Shown here: one piece after another, positions 1 through 49,393 of the stretch | Numbering within the stretch: position 1 is the first letter of the stretch | How the letters are laid out: each line of letters begins with the position of its first letter | Assembly (NCBI GenBank): GCA_036350935.1 | Contig: JAZBOA010000095.1 | Coordinates: 1 to 49,393 of the forward strand | Direction of reading: 5' to 3' | Length of the DNA: 49,393 nucleotides | From: Anderseniella sp. | GTDB lineage: Bacteria; Pseudomonadota; Alphaproteobacteria; Rhizobiales; Aestuariivirgaceae | Program-made: the position numbers and the translations under genes | The notes under the pieces: generated by a model | Told to the model about the DNA's origin: nothing | The model's database searches: none | Seen by the model: only the letters and a program-made list of their open reading frames with translations

Positions 1-542
1 AAGTCCCGCATGGCCTGGTTGGCGACGATAGGACCGAACCGGCTGCTAATGCGCCGATGCTCCTCTCGAGCCATGCTGCGCTTCACCTCGTTGATCGCGA
101 GCCGCTTCCAGCGCGGCAGATAGCGATCTAACCGCAGCTGCATGTCGGCGATGCTGCGAGGCGCACAATCCCGCACCCGCATGTCCTCGGCATATTCCGC
201 ATACATACGTTCCACGGTCCATGTGCCTGGGTCCTCCCGACGGCCCGCACCGAGCGCTGCATTCGGATCGATACCCTTCTTGATCTGACCGATCACCGTC
301 TGGGCTAGGTCCCTCGCCTGCTCCAGCGACAGCTCGTCCGTGGTCCCCAGCGTGTACCTTACGGTCTTGGCCAACCGGCGCCGACCATGCTGCCCAATGC
401 AGAGGTCACGCTGCACCTTGTAGGACTTCACCGTCTTGTTGATAGCGACCATCAGACCGGTGACCTTGCTATCGCGGACGGCACGAGGCTTCCCCTCAAA
501 GACCAGCCCCTTAATGAGGTTTTCGGTTAGGCGTTCTGGCAT
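1..542 (-). CDS. Tyrosine recombinase/integrase, N-terminal part (arm-DNA-binding domain); runs off the window edge
   Basis: Not in the ORF track. Manual translation from ATG at 542 gives MPERLTENLIKGLVFEGKPRAVRDSKVTGLMVAINKTVKSYKVQ...RYTLGTTDELSLEQARDLA...IKKGIDP, the typical P4-like integrase arm-binding N-terminus. The frame is open to the window edge and lies next to a tRNA fragment. Confidence 0.85.
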   Translation of the reverse strand, partial: MPERLTENLIKGLVFEGKPRAVRDSKVTGLMVAINKTVKSYKVQRDLCIGQHGRRRLAKTVRYTLGTTDELSLEQARDLAQTVIGQIKKGIDPNAALGAGRREDPGTWTVERMYAEYAEDMRVRDCAPRSIADMQLRLDRYLPRWKRLAINEVKRSMAREEHRRISSRFGPIVANQAMRD

Positions 543-557
543 GACTCAACTCACTCT

Positions 558-603
558 TGCGAACCGTGTTGCTGGCGCCCGTCCGAACCGTCTGCGAACC
601 GTG
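558..603 (+). repeat. Direct repeats TGCGAACCGTG (558-568, 593-603) and CGAACCGT (584-591); probable integrase arm-type sites
   Basis: Repeats seen directly between the integrase start and the att core. Confidence 0.6.
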
Positions 604-709
604 AGGCATTAGGTTCGTCGCGGGCTATAGAGTGAATCTCGTCGCAAAAATGACGCCAAGACAATCATTTAAAGGGATTGCAAGGGCTGCTTAGCGTGAT
701 TAGAGTCCT

Positions 710-755
710 ATTCCTAATCTGGGGGTCGCAGGTTCGAATCCTGCCGGGATCACCA
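710..755 (+). other. att site: 3' half of tRNA-Arg (anticodon CCT)
   Basis: TTCCTAA anticodon loop, T-arm GCAGGTTCGAATCCTGC and acceptor 3' strand ending CCA. No complementary 5' acceptor strand or D-arm upstream, so it is a fragment. Confidence 0.85.
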
Positions 756-801
756 GACTTCATGTCCGGGACAATTACGCACCTGCAGGAGCAAGCACCT
801 G

Positions 802-1755
802 ATGGCCGACATCCTGCTGGTCAGCAACATGATGCCCCACATCCAGCAGGCGCTTGGCGCCCGGCACACGCTGCACCGGCTCTACGAAGCAGAGGAACCG
901 AAGGCGTTTGTCGCAGGCCTGGCCGGCAAGATCACCGGCATCGCAACCATGGGCAAGGCCGATGCCGCCCTCATCGATTGCCTGCCCGGACTGCAGATCA
1001 TTTCCAGCTTCGGGGTGGGTTATGACGGCGTCGATGCAACCCACGCCGCAAGCCGCAATGTCATCGTCACCAACACGCCCGACGTGCTCAATGACGACGT
1101 GGCCAACATGGCGGTCCTGCTGCTGTTGAACTGCTCGCGCCGGTTCTGTGAATGGGAACGTTTCGCCCGGGCGGGCGACTGGGCAAGAGATGGCGACCCG
1201 CCGCTGGCCCGCGCCGTCAGCGGCCGCAAGGTGGGCATTCTCGGCCTTGGCCGCATCGGCCAGGACATCGCCCTCAAGCTGCAGGCGTTCGGCTGCGACA
1301 TCGTCTATCACGGCCGCCGCAAGCAGGACGGCCAGCCCTATCCCTATTTCGCCAGCCTGACCGCCATGGCCCGTGAGGTGGACTTCCTGATTGCCATTTG
1401 CCCGGGCGGCGAGGCTACCCGCGGCATCGTCAACGCCGAAGTGCTGGCTGCCCTGGGACCTGAAGGCACCTTCATCAATGTGGCGCGGGGATCAGTCCAT
1501 GACGAGGACGCCCTCATCGACGCACTGGAGACCGGCAAGCTCGGTTATGCAGGGCTCGATCTGTTTGCAGCCGAACCGCAGATCCCCAAACGGCTGCGCA
1601 AGCTGGACAACGTCGTTCTGCAGCCGCACCAGGGCTCGGCGACGCTGGAAACCCGCAAGGCCATGGGCGACCTTGTGGCCAGCAACCTGCTGGCATGGTT
1701 CGACGGCAAACCCGCGCTGACGCCCGTGCCCGAGTGCAAGCACCTGAACCGGTAG
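802..1755 (+). CDS. D-isomer-specific 2-hydroxyacid dehydrogenase (glyoxylate/hydroxypyruvate reductase type)
   Basis: GVGYDGVD, GILGLGRIG Rossmann motif, INVARG, catalytic E(P) and PHQGS. Confidence 0.93.
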   Translation: MADILLVSNMMPHIQQALGARHTLHRLYEAEEPKAFVAGLAGKITGIATMGKADAALIDCLPGLQIISSFGVGYDGVDATHAASRNVIVTNTPDVLNDDVANMAVLLLLNCSRRFCEWERFARAGDWARDGDPPLARAVSGRKVGILGLGRIGQDIALKLQAFGCDIVYHGRRKQDGQPYPYFASLTAMAREVDFLIAICPGGEATRGIVNAEVLAALGPEGTFINVARGSVHDEDALIDALETGKLGYAGLDLFAAEPQIPKRLRKLDNVVLQPHQGSATLETRKAMGDLVASNLLAWFDGKPALTPVPECKHLNR

Positions 1756-1764
1756 GAACTGATT

Positions 1765-1870
1765 CTAGAGCATCATCCGATCAGATTGAATCGTCTGATC
1801 GGATAAAGTTGCTCGATTCCAAAGTGCTGGAGCAACTTTAGCCGTTCAAGGTGAACGGCTGTTGCTCTAG
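1765..1870. repeat. 106-bp palindromic intergenic element (RIME/CIR/Bru-RS-like miniature repeat)
   Basis: Terminal inverted repeat CTAGAGCA...TGCTCTAG; internal hairpins ATCCGATCAGA/TCTGATCGGAT and AGCCGTTCA/TGAACGGCT; lies between convergent genes. Confidence 0.8.
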
Positions 1871-2538
1871 CCTGCCCGCCGCTGCGCCGGCCCGTTCAGT
1901 CCGGACATCAGGTCGAAGAAACGCTCGCCCTGCACCGTCACGTGATCGCGCAACTCCTGCGCTGCCGTCTCGCCGTCACCCGCCTCGATGGCCTCGCGAA
2001 TGCGCCGGTGCTCGTCCAGCGATTGCCGCACCCGCCCGCGCACCTGCAACTGCATCCGCCGGAATGGCTGCAGCCGCTTCTGCAGTTGCAGCGCTTGCGA
2101 CCTCAGAAAGCCGTTGCCACTGGCCTCGTAGAGTATCTGGTGGAACGTCTCGTTCTCCCGGTAATAGGCGTTGGCGTCATTTTCCGCCTGCGCCATCTCG
2201 CACTTGTCGCAAGCAGTCCGGAACCGGCCAAGCTGCTCGGGCGAGATGCGCTTGGCGGCCAGCCGCCCGCACATGGCTTCCAGTTCGCCCATCACCTCGA
2301 ACATCTCCACCACCTCGACGAAACCCGGCACCCGCACGAAGGCGCCCCGCCGCGGCTTCATGTCGACAAGACCCGAGGCTGCAAGCTGGTTGAGCGCCTC
2401 GCGCACCGGCGTCCGCGACACCCCGAACCGGTTGCACAGGGTAATCTCGTCGAGCCGTAATCCGTCCCCGAACTCACCCGTCAGGATGGCCTGCTCGATC
2501 GCCTCTCGAATCCGGTCAGACGTCTTCTCACTCATCAT
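1867..2538 (-). CDS. matR: GntR/FadR-family (FCD) regulator, MatR-like
   Basis: HTH segment FGVSRTPVREAL, FCD domain; divergent from the malonate operon. Confidence 0.85.
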   Translation of the reverse strand: MMSEKTSDRIREAIEQAILTGEFGDGLRLDEITLCNRFGVSRTPVREALNQLAASGLVDMKPRRGAFVRVPGFVEVVEMFEVMGELEAMCGRLAAKRISPEQLGRFRTACDKCEMAQAENDANAYYRENETFHQILYEASGNGFLRSQALQLQKRLQPFRRMQLQVRGRVRQSLDEHRRIREAIEAGDGETAAQELRDHVTVQGERFFDLMSGLNGPAQRRAG

Positions 2539-2583
2539 GGCAGCGACTGTAGACCTGCCAGCGCGCATTCAACAAGTGGAATT

Positions 2584-2626
2584 TTGTATACAAGAATGTT
2601 GACTCTCGTACTTCCGGCTATAGGGT
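2584..2626 (+). promoter_or_regulatory. GntR-type operator TTGTATACAA followed by a sigma-70-like promoter (TTGACT at 2599-2604)
   Basis: Perfect palindrome at 2584-2593 between the divergent regulator and dctP; resembles FadR/MatR-type operators. Confidence 0.7.
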
Positions 2627-2711
2627 GGCGGCCCTGGATCTTTAACCAGGCTGTTTCCATCAAAACGCGTCCGGCGCGCCCGCAAGTGCCGGACCCCCGG
2701 GAGGATTATCC

Positions 2712-3704
2712 ATGAAGAAGACACTCACTGCCCTGCTTGCAGGCGTGGCCCTTGCCGCCACCATGACCACCGCTGCGCTGTCCAAGGAACTGCGTCTGTC
2801 GCACCAGTGGTCAACCAACGACATCCGCCACAAGGTAGCGCAGATTGTCGCCGACGAAGTTGCCAAGGCCAATGTCGATCTCGAAATCAAGATCTTTCCG
2901 TCAGGTTCATTGTTCAAGGCGCGCGAGCAGTACAAGCCGCTCTCGGCCGGCCAGCTCGACATGACCGTTTATCCGCTGTCCTACGCCGGCGGCCAGCGGC
3001 CTGAATTCAACCTCACCCTGATGCCCGGCCTGGTGAAGAACCACGACCATGCCGCCCGCCTCAACAATTCGGAATTCATGCAGGAAATCGAGAAGCTGAT
3101 GGCCGAGGATGACGTGCGCGTCGTTGTGCACGGCTATCTCGCCGGCGGCTTTGCCTCCAAGGACAACTGCATCACCAAGCCCGAGCACGTGAAGGGCCTG
3201 CAGACCCGCGCTGCCGGCAAGGCGTTCGAGGAAATGCTGGCTGCCGCCGGCGCCTCCATCGCCTCGATGGCGTCATCGGAGGTCTACTCGGCCATGCAGT
3301 CGGGCGTGCTGAACGCCGTGAACACATCGTCTTCGTCGTTCGTGTCGTTCCGCCTGTACGAGCAGGTGAAGTGCTACACGCCGGCCGGCGATGTCGCGCT
3401 GTGGTTCATGTATCAGCCTTTGCTGATGAACAAGTCGGCCTATGACGGGCTGACCGACGAGCAGAAGAAGGCGCTCGACGCCGCTGCCGCCAAGGCCGAG
3501 GCCTACTATCTCGAGGAAGCCAAGAAGGAAGACGCCGCCTCCGTCGAGGTGTTCCAGAAGGCTGGTGTGGAAATCGCCAACATGACGCCTGAAGAGTTCA
3601 AGATGTGGCAGGATCTCGCCAAGGAGTCTTCCTACAAGAAGTTCATCGAGAACGCCGGCGAGAGCGGCCAGCGTCTCCTCGACATGGCCCTGTCGGTCGA
3701 GTGA
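2712..3704 (+). CDS. dctP: TRAP transporter substrate-binding protein (malonate, MatP-like)
   Basis: Signal peptide, GGAGGA RBS, DctP motifs (IKIFPSGSL, KGLQTR, SEVYSAMQSG). Confidence 0.92.
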   Translation: MKKTLTALLAGVALAATMTTAALSKELRLSHQWSTNDIRHKVAQIVADEVAKANVDLEIKIFPSGSLFKAREQYKPLSAGQLDMTVYPLSYAGGQRPEFNLTLMPGLVKNHDHAARLNNSEFMQEIEKLMAEDDVRVVVHGYLAGGFASKDNCITKPEHVKGLQTRAAGKAFEEMLAAAGASIASMASSEVYSAMQSGVLNAVNTSSSSFVSFRLYEQVKCYTPAGDVALWFMYQPLLMNKSAYDGLTDEQKKALDAAAAKAEAYYLEEAKKEDAASVEVFQKAGVEIANMTPEEFKMWQDLAKESSYKKFIENAGESGQRLLDMALSVE

Positions 3705-3732
3705 CACCGTCTGCCATAAGCAACTGAAACAG

Positions 3733-3758
3733 CCGGAGGTGCGCCATAGCACCTCCGG
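3733..3758 (+). terminator. Stem-loop after dctP (mRNA stabiliser or attenuator)
   Basis: CCGGAGGTGC-gccata-GCACCTCCGG; no U-tract. Confidence 0.55.
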
Positions 3759-3799
3759 TGCCGCTCACCAGACCTCATCCTGCACAACCGGGGCACACC

Positions 3800-4351
3800 A
3801 TGGCCGCTGGAATACCCTCCACCACTTCAGGCATCCGCCCCGGCTGGCCGGGACAGGTCGACCGCCTGTCCACGCTGTTCGGCTGGATATCGGCCGGCAT
3901 GATCGTCGTCTCGGTCCTGATCACCTGCCAGATGATCTTCGTGCGCGCCGTGCTCGGCCAGTCCACCGTCTGGCAGACCGAGCTCGTCACCTACCTGATG
4001 GTCGCCGCAACGCTGCTGGGTTTGCCCTATGTGCAGAAGCTGCGCGGTCACGTAAATGTTGATCTGATCCCGCTTATGCTCCGCCGCGGCCCCCGCAAGG
4101 CGCTCGCCATCGTCACCCTGTCCGCTTCCATGCTCATCATCGCGGTGATGCTGTTTTACGGCTTCGAGTTCTGGCACAAGGCATGGGCCCGCAACTGGAA
4201 GTCGGAAACCATCTGGGCGGTACGCCTGTGGATCCCCTATGCCGCCGTGCCGGCCGGCCTCGGCATGCTGCTGCTGCAACTGGCGGCAGACCTCTGGGCA
4301 ACCATCAACGGCACCGACAAACCCTTCAACATTGCTGAGGAGAAGGACTGA
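3800..4351 (+). CDS. dctQ: TRAP small permease
   Basis: Four hydrophobic segments, GHVNVD motif; stop overlaps the dctM start. Confidence 0.9.
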   Translation: MAAGIPSTTSGIRPGWPGQVDRLSTLFGWISAGMIVVSVLITCQMIFVRAVLGQSTVWQTELVTYLMVAATLLGLPYVQKLRGHVNVDLIPLMLRRGPRKALAIVTLSASMLIIAVMLFYGFEFWHKAWARNWKSETIWAVRLWIPYAAVPAGLGMLLLQLAADLWATINGTDKPFNIAEEKD

Positions 4352-5667
4352 TGGATCCGCTCACGCTTGGCGCGCTGCTTGCCGTCATCACCGTCCTTGT
4401 CCTGTTCTCCGGCGTATCCGTAGCCGTCGGCCTGATCATCGTCTCGGCCGGCTTCCTCATGGTGTTCGACGGGCTGCGCTCGCTGCAGCTGCTGCCTGAA
4501 ATCCTGTTCGGCAAGCTCGACAACTTTGCCCTGCTGTCGATCCCGATGTTCATCATCATGGGCGCGTCCATCGCCTCCACCCGCGCCGGGGCAGACCTTT
4601 ACGAAGCACTTGACCGCTGGCTGACCCGGGTCCCCGGCGGGCTTGTCATCTCCAATCTCGGCGCCTGCGCGCTGTTCGCCGCCATGTCCGGCTCGTCGCC
4701 CGCCACCTGTGCGGCAATCGGCAAGATGGGCATCCCCGAGATGCGCAAGCGCGGCTACCCCGACACGGTTGCAACAGGCTCCATCGCCGCGGGCGGCACG
4801 CTGGGCATCCTGATACCGCCGTCGGTCACCATGATCGTCTATGGCATCGCCACGGAGACTTCCATCGGCCGTCTCTTCCTTGCCGGCGTCGTGCCTGGAC
4901 TGCTGCTGGTCACGTTGTTCATGGCCTGGTCGCTCTACGACACATGGCGAAAGGGTTCGGCCGATGCGATTGCGGGCCGGTCCTACAGCTGGCGCGAGCG
5001 CTTCGAGATCATGCCGCGCGTTCTGCCCTTCCTGCTGATCATCATGGGCGTCCTCTACGCCATGTATGGTGGCCTCGCCACGCCGTCGGAAACGGCGGCT
5101 GTCGGCGCCCTGCTGTGCATGGTCATCGCCATCATCATCTACAAGCTCTGGAGCCCGAAGCTGCTGTGGAACGTGCTCCGCGACTCTACGCGCGAGAGCG
5201 TGATGATCCTGTTCATCATCGGCGCCGCCGGGGTGTTCTCCTACATGCTGTCGTCGCTGTTCATCACCCAGTCGATCGCCGCATGGATCGGCACGCTGGA
5301 CGTGAACCCCTGGGTGCTGATGTTCTTCATCAACATCTTCCTGCTGGTGGCCGGCTTCTTCCTGCCGCCGGTGGCCGTCATCCTGATGGCGGCGCCCATC
5401 CTGTTGCCGATCGTCATCAGCGCCGGCTTCGACCCCTACTGGTTCGCCGTCATCCTGACCATCAACATGGAGATCGGCCTGATCACGCCGCCGGTTGGCC
5501 TCAACCTGTACGTGATCAACGGTATCGCCCCGGAAATCAGCTTGCGCACCATCCTGGTCGGCTCGATGCCGTTCGTAGGCTGCATGGTCGTGGCAATCCT
5601 GCTGCTTTGCTTCTTCCCGGGCCTCGCCACCTGGCTGCCCGACCTGATCATGGGTCAAGCCGTATGA
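4351..5667 (+). CDS. dctM: TRAP large permease
   Basis: SGSSPAT, GGTLGILIPPS and GLITPPVGLNL motifs. Confidence 0.95.
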   Translation: MDPLTLGALLAVITVLVLFSGVSVAVGLIIVSAGFLMVFDGLRSLQLLPEILFGKLDNFALLSIPMFIIMGASIASTRAGADLYEALDRWLTRVPGGLVISNLGACALFAAMSGSSPATCAAIGKMGIPEMRKRGYPDTVATGSIAAGGTLGILIPPSVTMIVYGIATETSIGRLFLAGVVPGLLLVTLFMAWSLYDTWRKGSADAIAGRSYSWRERFEIMPRVLPFLLIIMGVLYAMYGGLATPSETAAVGALLCMVIAIIIYKLWSPKLLWNVLRDSTRESVMILFIIGAAGVFSYMLSSLFITQSIAAWIGTLDVNPWVLMFFINIFLLVAGFFLPPVAVILMAAPILLPIVISAGFDPYWFAVILTINMEIGLITPPVGLNLYVINGIAPEISLRTILVGSMPFVGCMVVAILLLCFFPGLATWLPDLIMGQAV

Positions 5668-7004
5668 GCCGCATCTCCTACCTCCAGGACCTGCTGTCGA
5701 GCCTGTTCGAGCGGCGCGAGCAGCCCGCGCCAAAGCCGGACGCGCGGGACATGCTGGCCCTGTGCAAGTCGTTGCTGTCGGACAGCGGCGAGGTGTCCCG
5801 GCTGCAGACGGCAGGCGCGCTGCTGGAGAAGTATGGCAGGGCGGACAATGAGCACAAGCTGGCCTTCTTCAAGAGCCTCGCCGGCGAGTTCGATGTGGAC
5901 ACCGATGAACTGGCAACGCGAACAGCCGAGTACGCGCAGCAGCGCGACGCGGCAAGCCTGAACCGGCTGCTGGCGGTGGCGGAGCCCCGCCGCCAGGAAC
6001 TGCTGCGCCGTCTGAATTCCGTCCCCGGCGGCACCGAGAAGCTGGTGCGCATGCGCGAGGACCTGCTGGCAATCGTGCGCGAGGATGAAAGCCTTGCCCG
6101 GATCGACGTGGACTTCGAACACCTGTTCTCGTCGTGGTTCAACCGCGGCTTCCTGGTGCTCCGGCCCATCGACTGGACGACGCCCGCCTATCTCCTTGAA
6201 AAGATCATCAAGTACGAGGCCGTGCACGCCATCGACAGCTGGGACGACCTGCGCCGCCGCCTGCAGCCGCCCGACCGGCGCTGCTTCGCCTTTTTCCACC
6301 CGGCTATGCCGGACGAGCCGCTGATTTTCGTGGAAGTCGCCCTGACCAGGGGCATCCCGGGCTCGATCCAGATGGTGCTGGCCGAGGATCGCGCTCCGCA
6401 AGGCCCTGAAACGGCCGACACCGCGGTGTTCTATTCAATCTCCAATTGCCAGAAAGGCCTGCGCGGCGTCTCTTTCGGCAACTTCCTGATCAAGCAGGTG
6501 GCGCAGGATCTGGCCCAAGGCCTTCCCAACATCAAGACATTCGTCACGCTGTCACCGGTACCCGGCTTCATGCGCTGGTTCAAGCAGGCAGCAGCCGAAG
6601 ACGACGGCGAGTTGCTTGAGCGCCTCCACCTCGAGGCAAGCGTCATGACGCCGGACAACATCGTCGAGGCATCCGGGGAAACCATTGCCGGGCTGACGGC
6701 GCTGGCGGCGCGCTACTTCCTTCAGGAGCAAAGCCCGAAAGGCGGCCCCATTGATCCGGTCGCGCGCTTTCACCTTGGCAACGGCGCCAGCCTCAAGGCC
6801 ATCCACTGGCTGGGAGACCGCTCGGAAAACGGCATCCGCCAGTCTGCCGGCATGATGGTGAACTACCTCTATGACCTGAAATCGGTCGACGCCAACCACG
6901 AAGCTTTCTCGCGCGATGGCAAGGTCATTGCCTCACGCGAGGTACAGTCGCTGCTCGACCCGAAATATGCCGCCACTGCGGCCCGGAGACAGTCAAATGA
7001 CTAA
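5664..7004 (+). CDS. matA: Malonyl-CoA decarboxylase
   Basis: True start MSRISYL at 5664 (ATGA overlap with dctM). Motifs SWFNRGFL, YEAVH, DRRCFAFFHP, FYSISN, TLSPVPGF, DPVARFHLGNGA. Confidence 0.93.
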   Translation: MSRISYLQDLLSSLFERREQPAPKPDARDMLALCKSLLSDSGEVSRLQTAGALLEKYGRADNEHKLAFFKSLAGEFDVDTDELATRTAEYAQQRDAASLNRLLAVAEPRRQELLRRLNSVPGGTEKLVRMREDLLAIVREDESLARIDVDFEHLFSSWFNRGFLVLRPIDWTTPAYLLEKIIKYEAVHAIDSWDDLRRRLQPPDRRCFAFFHPAMPDEPLIFVEVALTRGIPGSIQMVLAEDRAPQGPETADTAVFYSISNCQKGLRGVSFGNFLIKQVAQDLAQGLPNIKTFVTLSPVPGFMRWFKQAAAEDDGELLERLHLEASVMTPDNIVEASGETIAGLTALAARYFLQEQSPKGGPIDPVARFHLGNGASLKAIHWLGDRSENGIRQSAGMMVNYLYDLKSVDANHEAFSRDGKVIASREVQSLLDPKYAATAARRQSND

Positions 7005-8523
7005 CCACCTGTTCGACGGCCTGATGGCCAATGCCCGCCTGGAACATGACTTTGCCCGCCTGTCGGATGGCCGTACCTTTTCCTACCAGGACGTTGTCGA
7101 TGTCTCCGCCCGCTTCGCCAGCCTGCTGGTTGAACGCGGCGTCAGGCCCGGCGACCGGGTTGCCGTGCAGGTGCCGAAGTCGATCGAAGCCGTGATGCTT
7201 TACCTCGGCGCTGTGCGCGCCGGGGCGGTGTTCCTGCCGCTCAACACCGCCTACATGCCCGCCGAGATCGAATACTTCCTCGGCAATGCAACACCAGCCC
7301 TGTTCGTCTGCGACACGAAGGATGAAGGCGCCTACCAGCCGCTGGCGGACAAGCTGGGCATCAGGCTGGAGACCATGGGCGTATGTCAAAACCCGGATGC
7401 ATCAGCCGGCTCGCTGCCCGACGCCGCCCTGGCCCAACCGGCAACCTTTGCCGATGTGGAACGCGGGCCCGATGACCTCGCCGCCATCCTCTACACCTCG
7501 GGCACCACGGGCCGCTCCAAGGGCGCCATGCTGACCCACGAAAACCTGTTGTCCAATGCCGTCGTGTTGAAGGACCTGTGGCGGTTCACCGAAGATGACG
7601 TGCTGCTGCATGCGCTGCCCGTTTTCCACACCCACGGCCTGTTCGTCGCCACCAACACCATCATGCGCGCCGGCGCCAGCATGATCTTCCTGCCCGGCTT
7701 CAATGCCGATCAGGTGATCCGTTACCTGCCCGAATGCACTGCCATGATGGGCGTGCCGACTTTCTACACAAGGCTGCTGGATGATGAGCGCTTCACCCGG
7801 GACCTGGTCAGCCACATGCGGCTGTTCGTATCCGGTTCGGCGCCGTTGCTGGCAGAAACCCACATCGCCTTCGAGGAGCGCACCGGCCACCGCATCCTCG
7901 AACGTTACGGCATGACCGAAACCAACATGAACACCTCGAACCCCTATGACGGCGACCGCCGCGCCGGCACCGTGGGCTTTGCCTTGCCGGGCGTCGACCT
8001 TCGCGTCTGCGAACCGGACACCGGCAGGCAAGTGCCCAACGGCGAGATCGGCATGATCGAGGTGAAGGGGCCAAACGTGTTCGCCGGCTACTGGCAGATG
8101 CCGGAAAAGACGAAGGAAGAGTTTCGCCATGACGGCTTCTTCATCACCGGCGACCTCGGCAAGATCGACGAGGACGGCTATGTGCACATCGTCGGGCGCG
8201 GCAAGGACCTGATCATCTCCGGCGGCTACAACATCTACCCCAAGGAGATCGAACTGCTGCTCGACGAACAGGACGGTGTGCTGGAATCTGCCGTCATCGG
8301 CGTGCCGCACCCGGACTTCGGCGAAGGCGTTGTGGGCGTCATTGTGCCGGCCAGGGGTGCTAACGTCAGTGAGGACAGGCTGATGGACGCCATCCGGGAC
8401 AAGATCGCCCGCTTCAAGCAGCCGAAGAGAATCTATGTCGTCGATGAATTGCCCCGCAACACCATGGGCAAGGTGCAGAAGAACATCCTGCGCGACCAGT
8501 ATGGCGGCACCTTCGCAAGCTGA
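6997..8523 (+). CDS. matB: Malonyl-CoA synthetase
   Basis: YTSGTTGRSKG, ERYGMTET, PRNTMGKVQK; directly follows matA. Confidence 0.93.
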   Translation: MTNHLFDGLMANARLEHDFARLSDGRTFSYQDVVDVSARFASLLVERGVRPGDRVAVQVPKSIEAVMLYLGAVRAGAVFLPLNTAYMPAEIEYFLGNATPALFVCDTKDEGAYQPLADKLGIRLETMGVCQNPDASAGSLPDAALAQPATFADVERGPDDLAAILYTSGTTGRSKGAMLTHENLLSNAVVLKDLWRFTEDDVLLHALPVFHTHGLFVATNTIMRAGASMIFLPGFNADQVIRYLPECTAMMGVPTFYTRLLDDERFTRDLVSHMRLFVSGSAPLLAETHIAFEERTGHRILERYGMTETNMNTSNPYDGDRRAGTVGFALPGVDLRVCEPDTGRQVPNGEIGMIEVKGPNVFAGYWQMPEKTKEEFRHDGFFITGDLGKIDEDGYVHIVGRGKDLIISGGYNIYPKEIELLLDEQDGVLESAVIGVPHPDFGEGVVGVIVPARGANVSEDRLMDAIRDKIARFKQPKRIYVVDELPRNTMGKVQKNILRDQYGGTFAS

Positions 8524-8603
8524 GCCCCCGGCGAATGCATTGACGAATGCACAGCATGTCCTAGGCTGGGTTCATCTCGACTGATTGGCCCGGGAGCATG
8601 CAC

Positions 8604-10202
8604 ATGAGCATAGAGCTGTCCTTTCATGGCGCCGCGCGCACCGTTACCGGGTCCTGCTTCCGGCTGAAGACGAGGGCCGGCACGGTGCTTGTCGATTGCG
8701 GCCTCTTCCAGGGCTCGAAGACGTTGCGCGAGCTCAACTATCAGCCGTTTCCGTTCCGCCCGGCTGATATCGACGCGGTCATTCTGACCCACGCCCATAT
8801 CGACCATACCGGCCTGATTCCGAAGCTTACCAGCCGCGGCTTCAAGGGCGCGATACACGCGACGGTGCCCACGGTCGACCTGTGCTCGGTGATGCTGCCG
8901 GACTCCGGCCACATCCAGGAGTCCGAGGTCGAACGCCTCAACCGCCGCAATCGCCAGCGCGGCCACAAGATGATCGAACCGATCTACACCCTGCGCGATG
9001 CGCTTGCCGCGATGGAGCAGTTCACCGGCCATGATTACGAAACCTGGGTGCAGGTGCTGCCGGGCATCCGGGCGCGGTTCTGGAACGCCGGTCACATGCT
9101 CGGCTCATCCTCGGTCGAGGTGCAGCTGGCCGACGGCGGCAACGGCAAACCGGTAACGCTGTTTTTCTCCGGCGACATCGGCCCTGAGCAGAAGCTCCTG
9201 CAGCCAGATCCGGAGGCGCCTGCCGGCTATGACTACCTGCTGTGCGAAAGCACCTTCGGCGCCACCGACCGCGCCTCGACGACGCCGGAGGCCCGCCGCG
9301 CCCAGCTTGCGAAGCACGTTCGCGCGGCGGCTGAGAAGCGCGGCGCCTTGCTCATTCCCTCGTTTGCCGTAGAGCGCACCCAGGAGGTGGTCACCGACCT
9401 GATGCTGCTGATGCACAACGGCGAGGCTCCGGCAGCCCCAGTGTTCATCGACAGCCCGCTGGCCCACCGCGCCACCGAGATATTCCTCAAGCATGCTGGC
9501 ATGCTGGAAAACGGCGCGGCCCTGAAAGCTGCACTCAACTCACCCAACCTGCAATTCTCCGAAAGCGTCGAGGACTCAAAGGCCATCGGCCGGCTGAGCG
9601 GCTACCATGTCGTTATTTCGGCCAGCGGCATGTGCGATGCCGGCCGCATCCGGCATCATCTGAAGAACCACCTCTACCGCCCCAACGCGACCGTGCTGAT
9701 GGTCGGATACCAGGCCCAGGGCACCCTCGGGCGCATTCTCATGGAAGGCGCGCAAACCGTGAAGATCCATGGCGAGGAAGTGGACGTCAAAGCCTCCATC
9801 GAACACATCAACAGCTACTCCGGCCATGCCGACGCTCCCGAACTGGAGCAATGGATCGCCGAACGGCTGCCCGTCCATCGCAACCTTTTTCTCACCCATG
9901 GCGAAGAGGCAGGCATGACCGGCCTCGCCGCGCGCATCGCCGGCAAGCTGGTGCCCTCCGAGCGAATCATCACGCCCGAGATCGACGACACGTTCCGGCT
10001 GGATGGTGAGGTGGCCCGCCAGGTCGACAGCGAGGTGCGCCGGCACATCGACCCGCCGGAGGCAGCGCGCGAGCCGGACTGGAACAACGAGCTCACCCAG
10101 CTCATGTTCGATATCGATGCCGCACTGGAGAAGCAGGCTGGCGGACGCAACCGCTCCAGGCTGATCAGACACCTGCGCCGGGCACTCGAGGAGGCAGGCT
10201 GA
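8604..10202 (+). CDS. Metallo-beta-lactamase-fold beta-CASP ribonuclease (YSH1/CPSF-like)
   Basis: VDCGLFQG, THAHIDH, AGHMLGS, FSGD, FAVERTQE, SASGM, YSGHAD, THGE. Confidence 0.9.
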   Translation: MSIELSFHGAARTVTGSCFRLKTRAGTVLVDCGLFQGSKTLRELNYQPFPFRPADIDAVILTHAHIDHTGLIPKLTSRGFKGAIHATVPTVDLCSVMLPDSGHIQESEVERLNRRNRQRGHKMIEPIYTLRDALAAMEQFTGHDYETWVQVLPGIRARFWNAGHMLGSSSVEVQLADGGNGKPVTLFFSGDIGPEQKLLQPDPEAPAGYDYLLCESTFGATDRASTTPEARRAQLAKHVRAAAEKRGALLIPSFAVERTQEVVTDLMLLMHNGEAPAAPVFIDSPLAHRATEIFLKHAGMLENGAALKAALNSPNLQFSESVEDSKAIGRLSGYHVVISASGMCDAGRIRHHLKNHLYRPNATVLMVGYQAQGTLGRILMEGAQTVKIHGEEVDVKASIEHINSYSGHADAPELEQWIAERLPVHRNLFLTHGEEAGMTGLAARIAGKLVPSERIITPEIDDTFRLDGEVARQVDSEVRRHIDPPEAAREPDWNNELTQLMFDIDAALEKQAGGRNRSRLIRHLRRALEEAG

Positions 10203-11079
10203 TTTCCGGCTTCTCCAGCCGGGCAAGCTTGCGTTCACGATGCGCGATATAGGTGCTCGCCGCCAGGATCAGCGCACCGCCGGCGAATACCCACACGCTC
10301 GGCGTCTCGGCGAACAGCAGGAAGCCGAAGGCGCTGGTCCATACCAGTTGCAGGAAGGTTACAGGCTGCACCACGGTGATGTCCGCCACGCCGTAGGACC
10401 GCGTCAGGCAGTAGTGGCCCGCCGTTGCCCCCACCGTGGCCGCTGCCAGCCAAGCCATTTGCTCCAGGCTCGGCGTCTGCCATACAACCACGGCCACAGG
10501 CGCCAGCACCGCAAGGCAGACAAAGTTCAGCATGATCACGATCATGGCGGGGCTGTCGAACTGCGTCAGACGCTTCACCATCAGCATGGCGATGGCAAAC
10601 AGCGGCGTGGCGGCAAGCTGCGCCAGCTGGCCCGTCGAGAGGGTTTCAAACCCCGGCCGCAGGATCAGCACAACCCCGGCAAGTCCCGCCAGCACAGCCC
10701 CCAGCCGGCGCAGCTGGATCTTCTCGCCGAACATCAGCGCTGCCCCGATGGTCATGAAGATCGGCGTTGTGTAGCCGATCGCCGTCACCTCCGCCATCGG
10801 GATGCGCGCCATGGCGTAGAACCACAACAACACGCCCGCCCCGTGGAACGCGCCACGCCAGACATGCAGCCACAACAGCTTGCCACGCGGAAAACTGAAA
10901 CCGGCACGCATCAGCAATGGCGCCAGGAAAACGATACCCATGGCATAGCGCACGGTGGCCGACACCGCTGACGGCAGATCCGGTCCGACATGGCGAACCG
11001 ACGCCATCACGACGGTGAAGCACAGGCCGGACAGCACCATCCAGCCCATGCCGCGCAGGTTGTCGCTTGCTGCCGGCAT
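10165..11079 (-). CDS. DMT/EamA-family transporter
   Basis: About ten hydrophobic helices in two EamA repeats; start chosen at MPAASDNLRG. Confidence 0.88.
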   Translation of the reverse strand: MPAASDNLRGMGWMVLSGLCFTVVMASVRHVGPDLPSAVSATVRYAMGIVFLAPLLMRAGFSFPRGKLLWLHVWRGAFHGAGVLLWFYAMARIPMAEVTAIGYTTPIFMTIGAALMFGEKIQLRRLGAVLAGLAGVVLILRPGFETLSTGQLAQLAATPLFAIAMLMVKRLTQFDSPAMIVIMLNFVCLAVLAPVAVVVWQTPSLEQMAWLAAATVGATAGHYCLTRSYGVADITVVQPVTFLQLVWTSAFGFLLFAETPSVWVFAGGALILAASTYIAHRERKLARLEKPEISLPPRVPGAGV

Positions 11080-11217
11080 CGCTCCCCGTCTGGCCTTCAC
11101 GCCTTGATGACTGGTTGAATCGGGCTCCATCGTATAGGTCTTGGGTACCCCATACCATGCCGCAGCCGCATGGATGCCATGACCGGTTGAAGGAAAACAG
11201 ATGCAGACGGAACGCCC

Positions 11218-11991
11218 ATGACTGAACAAACCGACTCCAAGGCCCAGATGAACTCGTCCACCTACACGCTGCCGGCGCTGGACCAGGAGTTCCTGCTGGG
11301 TGATTCAACCCGCGGCATCCGCTTCATGCTGGAGTACATGAAAGCCGAGGAGCACCTGCGCCACTGGGGCATCCGGACCACCATCGTGGCGTTCGGCTCA
11401 GCCCGGGTTACGCCGGAAGACGCAGGCAAGCGCGGCCACTGGTACCGCTCGGCCCTGGAACTTGGCCGCATCGTTTCCGAGCGCGGCGGCGCGCTTGAAC
11501 ACAACGACGGCCAGCGCGACAACGTCATCGCCACCGGCGGCGGCCCCGGCATCATGGAAGCCGCCAACCGCGGCGCCATCCTTGCGGGCGCGCCCACCAT
11601 CGGCTTCAACATCACCCTGCCCCACGAGCAGGAGCCTAACCCGTGGTCGACACCCGACCTCACCTTCAACTTCCACTACTTCGCAATGCGCAAGATGCAC
11701 CTGGCCATGCGGGCCAACGGCCTGTGCGTCTTTCCCGGCGGTTTCGGCACCATGGACGAACTGTTCGAGATCCTGACGCTGGTTCAGACCAACAAGATGA
11801 AGAAGATACCCATCATCCTGTTCGACCGGGAATTCTGGACGTCGGCAGTGAACTTGCAGACCTTGCTTGACGCAGGCACCATTTCGCCAGGCGACGAAGC
11901 CCTGTTTCATTATGCCGAAACTGCCGAGGAAGTCTGGGATCACCTGGTGGCCGGCGGCATCCTGGAAGGCGTGCCATTGCAGGCCGATTGA
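11218..11991 (+). CDS. LOG-family nucleotide phosphoribohydrolase (TIGR00730-like)
   Basis: FGSAR, TGGGPGIMEAANRGA, FAMRK, PGGFGTMDE. Confidence 0.9.
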   Translation: MTEQTDSKAQMNSSTYTLPALDQEFLLGDSTRGIRFMLEYMKAEEHLRHWGIRTTIVAFGSARVTPEDAGKRGHWYRSALELGRIVSERGGALEHNDGQRDNVIATGGGPGIMEAANRGAILAGAPTIGFNITLPHEQEPNPWSTPDLTFNFHYFAMRKMHLAMRANGLCVFPGGFGTMDELFEILTLVQTNKMKKIPIILFDREFWTSAVNLQTLLDAGTISPGDEALFHYAETAEEVWDHLVAGGILEGVPLQAD

Positions 11992-12008
11992 AGCGGTTTA
12001 AACCGCTT
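11991..12008. promoter_or_regulatory. Perfect 18-bp palindrome AAGCGGTTTAAACCGCTT
   Basis: Seen directly at the LOG stop codon, upstream of the sigma-54 activator; role unknown. Confidence 0.4.
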
Positions 12009-12127
12009 GTTCACCATATTCAGGCATCCTCACTGGCAAGATTTCGTCAGTGAGTGCGGGCCGCGCCATCCTCCACGGAGCAATCATGGCGCGCCACCCG
12101 CCGGTTTAGTAATCAGGTTCGTTCCGC

Positions 12128-13513
12128 ATGTCCGGCAATGCTACCAGTTCAAGAGTGGTCCTCATCGTGGAGGACCGGCCGTCCGTCGCCAGCGTCTATC
12201 GCAACCATCTCGAAGCCAACGGCTTTGCGTGCGAACTGGCCTGCGACCACAAGGCCGCCCGCGCGCAGGCAGCCCGCAGCGCCCCGTACGCCGTCCTTCT
12301 GTCGCTGGAATTGCCGGGGGCTCAAGGAGCTGACCTGATCGGTCCGCTGTCGGCTGCAGCACCATCTGCCGCCATCATCGTCATTGCCGCCAATGCCTCG
12401 ATCAACGCAGCTGTGGACGCCGTCCGCGCAGGGGCCTGGGACTATCTTGTCTCGCCGGTATCCCGCAACCGTCTGCTGACCACGCTGGCCAATGCCGGTG
12501 ACCGCAGCAGCTGTGCCGTGCAGCCGGCATCGCAGCCGCGCTCAGCCGTTACAGCATCGCCGCAAGCCGGCCGGATGATCGGCTCCTCTTCAGTCATGGC
12601 CGAAACCCGCCGCCAGATCGCCGCCATCGCGGCATCCAGCGCGCCCGCCTTCATCACCGGCGAAAGCGGCACTGGCAAGGAACTTTGCGCCGAGGCCATC
12701 CACGCCGGATCGCCACGCACCGGCAAACCGTTCGTGGCGCTCAATTGCGGCGCCATACCGCGCGACCTGATGGAATCGGAAATCTTCGGCCACCTGAAGG
12801 GCGCCTTTACCGGCGCCATTTCGGACCGTGAAGGGGCAGCGGCGGCAGCCGACGGCGGCACCCTGTTCCTCGACGAGATTTGCGAGATGGACCTCGCCCT
12901 GCAAACCAAGCTGCTGCGCTTCCTGCAGACCGGCACCATCCAGCCGGTCGGCTCGGCGCACACCCGCAAGGTCGACATCCGCGTTGTCTGCGCCACCAAC
13001 CGGGACCCGCACGAGGAAGTCGCCCAGGGCCGCTTCCGCGAAGACCTGTTCTTCCGGCTGCACGTGCTGCCGGTCCGTCTCGCCCCCTTGCGAGAGCGCG
13101 GCAACGACGTCATCGAACTGGCGGATACCTTCCTGCGCCACTATGCGCACGACGAAAACAAGCGCTTCACCAGCTTTTGTGACACGGCACTCGACCTGCT
13201 GAAGGCGCACCGCTGGCCGGGCAACGTTCGAGAACTGCAGAACGTCATCCGGCAGGCCATCGTGCTCAACGACGGTGAATTGCTGGAGGCAGACATGCTG
13301 CCCGCCCATGTGGGCAACGGCCATCAGGCAGCCCTGGCGAGCCCGGCCACACCGGCGCTGGACGGCAGGCTCCTTTGGCAAATCGAGCGTGATGTGATCG
13401 AGGCGGCGATAGCCAGTTTTGCCGGGTCGATCCCCAAGGCCGCACAGGCGCTGGGCATCAGCCCTTCGACCATCTACCGCAAGCGCGAAAGCTGGCAGGC
13501 GATACCGGCCTGA
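12128..13513 (+). CDS. Sigma-54 enhancer-binding protein, LuxO/NtrC-like, with degenerate receiver domain
   Basis: GESGTGKE, GAFTGA, LFLDEICEM, RFREDLFFRL, WPGNVRELQN and a C-terminal Fis-type HTH (ALGISPSTIYRK). Confidence 0.92.
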   Translation: MSGNATSSRVVLIVEDRPSVASVYRNHLEANGFACELACDHKAARAQAARSAPYAVLLSLELPGAQGADLIGPLSAAAPSAAIIVIAANASINAAVDAVRAGAWDYLVSPVSRNRLLTTLANAGDRSSCAVQPASQPRSAVTASPQAGRMIGSSSVMAETRRQIAAIAASSAPAFITGESGTGKELCAEAIHAGSPRTGKPFVALNCGAIPRDLMESEIFGHLKGAFTGAISDREGAAAAADGGTLFLDEICEMDLALQTKLLRFLQTGTIQPVGSAHTRKVDIRVVCATNRDPHEEVAQGRFREDLFFRLHVLPVRLAPLRERGNDVIELADTFLRHYAHDENKRFTSFCDTALDLLKAHRWPGNVRELQNVIRQAIVLNDGELLEADMLPAHVGNGHQAALASPATPALDGRLLWQIERDVIEAAIASFAGSIPKAAQALGISPSTIYRKRESWQAIPA

Positions 13514-13523
13514 CCCGGCCGCT

Positions 13524-13952
13524 TCAGCCTGCGAAGATCAGGTCGTCGTCATCGCTGACGATGTCGCCGAAATGCACCGCCACCAGCGCAACATCCGAGT
13601 CCCGACCGGCTTTCAGCCCGTGCACGACGCCGGCGGGAATGTACAGGCTGTCATCGGGGCTGGCGATCAGCACATCGTCACCCAGCATCACCTCGGCCTC
13701 GCCTGAAACCACCGTCCAGTGCTCGGAGCGGTGTCTGTGATAATGGGCCGGCATCGACTCGCCGGCCTTCACCTCGATCCGTTCAACCCGGTGCCCGCCT
13801 CCGCCGGACAGCACCGAGACCGATCCCCAGCCATGCTGCAGGCAAGGTTTCTCCGCCCCGTTGCGCGGCACCGGATGATAGTCGGCAAGTCTTGCTGAAT
13901 GTGACCTGGGCGCAAGGCGCGCAAGCGGAACCACCGGCACGATGCCAGCCAT
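13524..13952 (-). CDS. Stand-alone cupin resembling the C-terminal phosphomannose-isomerase domain of ManC
   Basis: HGWG...RIEVKAG...HYHRHRSEHWTVVSG...YIPAGVVH; GAGGGAG RBS before ATG 13952. Confidence 0.75.
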   Translation of the reverse strand: MAGIVPVVPLARLAPRSHSARLADYHPVPRNGAEKPCLQHGWGSVSVLSGGGGHRVERIEVKAGESMPAHYHRHRSEHWTVVSGEAEVMLGDDVLIASPDDSLYIPAGVVHGLKAGRDSDVALVAVHFGDIVSDDDDLIFAG

Positions 13953-14062
13953 GACGCAGTCTCCCTCGTGTTCCGGGTGTCCTGCTGCCGTGGCCGAACC
14001 CATTTGCCGGGTTTCTTGCACTCCACGGGGCTGGCGCCACCCGCCTGTTGCTTGTCGAGGCA

Positions 14063-14078
14063 AGCAAGCGGTGGGCCA
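14063..14078 (-). promoter_or_regulatory. Sigma-54 -24/-12 promoter
   Basis: Minus strand reads TGGCCCACCGCTTGCT, i.e. GG-N10-GC within TGGC...TTGCT. Confidence 0.75.
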
Positions 14079-14153
14079 ATGCAGCCGCCGGGCCGAAAGC
14101 GTGGAGAATCCGTCATTGCATCCATCATCGGACATGCCAGACCGAAGCTGGAT

Positions 14154-14190
14154 CTTTGCAGAATGCAAAGCCTGCATCGCAGAATGCAAA
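14154..14190. promoter_or_regulatory. Tandem enhancer (UAS) boxes of the TTGCA-N3-TGCAA type
   Basis: CTTTGCAGAATGCAAAG (14154-14170) and TCGCAGAATGCAAA (14177-14190), 21 bp apart, about 110-130 bp upstream of the predicted sigma-54 start. Confidence 0.72.
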
Positions 14191-14261
14191 CGTGGCGGAA
14201 AATGCCGGGCTGGCTTCCTGCCGGCCGAATGACAGGAAACTGCGGGGTCCGGCGGAAAGTG

Positions 14262-14420
14262 CTACTTCAGGTCTTCGCTGTCTTCCATCACCTTGAGGAG
14301 GTGCATGACCTCCTTCAGTTCCGGCGAGATGTCCTGATGACGGCGGGTGCGATCCGGAGAGACAGGCTGTTGGCCGTTGCCGTCGGAAACTTCATCCGCT
14401 ATGCGGTTTACGCTGTACAT
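14262..14420 (-). CDS. Small hypothetical protein (52 aa)
   Basis: Below the ORF-track cutoff. MYSVNRIADEVSDGNGQQPVSPDRTRRHQDISPELKEVMHLLKVMEDSEDLK; GC3-rich codons in its 3' half, purine-rich RBS, fills an intergenic gap. Confidence 0.55.
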   Translation of the reverse strand: MYSVNRIADEVSDGNGQQPVSPDRTRRHQDISPELKEVMHLLKVMEDSEDLK

Positions 14421-14574
14421 TGTCCCAGCCCTTCAACTCTGGTCGGAGATGCAGTCTATGACTGTACCTCCTAATGAATCTCTAACCATGCCGGGTAAAG
14501 ATTGCCGCCCGGTCACTGGCTGAACCGTCTAGGCTTGCTTCCGGGCGGAATTTGGACAGGGAGACGACAAAAGT

Positions 14575-16197
14575 ATGCTGAGACCGGCTGCAAGCTATGC
14601 CGACCTGGTGAATGGTTTTTCCTGGAACCTGCCGGAGCGGTTCAATATCGGCGTGGCGATCAGCAGCACCTGGGCGCAACAGGCGCCAGACCGGGTGGCA
14701 ATGATCGAGCACATGGACGATGGCCCGGCCCGCCACACCACCTTCGCCCAGCTTGACGCCATGGCCAACCGCATCGCCAACCTGCTGGCCTCCTGCGGCA
14801 TACGGGCTGGCGACAGGGTGGCGCTGCTGCTGCCGCAATGCCGGGAGACCGCCGCCGCCCACGTTGCCATCTACAAGCTGGGCGCCATTGCCGTTCCGCT
14901 GGCCATGCTGTTCGGCGTCGAGGCATTGCAGTACCGTTTGCAGAACTCCGGCGCACGCGCGCTGCTCATCTCGACTGCCTCACACGGCAATGTCGCCGAA
15001 GTGCGCCCCGCGCTGTCGGCGCTGGAGCACATCTTCTGCATCGATGGCGCACTCGACTTCGCGCCACACCTGCACGATGCCTGCCGCCCCATGGCGGAGC
15101 AGTTCGAAGCCCGCGACACCAGCCTCGATGACCCGTGCCTGATGATCTACACCTCCGGCACCACCGGCCCGCCCAAGGGCGCGCTGCATGCCCACCGTGT
15201 GCTGCTGGGCCACCTGCCCGGAGTCCAGTTTGCCCACGAGTTCCTGCCTCAGCCGGGCGACCTGATGTGGACGCCCTCCGACTGGGCGTGGGCCGGCGGG
15301 CTGCTCAACGTACTGCTGCCGTCGCTCTATTTCGGCGTGCCGGTGCTGGCCTACAGGTTCCGCAAGTTCGACCCCGCCTTCGCCTGGGACCTGCTGGCGC
15401 AATACGGCGTGCGCAACGTCTTCGTGCCGCCCACCGCGCTCAAGCTGATGCGCGCCTCAACCCCGCAGGATGTTGGCCGGCTGAACCTGCGAACCCTGTT
15501 CTCAGGCGGCGAGGCGGTTGGCCAGGCGCTCCAGGAATGGGCTGAAGCCAAGTTGGGCATGCGCATCAACGAAGTCTACGGCCAGACCGAATGCAACCTT
15601 GTGCTGGAAAGCTGCAACGCGCTGGGCGTGTGGAAATCCGGCGCCATCGGCAAGCCGGTGCCCGGTCATACAGTCGCCATTGTCGACGACCTGGGTCAGC
15701 CTCTGCCCGATGGCCAGGCGGGCAATATCGCCGTGCAGCGTCCCGACCCGGTGATGTTCCTCGAATACTGGGGCAAGCCGGAAGCCACCAGGGACAAGTT
15801 TGCCGGCGACTGGCTGCTGACCGGCGACCAGGGCTATCGCGACTCGGAAGGGTACTTCCACTTCGTTGGCCGCGACGACGACGTCATCACCTCATCGGGC
15901 TACCGCATCGGCCCCGGCGAGATCGAGGATTGCCTGTCGCGGCACCCGGCGGTGAAGCTCGCCGCTGCTGTCGGTGTGCCCGACCCGGTGCGCACCGAAA
16001 TCGTCAAGGCGTTCATCGTGCTCAACCCCGGTTATGAGCCCTCGCCCGCCCTGGAAGACGGCATCCGCGAACACGTTCGCAACCGGCTGTCGGCCCACGA
16101 ATACCCCCGCGTCTTCGAGTTTCGCGACGAGCTGCCGCTGACCACCACCGGCAAGGTGATCCGCCGGCTGTTGCGGGACGGCGTGTCTTCAAAATGA
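14575..16197 (+). CDS. Acyl-CoA synthetase (acetate/medium-chain CoA ligase family)
   Basis: YTSGTTGPPKG, YGQTE, TGD, GRDDD, PLTTTGK. Confidence 0.9.
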   Translation: MLRPAASYADLVNGFSWNLPERFNIGVAISSTWAQQAPDRVAMIEHMDDGPARHTTFAQLDAMANRIANLLASCGIRAGDRVALLLPQCRETAAAHVAIYKLGAIAVPLAMLFGVEALQYRLQNSGARALLISTASHGNVAEVRPALSALEHIFCIDGALDFAPHLHDACRPMAEQFEARDTSLDDPCLMIYTSGTTGPPKGALHAHRVLLGHLPGVQFAHEFLPQPGDLMWTPSDWAWAGGLLNVLLPSLYFGVPVLAYRFRKFDPAFAWDLLAQYGVRNVFVPPTALKLMRASTPQDVGRLNLRTLFSGGEAVGQALQEWAEAKLGMRINEVYGQTECNLVLESCNALGVWKSGAIGKPVPGHTVAIVDDLGQPLPDGQAGNIAVQRPDPVMFLEYWGKPEATRDKFAGDWLLTGDQGYRDSEGYFHFVGRDDDVITSSGYRIGPGEIEDCLSRHPAVKLAAAVGVPDPVRTEIVKAFIVLNPGYEPSPALEDGIREHVRNRLSAHEYPRVFEFRDELPLTTTGKVIRRLLRDGVSSK

Positions 16198-16284
16198 CGT
16201 GTTCCGCATGAACCATCCGTTCCGTCAACCGTTATCACCGGTTATCGTCTCGCCTTGTCCAACTCAACTCCAGGGAGATCGTGC

Positions 16285-16740
16285 ATGAAATTCGAACTTA
16301 AAGTTTCCGCCCGTGCCGCGGTTCTTGGCCTTGCGGCTGCCTCTGTCCTTGCCACCGCTGCCACCGCCGGTCCTATCGAGGATCGCCAGCAGGCCATGAA
16401 GAACGTCGGCAAGGCCATGGGCCAGCTCGCGGCCATTGCCAAGAAGGAAGCTGCGTTCGATGCCGCCGTCGTCAAGGCTGCAGGCGAGTCGATTGCCGAA
16501 AACGCCAAGGTTTTCAAAGTCAATTTCCCCGAAGACAGCAAGGACGGCCCGCCTGAAACATGGGCCAAGGCGGAGATCTGGGCCAACATGGACGACTTCA
16601 ACATGAAGGCCGACAAGTCGGTTGAGGCCGCCATGGCCATGGCCGCGGTCACCGATGAAGCCAACTTCGGTGCTGCCATGGGTGCGCTGGGCGGCAGCTG
16701 CAAGGCCTGCCACGAGGACTATCGCCGGCCGAAGGAATAA
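16285..16740 (+). CDS. Class II cytochrome c (c'/c556)
   Basis: Signal peptide, RQQAMK, C-terminal CKACH. Confidence 0.9.
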   Translation: MKFELKVSARAAVLGLAAASVLATAATAGPIEDRQQAMKNVGKAMGQLAAIAKKEAAFDAAVVKAAGESIAENAKVFKVNFPEDSKDGPPETWAKAEIWANMDDFNMKADKSVEAAMAMAAVTDEANFGAAMGALGGSCKACHEDYRRPKE

Positions 16741-16812
16741 GGTCTGCCGGGGCGCGGTCCGTCCGGTTTTGCGCACGGACCGCCCCCTCCCAATCCATCA
16801 GGAACCGATGCC

Positions 16813-17724
16813 ATGAAGCGCGCGATCGCTGCATTGATCATGCTGGCAGGCACGGCTGGCGCTGCCGGGTGGATTTCGGCCGCGCCCGAGCCCCGGCCCG
16901 CGGCGACCATGGCCGCCCACGCGGCTGACGTCGAGAATGGCAAGCGGCTCTATACCGCCTCAGGTTGCCTGTCATGTCACTTGCCCGCCAAGGACAACAA
17001 GGAAGCCGATCGCTCCCTGCCATCGGGCGGCATGGCCTTGCACACCCCGGCCGGCACGTTCTACCCGCCCAATATCACCCCCGATCCTGAAACCGGTATT
17101 GGCGGCTGGAGCGATATCGACTTCATCAACGCGGTCAAGCTTGGCATTTCGCCGGACGGGCGGCATTACCTGCCGGCCTTCCCCTACACTTCCTACAGCC
17201 AGATGAGCGATGCCGACGTGCTCGACATCAAGGCCTACATGGACACGCTGACCCCGGTTAAGGCCGCCAACAGAGAACCTGACCTGCCGCTCGGCCTGCC
17301 TGTCGAGGCAGTCATGCGCCGCGGTCTTGGCCTGTGGAAGATGGCCGCGTTCGAACCGGTCTCCTTCCAGCCCGATGCGTCGAAAGATGACGTCTGGAAC
17401 CTTGGTGCCTACCTGGTAACCGGTCCCGGGCACTGCGGCGAATGCCACACCCCGCGTAACGCCGTCATGGCAATGGACGAGGGCCGGAGGCTGGCCGGCG
17501 GGCCGCATCCCGAGGGCGTGGGCAACGTACCGTCGCTGCGCAGCCTGAAAGCGCGGGGGCGCTACAAGGACGTGAATGATCTCGCCACCGCCCTCGAATT
17601 CGGCGAGACGCTGGGCTACGACAAGATGTCGTCAGGCGGCATGGGAGCGGTGCAGACCAACATGTCAAAGCTGCCGCCCGAAGATCGCATCGCCATCGCC
17701 ACCTACCTGATGAGCCTCGAGTGA
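16813..17724 (+). CDS. Diheme cytochrome c (gluconate/alcohol dehydrogenase cytochrome-subunit-like)
   Basis: CLSCH and CGECHTPR, PNITPDPETGIG, YPAFPY-like segment. Confidence 0.88.
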   Translation: MKRAIAALIMLAGTAGAAGWISAAPEPRPAATMAAHAADVENGKRLYTASGCLSCHLPAKDNKEADRSLPSGGMALHTPAGTFYPPNITPDPETGIGGWSDIDFINAVKLGISPDGRHYLPAFPYTSYSQMSDADVLDIKAYMDTLTPVKAANREPDLPLGLPVEAVMRRGLGLWKMAAFEPVSFQPDASKDDVWNLGAYLVTGPGHCGECHTPRNAVMAMDEGRRLAGGPHPEGVGNVPSLRSLKARGRYKDVNDLATALEFGETLGYDKMSSGGMGAVQTNMSKLPPEDRIAIATYLMSLE

Positions 17725-17731
17725 GCCCGCC

Positions 17732-18670
17732 TCAGGCTTTGCCGTTGCGCGCTTCCTTCAGATAGTAATTCGCCTTGCGGCCATAGATCAGCCCGCGCAG
17801 CAGCCTGCGAACCCGCTCGGACTTGCGCAGCGGGTCGATCGCCGCGCGCATCGCGTCATGGCCGAATACCTTCATCGCGTCGGCAACCGGCCGCACGCCA
17901 GGCCCCGCCTGCGGCAGGCCGAAGCGGCGCAAGGTGCCGTTCAACAGCCGGATCTTGTTGAGTCTCAGCACCTCGGGCGTTTTCCAGGTCATCGCCATGG
18001 AAATGCAGTAGTCATCGCCGGTGCGCACCCAGTGCGGCTGGGTGTATGGAATGTGCACGCCATCACCGGCATTGAGCGCGAACACCTGGGCGCGCGCCTC
18101 GAAACCTGGTTCGTAATGCTGGTTGCGGTGCTTGGAAGGCGCGATCTCGCGGGCCTCTTCAGATACCAGCGCGCCATCGCCATTGTCGAACAGGTGCACG
18201 AACTTCTCGCCACGGATGTTCACCAGCACGTTCTCTTCCATGTCGATGTGAAACGGCGTGGTTGACCTGGCCGACGACACGAAGATGAAACCCTGCAGGT
18301 CGGAAAAGCCGTCACGCGGCAACCCGGAAGCTTCTGACAGATCGCCGGCGAACTGCTCCAGCAACGCCCGGTATGCCGGATCATGCTCGACGTTCTTGAT
18401 CACCAGCCAGGCATGCGCGGTTTCAATCTGCCGGATCACCTGGTCCGCATCCATCTCAAGGCCCGGCACGTCTTCCGGCCTGACGCCTGGCGGCACGTTG
18501 CCCGAATTGTACTCGATACGGTCACGCGGCATCGACTTGGCAAGGTCAACCAGCCGGTCAAGCTGGAACAGCGGGTTGCTGGCGAACCCATGACGGATCT
18601 GGAACGGCGCCTTGTAGAGTTTCTGCCGGTCGGCCGGGGCGAGGGAGAGGGGCTGGGCGGTCATCATCAT
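17732..18670 (-). CDS. JmjC/cupin-like Fe(II)/2-oxoglutarate oxygenase
   Basis: TTPFHIDMEEN...IRGEK...GDGVHIP...PHWV gives an HxD...H triad; ATGA overlap with the upstream GNAT. Confidence 0.75.
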   Translation of the reverse strand: MMMTAQPLSLAPADRQKLYKAPFQIRHGFASNPLFQLDRLVDLAKSMPRDRIEYNSGNVPPGVRPEDVPGLEMDADQVIRQIETAHAWLVIKNVEHDPAYRALLEQFAGDLSEASGLPRDGFSDLQGFIFVSSARSTTPFHIDMEENVLVNIRGEKFVHLFDNGDGALVSEEAREIAPSKHRNQHYEPGFEARAQVFALNAGDGVHIPYTQPHWVRTGDDYCISMAMTWKTPEVLRLNKIRLLNGTLRRFGLPQAGPGVRPVADAMKVFGHDAMRAAIDPLRKSERVRRLLRGLIYGRKANYYLKEARNGKA

Positions 18671-19815
18671 TTTCCCTTCTGGAGGAGGTGACGGAGGGCC
18701 TTGAGACGGCGGAAGGCGGAACGGCGGACCCGCTCGAGGCCGTGAATGATCCCGAACATCGCACCAGGCTTGCACGGATTGCCGATCAGCACGTCGCGTA
18801 CTTCCAGCCGGTCTTTCCACAGGTGATCGATCATCGGGTGACCGGGCGCCGCGCAGCTGTCGGCAAACATGAGCTGATCGTCGTCGAACAGCGTGCGCGT
18901 CGCTTCCAGGATGAGAAGCTGGCCAGGCGAGAACCGGTTCAGGCTCTCATCGTGCGCCATCTTGACGATGGAGGCGGTCGCGCCGTTGCGCACCCCGAAC
19001 ATCATCGCCACCGGCTTGCCGTCAAGTGTCATCGACCACGTCATCAACTTGCCTGCCGCGTCGAGCTCGGCGAGGCTGGAGCGCACAAATCGTGTCAACG
19101 CACCGGACTGGCCAATGGCGGTGCCCGCCTCGCCTTTCCAGCCTGCCTGTTCCAGCGCGATGAAGCTGTCGATCCATTGTGAAAGCCCCGCCTCACCGGC
19201 AGCCCTGACATCGACACCGAGCTCCCCGGGTTCCGCCAGCCGGCTCTTCAGGCGGCGCAGTTCCTTGCGCCGCTTGCGCGCAAACGTCTCCTCGAACCAG
19301 GCCTCGAAATCACCGTTGCAACGCAGGGCAGCGCGCTTGCGGTCGTCCATGAAGCGGATCGGCGCACCGATCGCCGCGCAGGCATCGACCAGCACGCTCG
19401 ACACGACATGATGACCGGTAACGTGCGACAGTAGCAGCGCAGTGGCGCCGGTCTTTTCGAAAATGGCCTCGATCAGTCCGGCGCAGTTGCCGGCCGGATC
19501 ATCGGTGTTTATCAGCGGCGTGCCGGAGATCGGAAAATCACCGAACCAGCTTTCTGCATGGGCGAGAGGCAGGCCCCATCGCCAGCGCTTGCGTTCCACC
19601 ACGGCATATCCGCCGGACTGCCCGTTCGCCGCCAGCGTTTGCACGGCCTCAACCTGTCCCGGCCTGGCGCACGTAGCCAGCATCGGCCCGATCCAGTCCG
19701 GGCTCAGCGTGAAGTTCGGCTCCAGCGCATTCGCCGAAAGCCAGCCGCTGCCACCGGACACGCTTTCAGGCCTTGCAGGCTGAGCATTGGCAAACTTCGA
19801 GACAGGCATCTGCAT
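18667..19815 (-). CDS. GNAT-family protein of the CelD/BcsL (Acetyltransf_6) type
   Basis: RKRRKELRRLKSRL, LEQAGWKG, FSPGQLL, DSCAAPGHPMIDHLW. Confidence 0.8.
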   Translation of the reverse strand: MQMPVSKFANAQPARPESVSGGSGWLSANALEPNFTLSPDWIGPMLATCARPGQVEAVQTLAANGQSGGYAVVERKRWRWGLPLAHAESWFGDFPISGTPLINTDDPAGNCAGLIEAIFEKTGATALLLSHVTGHHVVSSVLVDACAAIGAPIRFMDDRKRAALRCNGDFEAWFEETFARKRRKELRRLKSRLAEPGELGVDVRAAGEAGLSQWIDSFIALEQAGWKGEAGTAIGQSGALTRFVRSSLAELDAAGKLMTWSMTLDGKPVAMMFGVRNGATASIVKMAHDESLNRFSPGQLLILEATRTLFDDDQLMFADSCAAPGHPMIDHLWKDRLEVRDVLIGNPCKPGAMFGIIHGLERVRRSAFRRLKALRHLLQKGK

Positions 19816-19948
19816 GGCCGCATACCGGTTCCGTAAAGGGACACTGATACGCGTCTACAGCAATCCACATACCAGATGCTTTACCTGATCAGGACCACCT
19901 GCTGCCGTCGTTAACGAAACCTTTACACCACGCCACCGGACGGCGGCG

Positions 19949-20485
19949 TCAACCAGCAAACCCGCCCCCGTCGAGAAACTGTTGCTCTTCGGGCGTCGTG
20001 GCGCGGCCCAGGAGCCGGTTGCGGTGCGGAAACCGGCCAAACCTCGCGATGATGTCGCGGTGTTCGATGGCATGAGGCAGCGTGCCGTCAAGTCCCGCGT
20101 CGCGGCACAACTCGACGCATCTTTGCTGGTCCGCCAGTTTTTCCGAGTGCATGAACGGTATCACGTGCCAGCGGTACTCGGCCAGGGGCAACGCCATCCG
20201 GTCGCCCGCCGCAATCGCCATGTTGGCTACATGCAGCGCCTGCGCATCATGAGCGAACATGGCCGGCGTGCCACGCGCAAGGTTGCGGCTCAGCTGGTCG
20301 AGCAGCAGCACCAGGCCAAGCCGCCCGTCCACCGTCTCCCTCCAGCCGTCAAGACGCCCTGCCGCCGCATCCGCATGCAACGCGCCAAATCTTTCTGCCA
20401 GTTCGGCATCGAAGGCCGGATCCACCGAGAACAGCCGCTCATCCGGCTGCCCCATCCAGTAATCGATCAGGTCGCGCGGGTTCAT
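19949..20485 (-). CDS. DUF924-family protein
   Basis: LLDQLSRN, PFMHSE, RFGRFPHRN; true start MNPRDL at 20485. Confidence 0.88.
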   Translation of the reverse strand: MNPRDLIDYWMGQPDERLFSVDPAFDAELAERFGALHADAAAGRLDGWRETVDGRLGLVLLLDQLSRNLARGTPAMFAHDAQALHVANMAIAAGDRMALPLAEYRWHVIPFMHSEKLADQQRCVELCRDAGLDGTLPHAIEHRDIIARFGRFPHRNRLLGRATTPEEQQFLDGGGFAG

Positions 20486-20892
20486 GCCGTACCGTCCATG
20501 CCGAAGGCGACGTCGCGCCGTGCCGAGCGGATGGAAATGGAATAGCCCGCCACCACGTCGATCAGCGAAATGCCCAGCAGCATGAAGAACGGCGCCGTGC
20601 CCGCCTGCGGCACAAGCAGGAACTCCACCAGCATGGCGATGAACACGCCCGTCGACATGATATGGTCGATGATGGTCAGCGAGCCGACCCGGGCTGCCTT
20701 CAGAACCTCGACGAACAGCAGGAACAGAGCCGCCAGGATCAGCACGTCCGCCCACTGCAGCGCCAGCGATGCGCCCGACATCATGTTGACCCGCACCGCT
20801 TCTGCCCACAGCGAACCGGGCTCCCAGAACGCCATGACGTTGTAGGCAACGAACACCAGCAGCAGCAGCGGAAAGGCAATGATGAAGCGCAT
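20482..20892 (-). CDS. Small hypothetical membrane protein (about four TM segments)
   Basis: Hydrophobic ORF with IIDH and DVVAG; ATGA overlap with DUF924. Confidence 0.75.
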   Translation of the reverse strand: MRFIIAFPLLLLVFVAYNVMAFWEPGSLWAEAVRVNMMSGASLALQWADVLILAALFLLFVEVLKAARVGSLTIIDHIMSTGVFIAMLVEFLLVPQAGTAPFFMLLGISLIDVVAGYSISIRSARRDVAFGMDGTA

Positions 20893-21026
20893 GGGCCGAG
20901 TCTCGTGAATCAGTTTCAGTGCTGACAACGAGGCTTAGATCATTTTCAACGCGACGGCAAAACCAGAAGGCCGGCGAAGCTTCATGCCCCGCCGGCCCAA
21001 AACTGGTCAACCAACTGGTGAGAGCC

Positions 21027-21212
21027 TCAGAAGTCGCCCTTCGGCTCCAGCACCTGGCGGCCCCTGTACATGCCGGTCTTCAGGTCGATGTGGTGCGGAC
21101 GGTGAAGTTCACCGGTCTGCTTGTTTTCCACGTAGGTCGAGCCCGGCACCTTGTGGCCGGAACGGCGCATGCCGCGCTTGGACGGCGTGGTTTTTCGCTT
21201 TGGAACAGCCAT
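21027..21212 (-). CDS. rpmF: 50S ribosomal protein L32 (cysteine-free type)
   Basis: [18 protein letters not shown]...[21 protein letters not shown]. Confidence 0.97.
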
Positions 21213-21508
21213 GACAAACTCCGTATGTGCGTGGGCCGCGTGCGCTTCGAGAGGCCGCAAACAGCCAGAAATTCCTGATCAGAAGAACCTGAATGCGGCG
21301 GCTTATAGCCCGGTAGCGGGCAAAACACCAGAGCAGAATTGCATCAGCTGAGCCTGCTGTTCCAGCCAGCGCCAATTTGTCACCCGCTCGCCAGGCAAGC
21401 CAACCTGACAGAACGTTGACAGGTCCGGTCAGCAAACCTGCAGGCGGCCTGTGTTGATTTGCATCCGTCTCAACGGGGAAAGCCCACAACAACTGAAAGG
21501 ATGTTCAA

Positions 21509-21778
21509 ATGAAAACCACAGCCATTCTTGCCCTCGCCAGTCTCGCCCTGATGTCGGGCACCGCGCTTGCCTCGTCAAGCGACTGCAACGAGCCAAGGGA
21601 CAAGTGGATGTCCATGGACCAGGCCCGGGCCAAGGTCACGGCCATGGGCTATGACGTGCGCAAGCTCGAGGTCGATGACGGCTGCTACGAAGCCTACGCA
21701 ACGAAGGATGGCAAGCGGCTCGAGATCTACCTCAATCCGGTCACCGCCGAAATCGTCAAGATGAAGGAAGACGACTGA
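21509..21778 (+). CDS. PepSY-domain exported protein
   Basis: Signal peptide; GYDVRKLEVDDGCYEAY...EIYLNPVT. Confidence 0.85.
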   Translation: MKTTAILALASLALMSGTALASSSDCNEPRDKWMSMDQARAKVTAMGYDVRKLEVDDGCYEAYATKDGKRLEIYLNPVTAEIVKMKEDD

Positions 21779-22338
21779 TGACAGAGGCCAGTTCATCGGC
21801 CAACGCCGGCAGCGATCCGCTGCCGGCCGAGGTCCGGGTCTGGGACCCTTTCGTGCGCATGTTTCACTGGTCGCTGGTTGGCTTGTTCGCATTTGCCTTC
21901 GCCACCGGTGACGAGTGGGACAGGCCGCACGAGATAGCCGGCTACATCATCGCCGGGCTTGTCGCGTTGCGGGTCTTCTGGGGCTTCGTGGGAAGCAGTC
22001 ATGCCCGCTTCGCCGACTTCGTGCGCGGTCCCGGAGAAGTCATCCGGTTCGTGCGGGACACACTGCGCTTCCGCGCCCCGCGCCATCTCGGTCACAACCC
22101 CGCCGGCGGCATCATGGTGGTGGCGTTGCTGCTGGCCATCTCGGTGGTTTGCGCGACTGGCTACATGATGACAACCAATGCCTTCTGGGGCGCCGAATGG
22201 GTCGAGGAAGTGCACGAAGTGGCAGTGTACGGCACGCTGGGTCTCGTGTTGCTGCATGTGCTGGGCGTCATCGCCGCCAGCTCGGAGCACAGCGAAAACC
22301 TGGTTCTCGCCATGTTCACCGGCCGCAAGCGCCGCTGA
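21778..22338 (+). CDS. Cytochrome b/b6-domain membrane protein (hydrogenase cytochrome b-like)
   Basis: VWDPFVRMFHW, HEIAGY, GHNPAG, EVHE, LHVLG. Confidence 0.88.
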   Translation: MTEASSSANAGSDPLPAEVRVWDPFVRMFHWSLVGLFAFAFATGDEWDRPHEIAGYIIAGLVALRVFWGFVGSSHARFADFVRGPGEVIRFVRDTLRFRAPRHLGHNPAGGIMVVALLLAISVVCATGYMMTTNAFWGAEWVEEVHEVAVYGTLGLVLLHVLGVIAASSEHSENLVLAMFTGRKRR

Positions 22339-22396
22339 ACGCAAAACACCAGTCAGGCAGGCCAAGGTGAAGCCGCCAGACGCTGGCTGCCTGAGT

Positions 22397-23092
22397 TCAA
22401 TCGAGCTTCAGGCAATCGAGATACGGCACCGTTGAATTGACCCTCCGGCGGATGGTGCGCGCCTTGGCACGGACCTGCGGGCCCGGCTGTCCCGCATCGC
22501 GCACCGCCGGGTTGGGCAGCGCCGCCGCCAGCCGCGCCGCCTGGTCCCGGCTGAGGGACTTGCCCGACTTGCCGAAATGATGCTGGGCCGCTGCCTCGGC
22601 GCCATAGATGCCGGGCGCCCACTCGGCAATGTTGACGTACACCTCGACGATACGCCGCTTGCTCCAGACGAGATCGATCCACAGCGCCAGCGGCAGCTCA
22701 AGCGCCTTGCGCAGATATGACCGCGACGGCCACAGGAACAGGTTCTTCGCCACCTGCTGGGTAATGGTCGACCCACCCCGCCTGGCGCCGCCTTCGCGCC
22801 CGACCGTCTCGCGCACCACTTCCCGCAGCACACCCCACTCAACGCCGCTGTGGCGGCAGATGCCGGCATCCTCGGCTGTCACCACCGCGCGCACCAGGTT
22901 CTGCGACGTCTCCGCCAGCGGCCGCCAGCGATAGTCTATCGGGTTGCCCTCCAGCTTCTTCCACAGCATCGTGGCGCTGACCGGCGGCGGCACCAGCGCG
23001 TAGGCCAGCGTGAGCACGTAGGGCAGCAGCAGGACCGTGCCAACGGCTGCCAGCAAGATCCTTGTCCAGCGGTTTCGCAGCAGATTTCGCAT
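22397..23092 (-). CDS. mtgA: Monofunctional peptidoglycan transglycosylase
   Basis: AED...H, RGGSTITQQVAKNLFL, RKALE, YVNIAEW, LPNP. Confidence 0.93.
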   Translation of the reverse strand: MRNLLRNRWTRILLAAVGTVLLLPYVLTLAYALVPPPVSATMLWKKLEGNPIDYRWRPLAETSQNLVRAVVTAEDAGICRHSGVEWGVLREVVRETVGREGGARRGGSTITQQVAKNLFLWPSRSYLRKALELPLALWIDLVWSKRRIVEVYVNIAEWAPGIYGAEAAAQHHFGKSGKSLSRDQAARLAAALPNPAVRDAGQPGPQVRAKARTIRRRVNSTVPYLDCLKLD

Positions 23093-23226
23093 TGCTCTCG
23101 CAAGCTTCCCGGTTGCAGTCTCACGAAGGCGGCCCTAGAAGGATCGCCAGATCATGACCGCTCCGACCAATAGCCCAGCCGGTGAGCGGATCAAACCAGA
23201 ATTGCCACGAGGAGCACGGACGTACC

Positions 23227-24114
23227 ATGACGTTCCAGGCCGCGCTGAAGAAGACTGCCAATGAAATAGAAGCGTTGCTCGATACGCTGTTGACGCTCGA
23301 TACTTCCCTGGCGCCCCGGGTGACCGAGGCGATGCGCTACTCTGCGCTGGCCCAGGGCAAGCGGCTGAGACCCTTCTTCGTGGCCGAAAGCGCCCGCATC
23401 CTGGGCGCCAGTCATCACCAGGCCTTGCGCGTTGGCGCCGCGCTTGAGTGCATCCACTGCTATTCGCTGGTGCATGACGACCTGCCGGCCATGGACGACG
23501 ACGACCTGCGCCGCGGCAAGCCCACCTGCCATATCGCCTATGACGAGGCCACCGCCATCCTGGCCGGTGACGGCCTGCTCACCGTGGCCTTCGAGATTGT
23601 GACCGATCCCGCCACCCATGCCGATGGCGCGGTGCGCGCCGAACTGGCGCTGGAGCTTGCCCGCGCCTCGGGCCACAATGGCATGGTCGGCGGCCAGATG
23701 CTCGACCTGGCAGCAGAGGAAAAGCAGAGTCACGACCTCGACGAGATCATCGCCATCCAGAGCCTCAAGACCGGCGCCCTGTTCCGCTACTCGCTGGAAG
23801 GTGGCGCCATCCTGGCCCAGGCTGGAGCAGAAGACCGCGCGCGGATGCGCACCTACGCCGACAAGGTAGGCCTCGCCTTCCAGATCGCCGATGACGTACT
23901 TGATGTCGAAAGCTCGCCTGAACAACTCGGCAAGGCCACCCAGAAGGACGCCGAAGCGGGCAAGGCCACCTTCATCGACCTGTTCGGCCTGGACGGTGCA
24001 AAGGCGCGCGCCAGCAGCCTTGCGGATGAGGCAATCGACGCCCTGTCAGCCTATGGCAGCAAGGCGGATGTGCTGCGTGAGGCCGCCCGGTTCATCGTCG
24101 AGCGCAAGAACTGA
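23227..24114 (+). CDS. ispA: Farnesyl diphosphate synthase
   Basis: GKRLRP, HDDLPAMDDDDLRRG, GGQMLD, KTGAL, FQIADD. Confidence 0.93.
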   Translation: MTFQAALKKTANEIEALLDTLLTLDTSLAPRVTEAMRYSALAQGKRLRPFFVAESARILGASHHQALRVGAALECIHCYSLVHDDLPAMDDDDLRRGKPTCHIAYDEATAILAGDGLLTVAFEIVTDPATHADGAVRAELALELARASGHNGMVGGQMLDLAAEEKQSHDLDEIIAIQSLKTGALFRYSLEGGAILAQAGAEDRARMRTYADKVGLAFQIADDVLDVESSPEQLGKATQKDAEAGKATFIDLFGLDGAKARASSLADEAIDALSAYGSKADVLREAARFIVERKN

Positions 24115-24309
24115 GGCCTGATCGCTGGCGCAGGCCGGCATGTGCAGAATTGCACATCGGGCACCATCAGCCCATGTCAGTATCTTCTCACCCCATCGCT
24201 CAGGTCCCGATATCTGAACATGGCGGCCAGGATTCAACGAATGCTTCGGGACGGCTGGAGCTGGAGTGGGGTGTTCGGGATGGGTGCATGTTGTCCATCC
24301 CGGCCCACT

Positions 24310-24355
24310 CGAAACAAAACGGGAGCGGTCTACCACCGCTCCCGCTTTGCTTTCG
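24310..24355. terminator. Bidirectional terminator-like hairpin between ispA and ispG
   Basis: CGGGAGCGGT-ctacc-ACCGCTCCCG flanked by A-rich and T-rich tails. Confidence 0.65.
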
Positions 24356-24384
24356 TCCCTGTCCGGCTCTGCGGCGCTCGCGGC

Positions 24385-25632
24385 CTATGAGGCCGGACGG
24401 ATGCCGCCGCCCCAGCGGTTGACCACGTAATCGTCGACGATCTGCTTGAACTGGGCGCCGATATCGTCGCCGCGCAGCGTCTTGACCTTTTTGCCGTCAA
24501 TGAACACCGGTGCGGCCGGCACTTCGCCTGTACCGGGCAGCGAGATGCCGATGTCGGCATGTTTCGATTCGCCGGGCCCGTTGACGATGCAGCCCATCAC
24601 GGCCACTTGCAGTTCCTCGAAGCCCGGATAGGTCTTTTTCCACTCCGGCTGCTGGTCGCGCAAGTATGCCTGGATGTCCTGCGCCAGGTGCTGGAACACC
24701 GTCGAGGTGGTGCGTCCGCAGCCCGGACACGCGATCACCATCGGCGTGAACGAGCGGATACCCATCGTCTGCAGGATCTCCTGCGCCACGATGACTTCCT
24801 TGGAGCGGTCGCCACCCGGTTCCGGCGTCAGCGAGATGCGGATGGTGTCGCCGATGCCCTCCTGCAGCAGCACGCCCAGCCCGGCAGCGGACGCCACGAT
24901 GCCCTTCGATCCCATGCCGGCCTCGGTCAGGCCCAGATGCAGGGCATAATTGCTGCGCTCTGCGATTTGCCGGTAACAGGCAATGAGGTCCTGGACTTCC
25001 GACACCTTCACCGAAATCACGATCTTGTCCTGCGGCAGGCCGAGCGCCTCGGCGCGCGCCGCTGACTGCAGACCCGATTCCACCATGGTGTCGTGCATGA
25101 CCAGCCGCGCGTCCTTGGGTTCGGGCAGCCGGGCGTTCTCGTCCATCATGCGCGCCAGCATGGCCTGGTCGAGCGAACCCCAGTTGACGCCGATGCGCAC
25201 CGGCTTGTTGAACTCGATCGCCCGCTCGATCATCATCGAGAAATTGCGGTCCTGCTTTTCCTTGAAGCCCACATTGCCCGGGTTGATGCGGTACTTGGCC
25301 AGCGCTTCCGCACAAGCCGGATGATCGCGCAGCAGGGTATGGCCGATATAGTGGAAGTCACCGATCAGCGGGGTGTCGATGCCCATCTGGTCTAGCCGGT
25401 CGCGAATGTACGGTACCGCCTTGGCGGCTTCTTCCTTGTCCACCGTGATGCGAACCAGCTCGGATCCGGCGCGGGTGAGCGCTGCAACCTGCTGCGCGGT
25501 GCCTTCGATGTCGGCAGTGTCGGTATTGGTCATCGACTGAACGACAACAGGCGCGCCGCCGCCGATCTGGATCTTGTCGCCAACCTTGACGCCTACTGTG
25601 TTGCGGCGGTCCTTGACGGCCGAATAGGCCAT
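24385..25632 (-). CDS. ispG: HMBPP synthase (MEP pathway)
   Basis: [47 protein letters not shown]. Confidence 0.97.
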
Positions 25633-25833
25633 GGTTTCAGCTCCTGAAATGATGCAAATTCCGGGTTTGGGGCTTCTTCGCACAGCCGCCACGGGGTTTC
25701 AAGCAATCCATTGCCGCAGTTGCGCCGGGGCACCGGCAGCGCAAACCGCAGGTTTCGTTCATGCAGCATTCATTTTTGCAATGACCATGATATACATGGT
25801 CTACGGATCAATCCCTGGCATCGAGAACATCAC

Positions 25834-26613
25834 ATGCTCGACAAACCCATGAAGCTTATCGAGAACCTGCCCTTCGAGACCGACGGCGGCATCGCGCCGC
25901 GCGGCCGCATCGGGCTGATTGTTCTCGCCAGCGACTTCACCATTGAGCATGAATGGCGGCGCATTTTCGACGCCGTGCCAGGTGCGGCGCTCTATCACAG
26001 CCGGATTTTCAACGATAACCAGATCACCCCGGAGACACTGCGGGCCATGGAACCGCGCATCCGCGATTGCGCCGATGTGTTCCTGCCCGGGGCAAAAATG
26101 GACGTCATCGCCTATGGTTGCACCTCCGCCTCGATGGCGATTGGCGAAGAGCGGGTGTTCGAACGCATCCGTGAAGCCCGGCCCGGCGTGGCCTGCACCA
26201 CGCCGATTACCGCCGCATTCGCCGCTTTCAAGGCGTTCAAGGCCAACCGCATCGGCGTGCTGACGCCCTATCGCGCCGACGTAAACCGGATTGTCGCCGA
26301 TTATATCCGCGGGCGCGGTTTTGAAGTGCCGGTCTTCGGCTCCTTCAACGAAGAGTCGGATGCCGTGGTTGCCAGCATTTCGCCTGCCTCGATTCGCGCC
26401 GGCGTCCAGCGCCTTGCAGACGAAGGCGGCATCGACGCGGTGTTCGTCTCCTGCACGTCGGTGCGTCTGGCCGAGGCAGCCGCCGAAATCGAAGCCGAAG
26501 TCGGCTTGCCTGTCACCTCGAGCAATCACGCCATGGCCTGGCATGCCTTGCGGCTGGCCGGCGTCAATGATCAACTACCTGAATTTGGAAGGCTTTTTAC
26601 CCTTCCGGCATAA
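25834..26613 (+). CDS. Asp/Glu racemase / maleate cis-trans isomerase-family protein (EutA-like)
   Basis: RIGLIVLASD, YGCTSAS, LTPY, VSCTS, PVTSSN (two catalytic Cys). Confidence 0.85.
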   Translation: MLDKPMKLIENLPFETDGGIAPRGRIGLIVLASDFTIEHEWRRIFDAVPGAALYHSRIFNDNQITPETLRAMEPRIRDCADVFLPGAKMDVIAYGCTSASMAIGEERVFERIREARPGVACTTPITAAFAAFKAFKANRIGVLTPYRADVNRIVADYIRGRGFEVPVFGSFNEESDAVVASISPASIRAGVQRLADEGGIDAVFVSCTSVRLAEAAAEIEAEVGLPVTSSNHAMAWHALRLAGVNDQLPEFGRLFTLPA

Positions 26614-26750
26614 AGCCAGCCCGTTCGCAACAAGCACCGCGATCATCAACCAAGGGGGAGACCTGGATTGAAGCAGAACTAACAGCCAGCGAGGCAACGC
26701 AGACAACTGAAAGATAGGCGTTCAATTCTGAACTCCGGGGGGAGTAACGA

Positions 26751-27218
26751 ATGACAGACGGCACTGCGCGGCGGCGGCAGGGCAAAAAACGGATGCTTGC
26801 GACCATTCTGGACGCAATGCACCGGCTCGACGCTATATTTCCGGAAACGCGCCCGGAAACCGTGAATTTCGGCGCACTGATCATGTGCTGCCGGCTCATC
26901 CTGGCAGACGGAATCGTTCATCCGCTGGAAACCCGCTTCCTGACCCGCCTGGTTGCACCGCAGATAAAGCTGCGAAAGGATGATGTCGAATTCATCTGCG
27001 ACCGGATCGAGGGCCGCTGCATGACGGGCCGGCATCTGGAGTGGCTGATATCGTTCATGCAGTCCAGCATGGCGCCGGATGACCGCTCTGCACTGGCCGA
27101 AGCCTTGCAGGAACTGGCAGTGGCTGACCACAACCTTCACACCGCGGAACTGCAGGTCATCGACCAGGCGCTGCACCTGCTCGGCTTGAAATCCGCCCCA
27201 CGGGTTGCGGCAGGCTAG
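26751..27218 (+). CDS. TerB-like protein
   Basis: Repeated ADGxxxxxE-type motifs (LADGIVHPLE; VADHNLHTAE); strong RBS. Confidence 0.65.
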   Translation: MTDGTARRRQGKKRMLATILDAMHRLDAIFPETRPETVNFGALIMCCRLILADGIVHPLETRFLTRLVAPQIKLRKDDVEFICDRIEGRCMTGRHLEWLISFMQSSMAPDDRSALAEALQELAVADHNLHTAELQVIDQALHLLGLKSAPRVAAG

Positions 27219-27230
27219 GGTCAGCAGGAC

Positions 27231-28190
27231 CTATACCTGCTCGGCCATCAGGCACAGCAGTTCGAACATCATGGTGACGCCCGCCAGCGCAGTGTAGCCG
27301 GACGGGTCGAACGGCGGCGACACCTCGACCACGTCGGCGCCGATCAGGTTCAACCCGCGCAAGGCGCGCAGCATGGCCTGCGCCTCGCGCGTGGTGAATC
27401 CACCTGCCTCCGGCGTGCCGGTGCCGGGTGCGAACGCCGGGTCCAGGCAATCGATGTCGAAAGTCACGTAGGTCTCACCGCCGCCCACGATCTTGCACGC
27501 CCGCTCCATGGTCTTGTCGAGGCCATCGGCAACCGCTTCCTCGATGCTGATCATGGTTACGCCGTGCTTCGCCCCGAACTCGCGGTCTGACCAGTCATAG
27601 ACGCCGCCGCGCAGCCCGATCTGCACCGTGCGCTTCGGGTCCAGCACGCCTTCCTCGATGGCCCGGGCGAACGGTGTCCCGTGGGTGAACTTCGAGCCGT
27701 GGAAATAGCTGTCCCACAAGTCCGAGTGGGCATCGAACTGGATCATGCCGACCGGCTTGTCCTTGCCCAGCGCCCGCAGGATCGGCAACGAGCACAGGTG
27801 ATCGCCGCCGGCCGACAGCGGCCGGATGCCGGCTGCCTTGACCTTGTTGTAGAAAGTCTCGATCCGCCCCATCGCGTCCATCAGGTCGGCCGGGTTGACC
27901 GGCGCATCGCCAAGGTCCGCCACGTTGGCCAGCCTGAACGGCTCGATCTTCAGGTGATGATGCACCGCGCGGATCATGGCGGACGCATCGCGCATCTGCC
28001 GCGGTCCGTGGCGCGGGCCCGGCCGGTTGGTGGTGCCGCCATCCCACGGCACGCCGATCAGGCCGATGTCCACGTCGCCTGCGTCTTCAAGCTTGACCTG
28101 CGGCAGCCGCATGAACGTGGCCACGCCGGCAAAGCGCGGCACTTCAAGGCCCGGGATTGGTTGATAGAAATCGTTGTTGGGACGGCTCAT
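27231..28190 (-). CDS. Ureohydrolase (agmatinase family), closest in my recollection to guanidinopropionase GpuA
   Basis: PRFAGVATFMRLP, GVPWDGGTTNR, GGDH, DAHSD, HGTPF, DIDCLDPAFAPGTGTPE. Confidence 0.88.
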   Translation of the reverse strand: MSRPNNDFYQPIPGLEVPRFAGVATFMRLPQVKLEDAGDVDIGLIGVPWDGGTTNRPGPRHGPRQMRDASAMIRAVHHHLKIEPFRLANVADLGDAPVNPADLMDAMGRIETFYNKVKAAGIRPLSAGGDHLCSLPILRALGKDKPVGMIQFDAHSDLWDSYFHGSKFTHGTPFARAIEEGVLDPKRTVQIGLRGGVYDWSDREFGAKHGVTMISIEEAVADGLDKTMERACKIVGGGETYVTFDIDCLDPAFAPGTGTPEAGGFTTREAQAMLRALRGLNLIGADVVEVSPPFDPSGYTALAGVTMMFELLCLMAEQV

Positions 28191-28293
28191 GTCTCTGCCT
28201 CGTTGCGGATCGGGAGACACAGACTTGAACAACTGACCCCGTTCAGGCAAGCCTTGGTTTCACAAAAGTTTTTCAACGCTCCGGACCTGCCCC

Positions 28294-29820
28294 ATGAACC
28301 TTGCCCACTGGATCGAACGCAACGCGCTGGAACTGCCGGACCACCCCGCCGTGGGCAAGGGCAAGCAGGCCGTCTGGACCCACGCCCAGCTGCGCGAGCG
28401 GGTGGAACGGCTGGCCGGCGGGCTGCTTGCCCTGGGCCTCGAGCGCGGCGACCGCGTCGGCCTCGCCATGAAGAACGTCCCGGAATACTTCGAATGCCTG
28501 TTCGCCATCTGGCATGCTGGCCTTGCCGCCGTGCCGATGAACGCCAAGCTTCACGCCTCGGAATTCAGCTACATTATCGGGAATTCAGGCTGCCGTGCGG
28601 TGTTCACGACGCCGGATTTAACTGGGGTTTTGCGCGAAGTTCAGCCGCGCTGCGTTGAACACGTCATCGATGTCGCCTCGCCCGCCTATGCCGCCTTGCT
28701 CAGCCACGGCCGCGCGAAGATCACCTATGTCGAGCCGGACGAACTGGCCTGGCTGTTCTACACTTCCGGCACCACCGGCAGGCCCAAGGGTGCCATGCTG
28801 TCCCACCGCAACATCGTGGCGATGACCCTCAACTACTTCACCGACTTCGACCGCGTGAGGCCGGAAGACTCGATCCTCCACCCCGCCCCGTTGAGCCACG
28901 GCTCGGGCATGTGGATGTTCCCGCACGTGTGCGCCGGCGCGGTCAACGTGGTGCCGGACTCGGGCGGCTTCGACCCGGCCGAGATTTTTGACCTCATCGG
29001 CCACTGGCAGGGTGTGTCGATGTTCGCCGCCCCCACCATGGTGCGCCGGCTGACCACTTCCGGCATCGAGGCTGACGTGTCCAACCTCAAGCTGATCATC
29101 TATGGCGGTGCACCGATGTACGTCGAGGATTGCATCGCCGCGCTTGACCGCTTCGGCCCCAAGCTTGCCCAGCTTTATGGTCAGGGCGAAAGCCCGATGA
29201 CCATCACCCACCTGTCGCGCGAGGTGATGGCTGACCGCGATCACCCGAAATGGCGCCACCGCCTGGGCTCAGCCGGCGTGGCTGACAGCTGCGTCCATGT
29301 GCGCGTGGTGGACGAGGACGGCAACGAGCTGCCCGTTGGCGAAAAGGGGGAGATCATCTGCCGGGGCGACAGCGTCATGTCCGGCTACTGGAACAATCCC
29401 GAAGCCACCGCCAAGGCATTGAAGAACGGCTGGCTGTGGACCGGCGACGTGGGGCTTTTCGACGAGGATGGCTACCTCACCATCACCGACCGCTCCAAGG
29501 ACCTGATCATTTCCGGCGGCACCAATGTCTACCCGCGCGAGGTGGAAGAGGTACTGCTGCAGCTGCCGGAACTGGCGGAAGTGTGCGTCATCGGCCGGCC
29601 CCACCCGGACTGGGGCGAAGTGGTGGTCGCCTACCTGGTAAAGGAGCCCGGCGCAGAGATTTCACAATCTGCGGTCGATGCCCATTGCCTTGAAAACATG
29701 GCACGCTTCAAGCGGCCCAAGGCCTATCGCTTCGTCGATGCCTTGCCCAAGAGCAACTATGGCAAGATACTGAAAACCGAAGTCCGCGACATCGAGAAGG
29801 GCTTTGACTGGGAGGACTAG
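28294..29820 (+). CDS. AMP-dependent acyl-CoA synthetase
   Basis: YTSGTTGRPKG, YGQGE, TGD, PKSNYGK. Confidence 0.9.
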   Translation: MNLAHWIERNALELPDHPAVGKGKQAVWTHAQLRERVERLAGGLLALGLERGDRVGLAMKNVPEYFECLFAIWHAGLAAVPMNAKLHASEFSYIIGNSGCRAVFTTPDLTGVLREVQPRCVEHVIDVASPAYAALLSHGRAKITYVEPDELAWLFYTSGTTGRPKGAMLSHRNIVAMTLNYFTDFDRVRPEDSILHPAPLSHGSGMWMFPHVCAGAVNVVPDSGGFDPAEIFDLIGHWQGVSMFAAPTMVRRLTTSGIEADVSNLKLIIYGGAPMYVEDCIAALDRFGPKLAQLYGQGESPMTITHLSREVMADRDHPKWRHRLGSAGVADSCVHVRVVDEDGNELPVGEKGEIICRGDSVMSGYWNNPEATAKALKNGWLWTGDVGLFDEDGYLTITDRSKDLIISGGTNVYPREVEEVLLQLPELAEVCVIGRPHPDWGEVVVAYLVKEPGAEISQSAVDAHCLENMARFKRPKAYRFVDALPKSNYGKILKTEVRDIEKGFDWED

Positions 29821-29823
29821 ACC

Positions 29824-30381
29824 ATGGCCGTGATCCAGGTACAGGGCGTTCACCACATCACGCTGAACGGCGCCGACCGGCAGACCTCCATCGACTTCTG
29901 GGAAGGTGTGCTCGGCATGCCGTTCGTGTTCGAGCAGCCGAACCTGGACGACCCGGAAACCAACCACCTCTATTTCGATCCCGGCGACGGACGGCTGATC
30001 ACCATCTTCACCCGCGAGGACCGCGAGCCGGACGCCCGGCCCAACCCCAACGGCATCGGCAACCTGCACCACATCGCCTTCATCGTGTCGCGCGCCACCT
30101 ACACGCAACTGGTGGACCGGCTGGAGGAAGCAGGTTTCGGCAATTCCGGCGAGGTGGACCGGGGCTTCATGGACTCGTTCTATTTCCGCGACCCGCTGGG
30201 CCAGCTGCTGGAACTGGCGTGCTACAAGTTCGACCCGCCCTTCGGCTTCACCCACGCCGACGTGCTGCACGAGGCCCACAAGCTCCGGGTCGAGGAAGGC
30301 GACTACAACATATCCGACACCCACATCGCCGACGCGCTGATGGTGCTGAGCCAGCGCCGGACGGGGACATTGAGTGAGTGA
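29824..30381 (+). CDS. VOC/glyoxalase-family protein
   Basis: GVHHITL, HLYF, LHHIAF, YFRDPLGQLLE. Confidence 0.88.
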   Translation: MAVIQVQGVHHITLNGADRQTSIDFWEGVLGMPFVFEQPNLDDPETNHLYFDPGDGRLITIFTREDREPDARPNPNGIGNLHHIAFIVSRATYTQLVDRLEEAGFGNSGEVDRGFMDSFYFRDPLGQLLELACYKFDPPFGFTHADVLHEAHKLRVEEGDYNISDTHIADALMVLSQRRTGTLSE

Positions 30382-30535
30382 ACGCGGCTCGGGTGATGCG
30401 CACGCTGCTTCAGATGGCAGCTCTGCGGTTGAAGCGGGTATGTTCTATGAATACCGGATATCTGCTACTCCCCCGTTGCAGACTATGGCTGAACCAGCAG
30501 ACTCGTTGGCCCCGGACCAGTTCTGCTGGGAAATA

Positions 30536-31378
30536 TTAGCCCAGCGCAGCCCGGACAACAGGGTTCATCTTGCCGGGTTCTGTCAGCGCGGCCATATGCC
30601 CGCCCCGCTCCAGTTCCTCAAAACGCCAATCTGTACAGGCCTGCTTCATCAGGTCGACGATCTCACTTATCGAGTTAACAGTATCACTTGCACTGATCAC
30701 AGTCGTATGCTTGGGGAGCTTGGCAATCCATTCTGACAAAGGGATGCTCTCGTTCATGACTGCGCCCCATTCATGGAAGTTCGGCTTCAGCGCTTGGGCA
30801 AACTTCACTCGCCGTTCTTGCGGCATGGCATCCCAGCTGCCGTCTCCTGTCCAGTAGTCGGCAAAAACGGCTGCAGCTGCCTCCCAATCCTCCTTGGCGC
30901 CATTTTCTTTGATGCAGTCTCTCAAGCTTTTCGCTTCAGCAAAAGCATCCAGCCGTTGGTCCAGTTCTAGCAAATAGAAAGGATTGGGTTCGATAAGTAC
31001 AAGCCGTTCAACCCGATCACCAAACAGTGCAGCCGCTTTCATCGCGACCGAGCCGCCGAATGAATGCCCAACTATAGAGAACCTGCGTTCCTGATCGGGC
31101 AGGATCGCGTGCAGCAGTTCTGCTTGATCCAGCAACGTCTGACCGCGCGACATCGTCCATGCATCAGTTCCTCCATAGCCATACAGGTTAACGGCAATCA
31201 GATGAAATTGATCAGAAAGGTCGTCCATCAAACGACGCCACTGGCTCGCGCCGGCGACGCTTGAGTGAAGTAGTACAACGGTTGGCCCGTCGCCTTTTTC
31301 AAGATAATCCACAATAGGTTCGCTCATCCAAAGCACCTGTCTGCCCAATATGAAATCTTCAAACGCTTGTTTGGACAC
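30536..31378 (-). CDS. Alpha/beta-fold hydrolase
   Basis: VVLLHS, GYG, GHSFGG nucleophile elbow, C-terminal GGHM; AT-richer codons. Confidence 0.88.
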   Translation of the reverse strand: MSKQAFEDFILGRQVLWMSEPIVDYLEKGDGPTVVLLHSSVAGASQWRRLMDDLSDQFHLIAVNLYGYGGTDAWTMSRGQTLLDQAELLHAILPDQERRFSIVGHSFGGSVAMKAAALFGDRVERLVLIEPNPFYLLELDQRLDAFAEAKSLRDCIKENGAKEDWEAAAAVFADYWTGDGSWDAMPQERRVKFAQALKPNFHEWGAVMNESIPLSEWIAKLPKHTTVISASDTVNSISEIVDLMKQACTDWRFEELERGGHMAALTEPGKMNPVVRAALG

Positions 31379-31608
31379 ACCCTCTCATTGATCAATGCTA
31401 TCAGACGCTGCCCAATGCGTCATCGTGAGCACCGCAAGGCCGTTCGTTCGACCAGAACGAAGGAAGTTCCTGATACCTTTCGGACGACCGAGACCACGCT
31501 GGAGGCAGATCGCTTGCGAGGGCATAACAGACCGTGTTCGAGGCAGTCGAAATCCGCCGGAGTAGACGCCAAAGGGAACTACGGGTCTTTGACACATTCT
31601 ATCGAAGT

Positions 31609-32889
31609 TCAGTGCAATCCTGCCACAGGCGGCGCTTTGGCAAGAACCGGCCGGCGCGAAAGCAGGGTTCGGCGCGCCTCGTCTGCTAGACCCAGCTTCA
31701 TCAGCGTATGAACATAGGTGAGTTCGATCAGGTCACGCTGGGCGCGGCTTCCGCCGAGACGATCAGCACTTGCGAGAACAGGTGTGAGTTCATCCAGTGC
31801 CGCTGACCAATTGCCTCGTGCAATTCCTTCGAAGGCTCTCGCAACCGGCCTGACGAGGTCTCCTGCAAACCCTTTTGCAGCCTCGGCAATTCGCGCCAGA
31901 CGTTCTCCTTCTCCCGCCATTGCGTGGCTTAGGGCGGCATGTATGTCGGCAAAGCTCTGCCCGGTTTCAGGGAAGTACTTTACGGCGTAATCGCTGATCG
32001 CTTTCCATCGCTGGGAATCTACGGTGAAGCCCGCAATGCTGGCGCGATGCAGGATCGCGACGGTGTCGGTGAGGATGTTTATAGGCAGTCCCTTGGATGC
32101 ATCAGGGCCGACCAAGCTGTCGAGAGTGGCCCACATTGTCTCTTCATCGCCTGCATGCAGCGCCCAAAGCGCAAGATGCCAGCTCAGGTGCCCGTGCAAG
32201 ACCGCGCGGTCGTCATAGTCCTGGAGCCATTCAGCCAGGTATTGCCGGCCCGCCGCCGTCTCGCCCGCCTCGTACTCAGCGTGAGCCTTGAAATGCGCTC
32301 CGTTGGCATTACGGGGGTTCAACGCCAGCGCCTTCTCCATCAGCCTTTGCGAAGCAGCAATCTGCCCGGTTTCGCAAAGTGAAATGGCGTGCATGGACAT
32401 CATCCACCAGTCCTCGCCATAGTGCGGCATCAGTGCATCGGTAAAGGCCAGCAATTCCGCCTCATGCGCAACTTCACCCGAAAAGCCTATCAACCCGAAC
32501 ACGCTGGTGCAGAGCTGCGCCACCATTGCATCTCGAGGATGTTCGAGCACGTGCGCTCTGACAGCCTGGCACGCCTTGGCAGCTTCGCCTGACAGCAGAA
32601 GGGCAATTGTTCCAATGTGATCACGCTCTCTCTGAGTGGCGGACGCCGCCAATGCTTTTGCTTGCTCGTTGGCAGCCTTTGCCTCTGCCACCCTGCCGGC
32701 AGACATCTGTGCGCGGGCGAGCCCTGCATGCCCCAGGGCAAAGCCGGGGTCCTCGGTTACCGACGCCTCAAACGCCTCAACAGCTCCGAAATTCGCACCA
32801 AGGAACAATCTTAAGCCGGTGTTGTAGTGGTCCAACGCTTCGCTTGAGTGTGTTGAAATGGCGTTCCCGTATCCGTCTTGAAGCGCCAT
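31609..32889 (-). CDS. TPR protein, TTC38-like
   Basis: HPRD, ANGAHFKAH, HGHLSWHLAL, FADIH, C-terminal GGSRAQRD. Confidence 0.8.
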   Translation of the reverse strand: MALQDGYGNAISTHSSEALDHYNTGLRLFLGANFGAVEAFEASVTEDPGFALGHAGLARAQMSAGRVAEAKAANEQAKALAASATQRERDHIGTIALLLSGEAAKACQAVRAHVLEHPRDAMVAQLCTSVFGLIGFSGEVAHEAELLAFTDALMPHYGEDWWMMSMHAISLCETGQIAASQRLMEKALALNPRNANGAHFKAHAEYEAGETAAGRQYLAEWLQDYDDRAVLHGHLSWHLALWALHAGDEETMWATLDSLVGPDASKGLPINILTDTVAILHRASIAGFTVDSQRWKAISDYAVKYFPETGQSFADIHAALSHAMAGEGERLARIAEAAKGFAGDLVRPVARAFEGIARGNWSAALDELTPVLASADRLGGSRAQRDLIELTYVHTLMKLGLADEARRTLLSRRPVLAKAPPVAGLH

Positions 32890-33095
32890 CAGCGTACCCC
32901 TGCCTCACATGATAAATTCAACAAAGATGCGATTGCAGTATGGATGAAATAGCTACTCGTTCAAAGGATGCCGGGCCCCTGTACACATCTCGTCTTCAAA
33001 TTGCACAAGCGTATGAGATGGCAAAAGTCCGGCCCGTTACCCGGTGCCAGCGGTTGAACGCAGGCTGCCAGGCACGAGCAAAACCTGGCGAATGA

Positions 33096-33602
33096 TCACC
33101 CCGACTGAACCGGCTTCTTCGCCCGCCCCCGCATGGCAGGCCGCCACACGCCCAGGATGACATTGGCCACCGTCAGCGCCAGCACCACGGCGAGCGCCTG
33201 CCACTCGCTGGCAATCGCTTCCTGCAACTGCGCCTGAGTCGCCGAGCCATCGGCCACCTTCACCGAAAACTCAGCCGCCGCATTTGCCTTGTGGCCGACG
33301 AAGCCAAGGGTGCCCTCGAACATCGAGATGCCCAGCAGCGCCTTCGCCCACGCCCAGCGCTGGTCAAGAAACGGCGCGTGCACCGCCATGGCAACGAGGC
33401 CGGACACCAGCGCCACCGCCAGCGACGGCACCAGCAGGTAGTCGCAGATGGCGCTGATCGAGGCGCGCAGGTCTGCGTATTGCTGCGGCGTGTCCTGCGG
33501 CCCGTAGACCAGCAGCACGCCATAGCCCGCCAGCGCCCCGATCATGCCGCAGGCAGCCAGGCTGTGCAGGATTTTCAGTGTCTTGCGGGTGCGCTGCGCC
33601 AA
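33096..33602 (-). CDS. DUF2269-like membrane protein
   Basis: LKILH, four hydrophobic segments, WAWAK, GVWRP; TTG start with GAGG RBS. Confidence 0.65.
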   Translation of the reverse strand: MAQRTRKTLKILHSLAACGMIGALAGYGVLLVYGPQDTPQQYADLRASISAICDYLLVPSLAVALVSGLVAMAVHAPFLDQRWAWAKALLGISMFEGTLGFVGHKANAAAEFSVKVADGSATQAQLQEAIASEWQALAVVLALTVANVILGVWRPAMRGRAKKPVQSG

Positions 33603-33620
33603 GTCCCAACCTCTCGCTCG

Positions 33621-34802
33621 TCACCCCTTGACGTTCAGACGCCGCGGAGTGTTGCACAAGGTTTCGACGCCGGTCTCGGTAATGAGGATCGGCTCGGTGA
33701 TCTCCAGCCCGCCGTCATCCAGCCACAGGGCCGGCATGAAGTGGAAGATCATGCCGGGCTTCAGCACGTTCTTGTCGCCACGGCGGAACGACATGGTGCG
33801 CTCGCCCCAGTCCGGCGGATAGCTGAGCCCGATGGAATAGCCGGTGCGCGAGTCCTTCGAAAACCCGTGCCTCTCCAGCGTGTCGTAGAAAGCGATGGCG
33901 ATATCCTCGCAGGTATTGCCGGGCTTCGCCTTCTCTAGGCCGGCGTCCACGGCTTCGAGCACCGCCTTCTCGGCGTCGAGATACTTCTGTGGCACCTTTC
34001 CGAGGAACAGCGTGCGCGACTGCGGGCAGTTGTAGCGCCGGTAGCAGCCGGCAATCTCGAAGAAGGTGCTCTCGCCTTGCCTGAACGGCCGGTCGTCCCA
34101 GGTCAGGTGAGGTGCGGTGGCGTCCATACCGGACGGCAGCATCGGCACGATGGCCGGATAGTCGCCCCAGTGCCCGTCCGCGCCTTCCACCGAGACCTTG
34201 TAGAGCTCGGCCACCAGCCGGTTTTTGGGCAGGCCCACCTCTGCCATGTCGACGATGGTGGCGTGCATGCGCTCGACGATCTTTGCCGCACGGCGCATGA
34301 ACTCGATCTCGTTGGCCGACTTGATGGCGCGCTGCCAGTTGACCAGGCCAACCGCGTCGCTGAACTTCGCCTGAGGCAGATGTTTTTTCAGGCTCTCCCA
34401 CGCCGCCGCCGTGAACCAGTAATTGTCCATCTCGACGCCGATGCGGGCCTTCTCCCAGCCGCGCTCCTTGATGATGCCGGACAGGTGGTCCATCGGGTGG
34501 CGCTCGGTGGACTGCACATAGTGGTCGGGGTAACCGATGATGTTGTCATGCGCCATGAAGGCGGTGCGATAGGCGCCATTGGCGTCCATGCCGCGCCCCC
34601 ACCAGACCGGCTCTCCCTCGAGGCCCACCAGCACCGCCTGGTGCACATAGAATGACCAGCCGTCATAGCCGGTCAGCCACCCCATGTTGGACGGGTCGGA
34701 CACGATGATCAGGTCAAGCCCCCGTTCGGCCATGGCGGCCCGGGTCTTGGCGATGCGCGCGGTGTACTCATCGCGCGAAAAATGCAATACGGCGTCAGTC
34801 AT
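33621..34802 (-). CDS. doeA: Ectoine hydrolase (M24 family)
   Basis: WLTGYDGWSFYVHQ, YVQSTERHPMD, GVEMDNYWF, YPPDWGERT. Confidence 0.88.
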   Translation of the reverse strand: MTDAVLHFSRDEYTARIAKTRAAMAERGLDLIIVSDPSNMGWLTGYDGWSFYVHQAVLVGLEGEPVWWGRGMDANGAYRTAFMAHDNIIGYPDHYVQSTERHPMDHLSGIIKERGWEKARIGVEMDNYWFTAAAWESLKKHLPQAKFSDAVGLVNWQRAIKSANEIEFMRRAAKIVERMHATIVDMAEVGLPKNRLVAELYKVSVEGADGHWGDYPAIVPMLPSGMDATAPHLTWDDRPFRQGESTFFEIAGCYRRYNCPQSRTLFLGKVPQKYLDAEKAVLEAVDAGLEKAKPGNTCEDIAIAFYDTLERHGFSKDSRTGYSIGLSYPPDWGERTMSFRRGDKNVLKPGMIFHFMPALWLDDGGLEITEPILITETGVETLCNTPRRLNVKG

Positions 34803-34893
34803 TGGTGGGCAGCCCCTCGACGGCAGGTGACAGATGGTCCAAGAATGACGCCCGAACGCCCCTCCTTTCAATCCTGCCAGCGACATAATTTTC

Positions 34894-36030
34894 ATGGGTA
34901 CAGTTTTCGACATCATCGTCATCGGCGGCGGCATTGCCGGCATGTCGGCCGCTGCCGAACTCAGCCGCGATCACAAGGTCTGCGTGCTGGAGCGCGAAGC
35001 GGCCGCCGGCTACCACTCCACCGGACGCTCTGCCGCCACCTTCGTGCCCAGCTACGGCCCACCCGCCTTCCAGGCGCTGGCGCGGGCCAGCGAGGCGTTC
35101 TTTACCGGCGCCGATCCGCAATTCTGGCCTGAGCCGCTGCTTAGCCCCCGTGGCGAGGTGATGATGATCGCGCCCGGTGAGGAAGCCCACATTGCCGAAG
35201 GCCAGGCGCTGGGCCTGATCGACCTGCCGCTTGACGAGTTGAAGCGCCGCGTGCCGCTGTTGAGGCAGGAGACGCTGGTGGCCGCGCTGATCGACGAGGC
35301 TGCCCGCGACATCGACGTGGACCTGCTGCTGCAGGGTTACGTGAAGCTGCTGCGCGCACGCGGCGGCGAGGTCCGCTTCAAGGCGGAAGTGACCGGCTTC
35401 ACCCGGCACTATGGCGCCTGGCAGGTGCAGACTGCAGGGGGTGACAGCTTCAGCGCCGGGATGGTGGTCAATGCCGCCGGCGCCTGGGCGTCAGAAATCG
35501 GACGGCAGGCCGGAGCGCAGGACATTGCCATCACGCCGAAGCGCCGCTCCGCCATGCTGCTCGACTTGCCGCCGGATTGCGGACTGGACGGCTGGCCCCT
35601 GTGCTTCGGCGCTGGAGAAACCTTCTATTTCAAGCCCATGGGCGGCCGGCTGATGCTGTCGCCCGCCGACGCAACGCCGGTCGACCCGCATGATGCGTGG
35701 GCCGACGACATGGCGCTTGCCGAGGCGGTGGAGAAGTTCCAGCAGGTGATCGACTTCGAAGTCACCCACGCCGGCCAGAGCTGGGGCGGCCTGCGCTCGT
35801 TCGCGCCTGACGGCAACCCGGTCGTTGGCTTTGACGAGGTCCAGGACCACTTCATCTGGCTCGCCGGACAGGGGGGATACGGCATCCAGTCGGCGCCCGC
35901 GCTGGGACGCATGATCTCCAGCTTGGTCAACTCCGATCACACCATACGGGAAAGCACCTACGCCGGGCTTGAACTGGCAGCCATTTCCCCTGCAAGGTTT
36001 GCAGGCGGCGGAAAGACACAAGGTGACTAG
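34894..36030 (+). CDS. FAD-dependent D-amino-acid oxidoreductase (D-arginine dehydrogenase DauA-like)
   Basis: GGGIAG, GYHSTGRSAA, NAAGAW, WGGLRSF, GQGGYGIQSAPA. Confidence 0.85.
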   Translation: MGTVFDIIVIGGGIAGMSAAAELSRDHKVCVLEREAAAGYHSTGRSAATFVPSYGPPAFQALARASEAFFTGADPQFWPEPLLSPRGEVMMIAPGEEAHIAEGQALGLIDLPLDELKRRVPLLRQETLVAALIDEAARDIDVDLLLQGYVKLLRARGGEVRFKAEVTGFTRHYGAWQVQTAGGDSFSAGMVVNAAGAWASEIGRQAGAQDIAITPKRRSAMLLDLPPDCGLDGWPLCFGAGETFYFKPMGGRLMLSPADATPVDPHDAWADDMALAEAVEKFQQVIDFEVTHAGQSWGGLRSFAPDGNPVVGFDEVQDHFIWLAGQGGYGIQSAPALGRMISSLVNSDHTIRESTYAGLELAAISPARFAGGGKTQGD

Positions 36031-37629
36031 ATGAACGATGGCGGCGTGAGTGTTGGCGAGGCCCTGGTGGGGCTGCTGGAGGCGTATGGTGTCGACACGG
36101 TGTTCGGCATTCCGGGCGTACACAACGTTGAAATGTACAGGGCACTGCCGCGCTCGAGGATAACCCACATCCTGCCCCGCCATGAACAGGGCGCAGGCTT
36201 CATGGCCGATGGCTATGCCCGGGCAACCGGCAAACCGGGGGTATGCTTCACCATCACCGGGCCTGGCCTGACCAACATTCTCACCCCGATGGGCCAGGCC
36301 TGGTCGGATTCGGTGCCGATGCTGGTGATTTCCTCGACGCTCGACGTGAAGGACACCGGCCAGGGCCGTGGCCGCCTGCACGAGATGATCTCGCAGCTCG
36401 ATGCGGCGCGCTCCTGTGCGGCGCTTGCCGCTACCTGTTATACGGCCCGCGACGTGCAGGACCGGATTGCCGAGGCTTTCGCGCTGTTCGCCTCTGCCCG
36501 GCCCCGGCCTGCCTATATCGAGATTCCGCTCGATGTGCTGAAGTACCCGGCCGGTGAGGGCTGGTCGGCTCGGGCCCTGCCCGGGCGGCCCAAGGCAAGC
36601 GCCGATTCCGTTGACGAAGCAGCCTGCCGGCTCGCACATGCCCGCAAGCCGGTGATCATCCTGGGCGGTGGCGCCCGCCATGCCGGCGCGGCTGCAGCCG
36701 AGATTGCCGAGCATACCGGTGCCGTCATCTTCACCACGATCGCGGCCAAGGGCGCGGTGCCGGAAGCTCATCCGCTGCTGGCGGGCGCCCTGTTGCCAAA
36801 CCCGAAAGCCATGCAGTTCATCAACGAGGCGGACGTAGTGCTGGTGGCTGGCAGCGAGCTGTCCGAAACCGACCTCTGGGACCAGCAGTTTGACCTCAAG
36901 GGCAACCTGATTCGCGTCGATATCGACCCCGCGTCGCTGGCGCGCCCCTTCCCGGCGGACCTGCCGATCCTCGCCGATGCCGACTGCGCACTGCCGGCAA
37001 TCGCCTCGCGCTTTCACGACAAGTGTGACAGGACCGGTCGCATTGCCGAAGTTGCCGCCCTTCGCAGCGCCTGCGCCGAAAACGCAGACGGCATGCGCCG
37101 CACCATCGCAACCGTGCTGGAGACAGTCCGCGCCGCCTTGCCGGAAGATACCATCATCGCCTCCGACATGACCCAGATCGCCTATGCTGCCAACGAGGTG
37201 CTGCCGATGACCCGGCCGGCCTGCTATCTGCACCCCGTCGGATTCGGCACGCTGGGCTATGCCCTGCCGGCCGCAATCGGCGCGCGCGCCGGCGTGCTGG
37301 GCCAACCAGTTGTCGCGATGGCCGGTGACTATGGCTTCCAGTACACCTGCAACGAACTGGGTACGGCGGCAGAAATGGGCCAGCCGCTGGTGGTGCTGCT
37401 GTGGAACAACGATGCGCTGGGACAGATCCGCGACGACATGGTGTACAAGGGTATCCAGCCCAACGCCGTGACGCTGAAGAACCCGGACTTTGCCGCATTG
37501 GCGCGGTCCTATGGCTGCGAAGCCATGCAGCCGCAGTCGCTTGATGAGCTTGCCTCGGCGATTGCCTCCGCGCTGAAGGCGAAGGGTCCGGTGCTGATCG
37601 AGGTCCGGCCCTCCATCGTGAAGGGCTGA
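36031..37629 (+). CDS. aruI: ThDP-dependent 5-guanidino-2-oxopentanoate (2-ketoarginine) decarboxylase
   Basis: FGIPGVH, RHEQGAGFMADGYAR, ITGPG, ASDMTQ, GFGTLGY, GDYG...WNN. Confidence 0.8.
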   Translation: MNDGGVSVGEALVGLLEAYGVDTVFGIPGVHNVEMYRALPRSRITHILPRHEQGAGFMADGYARATGKPGVCFTITGPGLTNILTPMGQAWSDSVPMLVISSTLDVKDTGQGRGRLHEMISQLDAARSCAALAATCYTARDVQDRIAEAFALFASARPRPAYIEIPLDVLKYPAGEGWSARALPGRPKASADSVDEAACRLAHARKPVIILGGGARHAGAAAAEIAEHTGAVIFTTIAAKGAVPEAHPLLAGALLPNPKAMQFINEADVVLVAGSELSETDLWDQQFDLKGNLIRVDIDPASLARPFPADLPILADADCALPAIASRFHDKCDRTGRIAEVAALRSACAENADGMRRTIATVLETVRAALPEDTIIASDMTQIAYAANEVLPMTRPACYLHPVGFGTLGYALPAAIGARAGVLGQPVVAMAGDYGFQYTCNELGTAAEMGQPLVVLLWNNDALGQIRDDMVYKGIQPNAVTLKNPDFAALARSYGCEAMQPQSLDELASAIASALKAKGPVLIEVRPSIVKG

Positions 37630-37636
37630 AAAACCC

Positions 37637-38332
37637 ATGACCGCGCACCGGCATGCGGTGGTGTTCGATGTCGACGGCCCGCTGCTGGACCTGACTTCGC
37701 CGGAGGAGGATGCCTTCTTCGAGTCATTCCGGCTGTTGCACGGCATAGACGGACTGTCGCGCGACTGGGACAGCTACCGGGTGCGCAATGACCGCGAGAT
37801 CATCCACGAGATCCTTGAGAACCACCTGGGCGCTTCCTTCGGTGCGCACCACTACGATGAGGTGCTGTCGGCCTATGACCGCATCCTCACCGGCGGCTTT
37901 GCCTCGGGCCAGCTCAAGGTGACCCCGATCCCCGGCGCCGCGGAACTGCTGCACGCATTGAGCGGCATCAATGGACTGGCGCTCGGCACCGCCACCGCAA
38001 ACATTCGCCGGGCAGCTGAGATCCGGCTGCGCGCGGCAGGCTTCTGGGACCATGTCAGCCGCTATCCCGGCGCGGCGGACGAGGGCGGCCACAAGCACCA
38101 GGTGCTGGCGCGGGTGATCGCGGACATGGACCTGCCGCCGCAGCGCGTGGTCTATATCGGCGACAACCTGAATGACCTCGAAGCCGGCCAGGTCAATGGC
38201 ACACACTTCATCGGCTTTCACGTTGGCCCGGCCAAACGCCAGCGGCTGTTGGACCATGGCGCCCGCCACGTAACCGGTGATCATCGCGAGACGCTTGCCT
38301 TGATCCGGGATATGCTCAACATCGCACCATGA
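37637..38332 (+). CDS. HAD-superfamily hydrolase
   Basis: FDVDG, TAN, K, YIGDNLND motifs. Confidence 0.85.
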   Translation: MTAHRHAVVFDVDGPLLDLTSPEEDAFFESFRLLHGIDGLSRDWDSYRVRNDREIIHEILENHLGASFGAHHYDEVLSAYDRILTGGFASGQLKVTPIPGAAELLHALSGINGLALGTATANIRRAAEIRLRAAGFWDHVSRYPGAADEGGHKHQVLARVIADMDLPPQRVVYIGDNLNDLEAGQVNGTHFIGFHVGPAKRQRLLDHGARHVTGDHRETLALIRDMLNIAP

Positions 38333-39609
38333 GTGATCCTGCAATCGAGCTGAACGAGGACTGCAAGTCCATGCTGGCGGGCGGCAAGGGGCCGGCCACA
38401 CGATTCGCCATGCAACTTGTACTGCGCGCAGCCCAGGTCACCGGTGCGGCGCGGCTGGTGCCGGTCACCTTCGCCCATATCGACGCCTGCTTCTATGCAG
38501 GTCAGGCCCATGTTGATTTTGCCCGCTTCATGCTGGACGGCGGCGCCACCTTTGCGGTACCGGCCTGGACCAACAACGGGCTGGTGAGCCTCGTCAACAC
38601 CGAGGCGCGCGACCCGGAGACCGAGATGGCGCGCGGCGCGCGCGAACTGATGCAGCTTTACGCAGCGCTCGGCTGCAAGACGGTGTGGACCTGTGCGCCC
38701 TACCAGCTGCCCGGACGGCCCAAGGCGGGTGACCACATCGTCGTCGGCGAATCCAATGCGGTCAGCTTCTACAATGCCGTGGTGGGCGCGCGCACCAACA
38801 AGTACGGCGACTATCTCGACGTCGCTTGCGCCGTTACCGGCTACGCCCCCTTCTATGGCCTGCACACCGATGAAGGACGCAAGGCAACCATCCTGTTCGA
38901 CACCAGCGCCATTCCGGAAGACCTCAAGCGGCAGGACATCTACTTCCACCTGCTCGGCACGGTGATCGGCCAGCGCGCGGGCCATGCAGTCCCGGCCATC
39001 GATCAACTCGGCCCAGGCACCGGGGAAGATGCGCTGAAAGCCATCTCCGCCGCAGCAGCAGCCGCCGGTGGCGTTGAGCACTGGCATGGCATTGGCCGCA
39101 CACCGGAGGCGCCGGACCTGCAAACCGCCTTCGGAGGGCATAGTCCTCAGCGAGTCGAAACAATAACATTGAACGATCTTGCCGGCGCCCGCCGGCAACT
39201 TACCTCGTCCAGTGATGGGCCAGTGACCATGGTCGCCCTCGGCACCCCGCATTTCTCGTTCACCGAGTTTGCTGCGCTCACCCCGATGATTGCCGGCCGC
39301 AAGGTAAAAAGCGGCGTAAAACTGAGTATTTCCACCAGCCGCCACGTGCGCGATCTTGCCATTGAAAAGGGCTGGATTCCCCAGCTTGAAGCCGCTGGCG
39401 CCGAGATCATGGTGGACACCTGCAGCTACTTCTCACCCGCCATCCGAGGTTGCAAGGGCCGGGTCATGACCAACGCCGCCAAGTGGGCGTGGTACGCACC
39501 GGGACAGTTGAGCGTTGAAGTCTGTTTCGGCTCGCTACTGGAATGCGCCGAAACAGCTGTACGTGGCGAAGTCTGGCGTGATCCGCAACTGTGGCAGGGG
39601 CTCGACTGA
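38329..39609 (+). CDS. Aconitase X catalytic subunit (DUF521)
   Basis: AHID, WTCAPY, ESNAV...GARTN, LGTPHFS, DTC, TNAAKW. Confidence 0.88.
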   Translation: MSDPAIELNEDCKSMLAGGKGPATRFAMQLVLRAAQVTGAARLVPVTFAHIDACFYAGQAHVDFARFMLDGGATFAVPAWTNNGLVSLVNTEARDPETEMARGARELMQLYAALGCKTVWTCAPYQLPGRPKAGDHIVVGESNAVSFYNAVVGARTNKYGDYLDVACAVTGYAPFYGLHTDEGRKATILFDTSAIPEDLKRQDIYFHLLGTVIGQRAGHAVPAIDQLGPGTGEDALKAISAAAAAAGGVEHWHGIGRTPEAPDLQTAFGGHSPQRVETITLNDLAGARRQLTSSSDGPVTMVALGTPHFSFTEFAALTPMIAGRKVKSGVKLSISTSRHVRDLAIEKGWIPQLEAAGAEIMVDTCSYFSPAIRGCKGRVMTNAAKWAWYAPGQLSVEVCFGSLLECAETAVRGEVWRDPQLWQGLD

Positions 39610-40022
39610 TGGAGATACACGCCCGCATATTGTTCGACGGCTCTGCCGAGGCAGATGTCATGCGGTTGGGCGCACCGTTGAGTTTCTGGGGTGGTTTCGA
39701 TCCGCTATCAGGAATCATCCTCGACAACAACCACCCGCAGAAAGGGCAAAGCCTGAAAGGCAGGATACTGGTCATGCCGGCCACTCGCGGCTCAGGCGGC
39801 ACGCCCGGCGGCGTGGCTGAGGCCATCCGCAACGGCTCAGGTCCGGTGGCGGTGATCATGGGCGAGGGCGATGTCAACGTCATGGTGGGCGCCGCCGTGG
39901 CACAACAGCTCTACGGCCTCACCTGCCCGATCCTTGAAGTATCCGGCGCGGACTACGATGCCGTTGCAGCAGCCCGGCACCTGCGCATCCGCGAAGGCGG
40001 CATCATCGACATCGAGTTCTAA
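39609..40022 (+). CDS. Aconitase X swivel subunit (DUF126)
   Basis: LSFWGGFDP.SG.I...HP.G.SL.GRIL, RGS; TGATG coupling. Confidence 0.88.
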   Translation: MEIHARILFDGSAEADVMRLGAPLSFWGGFDPLSGIILDNNHPQKGQSLKGRILVMPATRGSGGTPGGVAEAIRNGSGPVAVIMGEGDVNVMVGAAVAQQLYGLTCPILEVSGADYDAVAAARHLRIREGGIIDIEF

Positions 40023-41566
40023 GCCTGCCAGTCTTTCAGTTCTTCCTTGCGCCGCGCCATGAACGCCTTGAGGGCTTCATCCACGGCCTCGTCCATAGCA
40101 GGTTCTTGATAGGCTTCAAGCATCTGTTTCCACACGCGATTTGCGCGCTCCGTGGCGGTTCTGGCGCCATCCTCATGCCAGCTTTCATAGTTTCGCCAGT
40201 CCGAAATCATCGGCGCGTAGAACGCGGTTTCGAAGCGCTCCAGAGTATGACCCGTGCCGAAGAAATGCCCGCCGGGTTCCACGCTCTTGATGGCGTCCAC
40301 CGCCAGGGCCTCGTCGCTCACATCGAAAGGCTTCAGGCTTGCCGCCCACTGCCGGATCATCTCCGCATCGACCACGGTCTTCTCCAGCGAAGCCGACAAC
40401 CCGCCTTCCAGCCAGCCAAGGCCGTGATGCACAACGTTGACGTGGCCCATCACGCAGGCCCACAGCGACATGGCGGTCTCATAGGTCGATTGCGCGTCGA
40501 CGCAATTGGAGGCGTTCACGTTCGACGACCGGTAGGGCAGCCTGAAATGACGCGCCAGCTGGCCGCCGATCAGCACCGCCTGCACATATTCCGGCGTACC
40601 GAAGGCTGGTGCGCCGCTCTTCATGTCGACATTGGAGGTAAACCCGCCGAACAGCACCGGCGCGCCCGGGTTGGCCATCTGCGCCAGCGCGATCACGCCA
40701 AGCGCCTCAGCCGTCTGCTGCACCAGCGCACCAGCCACCGTAACCGGGCTCATGGCGCCGGCCAGCGTGAACGGGGTTATGGCGACCGCCTGGCCGTACT
40801 CGCCGAAGCAAAGGAGGCCATCGAGCAGTTCCTCGTCTACCCGGCGTGGGCTGTTGACGTTGAACGAGGTCACCAGCGAGCACTGGGACCTGATCTGGTC
40901 CAGGCTGACGCCCCGGGCGATCGCCGCCATCTCGATGGCGTCCATGGCGCGGAACCGTGACACCGACCGCACGAACGCGGCCCGGTCCGTGTAGCGCAGG
41001 ATCGCATAGGCATTGTCGAGATGCCGCGTCGGCACCGGCAGGTCCATCGGTTCGACGATGGAACCGCCCATCATGTGCGCCACGCCCAGCGAGTGGTTGA
41101 GCTTCACCAGGTTGACGAGGTCCTGATAGCTGCCGGAGCGGCGGCCCTTGTCGATGTCGTTGATGTTGGGTGGCGAGCCCACCGTGTTGAAGTTGACAGT
41201 GTTGCCGCCGATGACAGTGTCTCGCCCGGGGTTGCGGGCGTGCAGGTCATATCGCTCCGGCGCCAGCGCCACGAAATGCTCAACCGTGGCCCGGTCCATC
41301 CGCACCAGCTTCGTCGCCCGGTCCACCTTGCAGCCATTGGCGGCATAGATGTCGAGACAGCGATCCGAGAGGATTTCCAGCCCCGCCTCTTCGAGTACCC
41401 GGTACGCCGCATGAACGATGCGCATCAGCTGGTCCTGGCCGATCAGTTCCAGCGGCGGCAGCGGATTGACCAGCGGCGGCAGCACTTGCGGCAAGCCTGT
41501 CCCGCCACGGCCATCGCGGGCATGTCCGCCCCTGCCCCGGCGCCTGGCGCCCTCACGGCCTGTCAT
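40019..41566 (-). CDS. Non-pyrrolysine MttB-family (trimethylamine/betaine) methyltransferase
   Basis: NVNSPR, TPFTLAGAMSPVT, SNVDMKSGAPAFGTPE, GWLEGG; no in-frame amber codon. Confidence 0.9.
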   Translation of the reverse strand: MTGREGARRRGRGGHARDGRGGTGLPQVLPPLVNPLPPLELIGQDQLMRIVHAAYRVLEEAGLEILSDRCLDIYAANGCKVDRATKLVRMDRATVEHFVALAPERYDLHARNPGRDTVIGGNTVNFNTVGSPPNINDIDKGRRSGSYQDLVNLVKLNHSLGVAHMMGGSIVEPMDLPVPTRHLDNAYAILRYTDRAAFVRSVSRFRAMDAIEMAAIARGVSLDQIRSQCSLVTSFNVNSPRRVDEELLDGLLCFGEYGQAVAITPFTLAGAMSPVTVAGALVQQTAEALGVIALAQMANPGAPVLFGGFTSNVDMKSGAPAFGTPEYVQAVLIGGQLARHFRLPYRSSNVNASNCVDAQSTYETAMSLWACVMGHVNVVHHGLGWLEGGLSASLEKTVVDAEMIRQWAASLKPFDVSDEALAVDAIKSVEPGGHFFGTGHTLERFETAFYAPMISDWRNYESWHEDGARTATERANRVWKQMLEAYQEPAMDEAVDEALKAFMARRKEELKDWQA

Positions 41567-41747
41567 GACTTCGCTCCCGCCCTGTTTCCTGTCGCCAAGC
41601 TAGGCGCACACTGGCCCCCGGGCATGACAGATAGGGACAGCAACTTGGCCGCAGGCGACAAACATTGACATTGCTCCTGATCCGCGCTGAAAGCTGCGAC
41701 AAGAGTGACCGCAACGCGCCGGCATTCCGGCAAGGCACGGAAGCAAC

Positions 41748-42659
41748 ATGATCAGCCCGACCAGACTGACCCACCTGCGCCAGCTTGAAGCCGAGAGCAT
41801 CCACATCATGCGCGAGGTCGCCGCCCAGTGCGAGCGCCCGGTCATGCTGTACTCGATCGGCAAGGACTCGGCCGTCATGCTGCACCTCGCGATGAAGGCG
41901 TTCTATCCGGCCAAGCCGCCGTTTCCGCTGCTCCACGTGGACACCACCTGGAAGTTCCGCGCCATGATCGAGTTCCGCGACCAGCTGGCGAAGGAGCTCG
42001 GTTTCGATCTGCTGGTGCACACCAACCAGGAAGGCCTCAAGGCCGGCGTCAACCCGTTCTCGGTGGGGTCGGCCCGCCACACCGACATCATGAAGACCGA
42101 GGCGCTGAAACAGGCGCTCGACATGTACGGCTTCGACGCAGCCTTCGGGGGCGCACGCCGCGACGAGGAAAAATCACGCGCCAAGGAGCGCATCTTCTCG
42201 TTCCGCAACGCCCAGCACCGCTGGGACCCGAAGAACCAGCGCCCGGAACTGTGGCGCACCTACAACACCCGCATCAACAAGGGTGAGTCAATGCGGGTGT
42301 TCCCGCTGTCCAACTGGACCGAGCTCGACATCTGGCAGTACATCCGCGACGAGAACATCCCCATCGTGCCCCTGTACTTCGCCGCCGAGCGCCCCGTGGT
42401 GCGCCGTGGCAACGACCTGATCATGGTCGATGATGACCGGATGCCGCTTCAGCCCGGCGAGAAGCCGGAAATGAAGATGGTGCGCTTCCGCACGTTGGGC
42501 TGTTACCCGCTGACCGGCGCCACCGAGAGTTCAGCCGACACGCTGGAAGCCATCATCGCCGAGATGCTGGTCACCACCACCTCCGAGCGCGCCGGCCGGG
42601 TCATCGACCACGACCAGTCCGCCTCCATGGAGAAGAAGAAGCAGGAGGGCTATTTCTGA
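41748..42659 (+). CDS. cysD: Sulfate adenylyltransferase subunit 2
   Basis: [46 protein letters not shown]. Confidence 0.97.
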
Positions 42660-44560
42660 TGCGCCCGCTCGACCTGACTGCCGACAACATTGCCGACTAC
42701 CTTGCCGAACAGTCGGCCAAGGACATGCTGCGCTTCATCACCTGCGGCTCGGTGGACGACGGCAAGTCCACGCTGATCGGCCGGCTGCTGTTTGAATCGA
42801 AGCTGATCTTCGATGACCAGTTGGCCGCGCTCGAAGCCGATTCGAAGCGCATGGGCACGCAAGGCCAGAACATCGACTTCGCGCTGCTGGTGGACGGCCT
42901 GGCGGCCGAGCGCGAACAGGGGATCACCATCGACGTGGCCTATCGCGCCTTCACCACGCCGAAGCGCAAGTTCATCGTCGCCGACACGCCGGGCCACGAG
43001 CAGTACACCCGCAACATGGCCACCGGCGCCTCCACGGCGGATCTTGCCGTTCTGCTGGTGGATGCCTCAAAGGGCATCCTCACCCAGACGCGGCGCCATG
43101 CCTACATCACCACCCTGCTCGGCATTCGCCACCTGGTGCTGGCGATCAACAAGATGGATCTCGTCAACTTCGGCCAGGCCACCTTTGAAAAGATCGAGCA
43201 GGACTTCCACGTCTTCGCCGAGGAGATTGGCGCAGGCGAGGTGACCTGCATCCCGATGTCGGCGCTGGGTGGCTGCAACGTCACCGGGCGCGGCGCCGAG
43301 ACGCCCTGGTACTCTGGCCCCACGCTGCTTGAACATCTCGAAACCATCGACATAACGTCAGCCGAAACGGACAAGCCCGCCCGCATGCCGGTGCAGTGGG
43401 TGTGCCGCCCCGACCAGACCTTCCGGGGCTTTGCCGGCGTCATGACCGCTGGCACCCTGCAGCCCGGAGACCCGGTGAAGATCCTGCCCTCGGCGCGCGA
43501 AAGCCGGGTCAAGCGCATCGTCACCATGGACGGCGACCTCGACGCGGCAGTGGCCGGCCAGTCGGTCATGCTGACGCTCGAACACGAGATCGACGCCAGC
43601 CGCGGCAGCGTCATCTGCGCCGCCGATGCACCGGTGCAGGTGGCCGACCAGTTCGAGGTGCAGGTATTGTGGATGGGCGACGAGGAAATGCTGCCCGGCC
43701 GGCCCTACCTGATCAAGCTGGGCACCCGCACTGTGCCCGGCAAGCTGGCCACGCCGAAATACGAGGTCAACGTCAACACGCTGGAGCACACCGCCGCGCG
43801 CACCCTTGCGCTCAATGAAATCGGCGTCTGCAACCTGTCGCTTGACGAGCAGGTGCCGTTCACGCCGTACGAGGAAGACCGCGACCTCGGCGGCTTCATC
43901 ATCATCGACCGCTACACCAACAATACCGTGGGCCTTGGCCTCATCCACTTTGCGCTGCGCCGCGCCAGCAATATTCACTGGCAGGCGCTGGACGTGAACA
44001 AGCAGACCCGCGCCGCCACCAAGAACCAGAAGCCGACGGTGCTGTGGTTCACCGGCCTGTCCGGTTCGGGCAAGTCCACGGTCGCCAACATCGTCGAGAA
44101 GCGGCTGACCGCCATGGGCCACCACACCTATCTGCTCGACGGCGACAATGTCCGCCATGGCCTCAACCGCGACCTCGGCTTCACCGACGCCGACCGGGTG
44201 GAGAACATCCGCCGCGTCTCGGAGGTTGCCAGGCTGATGGCCGATGCAGGCCTCATCGTGCTGGTCTCGTTCATCTCGCCGTTCCGCTCCGAACGCCGCA
44301 TGGCGCGCGAAATGCTGGAGGCTGGCGAGTTTGTGGAGATTCACGTCGACACGCCGCTGGAAGTGTGCGAGGCCCGCGACGTGAAGGGCCTCTATGCCAA
44401 GGCGCGCGCCGGCCAGATCAAGAACTTTACCGGCATCGACAGCGACTACGAGGCGCCCGAAAATGCCGAGATCCGCATCGACACCAGCCAGAAGACGCCC
44501 GACGTCACCGCTGGTGAGATCATCGAATACCTCGAAAATGCAGGAAGGTTGAAACCCTGA
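42659..44560 (+). CDS. cysNC: Bifunctional sulfate adenylyltransferase subunit 1 / APS kinase (NodQ-like)
   Basis: [14 protein letters not shown] and NKMD GTPase motifs plus C-terminal [12 protein letters not shown] and LDGDNVR. Confidence 0.96.
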
Positions 44561-45576
44561 TGAGCCACACCCACGATCCCGTCATGCTGACCTGGCTGAA
44601 CGGCCCGGATGTCGATGCGCTCGACATGACCAATGACGAGATCCTGGCGGCGGTAGAGCAAGGCCTCAAGGCGCAAGGCACCCCCGGCGGCGCGGTCATC
44701 GAGCCCCGCATGCACCTGACGCCGGACCCCGCATTCAATGGCCACTTCAACGTGCTGCGCGGTTACGTGGCGCCGATGGGCCTGGCAGGCGTGAAGATCG
44801 TCGGTGACTATGTCGACAACTACAAGCGCGGCCTGCCGTCGGAAATGGCGCTGCTCAACCTGTTCGATCCGCAAACCGGCATGCCGAAGGCCATCCTTGA
44901 TGCGACCTTGATCACCGATGCCCGCACCGGCGCCCTGACGGCGCTGGGCGCGCGTCATCTGGCGCGCAAGAACTCGAAAGTTCTCGGCCATGTCGGCGCC
45001 CGCGGCACCGCCTACTGGAACGTCCGGCTGCTCGATCACCTGTTCGACTTTGACGAGATCAGGGTGCACTCGCGCCGCCCCGAAAGCCGCGACGCATTTG
45101 CAGCAAAGCTGGAAGCTGACCTCGGCAAGAAGATCACCGTGACGGACAACTGGCGCGACTGCCTGGAAGGCGCGGACATCATGGTCGAGGCCTCGCGTCT
45201 CAACGAACGGCAGGAACTCTTCAGCTCTGACTGGGTAACGCCCGGCACCTGCGTGATTCCCTACGGCACCGTGTCGGCGCTCGACATGCGCATGACCGGG
45301 ATCATGGACAAGATCGTCATCGACGATTTCAGCCAGTTCCGCGCCGGCAAGCTGGGCGCACTGCGGCCTCACATCGATGCAGGCCTCGTCAGCGAGGAAA
45401 CAGTTCACGCCGAGCTCTGCCAGATCATTACGGGTGCGAAACAGGGCCGCGAGCGTGATGACGAGACCATCCTGTTCTGGCATCGCGGCTTGTCGCTGTC
45501 CGACATCGCACTGGGCGCTGCCATGCTGGAGAAAGCCGCCCGGCTTGGCATCGGCCAGCAGCTTCGTTACCGGTAA
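44560..45576 (+). CDS. Ornithine cyclodeaminase/mu-crystallin-family protein
   Basis: GVKIV, ITDARTGA, GARGTA, GRERDDE, GLSLSDIA. Confidence 0.85.
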   Translation: MSHTHDPVMLTWLNGPDVDALDMTNDEILAAVEQGLKAQGTPGGAVIEPRMHLTPDPAFNGHFNVLRGYVAPMGLAGVKIVGDYVDNYKRGLPSEMALLNLFDPQTGMPKAILDATLITDARTGALTALGARHLARKNSKVLGHVGARGTAYWNVRLLDHLFDFDEIRVHSRRPESRDAFAAKLEADLGKKITVTDNWRDCLEGADIMVEASRLNERQELFSSDWVTPGTCVIPYGTVSALDMRMTGIMDKIVIDDFSQFRAGKLGALRPHIDAGLVSEETVHAELCQIITGAKQGRERDDETILFWHRGLSLSDIALGAAMLEKAARLGIGQQLRYR

Positions 45577-47462
45577 ACCCCGGCCAGCCCGCCCATCAGC
45601 ACCAGCTCGCAGGCAATCGCCTCGATCTCGCGGCCAATGGGGCGGTCTTCGTCCATGAACGCCGAATACTGCCGCACCATCGCATGCGCCTGCGCCATCC
45701 GGTGGGCGATCGCATCCGGCTTTGCCAGGTCAACCGCCTGCGCGGCGGCAACCAGCTCGTAAGCCACGAGATAGCTCATCGTCTCGCACAACTGGTCCAG
45801 CTTGCGCGCCGCAAGCGGGCTGAGCGTGGCGGCATCCTCAACCCCGTTGGCGTTGAAACTGGCTACAACCGGCACCGGACTGGACAGGTGAATCACCTCG
45901 GCCCGCAGCGCCTCCAGCGGCTTCAGCAGGGGACCGAAGCCGGCCCGGCTGGTCGTGGCTGACGACAACAGCGGCGGCAACCCGGACACCTCCGGCGAGC
46001 ACAGCCGCTGGATGCGCGAAACAAGATCATTGGCCGCCTGAGCCAGCGCACGCGATGCGGTATCAAGTGACTGGGCCAGCCACGACGTGTGATAATTGCC
46101 GGCAGAGATCACCCGGCCTTCCCCGATCACCACCAGCGGGTTGTCGGGACAGCTGTTGAGCTCGACCGTCACCGCCTGCTCGAGCATTTGCAGGGCCGCC
46201 AGCGCCGAACCATGGATCTGCGCCACCGAACGGATCGAGACCGGGTCCTGCAACCGCCGCGCCGCTCCCGGTTCATGCAGGCCGCTGCCTTCAAGCAGCT
46301 TCATCAGCAACGCCGCTGTTTCCGCCTGGCCCGGTTGTGGCCGCGCCCTGTTGGCAGCGGGCGCCAGCGGTGACAGGTTGGCCCTGAACCCTTCCATGCT
46401 CAGCGCGGCCGCCAGGTTAGCCCCAGCCAGCACGCGCCGCGCCTTGGCCAGCGCCAGCGCAGCGGACCCAACCGAGTGCGCCGGGTTGTTGCACAGGGCA
46501 AGCCCATCCTTGGGCCCCAGTTGCAGCGGCTTCAGCCCCGCCTTCTTCAGCGCTTGCACAGCAGGCAAGCGTTTGCCGTCCACAAATGCTTCGCCCTCGC
46601 CGATCAGTGCATGGGCCATGCCGGCCATCACCACCAGGTCGCCCGCCCCGATGGAGCCGGTGCGCGGCATCACCGGCGTGAAGCCGGCATTGAGCGCATC
46701 GGCCAGCGCCTGCGCCACGTGGGGGCTGGCGCCAGCTTCACCCGTCAGCAGCGTATTGAGCCTCACCAGCATGGCGGCGCGAACCTCCGGCACGGTGAGC
46801 GGCTCGCCCACCGCCTGCGCCCGGCCACGCACCGTCTGGTACGAGAAGGCGGCTGCCTCATCGCGCGACAGCAGTTCGGTAGCGCGCATGCCCAATCCCG
46901 TGGTCAGGCCGTAGGCCGGCAGGCCTTCGTCGAAATACCGATCGACGGCGGCGCGTCCCCGCTGCATTGCGTCTGCTGCCTCCGGTGCAACCTCGACCTT
47001 GCGGCTCCGTGCCACCGCCTCCACATCAGCCACCGTCAGCGCCCGGCCCGTCAGCACCAGAGCCCCGGCCTCCGGCTTGCCGGCTTTGGCGCCCGCGAGC
47101 AGCCGTTCAAGATTGACAACCGCGCGCTGGTGACGGCCGGCCATGATCACCTTGCCGCCCTGCCGGGCTTCCACTTCGAAGGTCAGGCGGATGCCGTCAA
47201 TCTCGACAAGCTGCGAGGAAACGTCGACCGGCTGGTCCGGCGATGCCGCCCCCAGATGCTTCAGGTCGAAGCCGGTGCCGACACTTGCTTCGCCCTCTTC
47301 GAACAGGTGTTCGACAGCGTAAAGGGCAGCGAATTCCAGATAGCCGATGGTGGCGGGCGACGACACCACGTCGACTCCGGCATTGCCAATGGCCGAGGCA
47401 AGATCGGCCGGCTTGGGCCACACCTTGCCTTCATACCGCAGTCCAGGTTGGGCCGGTTTCAT
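45567..47462 (-). CDS. Fusion of an FlK-like hot-dog thioesterase and a histidine/aromatic amino-acid lyase-family domain lacking the ASG (MIO) motif
   Basis: N-terminal VVSSPATIGYLE...SVG...HLGA...GRHQRAVV; then YGLTTGLG, GSIGAGDL, KDGLALCN, QDPVSIR, DNP, GNYH, NGVED. Confidence 0.82.
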   Translation of the reverse strand: MKPAQPGLRYEGKVWPKPADLASAIGNAGVDVVSSPATIGYLEFAALYAVEHLFEEGEASVGTGFDLKHLGAASPDQPVDVSSQLVEIDGIRLTFEVEARQGGKVIMAGRHQRAVVNLERLLAGAKAGKPEAGALVLTGRALTVADVEAVARSRKVEVAPEAADAMQRGRAAVDRYFDEGLPAYGLTTGLGMRATELLSRDEAAAFSYQTVRGRAQAVGEPLTVPEVRAAMLVRLNTLLTGEAGASPHVAQALADALNAGFTPVMPRTGSIGAGDLVVMAGMAHALIGEGEAFVDGKRLPAVQALKKAGLKPLQLGPKDGLALCNNPAHSVGSAALALAKARRVLAGANLAAALSMEGFRANLSPLAPAANRARPQPGQAETAALLMKLLEGSGLHEPGAARRLQDPVSIRSVAQIHGSALAALQMLEQAVTVELNSCPDNPLVVIGEGRVISAGNYHTSWLAQSLDTASRALAQAANDLVSRIQRLCSPEVSGLPPLLSSATTSRAGFGPLLKPLEALRAEVIHLSSPVPVVASFNANGVEDAATLSPLAARKLDQLCETMSYLVAYELVAAAQAVDLAKPDAIAHRMAQAHAMVRQYSAFMDEDRPIGREIEAIACELVLMGGLAGVYR

Positions 47463-47496
47463 GAAACGTCATTCCGGAAGATTTGTCCCGCCAGCC

Positions 47497-48219
47497 TTAC
47501 GCAGGCCGGCCGGGCGGGGATGGTTTGCGAACACCACCCGACTCTAGGATGAAGCGGTTCGATCGCACAAGCTTGTCGCGCATGTTTCGGGCAAAACTGC
47601 TCTCCAGCGCGTTGGCGATCTCGCCATCCTTGCCAACCAGATCGCGCAGTTGTTGCGCCTCGATGGCCCAATACCGGCTGTCCCGGATCAGCTTGACCGT
47701 CCCGTTGGCAGGATCGCCATGCAGCGCCGTCATCTCGCCGATGAAGGCGCCGGGTTCACACACCGCCACCGGCTTGCCGCCGGATGACACCAGCGCCTGG
47801 CCATCGGCCAGATAGATCAGGTGACTGACCGGCGCTCCTTCCCGGGTGAGCTGGGTGCCCTTGTCGCCCGATATCCACATACCGTGGTTGAGCAGCTTGC
47901 GCCGCTGCGCCATGGAGAGGTTGGGCAGGTGTCCATCCATGAAGGCCCGCTCCTCGTCACTGAACCGCGCAGACCGGTTCTGGTGCCATGTAATGAGCAA
48001 TTGCACGATGTTGACCACAACCAGCAGCGTTTCCCAGAATGTGCCGACGGGGTCACGCAGCACGATGCTGGCATAGGTGATGCCGACAATGGCCGACAGG
48101 ATCACCAGGATGCGCAGCCAGACCATCCGGCGCATCATCATGGATATTACAAGCAGGATGTAACTGGTATGGCCGAACAACCCTTCCGCCGACAGGGCTG
48201 ATTCAAGAGTCAATTCCAT
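47497..48219 (-). CDS. Membrane protein with a cyclic-nucleotide-binding domain (Popeye-like architecture)
   Basis: Three N-terminal TM segments (GHTSY...LRIL...WETL..VN), then LTREG...LIYLADG...FIGEM; no HTH. Confidence 0.78.
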   Translation of the reverse strand: MELTLESALSAEGLFGHTSYILLVISMMMRRMVWLRILVILSAIVGITYASIVLRDPVGTFWETLLVVVNIVQLLITWHQNRSARFSDEERAFMDGHLPNLSMAQRRKLLNHGMWISGDKGTQLTREGAPVSHLIYLADGQALVSSGGKPVAVCEPGAFIGEMTALHGDPANGTVKLIRDSRYWAIEAQQLRDLVGKDGEIANALESSFARNMRDKLVRSNRFILESGGVRKPSPPGRPA

Positions 48220-48270
48220 AAGCGGCTGCCCGTCTTGATTGCACTGTTGCAATCAAACGATGAATGCGGA

Positions 48271-49305
48271 TCAATCACAAGACGCAACGTCAACCCAGCA
48301 GCGGTTCTCGGCCGACGCGTAACAGGCCCGCTCGACCGCCTGCACAACCAGATAATCCGCAGCCTCGTTTTCCAGCGGGCTGCCATCCACCATGTGGCGG
48401 ACCACGTGGTTGCACAGGTTGAAGACGCAGTCGCCGCCGAAGGCGGTATCCTTGAAGCTGAACGGGATTTCTGTCTCTTCAACAACACCATGGGAGCGCA
48501 GCAACAACCGGCCCTCTCCATCCAGACGCAAGCTCGCTGCGGATCCCTCGACCAGCAGCTCACCCATGGTGCGGCGCAGATTGCTGGCAGCATGGTCCAC
48601 CAGCCGGTTGCAGTCGAGAACACCGCGCACCCCGCCCGGCATGTCGAAGATCATCAATCCCGCATCCTCGCCGGCGATTACCGGGTTGAGGCGGCGCAGG
48701 TCGGCGAACACGGCAGACGGATTGCCGGCCAGGTAGCGGAACGTATCGATCCAGTGCACCCCGGTTTCGTGCACCAGGAACCGCTCCATCTTCTGGAAGT
48801 AAGGCTGGCGCGACAGATAGGCGTCGGGGCCCTGGCCATCGCCCGGCCTCAAGCGGAAGGTGATCTGGTACACCTGGCCGAGCGCGCCCTGATCGAGCAG
48901 CTCCTTCACCTTGCGGTACCACGGCTGGAAGCGGAAGTTCTCGTGAACGCAGATGAACTTGCCGGCCTGGCGTGAGAGTTCAACCGCCTCGCGCGCCTCT
49001 TCCTGGCTGGCGCAGAATGGCTTCTGGCAAATCACCGGAATGCCGCGCTGCATGGCCACCCGGATCAGCGGCAGGTGCGAGGACGGCGGCGTGACGATGT
49101 CCACGAGGTCCGACTGAACCTCGTCGAGCATGGCGGTCATGTCGGTGAAGTGCGGCACACCGGCAGCCTCACCCGCCGCGCGCGCCGCCGCCTCGTTGAT
49201 GTCACTGATCCCGGCAAGCACCACGCCCGGGACACGGCTCCAGGCGTCGTGATGCAGCCTTGCGAAATATCCTGCCCCGGCCACGGCAACCTTCAGCACA
49301 CCCAT
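48271..49305 (-). CDS. Gfo/Idh/MocA-family oxidoreductase
   Basis: GAGYF, DIVTPP, CQKP, HENFRF, ETGVHWID. Confidence 0.9.
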   Translation of the reverse strand: MGVLKVAVAGAGYFARLHHDAWSRVPGVVLAGISDINEAAARAAGEAAGVPHFTDMTAMLDEVQSDLVDIVTPPSSHLPLIRVAMQRGIPVICQKPFCASQEEAREAVELSRQAGKFICVHENFRFQPWYRKVKELLDQGALGQVYQITFRLRPGDGQGPDAYLSRQPYFQKMERFLVHETGVHWIDTFRYLAGNPSAVFADLRRLNPVIAGEDAGLMIFDMPGGVRGVLDCNRLVDHAASNLRRTMGELLVEGSAASLRLDGEGRLLLRSHGVVEETEIPFSFKDTAFGGDCVFNLCNHVVRHMVDGSPLENEAADYLVVQAVERACYASAENRCWVDVASCD

Positions 49306-49308
49306 GGT

Positions 49309-49392
49309 TCAAAGCCCCTTCGCTGCCAGCAGCGGAGCAATGTCCACCCGCCAGTGCGGCAAGGGATGACCGGCAACAGGCATCGGAAAATG
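49309..49392 (-). CDS. C-terminal end of an unidentified upstream gene (partial)
   Basis: Open frame HFPMPVAGHPLPHWRVDIAPLLAAKGL-stop ends 3 nt before the oxidoreductase ATG. Confidence 0.55.
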   Translation of the reverse strand, partial: HFPMPVAGHPLPHWRVDIAPLLAAKGL

Positions 49393-49393
49393 C

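Follow-up and report, generated by a model that had tools for sequence, protein, structure and literature searches.

The window, that is, the whole 49,393-nucleotide stretch of contig JAZBOA010000095.1 from Anderseniella sp. that was analyzed, encodes at 12128..13513 (+) a LuxO-like sigma54 enhancer-binding protein of 461 aa, recognized as REC-AAA+-HTH by profile matches and alignment, whose receiver is a pseudo-receiver. The reading we prefer, with a probability of roughly 0.55, is that of a phosphorylation-independent LuxO-type activator with an output that follows its own expression level. From the comparisons described below we infer DNA binding, promoter activation, transcription of a small RNA, control by CtrA, and an incomplete block of the ATPase by the receiver: the protein would bind tandem TTGCA-N3-TGCAA boxes about 110–140 bp upstream of two sigma54 promoters, its intact ATPase would open both (those of the adjacent cupin gene and of an unlinked RNA of ~85 nt), the receiver would no longer fully hold the ATPase back, and the output would be set by the amount of protein made from a predicted CtrA-dependent promoter. 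The predicted regulon and the RNA family are the strongest result, and the switching of the activator is the weakest. The informative part, i.e., the predicted enhancer boxes, sigma54 promoters, small RNA, and CtrA-type promoter, was missing from the original prediction for this locus, which had dealt with the receiver.

An aspartate-less receiver on a LuxO-like activator

Profile search placed Response_reg at residues 11–120, Sigma54_activat at 150–316, and HTH_8 at 416–454, corresponding to a receiver at 12158..12487 (+), an AAA+ sigma54-interaction domain at 12575..13075 (+) with all catalytic motifs and GAFTGA intact, and a Fis-type HTH at 13373..13489 (+) with the helix SPSTIYRK, the only one of its type among the bEBPs recovered from the genome. 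The receiver fold is well supported (PF00072, 63 bits vs. a cut-off of 30; (beta-alpha)5 in the structural model). Vibrio LuxO (5EP0) is both the closest solved structure and the best sequence match, and the alignment to it bears out the three receiver substitutions originally proposed: the phospho-Asp is Ser59 (LLSLELP vs. LLDLRLP; 12302-12304), the switch Thr is Ala87 (IVIAAN vs. VIMTAH; 12386-12388), and the conserved Lys is Ser109 (DYLVSP vs. DFLIKP; 12452-12454), while the acidic pair E15-D16 is retained. Having a receiver fold that lacks both the Asp and the Thr, the domain falls under the definition of an aspartate-less or pseudo-receiver given in PMC12632262. Walker A, GAFTGA, Walker B, sensor I, the R-finger region, sensor II, and the HTH all align as intact, again as predicted, and by layout the protein is a group I sigma54 bEBP. 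The reported absence of a kinase or Hpt gene nearby also held, the 25 ORFs of the window that were scanned (802-29817) containing neither domain. The linker glycine is indeed kept (G152, equivalent to LuxO G141), but it is weak evidence for a LuxO affiliation and was rejected as a hallmark because three of four other aligned bEBPs of the same genome share it; the Arg equivalent to G329 was likewise rejected as an activating change, being non-diagnostic. Of the residues that bear on a docking of receiver and linker in the ATP site, as in Vibrio LuxO, G152, R324, and Q371 are retained, and the AlphaFold model (pTM 0.54, rmsd 18.8 Å to 5EP0) places the receiver differently from 5EP0. The best NCBIfam model was LuxO NF041946, with a score of 510.5 bits, below the cut-off of 800, as were those of relatives with intact receivers (543 and 557).

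Conservation was followed in 24 genomes assigned to Anderseniella by their source labels, which are kin and not independent samples. The orthologue was recovered in 21 of them, and the three genomes where it was not found (G005, G008, and G020) have completeness values of 82, 86, and 62%; contamination of the source assembly is 4.9%. S59 and A87 occur in 21/21 genome orthologues and in 39/39 close database proteins, with Ser59 using all four TCN codons and Ala87 three of the four GCN codons (17 loci). Position 109 is K in 17 of the 21 orthologues, T in two, R in one, and S in one, so that of the proposed three-residue loss the Asp and Thr changes are lineage-wide and the Lys change is not: K was lost in a subclade that includes the source genome, and K109S was found among the 21 in the source genome only. 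All frames are open and dN/dS is far below 1 in every domain at a protein identity of 64–87% across the genus. In pairwise estimates within clades of nine and three loci, dN/dS was 0.05–0.07 for the beta4-alpha5 part of the receiver, 0.04–0.05 for the ATPase core, and 0.32–0.36 for receiver alpha2-alpha3, and the conservation score of the beta4-alpha5 face equals that of the ATPase (0.91 vs. 0.91); the side of the receiver that serves phosphorylation thus appears relaxed and its output side does not. Recent decay of a disused regulator would be in keeping with the uniqueness of K109S, but it conflicts with the open frames, the low dN/dS in each domain, and boxes and promoters that are conserved at this level of divergence. 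It is refuted as an explanation by the invariance of S59 and A87 in the face of synonymous codon variation and by the lack of D or T at these positions in all 21 orthologues, and we give it a negligible probability. Judged by these orthologues, the receiver loss is old and selected, and that of the Lys is recent and incidental.

In a quick tree of the ATPase and HTH region the genus forms a single clade (SH-aLRT 100), and the family relatives G024, G307, and G352 from sister genera, which keep D, T, and K, adjoin it with a support of 88–92. A REC-Hpt gene lies directly upstream of luxO in these three genomes as well as in G393. No REC-Hpt orthologue was found in the 24 genus genomes at an E-value of 1e-25, the one match being a hybrid kinase; this, together with the invariant S59 and A87 and their synonymous codon variation, supports the phosphorylation independence originally suggested, which came with constitutive activity and ligand or partner control as alternatives. 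Elsewhere in the source genome there are seven Hpt-domain matches, and we noted several small stand-alone Hpt proteins (L058, L054, L055/L056), two of them near-duplicates. Truncated or stop-interrupted REC-Hpt remnants are present at L217 (G330) and L240 (G101), two genomes where no LuxO-like protein was found. In G352 and G307, degenerate LuxO-type boxes stand before the REC-Hpt/luxO operon (L211, L212), which suggests possible autoregulation in these genomes.

A CtrA-type box, TAAA-N7-TTCACCAT, lies in the activator's promoter region at 11999..12017 (+), with a motif match at 21/21 orthologue loci in the genus, in some of them with a spacer of 6 nt. It is a predicted site with one mismatch per half relative to the TTAA-N7-TTAA / TTAACCAT-type consensus near -35, which was taken from PMC6180460. 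Both ctrA and rpoN are encoded in the source genome, where this motif class is enriched at a spacing of 7 (69 vs. 13–39) and where such boxes precede sciP (over the cut-off) and ccrM-like and gcrA-like genes (under the cut-off). In G307 REC-Hpt is preceded by a matching box, and in G024 and G352 by looser ones that were identified by eye. As the box stands before REC-Hpt in the relatives and before the activator in the genus, we conclude that the donor was probably lost from between promoter and luxO; the ancestor would have had the order promoter, REC-Hpt, and luxO with D/T/K, and the loss would have left the promoter directly before luxO, with the receiver remodeled and not discarded. A further CtrA-type box occurs near position 19925 (-) of the window, upstream of a GNAT/cupin gene pair (17732-19815).

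Two predicted targets: a cupin gene and a small RNA

The first predicted target, convergent with the activator gene, encodes a stand-alone cupin of 142 aa similar to the C-terminal part of mannose-6-phosphate isomerase (13524..13952 (-), PF01050) and is syntenic in all 17 genus loci that reach that far and in the sister genus G024. It is faced by a predicted sigma54 -24/-12 promoter at 14063..14078 (-), a pattern that fits G024 and 17 of the 18 genus sequences, and the 18th sequence, outside the full pattern, still has GG-N10-GC. A perfect LuxO-type enhancer box, TTGCA-N3-TGCAA, lies at 14156..14168 in the window and is present in 16/17 genus loci and in G024, and 21 bp away there is a second box with a single mismatch (14177..14189); the pattern is the same as in the V. 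cholerae LuxO ChIP sites at qrr1-4 (compared with PMC10328515). Within ManC, it is the isomerase end that the cupin resembles, a ManC-like transferase gene is located near luxO in G352 and G307, and the box of G352 points at glycosyltransferase/PilZ-HlyD genes; such neighbors hint at a control of sugar precursors or polysaccharides. In family f47, a box and a sigma54 site were also seen before protein genes near an intact LuxO-like gene (L129, L131, L128).

A conserved small ORF of 52 aa with an SPEL(K/R)E motif (14262..14420 (-), 18/18 genus sequences) had no Pfam or Atlas match. Its weak homologues in G024, G307, and G101 occur beside intact LuxO and, in G101, where no LuxO-like protein was found, which weakens its candidacy as a dedicated partner of the activator; it is probably a neighbor and not part of the system. 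Upstream of it there is a TTAG-N7-TTAG box (14471-14485), and ORF and box recur together in G024, G307, and G101, hence it could possibly be a CtrA-timed small protein. The start region of the ORF (14410-14430, -) shares an 11-base word, in the same sense, with the loop of the RNA described next (G000:C85:20750-20770, -); exact matches occur at only these two places in the source genome, and the sharing may reflect chance or mimicry.

The second predicted target, unlinked to the activator, emerged from a genome scan for box and promoter, from conservation, and from stem covariation: at G000:C85:20690-20774 (-), a second box and promoter are followed by ~85 non-coding bases that end in a hairpin and a U-run, and the conservation begins at the predicted start site. 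A pattern search across the order matched 31/401 genomes (reversed control: 0), and of the 30 loci inspected, 16 have a homologous RNA, that of the source genome among them, and in most of these the RNA follows the same amidotransferase gene; the remaining loci stood before proteins or were chance-like. In stem 1, 98.7% of the cells are paired and 19 are compensatory, a level reached by 0/500 shuffles (a test inflated by relatedness), while slid controls reached at most 48%. A promoter-free RNA model found the RNA in 43/80 genomes at an E-value of 0.05, with one copy in each of the 24 genus genomes and occurrences in about ten other families of the order; weaker matches in G050, G062, G352, G051, and G245 were dismissed as chance-like. 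All 24 genus RNAs have a sigma54 site 10–13 nt upstream and a box at 146–157 nt, and site and box also accompany the RNA in G024, G307, G393, G027, G041, G046, G066, and G068. The exact RNA core was found at 19 loci in GTDB (2 by chance), and no plasmid match was obtained. Rfam 15 gave no credible match for the source RNA or for 16 other loci, so that by this test the RNA is not Qrr. A search for duplexes with 4705 gene starts, themselves called crudely, returned no convincing target of the RNA. In four metatranscriptome runs from one study, shares were 0.06–0.07, for contigs only and with scattered cover that included intergenic DNA. Two CATMTTG-like motifs ~31 bp apart (L184), conserved across the order between boxes and sigma54 site, may be IHF- or NrdR-like. 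Outside the genus, the second RNA stem often carries a GACCCC loop (L117, L132, L135-L146), a possible second pairing site that is absent within the genus.

Specificity was assessed with a box and promoter matrix built from relatives, for which only two sites in the source genome scored above background, those of the cupin and the RNA (56.2 and 54.4; next score 24.2, reversed control maximum 33.2). Taken by itself, the perfect box shows no enrichment there (6 vs. 1–8 at other spacings), and a third combination at C629, before a DAHP synthase gene, was rejected as it was not among the top 12 matrix matches. A phosphorylatable LuxO-like paralogue with an HTH similar to that of the activator is encoded in only 6/24 genus genomes (G001, G003, G006, G010, G021, and G020), which makes the pseudo-receiver protein the only candidate found in the rest; in these six, the paralogue is located behind a hybrid kinase-Hpt gene and near polysaccharide genes (L061-L065, L050). 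All 15 genomes outside the genus that were found by pattern encode a LuxO-like protein, and each has at least one such protein without a canonical receiver residue, although the register is uncertain in divergent domains. Five RNA-bearing genomes had no LuxO-like protein that could be found, and of these four lack the sigma54 site and four the box, the exceptions being G070, which keeps a sigma54 site, and G056, which keeps a box. The three genus genomes without a recovered orthologue (G005, G008, and G020, of the completeness given above) nevertheless have boxes and promoter. In G393 the LuxO-like protein has no receiver, and promoter and boxes are kept at its RNA; that of G027 lacks the receiver as well and its GAFTGA is degenerate.

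How the activator could be switched

In Vibrio LuxO the receiver inhibits, a receiver-less form is constitutively active, and the D60A protein is locked off (PMC4878744). Since that non-phosphorylatable form is off, the changes of D to S and T to A should by default silence the activator. The locus could accordingly encode a locked-off, DNA-bound repressor or damper, with the two promoters activated by another enhancer-binding protein; the intact paralogue with its similar HTH in six genus genomes would be a candidate, and in Vibrio fischeri two activators can share one sRNA promoter (PMC10162802). We regard this as improbable: GAFTGA and the catalytic motifs are invariant under a dN/dS of 0.04–0.05, the boxes lie at least 78 bp upstream of -24 and are thus too distant to act by simple occlusion, and no intact paralogue was found in most genus genomes, including G015 and G023, which are 99% complete (10–30 contigs). 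Because promoters, boxes, and ATPase motifs persist in genomes without an intact paralogue, the activator is most likely active at some time. Activity by phosphorylation at Ser59 or a nearby acidic residue, through a kinase encoded elsewhere in the genome, would fit with the kept E15-D16, the invariant S59, an acidic residue at +2, the K in 17/21 orthologues, and the seven Hpt-domain matches, but position 87 is Ala everywhere, K is gone in the subclade of the source genome, no cognate REC-Hpt turned up in the 24 genus genomes, and the alpha2-alpha3 surface has drifted, which leaves this route very improbable.

A stronger contender, still on the unlikely side, leaves the targets unchanged but has the pseudo-receiver hold the ATPase back, as the LuxO receiver does, until a ligand, a partner protein, or a change in redox state relieves the inhibition. 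Its strength lies in an output face that is under strong purifying selection and carries residues specific to the lineage: D97, S112, N114, Q163, and A166 are fixed on alpha4-beta5-alpha5 and the first ATPase helix, and H27 (47/47) and C35 (44/47) add to these; in other atypical regulators a Cys at the equivalent DD+19 position acts as a redox switch (PMC12632262). Against this gating, Cys35 is present in intact paralogues too, the ATPase-side residues of LuxO interface II (333, 337) vary freely, also in intact relatives, there is no partner candidate, as the small ORF occurs as well where no LuxO-like protein was found, and the receiver-less relative G393 retains the regulon. An activity that needs no trigger and follows the expression level is favored by the fact that the donor disappeared and the input promoter did not, and by G393, which keeps the regulon without a receiver. 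This expression-level reading has to contend with a beta4-alpha5 face (the inhibitory interface of LuxO) that is conserved beyond the need of a dispensable lid, and its CtrA dosing with the few LuxO-like promoters outside this family that showed CtrA boxes.

Comparison with known systems

Tentatively, and at slightly less than even odds, we propose that many families of the order may run an undescribed LuxO-sigma54-sRNA circuit with a Vibrio-like layout and an unrelated RNA family, that phospho-control would have been shed repeatedly (through pseudo-receivers or no receiver), and that the genus would have rewired it as a cell-cycle cascade from CtrA over the LuxO-like activator to the sRNA. 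No published description of the circuit was found in a search that left out subscription journals and supplements, and alphaproteobacterial sRNA catalogs could list the RNA. LuxO has been described as apparently absent outside vibrios (PMC4878744). The likeness to the Vibrio LuxU-LuxO-sigma54-Qrr system (5EP0; PMC4878744, PMC10328515) consists in the same box pattern, a predicted sigma54-dependent small RNA output, and, in the sister genera, an Hpt donor beside luxO. Unlike Vibrio LuxO, the activator scores below the family cut-off and has neither the phospho-Asp, the Thr, nor a donor gene, and unlike in the Vibrio circuit the RNA has no Rfam match, a cupin is the second predicted target, and the promoter is CtrA-type. 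Judged by sequence features, then, the layout is one that resembles LuxO-Qrr, and the activator is not a LuxO family member by score, receiver, or donor.

With the AprX-RpoN3-XrpA system of Cereibacter sphaeroides (PMC11999139) it shares an alphaproteobacterial REC-AAA-HTH activator tied to the CtrA network; compared by description, however, the receiver of AprX is canonical and AprX drives an XRE repressor of ctrA, whereas the activator here is predicted to act downstream of CtrA with an RNA as its output, and the AprX paper makes no mention of LuxO. FleQ-type bEBPs (PMC12632262) likewise combine an atypical receiver with an AAA+ sigma54 activator and are controlled without Asp phosphorylation, but FleQ belongs to another clade (structural-alignment identity of 34% to FleQ vs. 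48% to LuxO), and no FleN-like gene was found among the scanned neighbors of the activator. According to the same 2025 review, pseudo-receivers make up ~6% of bacterial receivers and their switching is a mystery; being so common, the loss of receiver residues is ordinary on its own. What the present case adds is an RNA family that Rfam 15 does not contain and for which an activator and a sigma factor can be predicted, and a before-and-after series running from an intact receiver with donor (sister genera) to a pseudo-receiver without donor (the genus) and to no receiver (G393). Such a series, with two defined predicted promoters as read-outs, makes pseudo-receiver switching directly testable. 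Here, unlike for other aspartate-less receivers, it is possible to trace the ancestor with its intact receiver, the donor that was lost, and the regulon that is predicted.

Follow-up and report, generated by a model that had tools for sequence, protein, structure and literature searches.

The window, a stretch of 49,393 nucleotides from an Anderseniella sp. assembly (GCA_036350935.1, contig JAZBOA010000095.1), contains the gene of a LuxO-clade activator convergent with that of a small stand-alone cupin. Behind the cupin gene lie a predicted mRNA leader, a sigma-54 promoter, two tandem LuxO-type boxes and a short unannotated reading frame (Table 1). The cupin starts at the ATG at 13952, not at the TTG at 14189 that opens the mechanically called reading frame. 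An earlier note, made from the letters alone, had described this layout as tandem boxes 21 bp apart (the first with perfect arms) at −110 and −131, a correctly spaced −24/−12 site, a leader of about 100 nt and a convergent stand-alone cupin, and had proposed from it an alphaproteobacterial LuxO-like regulon with a sugar-nucleotide- or EPS-related output. The layout is confirmed here, with one mismatch in the distal box, and the proposal is supported: a LuxO-clade activator, LuxO-type boxes and a sigma-54 promoter are present, and PF01050 together with synteny in sister genera makes the cupin ManC-derived and polysaccharide-linked. Upstream of the activator, and syntenic in the genus, are a LOG-family (TIGR00730-like) gene (11218-11991, +) and a metallo-beta-lactamase-fold RNase-like gene (8598-10202, +).

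Table 1. Features of the cupin locus and of the second predicted target on contig C85 of the same assembly.
Feature	Position	Strand	Basis
LuxO-clade sigma-54 enhancer-binding protein, 461 aa	12128..13513	+	NCBIfam, PDB match, residue tables, trees
Stand-alone cupin of 142 aa, the phosphomannose isomerase (C-terminal) half of split ManC	13524..13952	-	PF01050, alignments, synteny
Predicted 5' leader of cupin mRNA, 100 nt	13953..14052	-	Folds, 19-way consensus, terminator and Rfam searches
Sigma-54 -24/-12 promoter, TGGCCCACCGCTTGCT	14078..14063	-	Sequence; such a site in 27/27 cupin loci
Proximal LuxO-type box	14156-14168	.	Exact TTGCA-N3-TGCAA, centre -110
Distal LuxO-type box	14177-14189	.	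One mismatch, centre -131
Unannotated 52-aa ORF (MYSV...ISPELKEVMHLL)	14262..14420	-	Upstream of boxes; in 20/23 other genus genomes
Predicted ~85-nt two-hairpin sRNA (loci L184, L081)	C85:20691-20775	-	Sigma-54 promoter, boxes, terminator

The two boxes are centred two helical turns apart relative to the predicted cupin transcription start at 14052, and GCAGAATGCAAA is found at 14158 and again 21 bp away at 14179. Vibrio LuxO recognizes TTGCA-W3-TGCAA at the sigma-54 promoters of qrr genes (motif as quoted in PMC10162802); the spacer within the boxes here is GAA, and hence not strictly W3. Across the genus, box centres fall at about −108/−111, −129/−132 and −152/−154, that is in steps of ~21 bp, the pattern that phased binding with looping would give. 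An exact box by itself is unremarkable: the 4.6-Mb assembly contains six, control palindromes occur in it 0–8 times, and loose matches within the window numbered 21 against 24.4 expected. Tandem boxes properly distanced from a sigma-54 site, in contrast, occur at just two places in the 4.6-Mb assembly, as judged by a genome scan. Single-box candidates on contigs C629, C187 and C236 were set aside, being without a second box or without proper spacing.

We then compared the promoter with those of homologous short cupins, which in the 101 genomes searched amount to 27 loci (our own, 18 from other genomes of the genus and eight from sister genera). In 24 of the 27, a sigma-54 site is accompanied by a box that departs from the motif at no more than one position, as opposed to 0.0002 per shuffled promoter, a comparison in which the kin loci are not independent, and a LuxO-like gene converges from within 1.5 kb in 25. 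An IHF-like site with two mismatches or fewer lies between boxes and promoter in 10 of 19 loci; the window has no good one. Contigs from four metatranscriptome runs of one study include pieces that cross the promoter, so that they may stem from DNA carry-over and say nothing for or against transcription.

The best family of the activator is LuxO (NF041946; 510 bits against a cut-off of 800, with a lead of 148 bits over the next family), and its best PDB match is V. angustum LuxO (5EP0, E 1.8e-113). In trees from quick searches, which include Aeromonas and Psychromonas homologues and no Vibrio sequences, it groups within a LuxO-like clade apart from NtrC, NtrX, TacA-like and FlbD-like proteins (support 99 and 98). 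The AAA+ domain is intact (GESGTGKE, GAFTGA, DE and the Arg finger). The HTH is of LuxO type (SPSTIYRK), with the helix residues S, I, Y, R and K kept and the next Leu replaced by Arg; the recognition-helix residues of LuxO are those named in PMC11407668.

The receiver domain retains its fold (PF00072, 63 bits) and carries S59 in place of the phospho-Asp, A87 in place of the switch Thr and S109 in place of the Lys, while R149 replaces the autoinhibitory Gly of the R–C linker (G141/G145 of LuxO). The Asp-to-Ser and Thr-to-Ala changes are present in 18 of 18 proteins of the genus (ours counted, one truncated locus and two duplicates excluded), whereas both D and T are kept in all six sister-genus proteins and in all 77 other LuxO-like proteins. 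The linker position is Thr, Arg or Asp in the same 18 and Gly in 6/6 sister and 57/77 other proteins, as scored by pattern, the other 20 being phosphorylatable relatives without Gly, four of them unscored. No kinase or Hpt gene stands beside the activator in the window; sister genera carry a REC-Hpt gene there. One LuxO-clade protein was found in the assembly. With 685 contigs and a completeness of 95.9%, a gene missing from the assembly is to be taken as not found rather than absent. By motif, we also recognized what we take to be its rpoN, hfq and nrdR genes. Judged by its residues, the activator is a pseudo-receiver protein that cannot work as Vibrio LuxO does, because its phosphoacceptor is missing. 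In Vibrio LuxO this Gly holds the linker within the ATP site, and the G145E change causes a roughly tenfold derepression (PMC4878744). Proteins that have naturally lost phosphoacceptor and linker Gly alike would provide an evolutionary test of the structure-based model of LuxO autoinhibition.

The cupin matches PF01050 with 73.5 bits (cut-off 23.6), shares 40% identity with the sister-genus cupin and 43% with the C-terminal domain of a full ManC, and is not fused to a nucleotidyltransferase domain. Its metal ligands (H70, H72, E77 and H111) are retained; the RPWG, LSLQ, HRL.N and GEDDI.R.ED motifs, which sister cupins and ManC share, are altered in the cupins of the genus. At seven of eight sister loci the boxes lie between divergent sigma-54 promoters, one directed towards the cupin and the other towards a PilZ/HlyD gene, which is followed, where the contig extends, by GT2 and nucleotide-sugar dehydrogenase genes. 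From domain content and by comparison with the Pseudomonas operon, we take these to be alg44-, alg8- and algD-like respectively. An N-terminal half of ManC (~400 aa) without an isomerase domain is nearby in four of the eight sister loci, and we therefore conclude that ManC has been split. At more distant loci, full ManC, phosphomannomutase and kinase genes adjoin an Asp-intact activator. In genome G020, the genes for acyl-CoA synthetase and cytochrome found on the flanks of the window locus sit beyond the operon, so that the arrangement in the window is most simply the same locus minus the operon. Alignment and synteny identify the cupin as the isomerase half split off from ManC, a remnant of an alginate-like cluster that sister genera have kept, and its locus would represent a polysaccharide regulon trimmed to a core.

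Neither alg44-, alg8- and algD-like genes nor the ManC N-terminal half were found in the assembly (95.9% complete). An alg44-like gene occurs in five of 23 other genomes of the genus, together with a second, Asp-intact activator paralogue (G043), whose locus has TTCGA-type repeats instead of boxes. Such a kinase-coupled, Asp-intact LuxO paralogue lies by manC, PMM and the alginate-like operon in L176 (G043; 2860-3200) and L036, and the TTCGA-N3-TCGAA-like repeats in the divergent promoters there suggest a shifted binding site. A type I isomerase was likewise not found in the assembly and a second PF01050 domain only as a short fragment; the cupin may therefore still be the isomerase. It is likely to remain a metal-dependent sugar-phosphate isomerase, possibly of changed specificity. 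An isolated C-terminal ManC-like gene fragment of ~50 codons lies at C271:4811-4969 (-).

The second tandem-box sigma-54 promoter returned by the genome scan is on contig C85, and the circuit is therefore not self-contained, contrary to what the earlier note had supposed. An extended box identical to that of the window (at 20908) and a weaker second box are followed there by TGGCATCGCACTTGCT and by a predicted small RNA. It is predicted to fold into a 6-bp stem with a loop of 16 nt, and ends in an intrinsic terminator (z −3.4). Double changes affect 5 of 20 pairs in an unfitted 18-way alignment and 18 of 20 in a 41-way alignment, which was fitted to the model itself and in which 97% of cells are paired compared with 40–59% in slid controls. 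Covariance-model searches place the RNA in all 23 other genomes of the genus, as a single copy in each, and in 33 of 97 other genomes of the family. A wider model finds it, across many Rhizobiales families, in 49 of 151 genomes of the order at E <= 0.01; 29 of these matches besides that of our assembly (G000) were inspected, one being judged false, and 19 weaker ones are unchecked or false (G260). The two order matches judged false are those in G187 and G260. Outside Rhizobiales, the 16 weak matches in 150 class genomes were set aside, since the five inspected resemble terminators, as do matches in Azospirillum. Plasmid searches found nothing.

A PRK06490 glutamine amidotransferase gene usually precedes the sRNA gene, whose sigma-54 site falls at −23 to −27 with the boxes upstream, and G17, T18 and GCGTA of the loop are invariant among 50 sequences. 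The RNA is likely to act by base pairing through the conserved 16-nt loop. A target scan of 2610 start regions of the assembly, and of 28 genomes for phaZ, found no conserved target: phaZ was the best of the 2610 (−20.9 kcal/mol) and was rejected because this value is not beyond the shuffled-loop maxima and because pairing at its start codon is unconserved over the 28 genomes (mean cognate −13.4 versus −12.5, permutation p 0.027 with G000 included). Rfam has no match to the C85 RNA or its homologues, the Qrr model included.

Among described Rhizobiales RNAs, the C85 RNA resembles EcpR1 (available text of PMC4414408) in its size range of ~80–100 nt, conserved first loop, variable terminator and order-wide occurrence; it differs in the loop itself and in lying by the PRK06490 glutamine amidotransferase gene rather than divK–pleD, and loop and context together exclude EcpR1 as its identity. 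Compared by description, in the parts of the sources available, there is no sign that it is Met2624 or any of BjsR1-10. The open-access literature, as far as the available text goes (10.1101/2022.01.24.477521, PMC5082802, PMC12316311, PMC4898720 and PMC12403871), contained no LuxO-like regulon or C85-type RNA in Rhizobiales; published dRNA-seq tables may list the RNA without a name. The best reading of the sequences is that the C85 RNA is analogous to Qrr yet unrelated to it, shared among Rhizobiales and a member of no catalogued RNA family.

Between the boxes and the promoter of the sRNA is a motif resembling the NrdR box, of which tandem copies lie about 31–32 bp apart in NrdR regulons. The motif is present in 33 of 46 sigma-54-type and in none of 17 other sRNA promoters, and in 10 it is paired at 31–33 bp; on contig C85, tandem copies 32 bp apart occupy 20813-20854. 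Elsewhere in G000 the motif occurs at C594 (about 215-260), C9:9509 and C470:2165; it precedes nrdJ and, in paired form, genes that are presumably scpA and parA.

We consider it probable that the two promoters constitute a phosphorylation-independent LuxO-type regulon, with the ManC-derived cupin and the predicted C85 sRNA as its outputs. The parts of this reading (boxes, promoter, residue changes, synteny, covarying RNA structure and co-occurrence of promoter and activator) are all drawn from sequence. The LuxO-clade neighbour is likely to bind the tandem boxes and to activate sigma-54 transcription without being phosphorylated. Two dimers would occupy the boxes in helical phase, and the AAA+ hexamer would reach sigma-54 by looping, its activity presumably depending on how much activator is present, or on a ligand or partner, and not on a kinase. 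The ancestral boxes would have served divergent promoters, those of the alginate-like operon and of the isomerase half of the split ManC; in the genus the operon, and the phosphotransfer gene upstream, would have disappeared from this locus, with the cupin and the sRNA kept as outputs.

Constitutive activity of the activator is something that we infer, because Vibrio LuxO D60A is inactive and the receiver domain is partly inhibitory even without the linker (PMC4878744). Given that inactivity, and given that G145E derepresses only in part in the same study, the activator may still need an input. Also against the main reading are the 20 phosphorylatable relatives without the linker Gly, the 15 orphan relatives with degenerate receivers, most of which have it, and the loss from the cupin of residues common to sister cupins and ManC. 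An unlikely alternative is that the activator stays closed until a ligand or partner binds at the pseudo-receiver, in which case the cupin, having diverged on the same branch, could be the sensor in a feedback loop. Retention of the receiver fold, invariance of the substitutions and the linker-independent inhibition just mentioned would all fit such a switch, and so would the adjacency of activator and cupin in 19/19 loci of a genus in which the alginate-like operon is found in so few other genomes (5/23), and the fact that both proteins have changed signature residues in the genus. Loss of the linker Gly, however, points to derepression, and the adjacency is explained by ancestry.

A phosphorylation-independent LuxO-type regulon also supposes that it is this activator that reads the boxes. 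Another enhancer-binding protein, or a repressor, could do so instead, leaving the LuxO-like neighbour incidental or inactive: G000 encodes eight strong sigma-54-activator domains, V. fischeri offers a case of such boxes serving two activators (PMC10162802), and similar palindromes occur where there is no sigma-54 site. The latter are paired TATTGC-N5-GCAATA sequences between an HxlR-like gene and a divergent cupin gene (L164, L171 and L172), and are probably the HxlR-like regulator's own operator and a look-alike of the box. We regard this alternative as very improbable. The motif is the published LuxO site, the catalytic motifs and recognition helix of the activator are intact, and the boxes of the sRNA promoter vanish in genomes without a LuxO-clade gene though other activators stay. 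In 52 inspected sRNA loci of known activator status, 40 have the sigma-54 site, a box and a LuxO-clade gene in the genome, 11 have neither, and one (G231, from a genome 94% complete) has site and box with the gene not found; promoter type thus tracks the gene in 51 of 52 genomes, which, the genomes being related, is a pattern and not a statistical test. The sRNA copies without a sigma-54 promoter have TTAA/GTAA-N7-TTAA/GTAA-like elements, similar to the consensus for CtrA given in PMC3616915.

The leader of the cupin mRNA forms a small hairpin (14013-13997), and a weak hairpin covers its Shine–Dalgarno sequence (13967-13961). The sequences of the nested stems proposed in the earlier note, CCGTGG/CCACGG (14028-14023/13993-13988) and AACCC/GGGTT (14013-14009/14001-13997), are present, but only the inner one is predicted to pair. 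Stability of the leader is at shuffle level (z +0.47, with 140 of 200 shuffles as good), and a longer segment of 111 nt gives z −1.43. The 19-way consensus holds seven pairs only, one 4-bp hairpin, kept in position across the genus, and three pairs over the ribosome site, and leader length varies from 80 to 120 nt among loci of the genus. No intrinsic terminator was found in the leader, and an Rfam search of it gave no match, the Qrr model included; the leader was therefore rejected as an sRNA, as the note had suggested it might be, or as a riboswitch. The Shine–Dalgarno hairpin recurs in most single folds and, on these models, may tune translation of the cupin. That the locus is a self-contained Vibrio-like circuit whose leader yields the sRNA is scarcely credible, for although the motif, spacing and activator family are right and the small hairpin is conserved, the outer stem is absent from close relatives, the leader has the stability and variable length just described, the activator is without a phosphoacceptor, and a second target lies elsewhere in the assembly.

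Of 151 Rhizobiales genomes sampled, 50 carry a LuxO-clade gene, set apart from other genes by a clear gap in score (E <= 1e-88). Twenty loci of the order were examined: 15 are orphans with degenerate receivers, two are receiver-less and three are kinase-coupled with ManC. The 15 orphans, which mostly keep the linker Gly, cluster together in a tree from a quick search (support 98), and the clade of the genus (100) joins sister and receiver-less proteins with weak support (83). This grouping, in an unrooted tree, suggests that control by phosphorylation disappeared on more than one occasion. The orphan lineage (L368-L373, L375-L377, L379-L382, L384 and L386) extends over many Rhizobiales families; activators without a receiver domain (L239-L242, L374 and L385) are in several cases downstream of a REC-Hpt gene. 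A box with a sigma-54 site was also seen beside LuxO-like genes in 10 of 78 loci, often before polysaccharide or export genes (among them L015, L021, L025, L049, L060, L064, L065, L074 and L078, from Hellea, Pikeienuella, Sphingomonadaceae, Aeromonadaceae and others).

We tentatively extend the phosphorylation-independent regulon to a LuxO-to-sRNA circuit of Rhizobiales, for which the case falls slightly short of balanced. In such a circuit the sRNA would be the conserved output of activators that repeatedly shed phosphorylation control (by Asp-to-Ser change, by deletion of the receiver and in a separate lineage with degenerate receivers), its promoter would be gated by NrdR, and it would have been rewired to a non-sigma-54, CtrA-like promoter where the activator was lost. 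If so, it would amount to an analogue of Qrr by which surface polysaccharide is coupled to cell-cycle or dNTP status without quorum sensing. LuxO-driven sRNA control is known from Vibrionaceae; the Rhizobiales activator, with the same DNA site, appears to drive an unrelated, uncatalogued sRNA.

As in the LuxO/qrr system of Vibrio (PMC4878744, PMC10162802 and PMC11407668, available text), a LuxO-clade AAA+/HTH protein is paired here with TTGCA-N3-TGCAA boxes that precede a sigma-54 promoter by ~110–150 bp, and the predicted outputs include a short terminator-ended RNA. The features of a Qrr (sigma-54 promoter, LuxO boxes and intrinsic terminator) belong to the C85 RNA and not to the terminator-less cupin leader. 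Unlike in Vibrio, phosphoacceptor and linker Gly are missing and no phosphotransfer gene is at the locus; by Rfam the RNA has no relation to Qrr, the second output is a metabolic cupin, and no link to an autoinducer is apparent. Vibrio LuxO takes its input from LuxU and autoinducer receptors, and Qrr RNAs pair Hfq-dependently with the mRNAs of master regulators. The link of a LuxO-like activator to both polysaccharide genes and an sRNA promoter recalls SypG, the LuxO paralogue of V. fischeri that serves the syp polysaccharide locus and activates qrr1 as well (PMC10162802). SypG is, however, phosphorylated (D53) according to the same source, and the polysaccharide genes here are alginate-like and were not found in the assembly. 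The cupin is like type II PMI (ManC/AlgA) in its PF01050 domain with metal ligands, and unlike it in being split from the transferase half, in having its own sigma-54 promoter and in its changed signature motifs.

The 52-aa reading frame upstream of the boxes has homologues in 47 of 120 genomes of the family (E <= 0.05) and no match in Pfam or the Atlas. It probably goes with the neighbouring acyl-CoA synthetase gene, outside the regulon. Its first 11 coding letters after the A recur in the sRNA loop of the same genome, an identity that may be due to chance, as there is no covariation in other genera. Upstream of this reading frame, which diverges from the acyl-CoA synthetase gene, is a CtrA-like TTAG-N7-TTAG at 14471-14485.

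Follow-up and report, generated by a model that had tools for sequence, protein, structure and literature searches.

The exchange of single genes at short inverted or two-armed sites has been described in several settings. According to a review, site-specific exchange of the fun gene between phages and bacteria is enabled by inverted repeats, located on either side of fun(Z) in P2-like coliphages (PMC8987985, citing Nilsson, Karlsson and Haggard-Ljungquist, 2004, doi 10.1093/molbev/msg223). Among the pdif (xrs) modules carried by Acinetobacter plasmids, exchange requires matching central regions, which are 6 bases long at the XerC/XerD sites described (PMC11705084). The locus analyzed here lies in a 49,393-nucleotide stretch of Anderseniella sp. 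DNA, hereafter the window, in which a hydrolase gene and a TPR gene are accompanied by palindromic sites of one family. These sites are similar to the P2 fun(Z) repeats: within 13–20 kb of P2, the two best matches of the site model built from this genome, at 25.4 and 9.4 bits, lie on either side of fun(Z) and are inverted relative to each other, and it is on this placement in the P2 record that the assignment rests. The present locus departs from that arrangement in carrying a metabolic gene, in residing on a non-enteric chromosome, in its tandem sites spaced at 46 bp, in its worn state and in the direct orientation of its inner pair. With the pdif modules it shares recombinase-free cargo, short two-arm sites and a tyrosine recombinase that would act in trans, but 10 bases separate the arms of its sites and the candidate enzyme, a 211-aa protein, scores well short of the cut-offs for XerC and XerD. 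Integron cassettes, with their IntI integrase and attC sites, offer a further parallel in single genes followed closely after the stop codon by a site, and in the one-orientation arrays that the family forms on several contigs of this genome. Here, however, there is no attC-like fold, the sites are 30-bp dyads, and the recombinase scores 21 bits against an integron-integrase cut-off of 265 bits. Lastly, pseudogene relics occur at gene-turnover hotspots, and the 60 bp that survive here of a former host gene, beside replaced accessory genes, match that pattern with no difference.

The hydrolase and TPR genes, both on the minus strand, sit between a glyoxalase gene on the plus strand and a DUF2269-like gene on the minus strand (Table 1). 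The preliminary description had interpreted this interval as one 2,625-bp cargo module that entered the loop of a hairpin, and the sequence facts behind that interpretation are confirmed. The 9-mer GCGGTTGAA is found at 30425–30433 and 33050–33058, and the inverted pair CGGGTA and TACCCG at 30435–30440 and 33038–33043. GC content is 0.53–0.59 in five 500-bp windows from 30501 to 33000, against mostly 0.60–0.69 elsewhere, and GC3 is 0.57 in the hydrolase gene and 0.63 in the TPR gene, against 0.80–0.89 in seven neighbor genes. A domain search of the two cargo genes returned no recombinase match, long terminal inverted repeats are absent (the best end match across four candidate end pairs is 6–7 bp), and the modeled empty site folds to a 12-bp stem with one bulge, a fold equaled by 9 of 300 shuffles as RNA and by 25 of 300 as DNA. 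What does not survive is the role of the two 9-mers as brackets of foreign DNA, since a host-gene relic crosses the right copy.

Table 1. Features of the island and its host anchors, with positions in the window
Feature	Position	Strand	Basis or remarks
Host glyoxalase-family gene, left anchor	29824..30381	+	Pfam PF00903, 56.8 bits; protein 81–98% identical in relatives
30-bp palindromic site	30413..30442	+	Rank 2 of 49,364 (model 2); rank 95 (model 1)
Palindromic site downstream of hydrolase, best of the window	30457..30486	-	Rank 1 of 49,364 in both models
Alpha/beta hydrolase, 264 aa from ATG (280 aa from GTG at 31378)	30536..31330	-	Pfam PF12697/PF00561
Palindromic site, upstream edge of hydrolase unit	31459..31488	-	Rank 6 (model 1)
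Two worn sites, 31505–31535 (11-bp spacer) and 31552–31581	31505..31581	-	46/47-bp family period; weak scores, ranks 43–57
TPR protein, 426 aa, TTC38-like by automatic cluster names	31609..32889	-	Pfam TPR_19; Atlas clusters 0.97–0.99
Methyladenine-glycosylase (tag-like) host gene relic, 3' end	33009..33068	-	nhmmer profile of 15 orthologues, E 2.8e-5 in 72 kb
Host DUF2269-like membrane-protein gene, right anchor	33096..33602	-	Pfam PF10027, 28.2 bits (cut-off 28); 81–97% identical in closest relatives

The 9-mer has 112 exact copies genome-wide, and a shared 9-mer was found in 3,370 of 20,000 (17%) random pairs of 150-bp zones set 2.6 kb apart, so that the repeat alone is ordinary. The full pattern of a shared 9-mer with a stem of at least 12 bp is rare in this null, occurring in 3 of the 20,000 zone pairs; direct and inverted matches do not arise independently, however, given the partial self-complementarity of the right core. 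We see no explanation for the hairpin match beyond chance, similar cases being expected over many windows even with the null count as rare as it is. The apparent hairpin would be a coincidence of a family arm and spacer on the left with glycosylase codons on the right. Folding of the two real junctions is no better than that of shuffles (z 0.0 to -1.3), and attC and terminator scans returned nothing specific.

Sites of the palindromic family were ranked with two models, the first built from this genome alone and the second from the flanks of hydrolase relatives and the sites beside recombinase homologues, a model that left the window out and was built after the resemblance had been noticed. 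The family has a 30-bp architecture of a 10-bp arm, a conserved and asymmetric 10-bp spacer and a second 10-bp arm. An iterated profile, started from a candidate motif and then refined on this genome, yields some 81 sites outside the window. They are spread over 54 contigs, most of which are small and of low GC; there they commonly bound single genes, and 25 of 43 distances between neighboring sites are 46 or 93 bp. A strict motif count shows little enrichment genome-wide (7 occurrences at a 10-bp spacer, 15 at 11 bp and 2–6 otherwise); on the low-GC contigs arm spacings of 10–11 are enriched and a spacing of 6 is not. In the window, the left 9-mer consists of spacer sequence and the first arm base of the dyad at 30413–30442, and CGGGTA falls within the same dyad. 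By blastn, contigs C137 (E 0.005) and C5 (E 0.066) carry family sites similar to the DNA at 31505–31581. In a tandem-pair score, the site arrays of the window do not stand out. The family sites of the window are weak and eroded, and they have probably lost their activity.

The right junction is accounted for by the decay of a host gene. The relic aligns to positions 585–645 of a 669-position methyladenine-glycosylase profile, is 83% identical over 48 bp to the intact glycosylase gene of relative G004, and translates on the minus strand to the glycosylase C-terminal motif AFNRWH, the right 9-mer being its F-N-R codons. The relic is absent from the default genome-wide nhmmer output, and its E-value comes from the 72-kb search. 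The right core and arm at 33050–33070 equal the intact G004 gene at 18 of 21 bases, and the relic extends 41 bp into the supposed cargo, where it covers TACCCG; the greater part of the right arm of the hairpin also lies within the relic. Host relic thus lies on both sides of the right 9-mer, which is therefore not a crossover point, as a crossover would leave foreign DNA on one side. In 15 of 23 relatives from the genus, an intact glycosylase gene (PF03352, 62.7 bits) occupies the same position, next to the DUF2269 or peptidase gene; none was found in the genome of the window. A more decayed glycosylase relic, missed by the DNA profile and recognized by alignment to the window, is shared by relative G020, suggesting that the loss of the gene predates the split of these lineages. 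The relic was also considered as a palindromic-family site in its own right and dropped, with ranks of 774 under model 1 and 5,096 of 49,364 under model 2 and a score of -17.7 in the register of the 9-mer.

The comparison of relatives, based on a DNA search of 41 genomes followed by comparison of gap regions from relatives, reveals a hotspot of gene turnover. From the glyoxalase gene to the DUF2269 and peptidase genes, the gap has a different content in every relative examined, and DNA similarity to the closest relatives stops at the stop codon of the glyoxalase gene. In G008, whose flanks are 92% identical to those of the window, the gap measures 11 bp; it is about 180 bp in G020, and in twelve others, measured as far as the peptidase gene, it spans 0.2 to 14.7 kb, with transporters, regulators and enzymes. 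In G004 and G013 it contains the intact methyladenine-glycosylase gene. Among the 39 scanned of the 89 ORFs in this gap DNA, none encodes a recombinase. Contigs from four public sequencing runs were also aligned to the region. In run X2, one contig joins 30381 to 33093 with 10 different letters between them, nearly the G008 allele; this natural empty allele lacks 30382–33092, or 2,711 bp as opposed to the 2,625 bp of the hairpin model, and its joint is the only one found across the island. A contig of run X1, which may be related to the source sample, covers 32281–34232 with 26 differences, so that the junction of the TPR gene with the host genes is no assembly error. In the same run, about 75% of which was read, a contig ends at 30422, the outer-arm end of the left site; the hydrolase is barely covered and no contig joins across, so that this end does not count as evidence. 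No allele with the TPR gene and without the hydrolase was seen among the relatives and runs examined, and the gap DNA of G020 shows no significant similarity to the sequence that precedes the TPR gene (a match as good in 131 of 500 shuffles).

The upstream edge of the hydrolase unit can be placed by comparison with its G008 orthologue, which is 85% identical and lies on a different island, near integrase and resolvase fragments, without this TPR gene and with four sites above 13 bits around it. Upstream of the hydrolase, 67 of 90 bases are equal between the two loci as far as the inner arm of the site at 31459; beyond that site equality drops to chance level (7 of 36 and 9 of 46 bases), and a gapped match there is not significant (209 of 500 shuffles scored equally). 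The sites thus mark the edge of a swapped gene at its upstream side, the G008 similarity ending at 31459–31488. Downstream, similarity to G008 stops at the stop codon of the hydrolase, and relatives therefore mark the upstream edge only, with 30457 and 30413 as the candidates for the other edge. Among hydrolase relatives of at least 57% identity, site-like matches are present in 9 of 44 flanks. The hydrolase is likely the cargo of a cassette of about 1 kb, lying between worn family sites. As the sites at 30457 and 31459 share a direct orientation and are 1,002 bp apart, the unit would be expected to move either as a circle or through a double crossover.

The TPR gene has a different history. 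Its product is 69–72% identical to proteins of Rhodobacterales and Roseibium and 52–55% identical to the copy proper to the genus, and in a quick tree of 53 rows, from which loci L200–L217 and partial rows were excluded, it nests among Rhodobacterales with a support of 100. Site-like matches are found beside TPR relatives in 0 of 58 flanks, and upstream of the gene itself no family site was found. The gene is absent from 80 hydrolase loci, many of them on short contigs, and only 1 of 61 TPR loci has any hydrolase, a distant one (26% identity). The TPR gene is hence foreign and probably gained separately from the hydrolase, its likely source being the Rhodobacterales.

A candidate for the enzyme is encoded elsewhere in the genome. 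One small family among its 11 tyrosine-recombinase matches lies between strong sites; it comprises five copies, of which one is an intact gene for a 211-aa protein (contig C155, 4841–5473, minus strand), one has a stop and three are cut by contig ends, and sites adjoin four of the five. The 211-aa protein retains the catalytic motifs (R62, K90, H159, R162, H185 and Y194), and solved structures are found only among its distant relatives. Homologues are present in 13 of the 41 genomes searched and in 298 plasmid records. With a site model trained without the contigs concerned, a site was found upstream of 5 of 13 homologues and downstream of 3 of 12, against a background of 12 in 2,033 windows. 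On the E. coli plasmid pC5103, four sites fall at gene boundaries, including those of the recombinase homologue; the homologue on a Phaeobacter plasmid has no strong site beside it, and G008, at 86% completeness, has no recombinase match at E 1e-40. This co-location suggests that the small recombinase may act on the family sites in trans. In a literature search that left subscription journals mostly uncovered, we found no account naming the enzyme or a small recombinase acting on these sites.

Taken as a whole, the locus is best explained, with a probability of roughly 0.7, as a two-layer foreign island in a turnover hotspot, in which a separately gained gene of Rhodobacterales type for the TPR protein accompanies a hydrolase unit of about 1 kb between worn sites, the latter likely inserted site-specifically and probably by a small tyrosine recombinase in trans. 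In this process, that recombinase, whose gene lies at another place in the genome, would catalyze the insertion of the hydrolase, strand exchange would fall in the asymmetric spacer, and cycles of gain and loss would leave tandem sites at a 46-bp period. The entry of a single 2,625-bp module into a hairpin loop, through a crossover in GCGGTTGAA, is by comparison very improbable. The 9-mers, the modeled stem and the 6-bp inverted pair are all real, and their joint occurrence is as rare in the null as stated above; nonetheless, no reconstituted hairpin is present in the gap of any relative examined (among them G008, G020, G013 and G004) or in run X2, the coding relic passes through the right 9-mer, and neither the 30433/33059 joint nor the joint of a 2,625-bp circle was found in the contigs of the four runs, though contigs lose rare forms. 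Integration should also leave two hybrid junctions, and the model fails on this account, with family arms on both sides of the left junction and glycosylase sequence on both sides of the right one. Nor does the target resemble a repeated terminator or REP element, as had been proposed, the 16-base center of the modeled hairpin having no exact copy in the genome. Empty alleles that lack the hairpin, together with breakpoints elsewhere than the 9-mers, at 30381 and 33093, thus refute the hairpin-loop module. From the preliminary description, the idea of delivery in trans at short palindromes is retained for the hydrolase gene alone and at other sites, those of the P2 fun(Z)-type family, and is abandoned for terminators and REPs. 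Less credible still is an origin as an integron cassette, delivered by the integron integrase of the genome, or as an insertion-sequence target duplication. An integron integrase does score above cut-off in the assembly, and 33053–33059 fits GTTRRRY and pairs with RYYYAAC at 32916–32922, but the 144 bp from 32916 to 33059 fold no better than shuffles (z 0.30 and 0.67) and end in the coding relic. Likewise, 9 bp is a common length of insertion-sequence target duplications, which the 9-bp repeat matches, but the terminal inverted repeats are missing and no transposase family was recognized.

Two further readings accept the site family and are unlikely to a similar degree. In one, both genes entered as a single unit, whose ends would be the 30413 family site and, in the relic near 33008–33037, a secondary site. 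A weak family-like match does occur at 33008 (rank 15, 3.0 bits), where the relic alignment ends, and both genes suggest marine alphaproteobacterial donors; the match, however, is itself explained by glycosylase codons, the missing 3' tip of the glycosylase gene was not found at the left end, the flanks of TPR relatives are free of sites, and the two genes are unlinked at the other 80 hydrolase and 61 TPR loci examined. In the other reading, to which we give an equally small chance, the sites are passive debris: the genes would have come by homologous or illegitimate recombination with donor sites attached, and no site-specific event would have taken place here. This is consistent with the turnover of the hotspot in most relatives without strong sites, with the lack of a recombinase among the scanned gap ORFs and with the erosion of the sites in the window. 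On the other hand, it sits poorly with a G008 similarity that ends inside a site, and with a site family that is frequent on the low-GC contigs of this genome and accompanied by a candidate enzyme. Within the two-layer reading, the hydrolase unit is a worn example, probably about 1 kb in length, of a known and little-studied site family.

Whether this unit represents a broader phenomenon is a question on which we place about even odds: the hydrolase may be a cassette of an integron-independent capture system, in which single metabolic genes pass among alphaproteobacteria of sea and sediment, moved by a tyrosine recombinase that has a catalytic domain only and acts at 30-bp dyads of the P2 fun(Z) family. 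The roughly 81 sites of this genome and its intact C155 enzyme gene provide better test substrates for this proposal than the window does. If it is true, the capture system would name the missing enzyme of the 2004 observation and extend its range far beyond the enterobacteria. If the small recombinase acts on these sites, it would furnish an exchange route besides integrons and pdif modules, reaching from the defence slots of coliphages to the metabolic genes of sediment bacteria.

The gene of the small tyrosine recombinase (211 aa), the candidate enzyme for the 30-bp palindromic sites of the family, forms a unit of its own on two contigs of the Anderseniella sp. genome that holds the window (G000). 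Both units are enclosed by two strong family sites in inverted orientation, and in copies from four genomes the downstream site lies at a fixed 38 bp past the recombinase stop codon. Family sites also start at or overlap the stop codon of the hydrolase gene in five of its relatives (loci L092, L088, L095, L096, and L102), where the gene-side arm is degenerate, as though a secondary site had served to capture the hydrolase gene.

The locus takes several forms among the relatives. In G018, an AAA-ATPase pair follows a decayed second copy of the 3' end of the glyoxalase gene, and this arrangement suggests an insertion with duplication at that end. A single genome bin, G008, holds the whole locus twice (contigs C10 and C27; 92% and 82% identity to the window), one version being empty and the other carrying a 6.6-kb insert common to G018; this is possibly a mixed bin. 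For the TPR family, no further copy was found in G000, and a native copy, sited elsewhere, is present in 12 genus relatives; the foreign TPR gene may have replaced the native copy, or the assembly may miss it. The separate hairpin behind the DUF2269-like gene could be a terminator-like element of the minus-strand operon.

Coordinates of the individual features
Feature	Location	Remarks
Small recombinase unit	G000:C155:4770-5653	~0.88 kb
Small recombinase unit	G000:C34:1710-2594	~0.88 kb
Decayed copy of last 60 glyoxalase codons	G018, L039:3390-3583	5.6 kb from intact glyoxalase gene
TPR gene	window 31609-32889	
Separate hairpin, 6-7 bp	window 33066-33090	directly past DUF2269-like stop codon; fold no better than shuffles
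Full-length integron integrase	G000:C546:778-1716 (L246)	449.9 bits vs TIGR02249 cut-off of 265

In the class to which G000 belongs, integrons are generally described as rare. The contig with the full-length integron integrase may be misbinned, since it is short (3.2 kb) and the assembly has 4.9% contamination; a second, broken copy lies on contig C308. On five further contigs of G000 (C80, C124, C553, C570, and C196), strong family sites, all in one orientation, stand between successive genes, and these gene rows illustrate the cassette system better than the window does.

What the first reader, a model, noticed from the sequence alone, without database searches (positions are those of the whole stretch)
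45567..47462. Thioesterase fused to an MIO-less ammonia-lyase homologue
Seen: one uninterrupted frame. The first ~125 aa resemble fluoroacetyl-CoA thioesterase FlK, with Ser/Glu/His at the Thr/Glu/His triad positions and the conserved Arg. The lyase domain has GSIGAGDL (around 46635-46660) instead of GSVGASGDL, so it lacks the Ser needed to form MIO, and QDPVSIR replaces QDxYSxR, yet the catalytic Tyr loop YGLTTG remains. Established: ergothionase-type trimethylammonia lyases are MIO-independent members of this family. Inference: a novel bifunctional enzyme that eliminates a good leaving group such as trimethylamine and handles a CoA ester.
Basis: partly seen in the sequence, partly recalled or inferred. 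Interest (0 to 1): 0.78.

Follow-up and report, generated by a model that had tools for sequence, protein, structure and literature searches.

The report
Thioesterase fused to cofactor-free histidine-betaine lyase
This is a real two-domain gene shared across one bacterial genus: one half likely strips trimethylamine from an oxidised form of the antioxidant ergothioneine, the other likely cleaves a coenzyme-A ester during histidine breakdown, and the two were probably joined because they were neighbours in an operon, not because they work in one reaction.

Summary
Confirmed: one minus-strand frame (47462-45567, 631 aa), FlK thioesterase plus HAL-family lyase without the MIO motif. Not an assembly error: 36 full-length fused homologues; one frame in 20 of 23 other genomes of the (Anderseniella-like) genus; independent contigs span the junction; both domains show dN/dS near 0.11.

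The lyase keeps ergothionase's Tyr and sulfur-binding Lys384, has Arg for the imidazole His, and lies beside a conserved OCD/mu-crystallin gene in 52 of 78 loci, often near urocanase. Best reading: ergothioneine-sulfonate trimethylamine-lyase, the OCD-like partner removing sulfite to give urocanate (a known pathway kind; paper recalled, not read).

In sister genera both genes lie unfused in the hut operon, three times with an ATGA overlap; there FlK also fuses to an isomerase or to HutG, and one lineage kept FlK while losing lyase and OCD. So the fusion is probably positional, not a coupled reaction. The thioesterase substrate is open (likely a urocanyl-type CoA ester). The scan found the lyase-OCD pair and the FlK-isomerase module before on other DNA. 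New variant of known kinds; interest 0.4.

The parts
45567..47462 (-). Fused gene, 631 aa: FlK-type hotdog thioesterase + MIO-less HAL-family lyase
   Evidence: 36 full-length homologues
47100..47462 (-). FlK-type thioesterase domain (residues 1-121); S35 (47360-47358), E43 (47336-47334), H69 (47258-47256), R113 (47126-47124)
   Evidence: Pfam PF22636; alignment to FlK 3kv7/3kuv; invariant in 36 of 36; dN/dS 0.107
47055..47099 (-). Linker (residues 122-136), variable, about the length of the FlK tail plus the lyase head of the unfused ATGA-overlap form
   Evidence: dN/dS 0.37, 37% mean identity; pLDDT <50 at 123-130; unfused form
45588..47054 (-). MIO-less lyase domain (residues 137-625)
   Evidence: PF00221; best PDB hit 6s7j, E 2.9e-68; Foldseek rank 1 6s7j; below hutH cut-off, 351 vs 539 bits
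46911..46913 (-). Y184, the predicted catalytic base (histidase/ergothionase loop Tyr)
46821..46823 (-). R214, replacing the imidazole-binding His of histidase and ergothionase; clade signature
   Evidence: 39 of 39 fused, 79 of 81 further hits (2 gaps); the genome's own HAL has His
46635..46658 (-). GSIGAGDL: MIO motif one residue short, no Ala-Ser-Gly
46230..46250 (-). QDPVSIR: carboxylate-binding Q405 and R411 kept, histidase Tyr replaced
45921..45923 (-). K514, aligned to ergothionase Lys384, the sulfur-binding residue
   Evidence: alignment (chain K383, counted by hand; +1 offset inferred); 39 of 39 and 81 of 81
44560..45576 (+). OCD/mu-crystallin-family gene (338 aa), convergent, 10-base overlap with the fused gene; conserved partner, predicted sulfourocanate desulfonase
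   Evidence: PF02423; below the cut-off of every NCBIfam family hit; 52 of 78 loci
41748..44560 (+). cysD and cysNC, directly upstream of the OCD-like gene with a TGATG overlap (context, this genus only)
47497..48252 (-). Membrane protein with a cyclic-nucleotide-binding domain, upstream on the same strand in 20 fused loci (context)

Best explanation
The gene encodes one polypeptide with two domains that likely work independently: a cofactor-free lyase predicted to cut trimethylamine from ergothioneine sulfonate, and an FlK-type thioesterase predicted to hydrolyse a urocanyl-type CoA ester. Steps: (1) shown: no MIO motif; catalytic Tyr, carboxylate Gln/Arg/Asn and imidazole Glu are kept. (2) inferred from established ergothionase chemistry: Y184 removes the beta-proton and the quaternary amine leaves as trimethylamine, giving a urocanate derivative. 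(3) inferred: K514 and R214 (with R193 nearby) bind an anionic sulfur group at imidazole C2. (4) inferred: the neighbouring NAD(P)H-binding OCD-family enzyme removes sulfite reductively, and urocanate enters the genome's hut pathway. (5) shown: in sister genera FlK and lyase are adjacent separate genes of the hut operon, three times with an ATGA overlap; inferred: one loss of the stop in the ancestor of this genus fused them, and the gene moved out of the hut operon. (6) inferred, weakest: the thioesterase frees urocanate and CoA from urocanyl-type CoA esters, a role inherited from a hut-linked CoA ligase/isomerase module.
For: Residues. Bertsova 2025 and 2026 state that MIO-less members are trimethylammonia-lyases and that Lys384 is replaced by Asn or Gln in those acting on sulfur-free betaines; here Lys is kept in 120 of 120 protein hits. 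OCD ortholog in 52 of 78 loci at 52-96% identity, in several orientations, in Alphaproteobacteria, Actinomycetota and Betaproteobacteria. 9 of 9 class-sample genomes with a lyase hit at E<=5e-80 have it; the 4 weaker hits (about 1e-67) do not. Urocanase in 7 of 55 and a betaine-type binding protein in 14 of 55 unfused loci. The own genome has one urocanase homologue only, in a normal hut operon, so no thiourocanate hydratase was found. Family loci show hutU-C-I / hutF-hutH-SDR-[ligase]-[FlK]-[isomerase]-[hutG]-lyase facing OCD. ATGA overlaps: L121, L226, L229. FlK fused to an HCCA-isomerase-like domain or to HutG (one genome). Fused lyases form one clade, support 99. G013 keeps FlK alone at the syntenic place and gave no lyase or OCD hit, 98% complete; its FlK groups with fused ones (SH-aLRT 95).
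Against: No assay; the substrate rests on two residues and gene neighbours. The A. radiobacter K84 enzymes could not be fetched, so orthology to the characterised sulfonate pathway is untested and that paper's content is recalled. 16 of 25 class-sample genomes with the OCD ortholog gave no hit to this lyase clade (only 3 candidates scored per genome; 3 have more distant MIO-less lyases beside it), so the pairing is not exclusive. Three clade members lack K514 (L073, L077, L194), one of them in a genome that has the OCD. The own genome has no ortholog of the hut-linked CoA ligase (best 34%), isomerase (29%) or SDR (41%), and 17 of 18 genus genomes gave no ligase hit at E<=1e-90, the other 37%, so the source of the thioesterase's substrate in this genus is unexplained. 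In the family FlK occurs without the ligase and the ligase without FlK. The FlK tree is a quick tree on 127 columns with many open forks.
Confidence: 0.52

Rival explanations
1. Same two independent domains, but the lyase substrate is another histidine betaine: ergothioneine itself, its sulfinate, S-methyl-ergothioneine or hercynine, with the OCD-like enzyme doing another step.
For: K514 is the residue that the Bertsova papers tie to ergothioneine thiolate binding; betaine-type transporters and MttB genes are common neighbours; hercynine would give urocanate directly, fitting the hut linkage.
Against: Hercynine lyases replace Lys384 by a neutral residue; ergothioneine would give thiourocanate, and no second urocanase homologue was found in the genome; the His-to-Arg change adds positive charge; two actinobacterial loci hold a second MIO-less lyase with His/Tyr at these sites beside hut genes (L049, L074), a better candidate for the sulfur-free substrate.
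Confidence: 0.25
2. Coupled bifunctional enzyme: the lyase product, or a CoA ester of it, is handed to the thioesterase in one pathway.
For: The fusion is kept in one frame in 20 of 23 genus genomes with equal purifying selection on both halves although the ancestral ligase and isomerase were not found; Rhizobium johnstonii has a CoA transferase, SDR and MaoC dehydratase just upstream of its lyase.
Against: 0 of 55 unfused genome loci have FlK within 8 kb; FlK is kept when lyase and OCD are lost; FlK fuses to other neighbours too; known trimethylamine-lyases act on the free carboxylate, and the carboxylate-binding residues are intact; R. tropici has the lyase without those CoA genes in the genes scanned.
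Confidence: 0.12
3. The FlK half is a general housekeeping short-chain acyl-CoA thioesterase, or a non-catalytic binding module, with no link to histidine chemistry left.
For: Its hut-linked partners were not found in the genus; more distant FlK relatives sit in unrelated contexts; hotdog thioesterases are often promiscuous (own knowledge).
Against: Its closest unfused relatives sit in hut operons in 7 of 17 family loci examined and right after hutH in 3 metagenome contigs; the genome has a second, distant FlK paralogue (34%) that could fill a general role; all catalytic residues are invariant.
Confidence: 0.09
4. Assembly error, recent stop-codon loss, or an ordinary MIO-forming histidase.
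For: Some sources name homologues 'histidine ammonia-lyase'; one genus member has a break inside the lyase half (L017).
Against: 36 full-length fused homologues down to 63% identity; contigs cross the junction without gaps; no Ser for MIO, hutH score below cut-off; the genome has a separate true hutH with the full motif.
Confidence: 0.02

Closest known systems
Ergothionase (ergothioneine trimethylammonia-lyase) of Treponema denticola, PDB 6s7j/6s7q
   Same: Best hit by sequence (E 2.9e-68) and fold (30% identity); same one-residue-short MIO region; catalytic Tyr, Lys384, Gln/Arg/Asn/Glu positions kept.
   Different: Imidazole His replaced by Arg; N-terminal thioesterase domain; partner is an OCD-family gene; no thiourocanate hydratase found.
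Ergothioneine sulfonate catabolic pathway of Agrobacterium radiobacter K84 (Yan, Huang, Zhang, ACS Catal 2022, 12:4825)
   Same: Recalled, not read: a trimethylamine-lyase plus an OCD/mu-crystallin-family reductive desulfonase giving urocanate. Seen only: the reference entry and a sentence naming A. radiobacter among trimethylamine-lyase hosts. The same lyase-OCD cassette with the R214/K514 signature is in Rhizobium tropici and R. johnstonii.
   Different: Here the lyase carries a thioesterase; it is about 40% identical to the Rhizobium lyases (OCD 67-69%); direct orthology to the K84 proteins is untested.
Histidine betaine lyase Swoo_3913 and N(pi)-methyl histidine betaine lyase SO_3299 (Bertsova et al., bioRxiv 2025.08.13.670108; 2026.04.22.720169)
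   Same: MIO-less HAL-family trimethylammonia-lyases.
   Different: They have Asn/Gln at Lys384, are periplasmic and sit with flavocytochrome reductases; this protein keeps Lys, starts with an FlK domain and sits with an OCD gene.
Fluoroacetyl-CoA thioesterase FlK of Streptomyces cattleya (PF22636; PDB 3kv7, 3kuv)
   Same: Hotdog domain, Ser/Glu/His triad and Arg in register.
   Different: Distant (E about 1e-12); belongs to a hut-linked clade that fuses to an HCCA-isomerase-like domain, HutG or this lyase; substrate unknown.
Histidine ammonia-lyase HutH (TIGR01225)
   Same: Fold, catalytic Tyr loop, carboxylate site; product likely joins the same pathway.
   Different: No Ala-Ser-Gly, no His83, no Tyr280; 351 bits against a cut-off of 539.

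Membership tests
Histidine ammonia-lyase (MIO-dependent) | Ala-Ser-Gly motif forming MIO | tested here: not met
   GSIGA-GD in 39 of 39 fused proteins at the aligned positions; own-genome HAL has the full motif
Histidine ammonia-lyase (MIO-dependent) | Score above TIGR01225 / PRK09367 cut-off | tested here: not met
   351 vs 539 and 356 vs 524 bits
MIO-independent trimethylammonia-lyases | HAL fold without MIO motif | tested here: met
MIO-independent trimethylammonia-lyases | Catalytic Tyr, carboxylate Gln/Arg/Asn, imidazole Glu | tested here: met
   Y184, Q405, R411, N456, E542 invariant in 36 of 36
MIO-independent trimethylammonia-lyases | Releases trimethylamine from a histidine betaine | not testable with these tools
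   needs an assay
Ergothionase in the strict sense (TdETL, SO_3057) | Lys384 | tested here: met
   K514 aligns to chain K383 (hand count; +1 offset to the paper's number inferred)
Ergothionase in the strict sense (TdETL, SO_3057) | His binding the imidazole N(tau) | tested here: not met
   Arg214
Ergothionase in the strict sense (TdETL, SO_3057) | Downstream thiourocanate hydratase or reductase | tested here: inconclusive
   only one urocanase homologue in the 96%-complete genome; reductase or desulfhydrase not searched
Histidine betaine (hercynine) lyase | Neutral residue at Lys384 | tested here: not met
   Lys in 120 of 120 protein hits; criterion
Ergothioneine sulfonate lyase of the A. radiobacter K84 pathway (features recalled) | Linked OCD/mu-crystallin-family gene and urocanate pathway | tested here: met
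Ergothioneine sulfonate lyase of the A. radiobacter K84 pathway (features recalled) | Orthology to the characterised K84 proteins | not testable with these tools
   record and paper not held; cassette seen in other Rhizobium species
FlK-type thioesterase (PF22636) | Pfam score above cut-off | tested here: met
   77.9 vs 27 bits
FlK-type thioesterase (PF22636) | Thr(Ser)/Glu/His triad and Arg | tested here: met
   S35, E43, H69, R113; residue roles recalled
FlK-type thioesterase (PF22636) | Fluoroacetyl-CoA selectivity or link to a fluorinase cluster | not tested
   fluorinase not searched; neighbours of relatives point to hut genes

The most novel reading that the evidence does not exclude
The protein is a two-door funnel into histidine breakdown: the lyase door takes oxidised ergothioneine, and the hotdog door is the thioesterase of an undescribed CoA-dependent salvage route (CoA ligase + glutathione-type cis-trans isomerase + thioesterase) that turns cis-urocanate or a related imidazole acid into trans-urocanate. 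It would be a HAL-family/hotdog bifunctional enzyme with both outputs urocanate, and its family would name the genes for bacterial cis-urocanate use.
Probability: 0.25. Interest if true: 0.65.

Novelty: new variant of a known kind. Interest (0 to 1): 0.4.

Why it matters
It shows a genus-wide enzyme fusion with its unfused ancestor (ATGA overlap), alternative fusions and a reversal all visible in living relatives. It gives a two-residue signature (Arg at the histidase His, Lys at ergothionase Lys384) for a wide lyase clade that databases call 'hutH', for example in Rhizobium, and suggests that sediment and soil alphaproteobacteria release trimethylamine and sulfite from oxidised ergothioneine. 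It also points to an uncharacterised CoA module inside hut operons. It is not evidence of new lyase chemistry.

Tried and rejected
Concerted lyase-thioesterase pathway: rejected as best reading. Hercynine lyase, my first reading: lowered once K514 was mapped. Link to cysDNC as proof of a sulfur role: seen in 19 fused loci and 0 unfused, so context only; the same for MttB, AcnX and the upstream sugar-acid genes. RNA run X19 covers only short pieces of the gene as contigs and says nothing on expression. The single-chain model (pLDDT 79, pTM 0.75) has low confidence in the active-site loops and was used only for the fold search; no complex was predicted. The ESM Atlas gave only generic OCD names for the partner. 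Ten literature searches: none returned a text describing the sulfonate pathway's genes or a CoA-dependent cis-urocanate route; none asked directly for an FlK-lyase fusion, so absence from print is not shown. Five papers were not held. The first neighbour clustering was spoiled by shadow frames and replaced, whose gene picker missed a few real genes (the lyase in L028, L046, L047). The careful FlK tree did not finish; the quick tree was used.
Full report
Observation. The stretch 45567-47462 is one minus-strand frame of 631 aa. Pfam gives FlK at 19-118 and Lyase_aromatic at 142-598, both above cut-off. S35/E43/H69/R113 align to FlK T42/E50/H76/R120 (hand count; their catalytic roles are recalled).

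Is the fusion real? Of 120 listed homologues, 36 are full-length two-domain proteins at 63-99% identity and 3 more are shorter with both domains. In the genus, 21 of 23 other genomes have the lyase and 20 have both domains in one open frame; one is cut by a contig break. Contigs of three DNA runs from three studies cross the junction with no gap; one may be the source sample. Over 41 of 153 pairs from 18 sequences (those with lyase dS<1; pairs not independent) dN/dS is 0.107 for FlK, 0.117 for the lyase and 0.37 for the linker. Named relatives are Anderseniella sp. or unnamed Alphaproteobacteria/Pseudomonadota. Among the best 150 clusters of a search with the FlK half, one is this 632-aa fusion, and the 18 fused lyase rows form one clade, support 99 in a FastTree of 99 rows chosen from the 206 plus two family proteins. 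One origin fits.

The lyase half. The best solved relative by sequence and by fold is T. denticola ergothionase; the hutH models score below cut-off, and the genome has a separate true histidase in a hut operon. Two preprints (Bertsova 2025, parts 1-3 of 4 read; Bertsova 2026, parts 1 and 3-5 of 5 read; their supplementary alignments were not seen and bear on the residue mapping) state that MIO-less members cut trimethylamine from histidine betaines, list the binding residues, and show that enzymes with Asn or Gln at ergothionase Lys384 use sulfur-free betaines. From the alignment printed, K514 falls on that Lys and R214 on the His that binds the imidazole. K514 is present in 39 of 39 fused and 81 of 81 further protein hits; R214 in 39 and 79 (2 gaps). 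Exceptions: L073, L077 and L194 lack the Lys. The pocket therefore looks built for a histidine betaine with an anionic sulfur group (inference).

Its partner. The convergent OCD/mu-crystallin gene at 44560-45576 passes no NCBIfam cut-off. Its ortholog lies within 8 kb of the lyase in 52 of 78 loci (19 of 23 fused-type, the 4 misses at contig ends; 33 of 55 unfused), upstream, downstream or facing, across three major groups. Unfused loci also hold a betaine-type binding protein (14 of 55), a PhnD-like protein (11), urocanase (7), other hut genes (4-6) and MttB (8). In 400 genomes of the class, all 9 with a strong lyase hit have the OCD ortholog; 16 of 25 OCD genomes gave no lyase hit, 3 of which have more distant MIO-less lyases beside it and 3 have urocanase nearby. 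The genome has a single urocanase homologue, so the sulfur would have to leave before that step. An earlier AI note on other DNA (e1-4296254) proposed oxidised ergothioneine for such a pair and moved me off hercynine. A reference list then gave Yan et al. 2022 on an ergothioneine sulfonate pathway in A. radiobacter (PMC13405746, passages seen; PMC9967237, reference entry only). The paper was not held. That it describes a lyase plus an OCD-family reductive desulfonase is my recollection. The same cassette with the same signature is in R. tropici and R. johnstonii.

The thioesterase half. No FlK gene lies within 8 kb of 55 unfused lyases from distant taxa. Within the family it is different. Of 17 family loci examined (chosen for their OCD or isomerase hits), most show the operon hutF-hutH-SDR-[CoA ligase]-[FlK]-[HCCA-isomerase-like]-[hutG]-lyase facing the OCD gene; 7 hold FlK and none has it fused to the lyase. 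In two of them and in one metagenome contig FlK ends on an ATGA that starts the lyase (two of the three are close kin). In four FlK is fused to the isomerase-like domain and in one to HutG. FlK-isomerase fusions beside an orthologous ligase recur in metagenomes, once between hutU and hutH. Against a simple story: FlK occurs without the ligase in 5 of these loci and the ligase plus isomerase without FlK in 4, and the window's genome has no ortholog of ligase, isomerase or SDR. One genome of the genus (98% complete) keeps a 140-aa FlK with intact triad at the syntenic place and gave no lyase or OCD hit; it and three similar stand-alone clusters group with fused proteins in a quick tree of 84 rows (SH-aLRT 95). 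So lyase and OCD travel together, and FlK can live without them.

Mechanism. Shown: architecture, residues, neighbours, selection, unfused ancestors. Inferred: Y184 abstracts the beta-proton, trimethylamine leaves without MIO, K514/R214 hold the sulfonate, the OCD-like enzyme removes sulfite with NAD(P)H, urocanase takes over; separately, paired FlK domains hydrolyse a urocanyl-type CoA ester. My odds: real fusion 0.98; trimethylamine-lyase on a histidine betaine 0.9; sulfonate as main substrate 0.6; halves independent 0.85; urocanyl-type thioesterase substrate 0.45.

Verdict. Both halves are of known kinds and the join is most likely positional. Automatic annotation already holds members under either half's name.

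Noticed in passing
L101 (G024:C8) 3504-14495; L221-L235: Family-wide extended hut operon with an SDR, a CoA ligase, FlK and an HCCA-isomerase-like domain between hutH and the MIO-less lyase, in changing subsets; substrate unknown (cis-urocanate, imidazole-lactate or imidazole-propionate are candidates).
   Followed up: partly
L227 11344-12522: FlK fused in frame to N-formylglutamate amidohydrolase HutG (392 aa), seen in one genome only.
   Followed up: partly
L102 7095-7517: Stand-alone 140-aa FlK at the syntenic site; lyase, OCD and the cyclic-nucleotide-binding gene are absent from the locus.
   Followed up: yes
L080 3829-15672 (Rhizobium johnstonii pRL12): Gene annotated hutH is an MIO-less lyase with the Arg/Lys signature; upstream lie a putative sulfate exporter, CoA transferase, SDR, MaoC dehydratase and hutC; downstream a betaine-binding protein, OCD and a PhnD-like protein.
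   Followed up: partly
L049 6439-8085 and L074 1-1631: Actinobacterial loci with a second MIO-less lyase (His at 214, Tyr at 514) facing the first, next to hut genes; possibly a lyase for a sulfur-free betaine.
   Followed up: no
L026, L027, L032, L064, L075, L076, L078, L212, L214, L218: A fatty-acid-desaturase-family gene, mostly with an XRE regulator, recurs beside the lyase or the OCD gene; a 43% homologue is on contig C170 of the own genome near a TauD-family gene. It might oxidise the sulfur; untested.
   Followed up: partly
L206 11445-14506; L207 5280-6842; L209 5765-7276: More distant MIO-less lyases (two in tandem in L206) beside the same OCD ortholog.
   Followed up: no
window 44558-44562: cysNC stop overlaps the OCD start (TGATG), so the OCD-like gene is likely co-expressed with sulfate activation genes in this genus.
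   Followed up: partly
L017 8001-9901: One genus member has a break inside the lyase half (562 aa + 145 aa frames).
   Followed up: no
window 33621-41566: Neighbourhood rich in amine and osmolyte catabolism: ectoine hydrolase DoeA, FAD oxidoreductase, 5-guanidino-2-oxopentanoate decarboxylase, split aconitase X, MttB-family methyltransferase; the genome has at least seven MttB-like genes.
   Followed up: no
G004 and G008: Each assembly holds two copies of the fused gene; these may be mixed bins.
   Followed up: no
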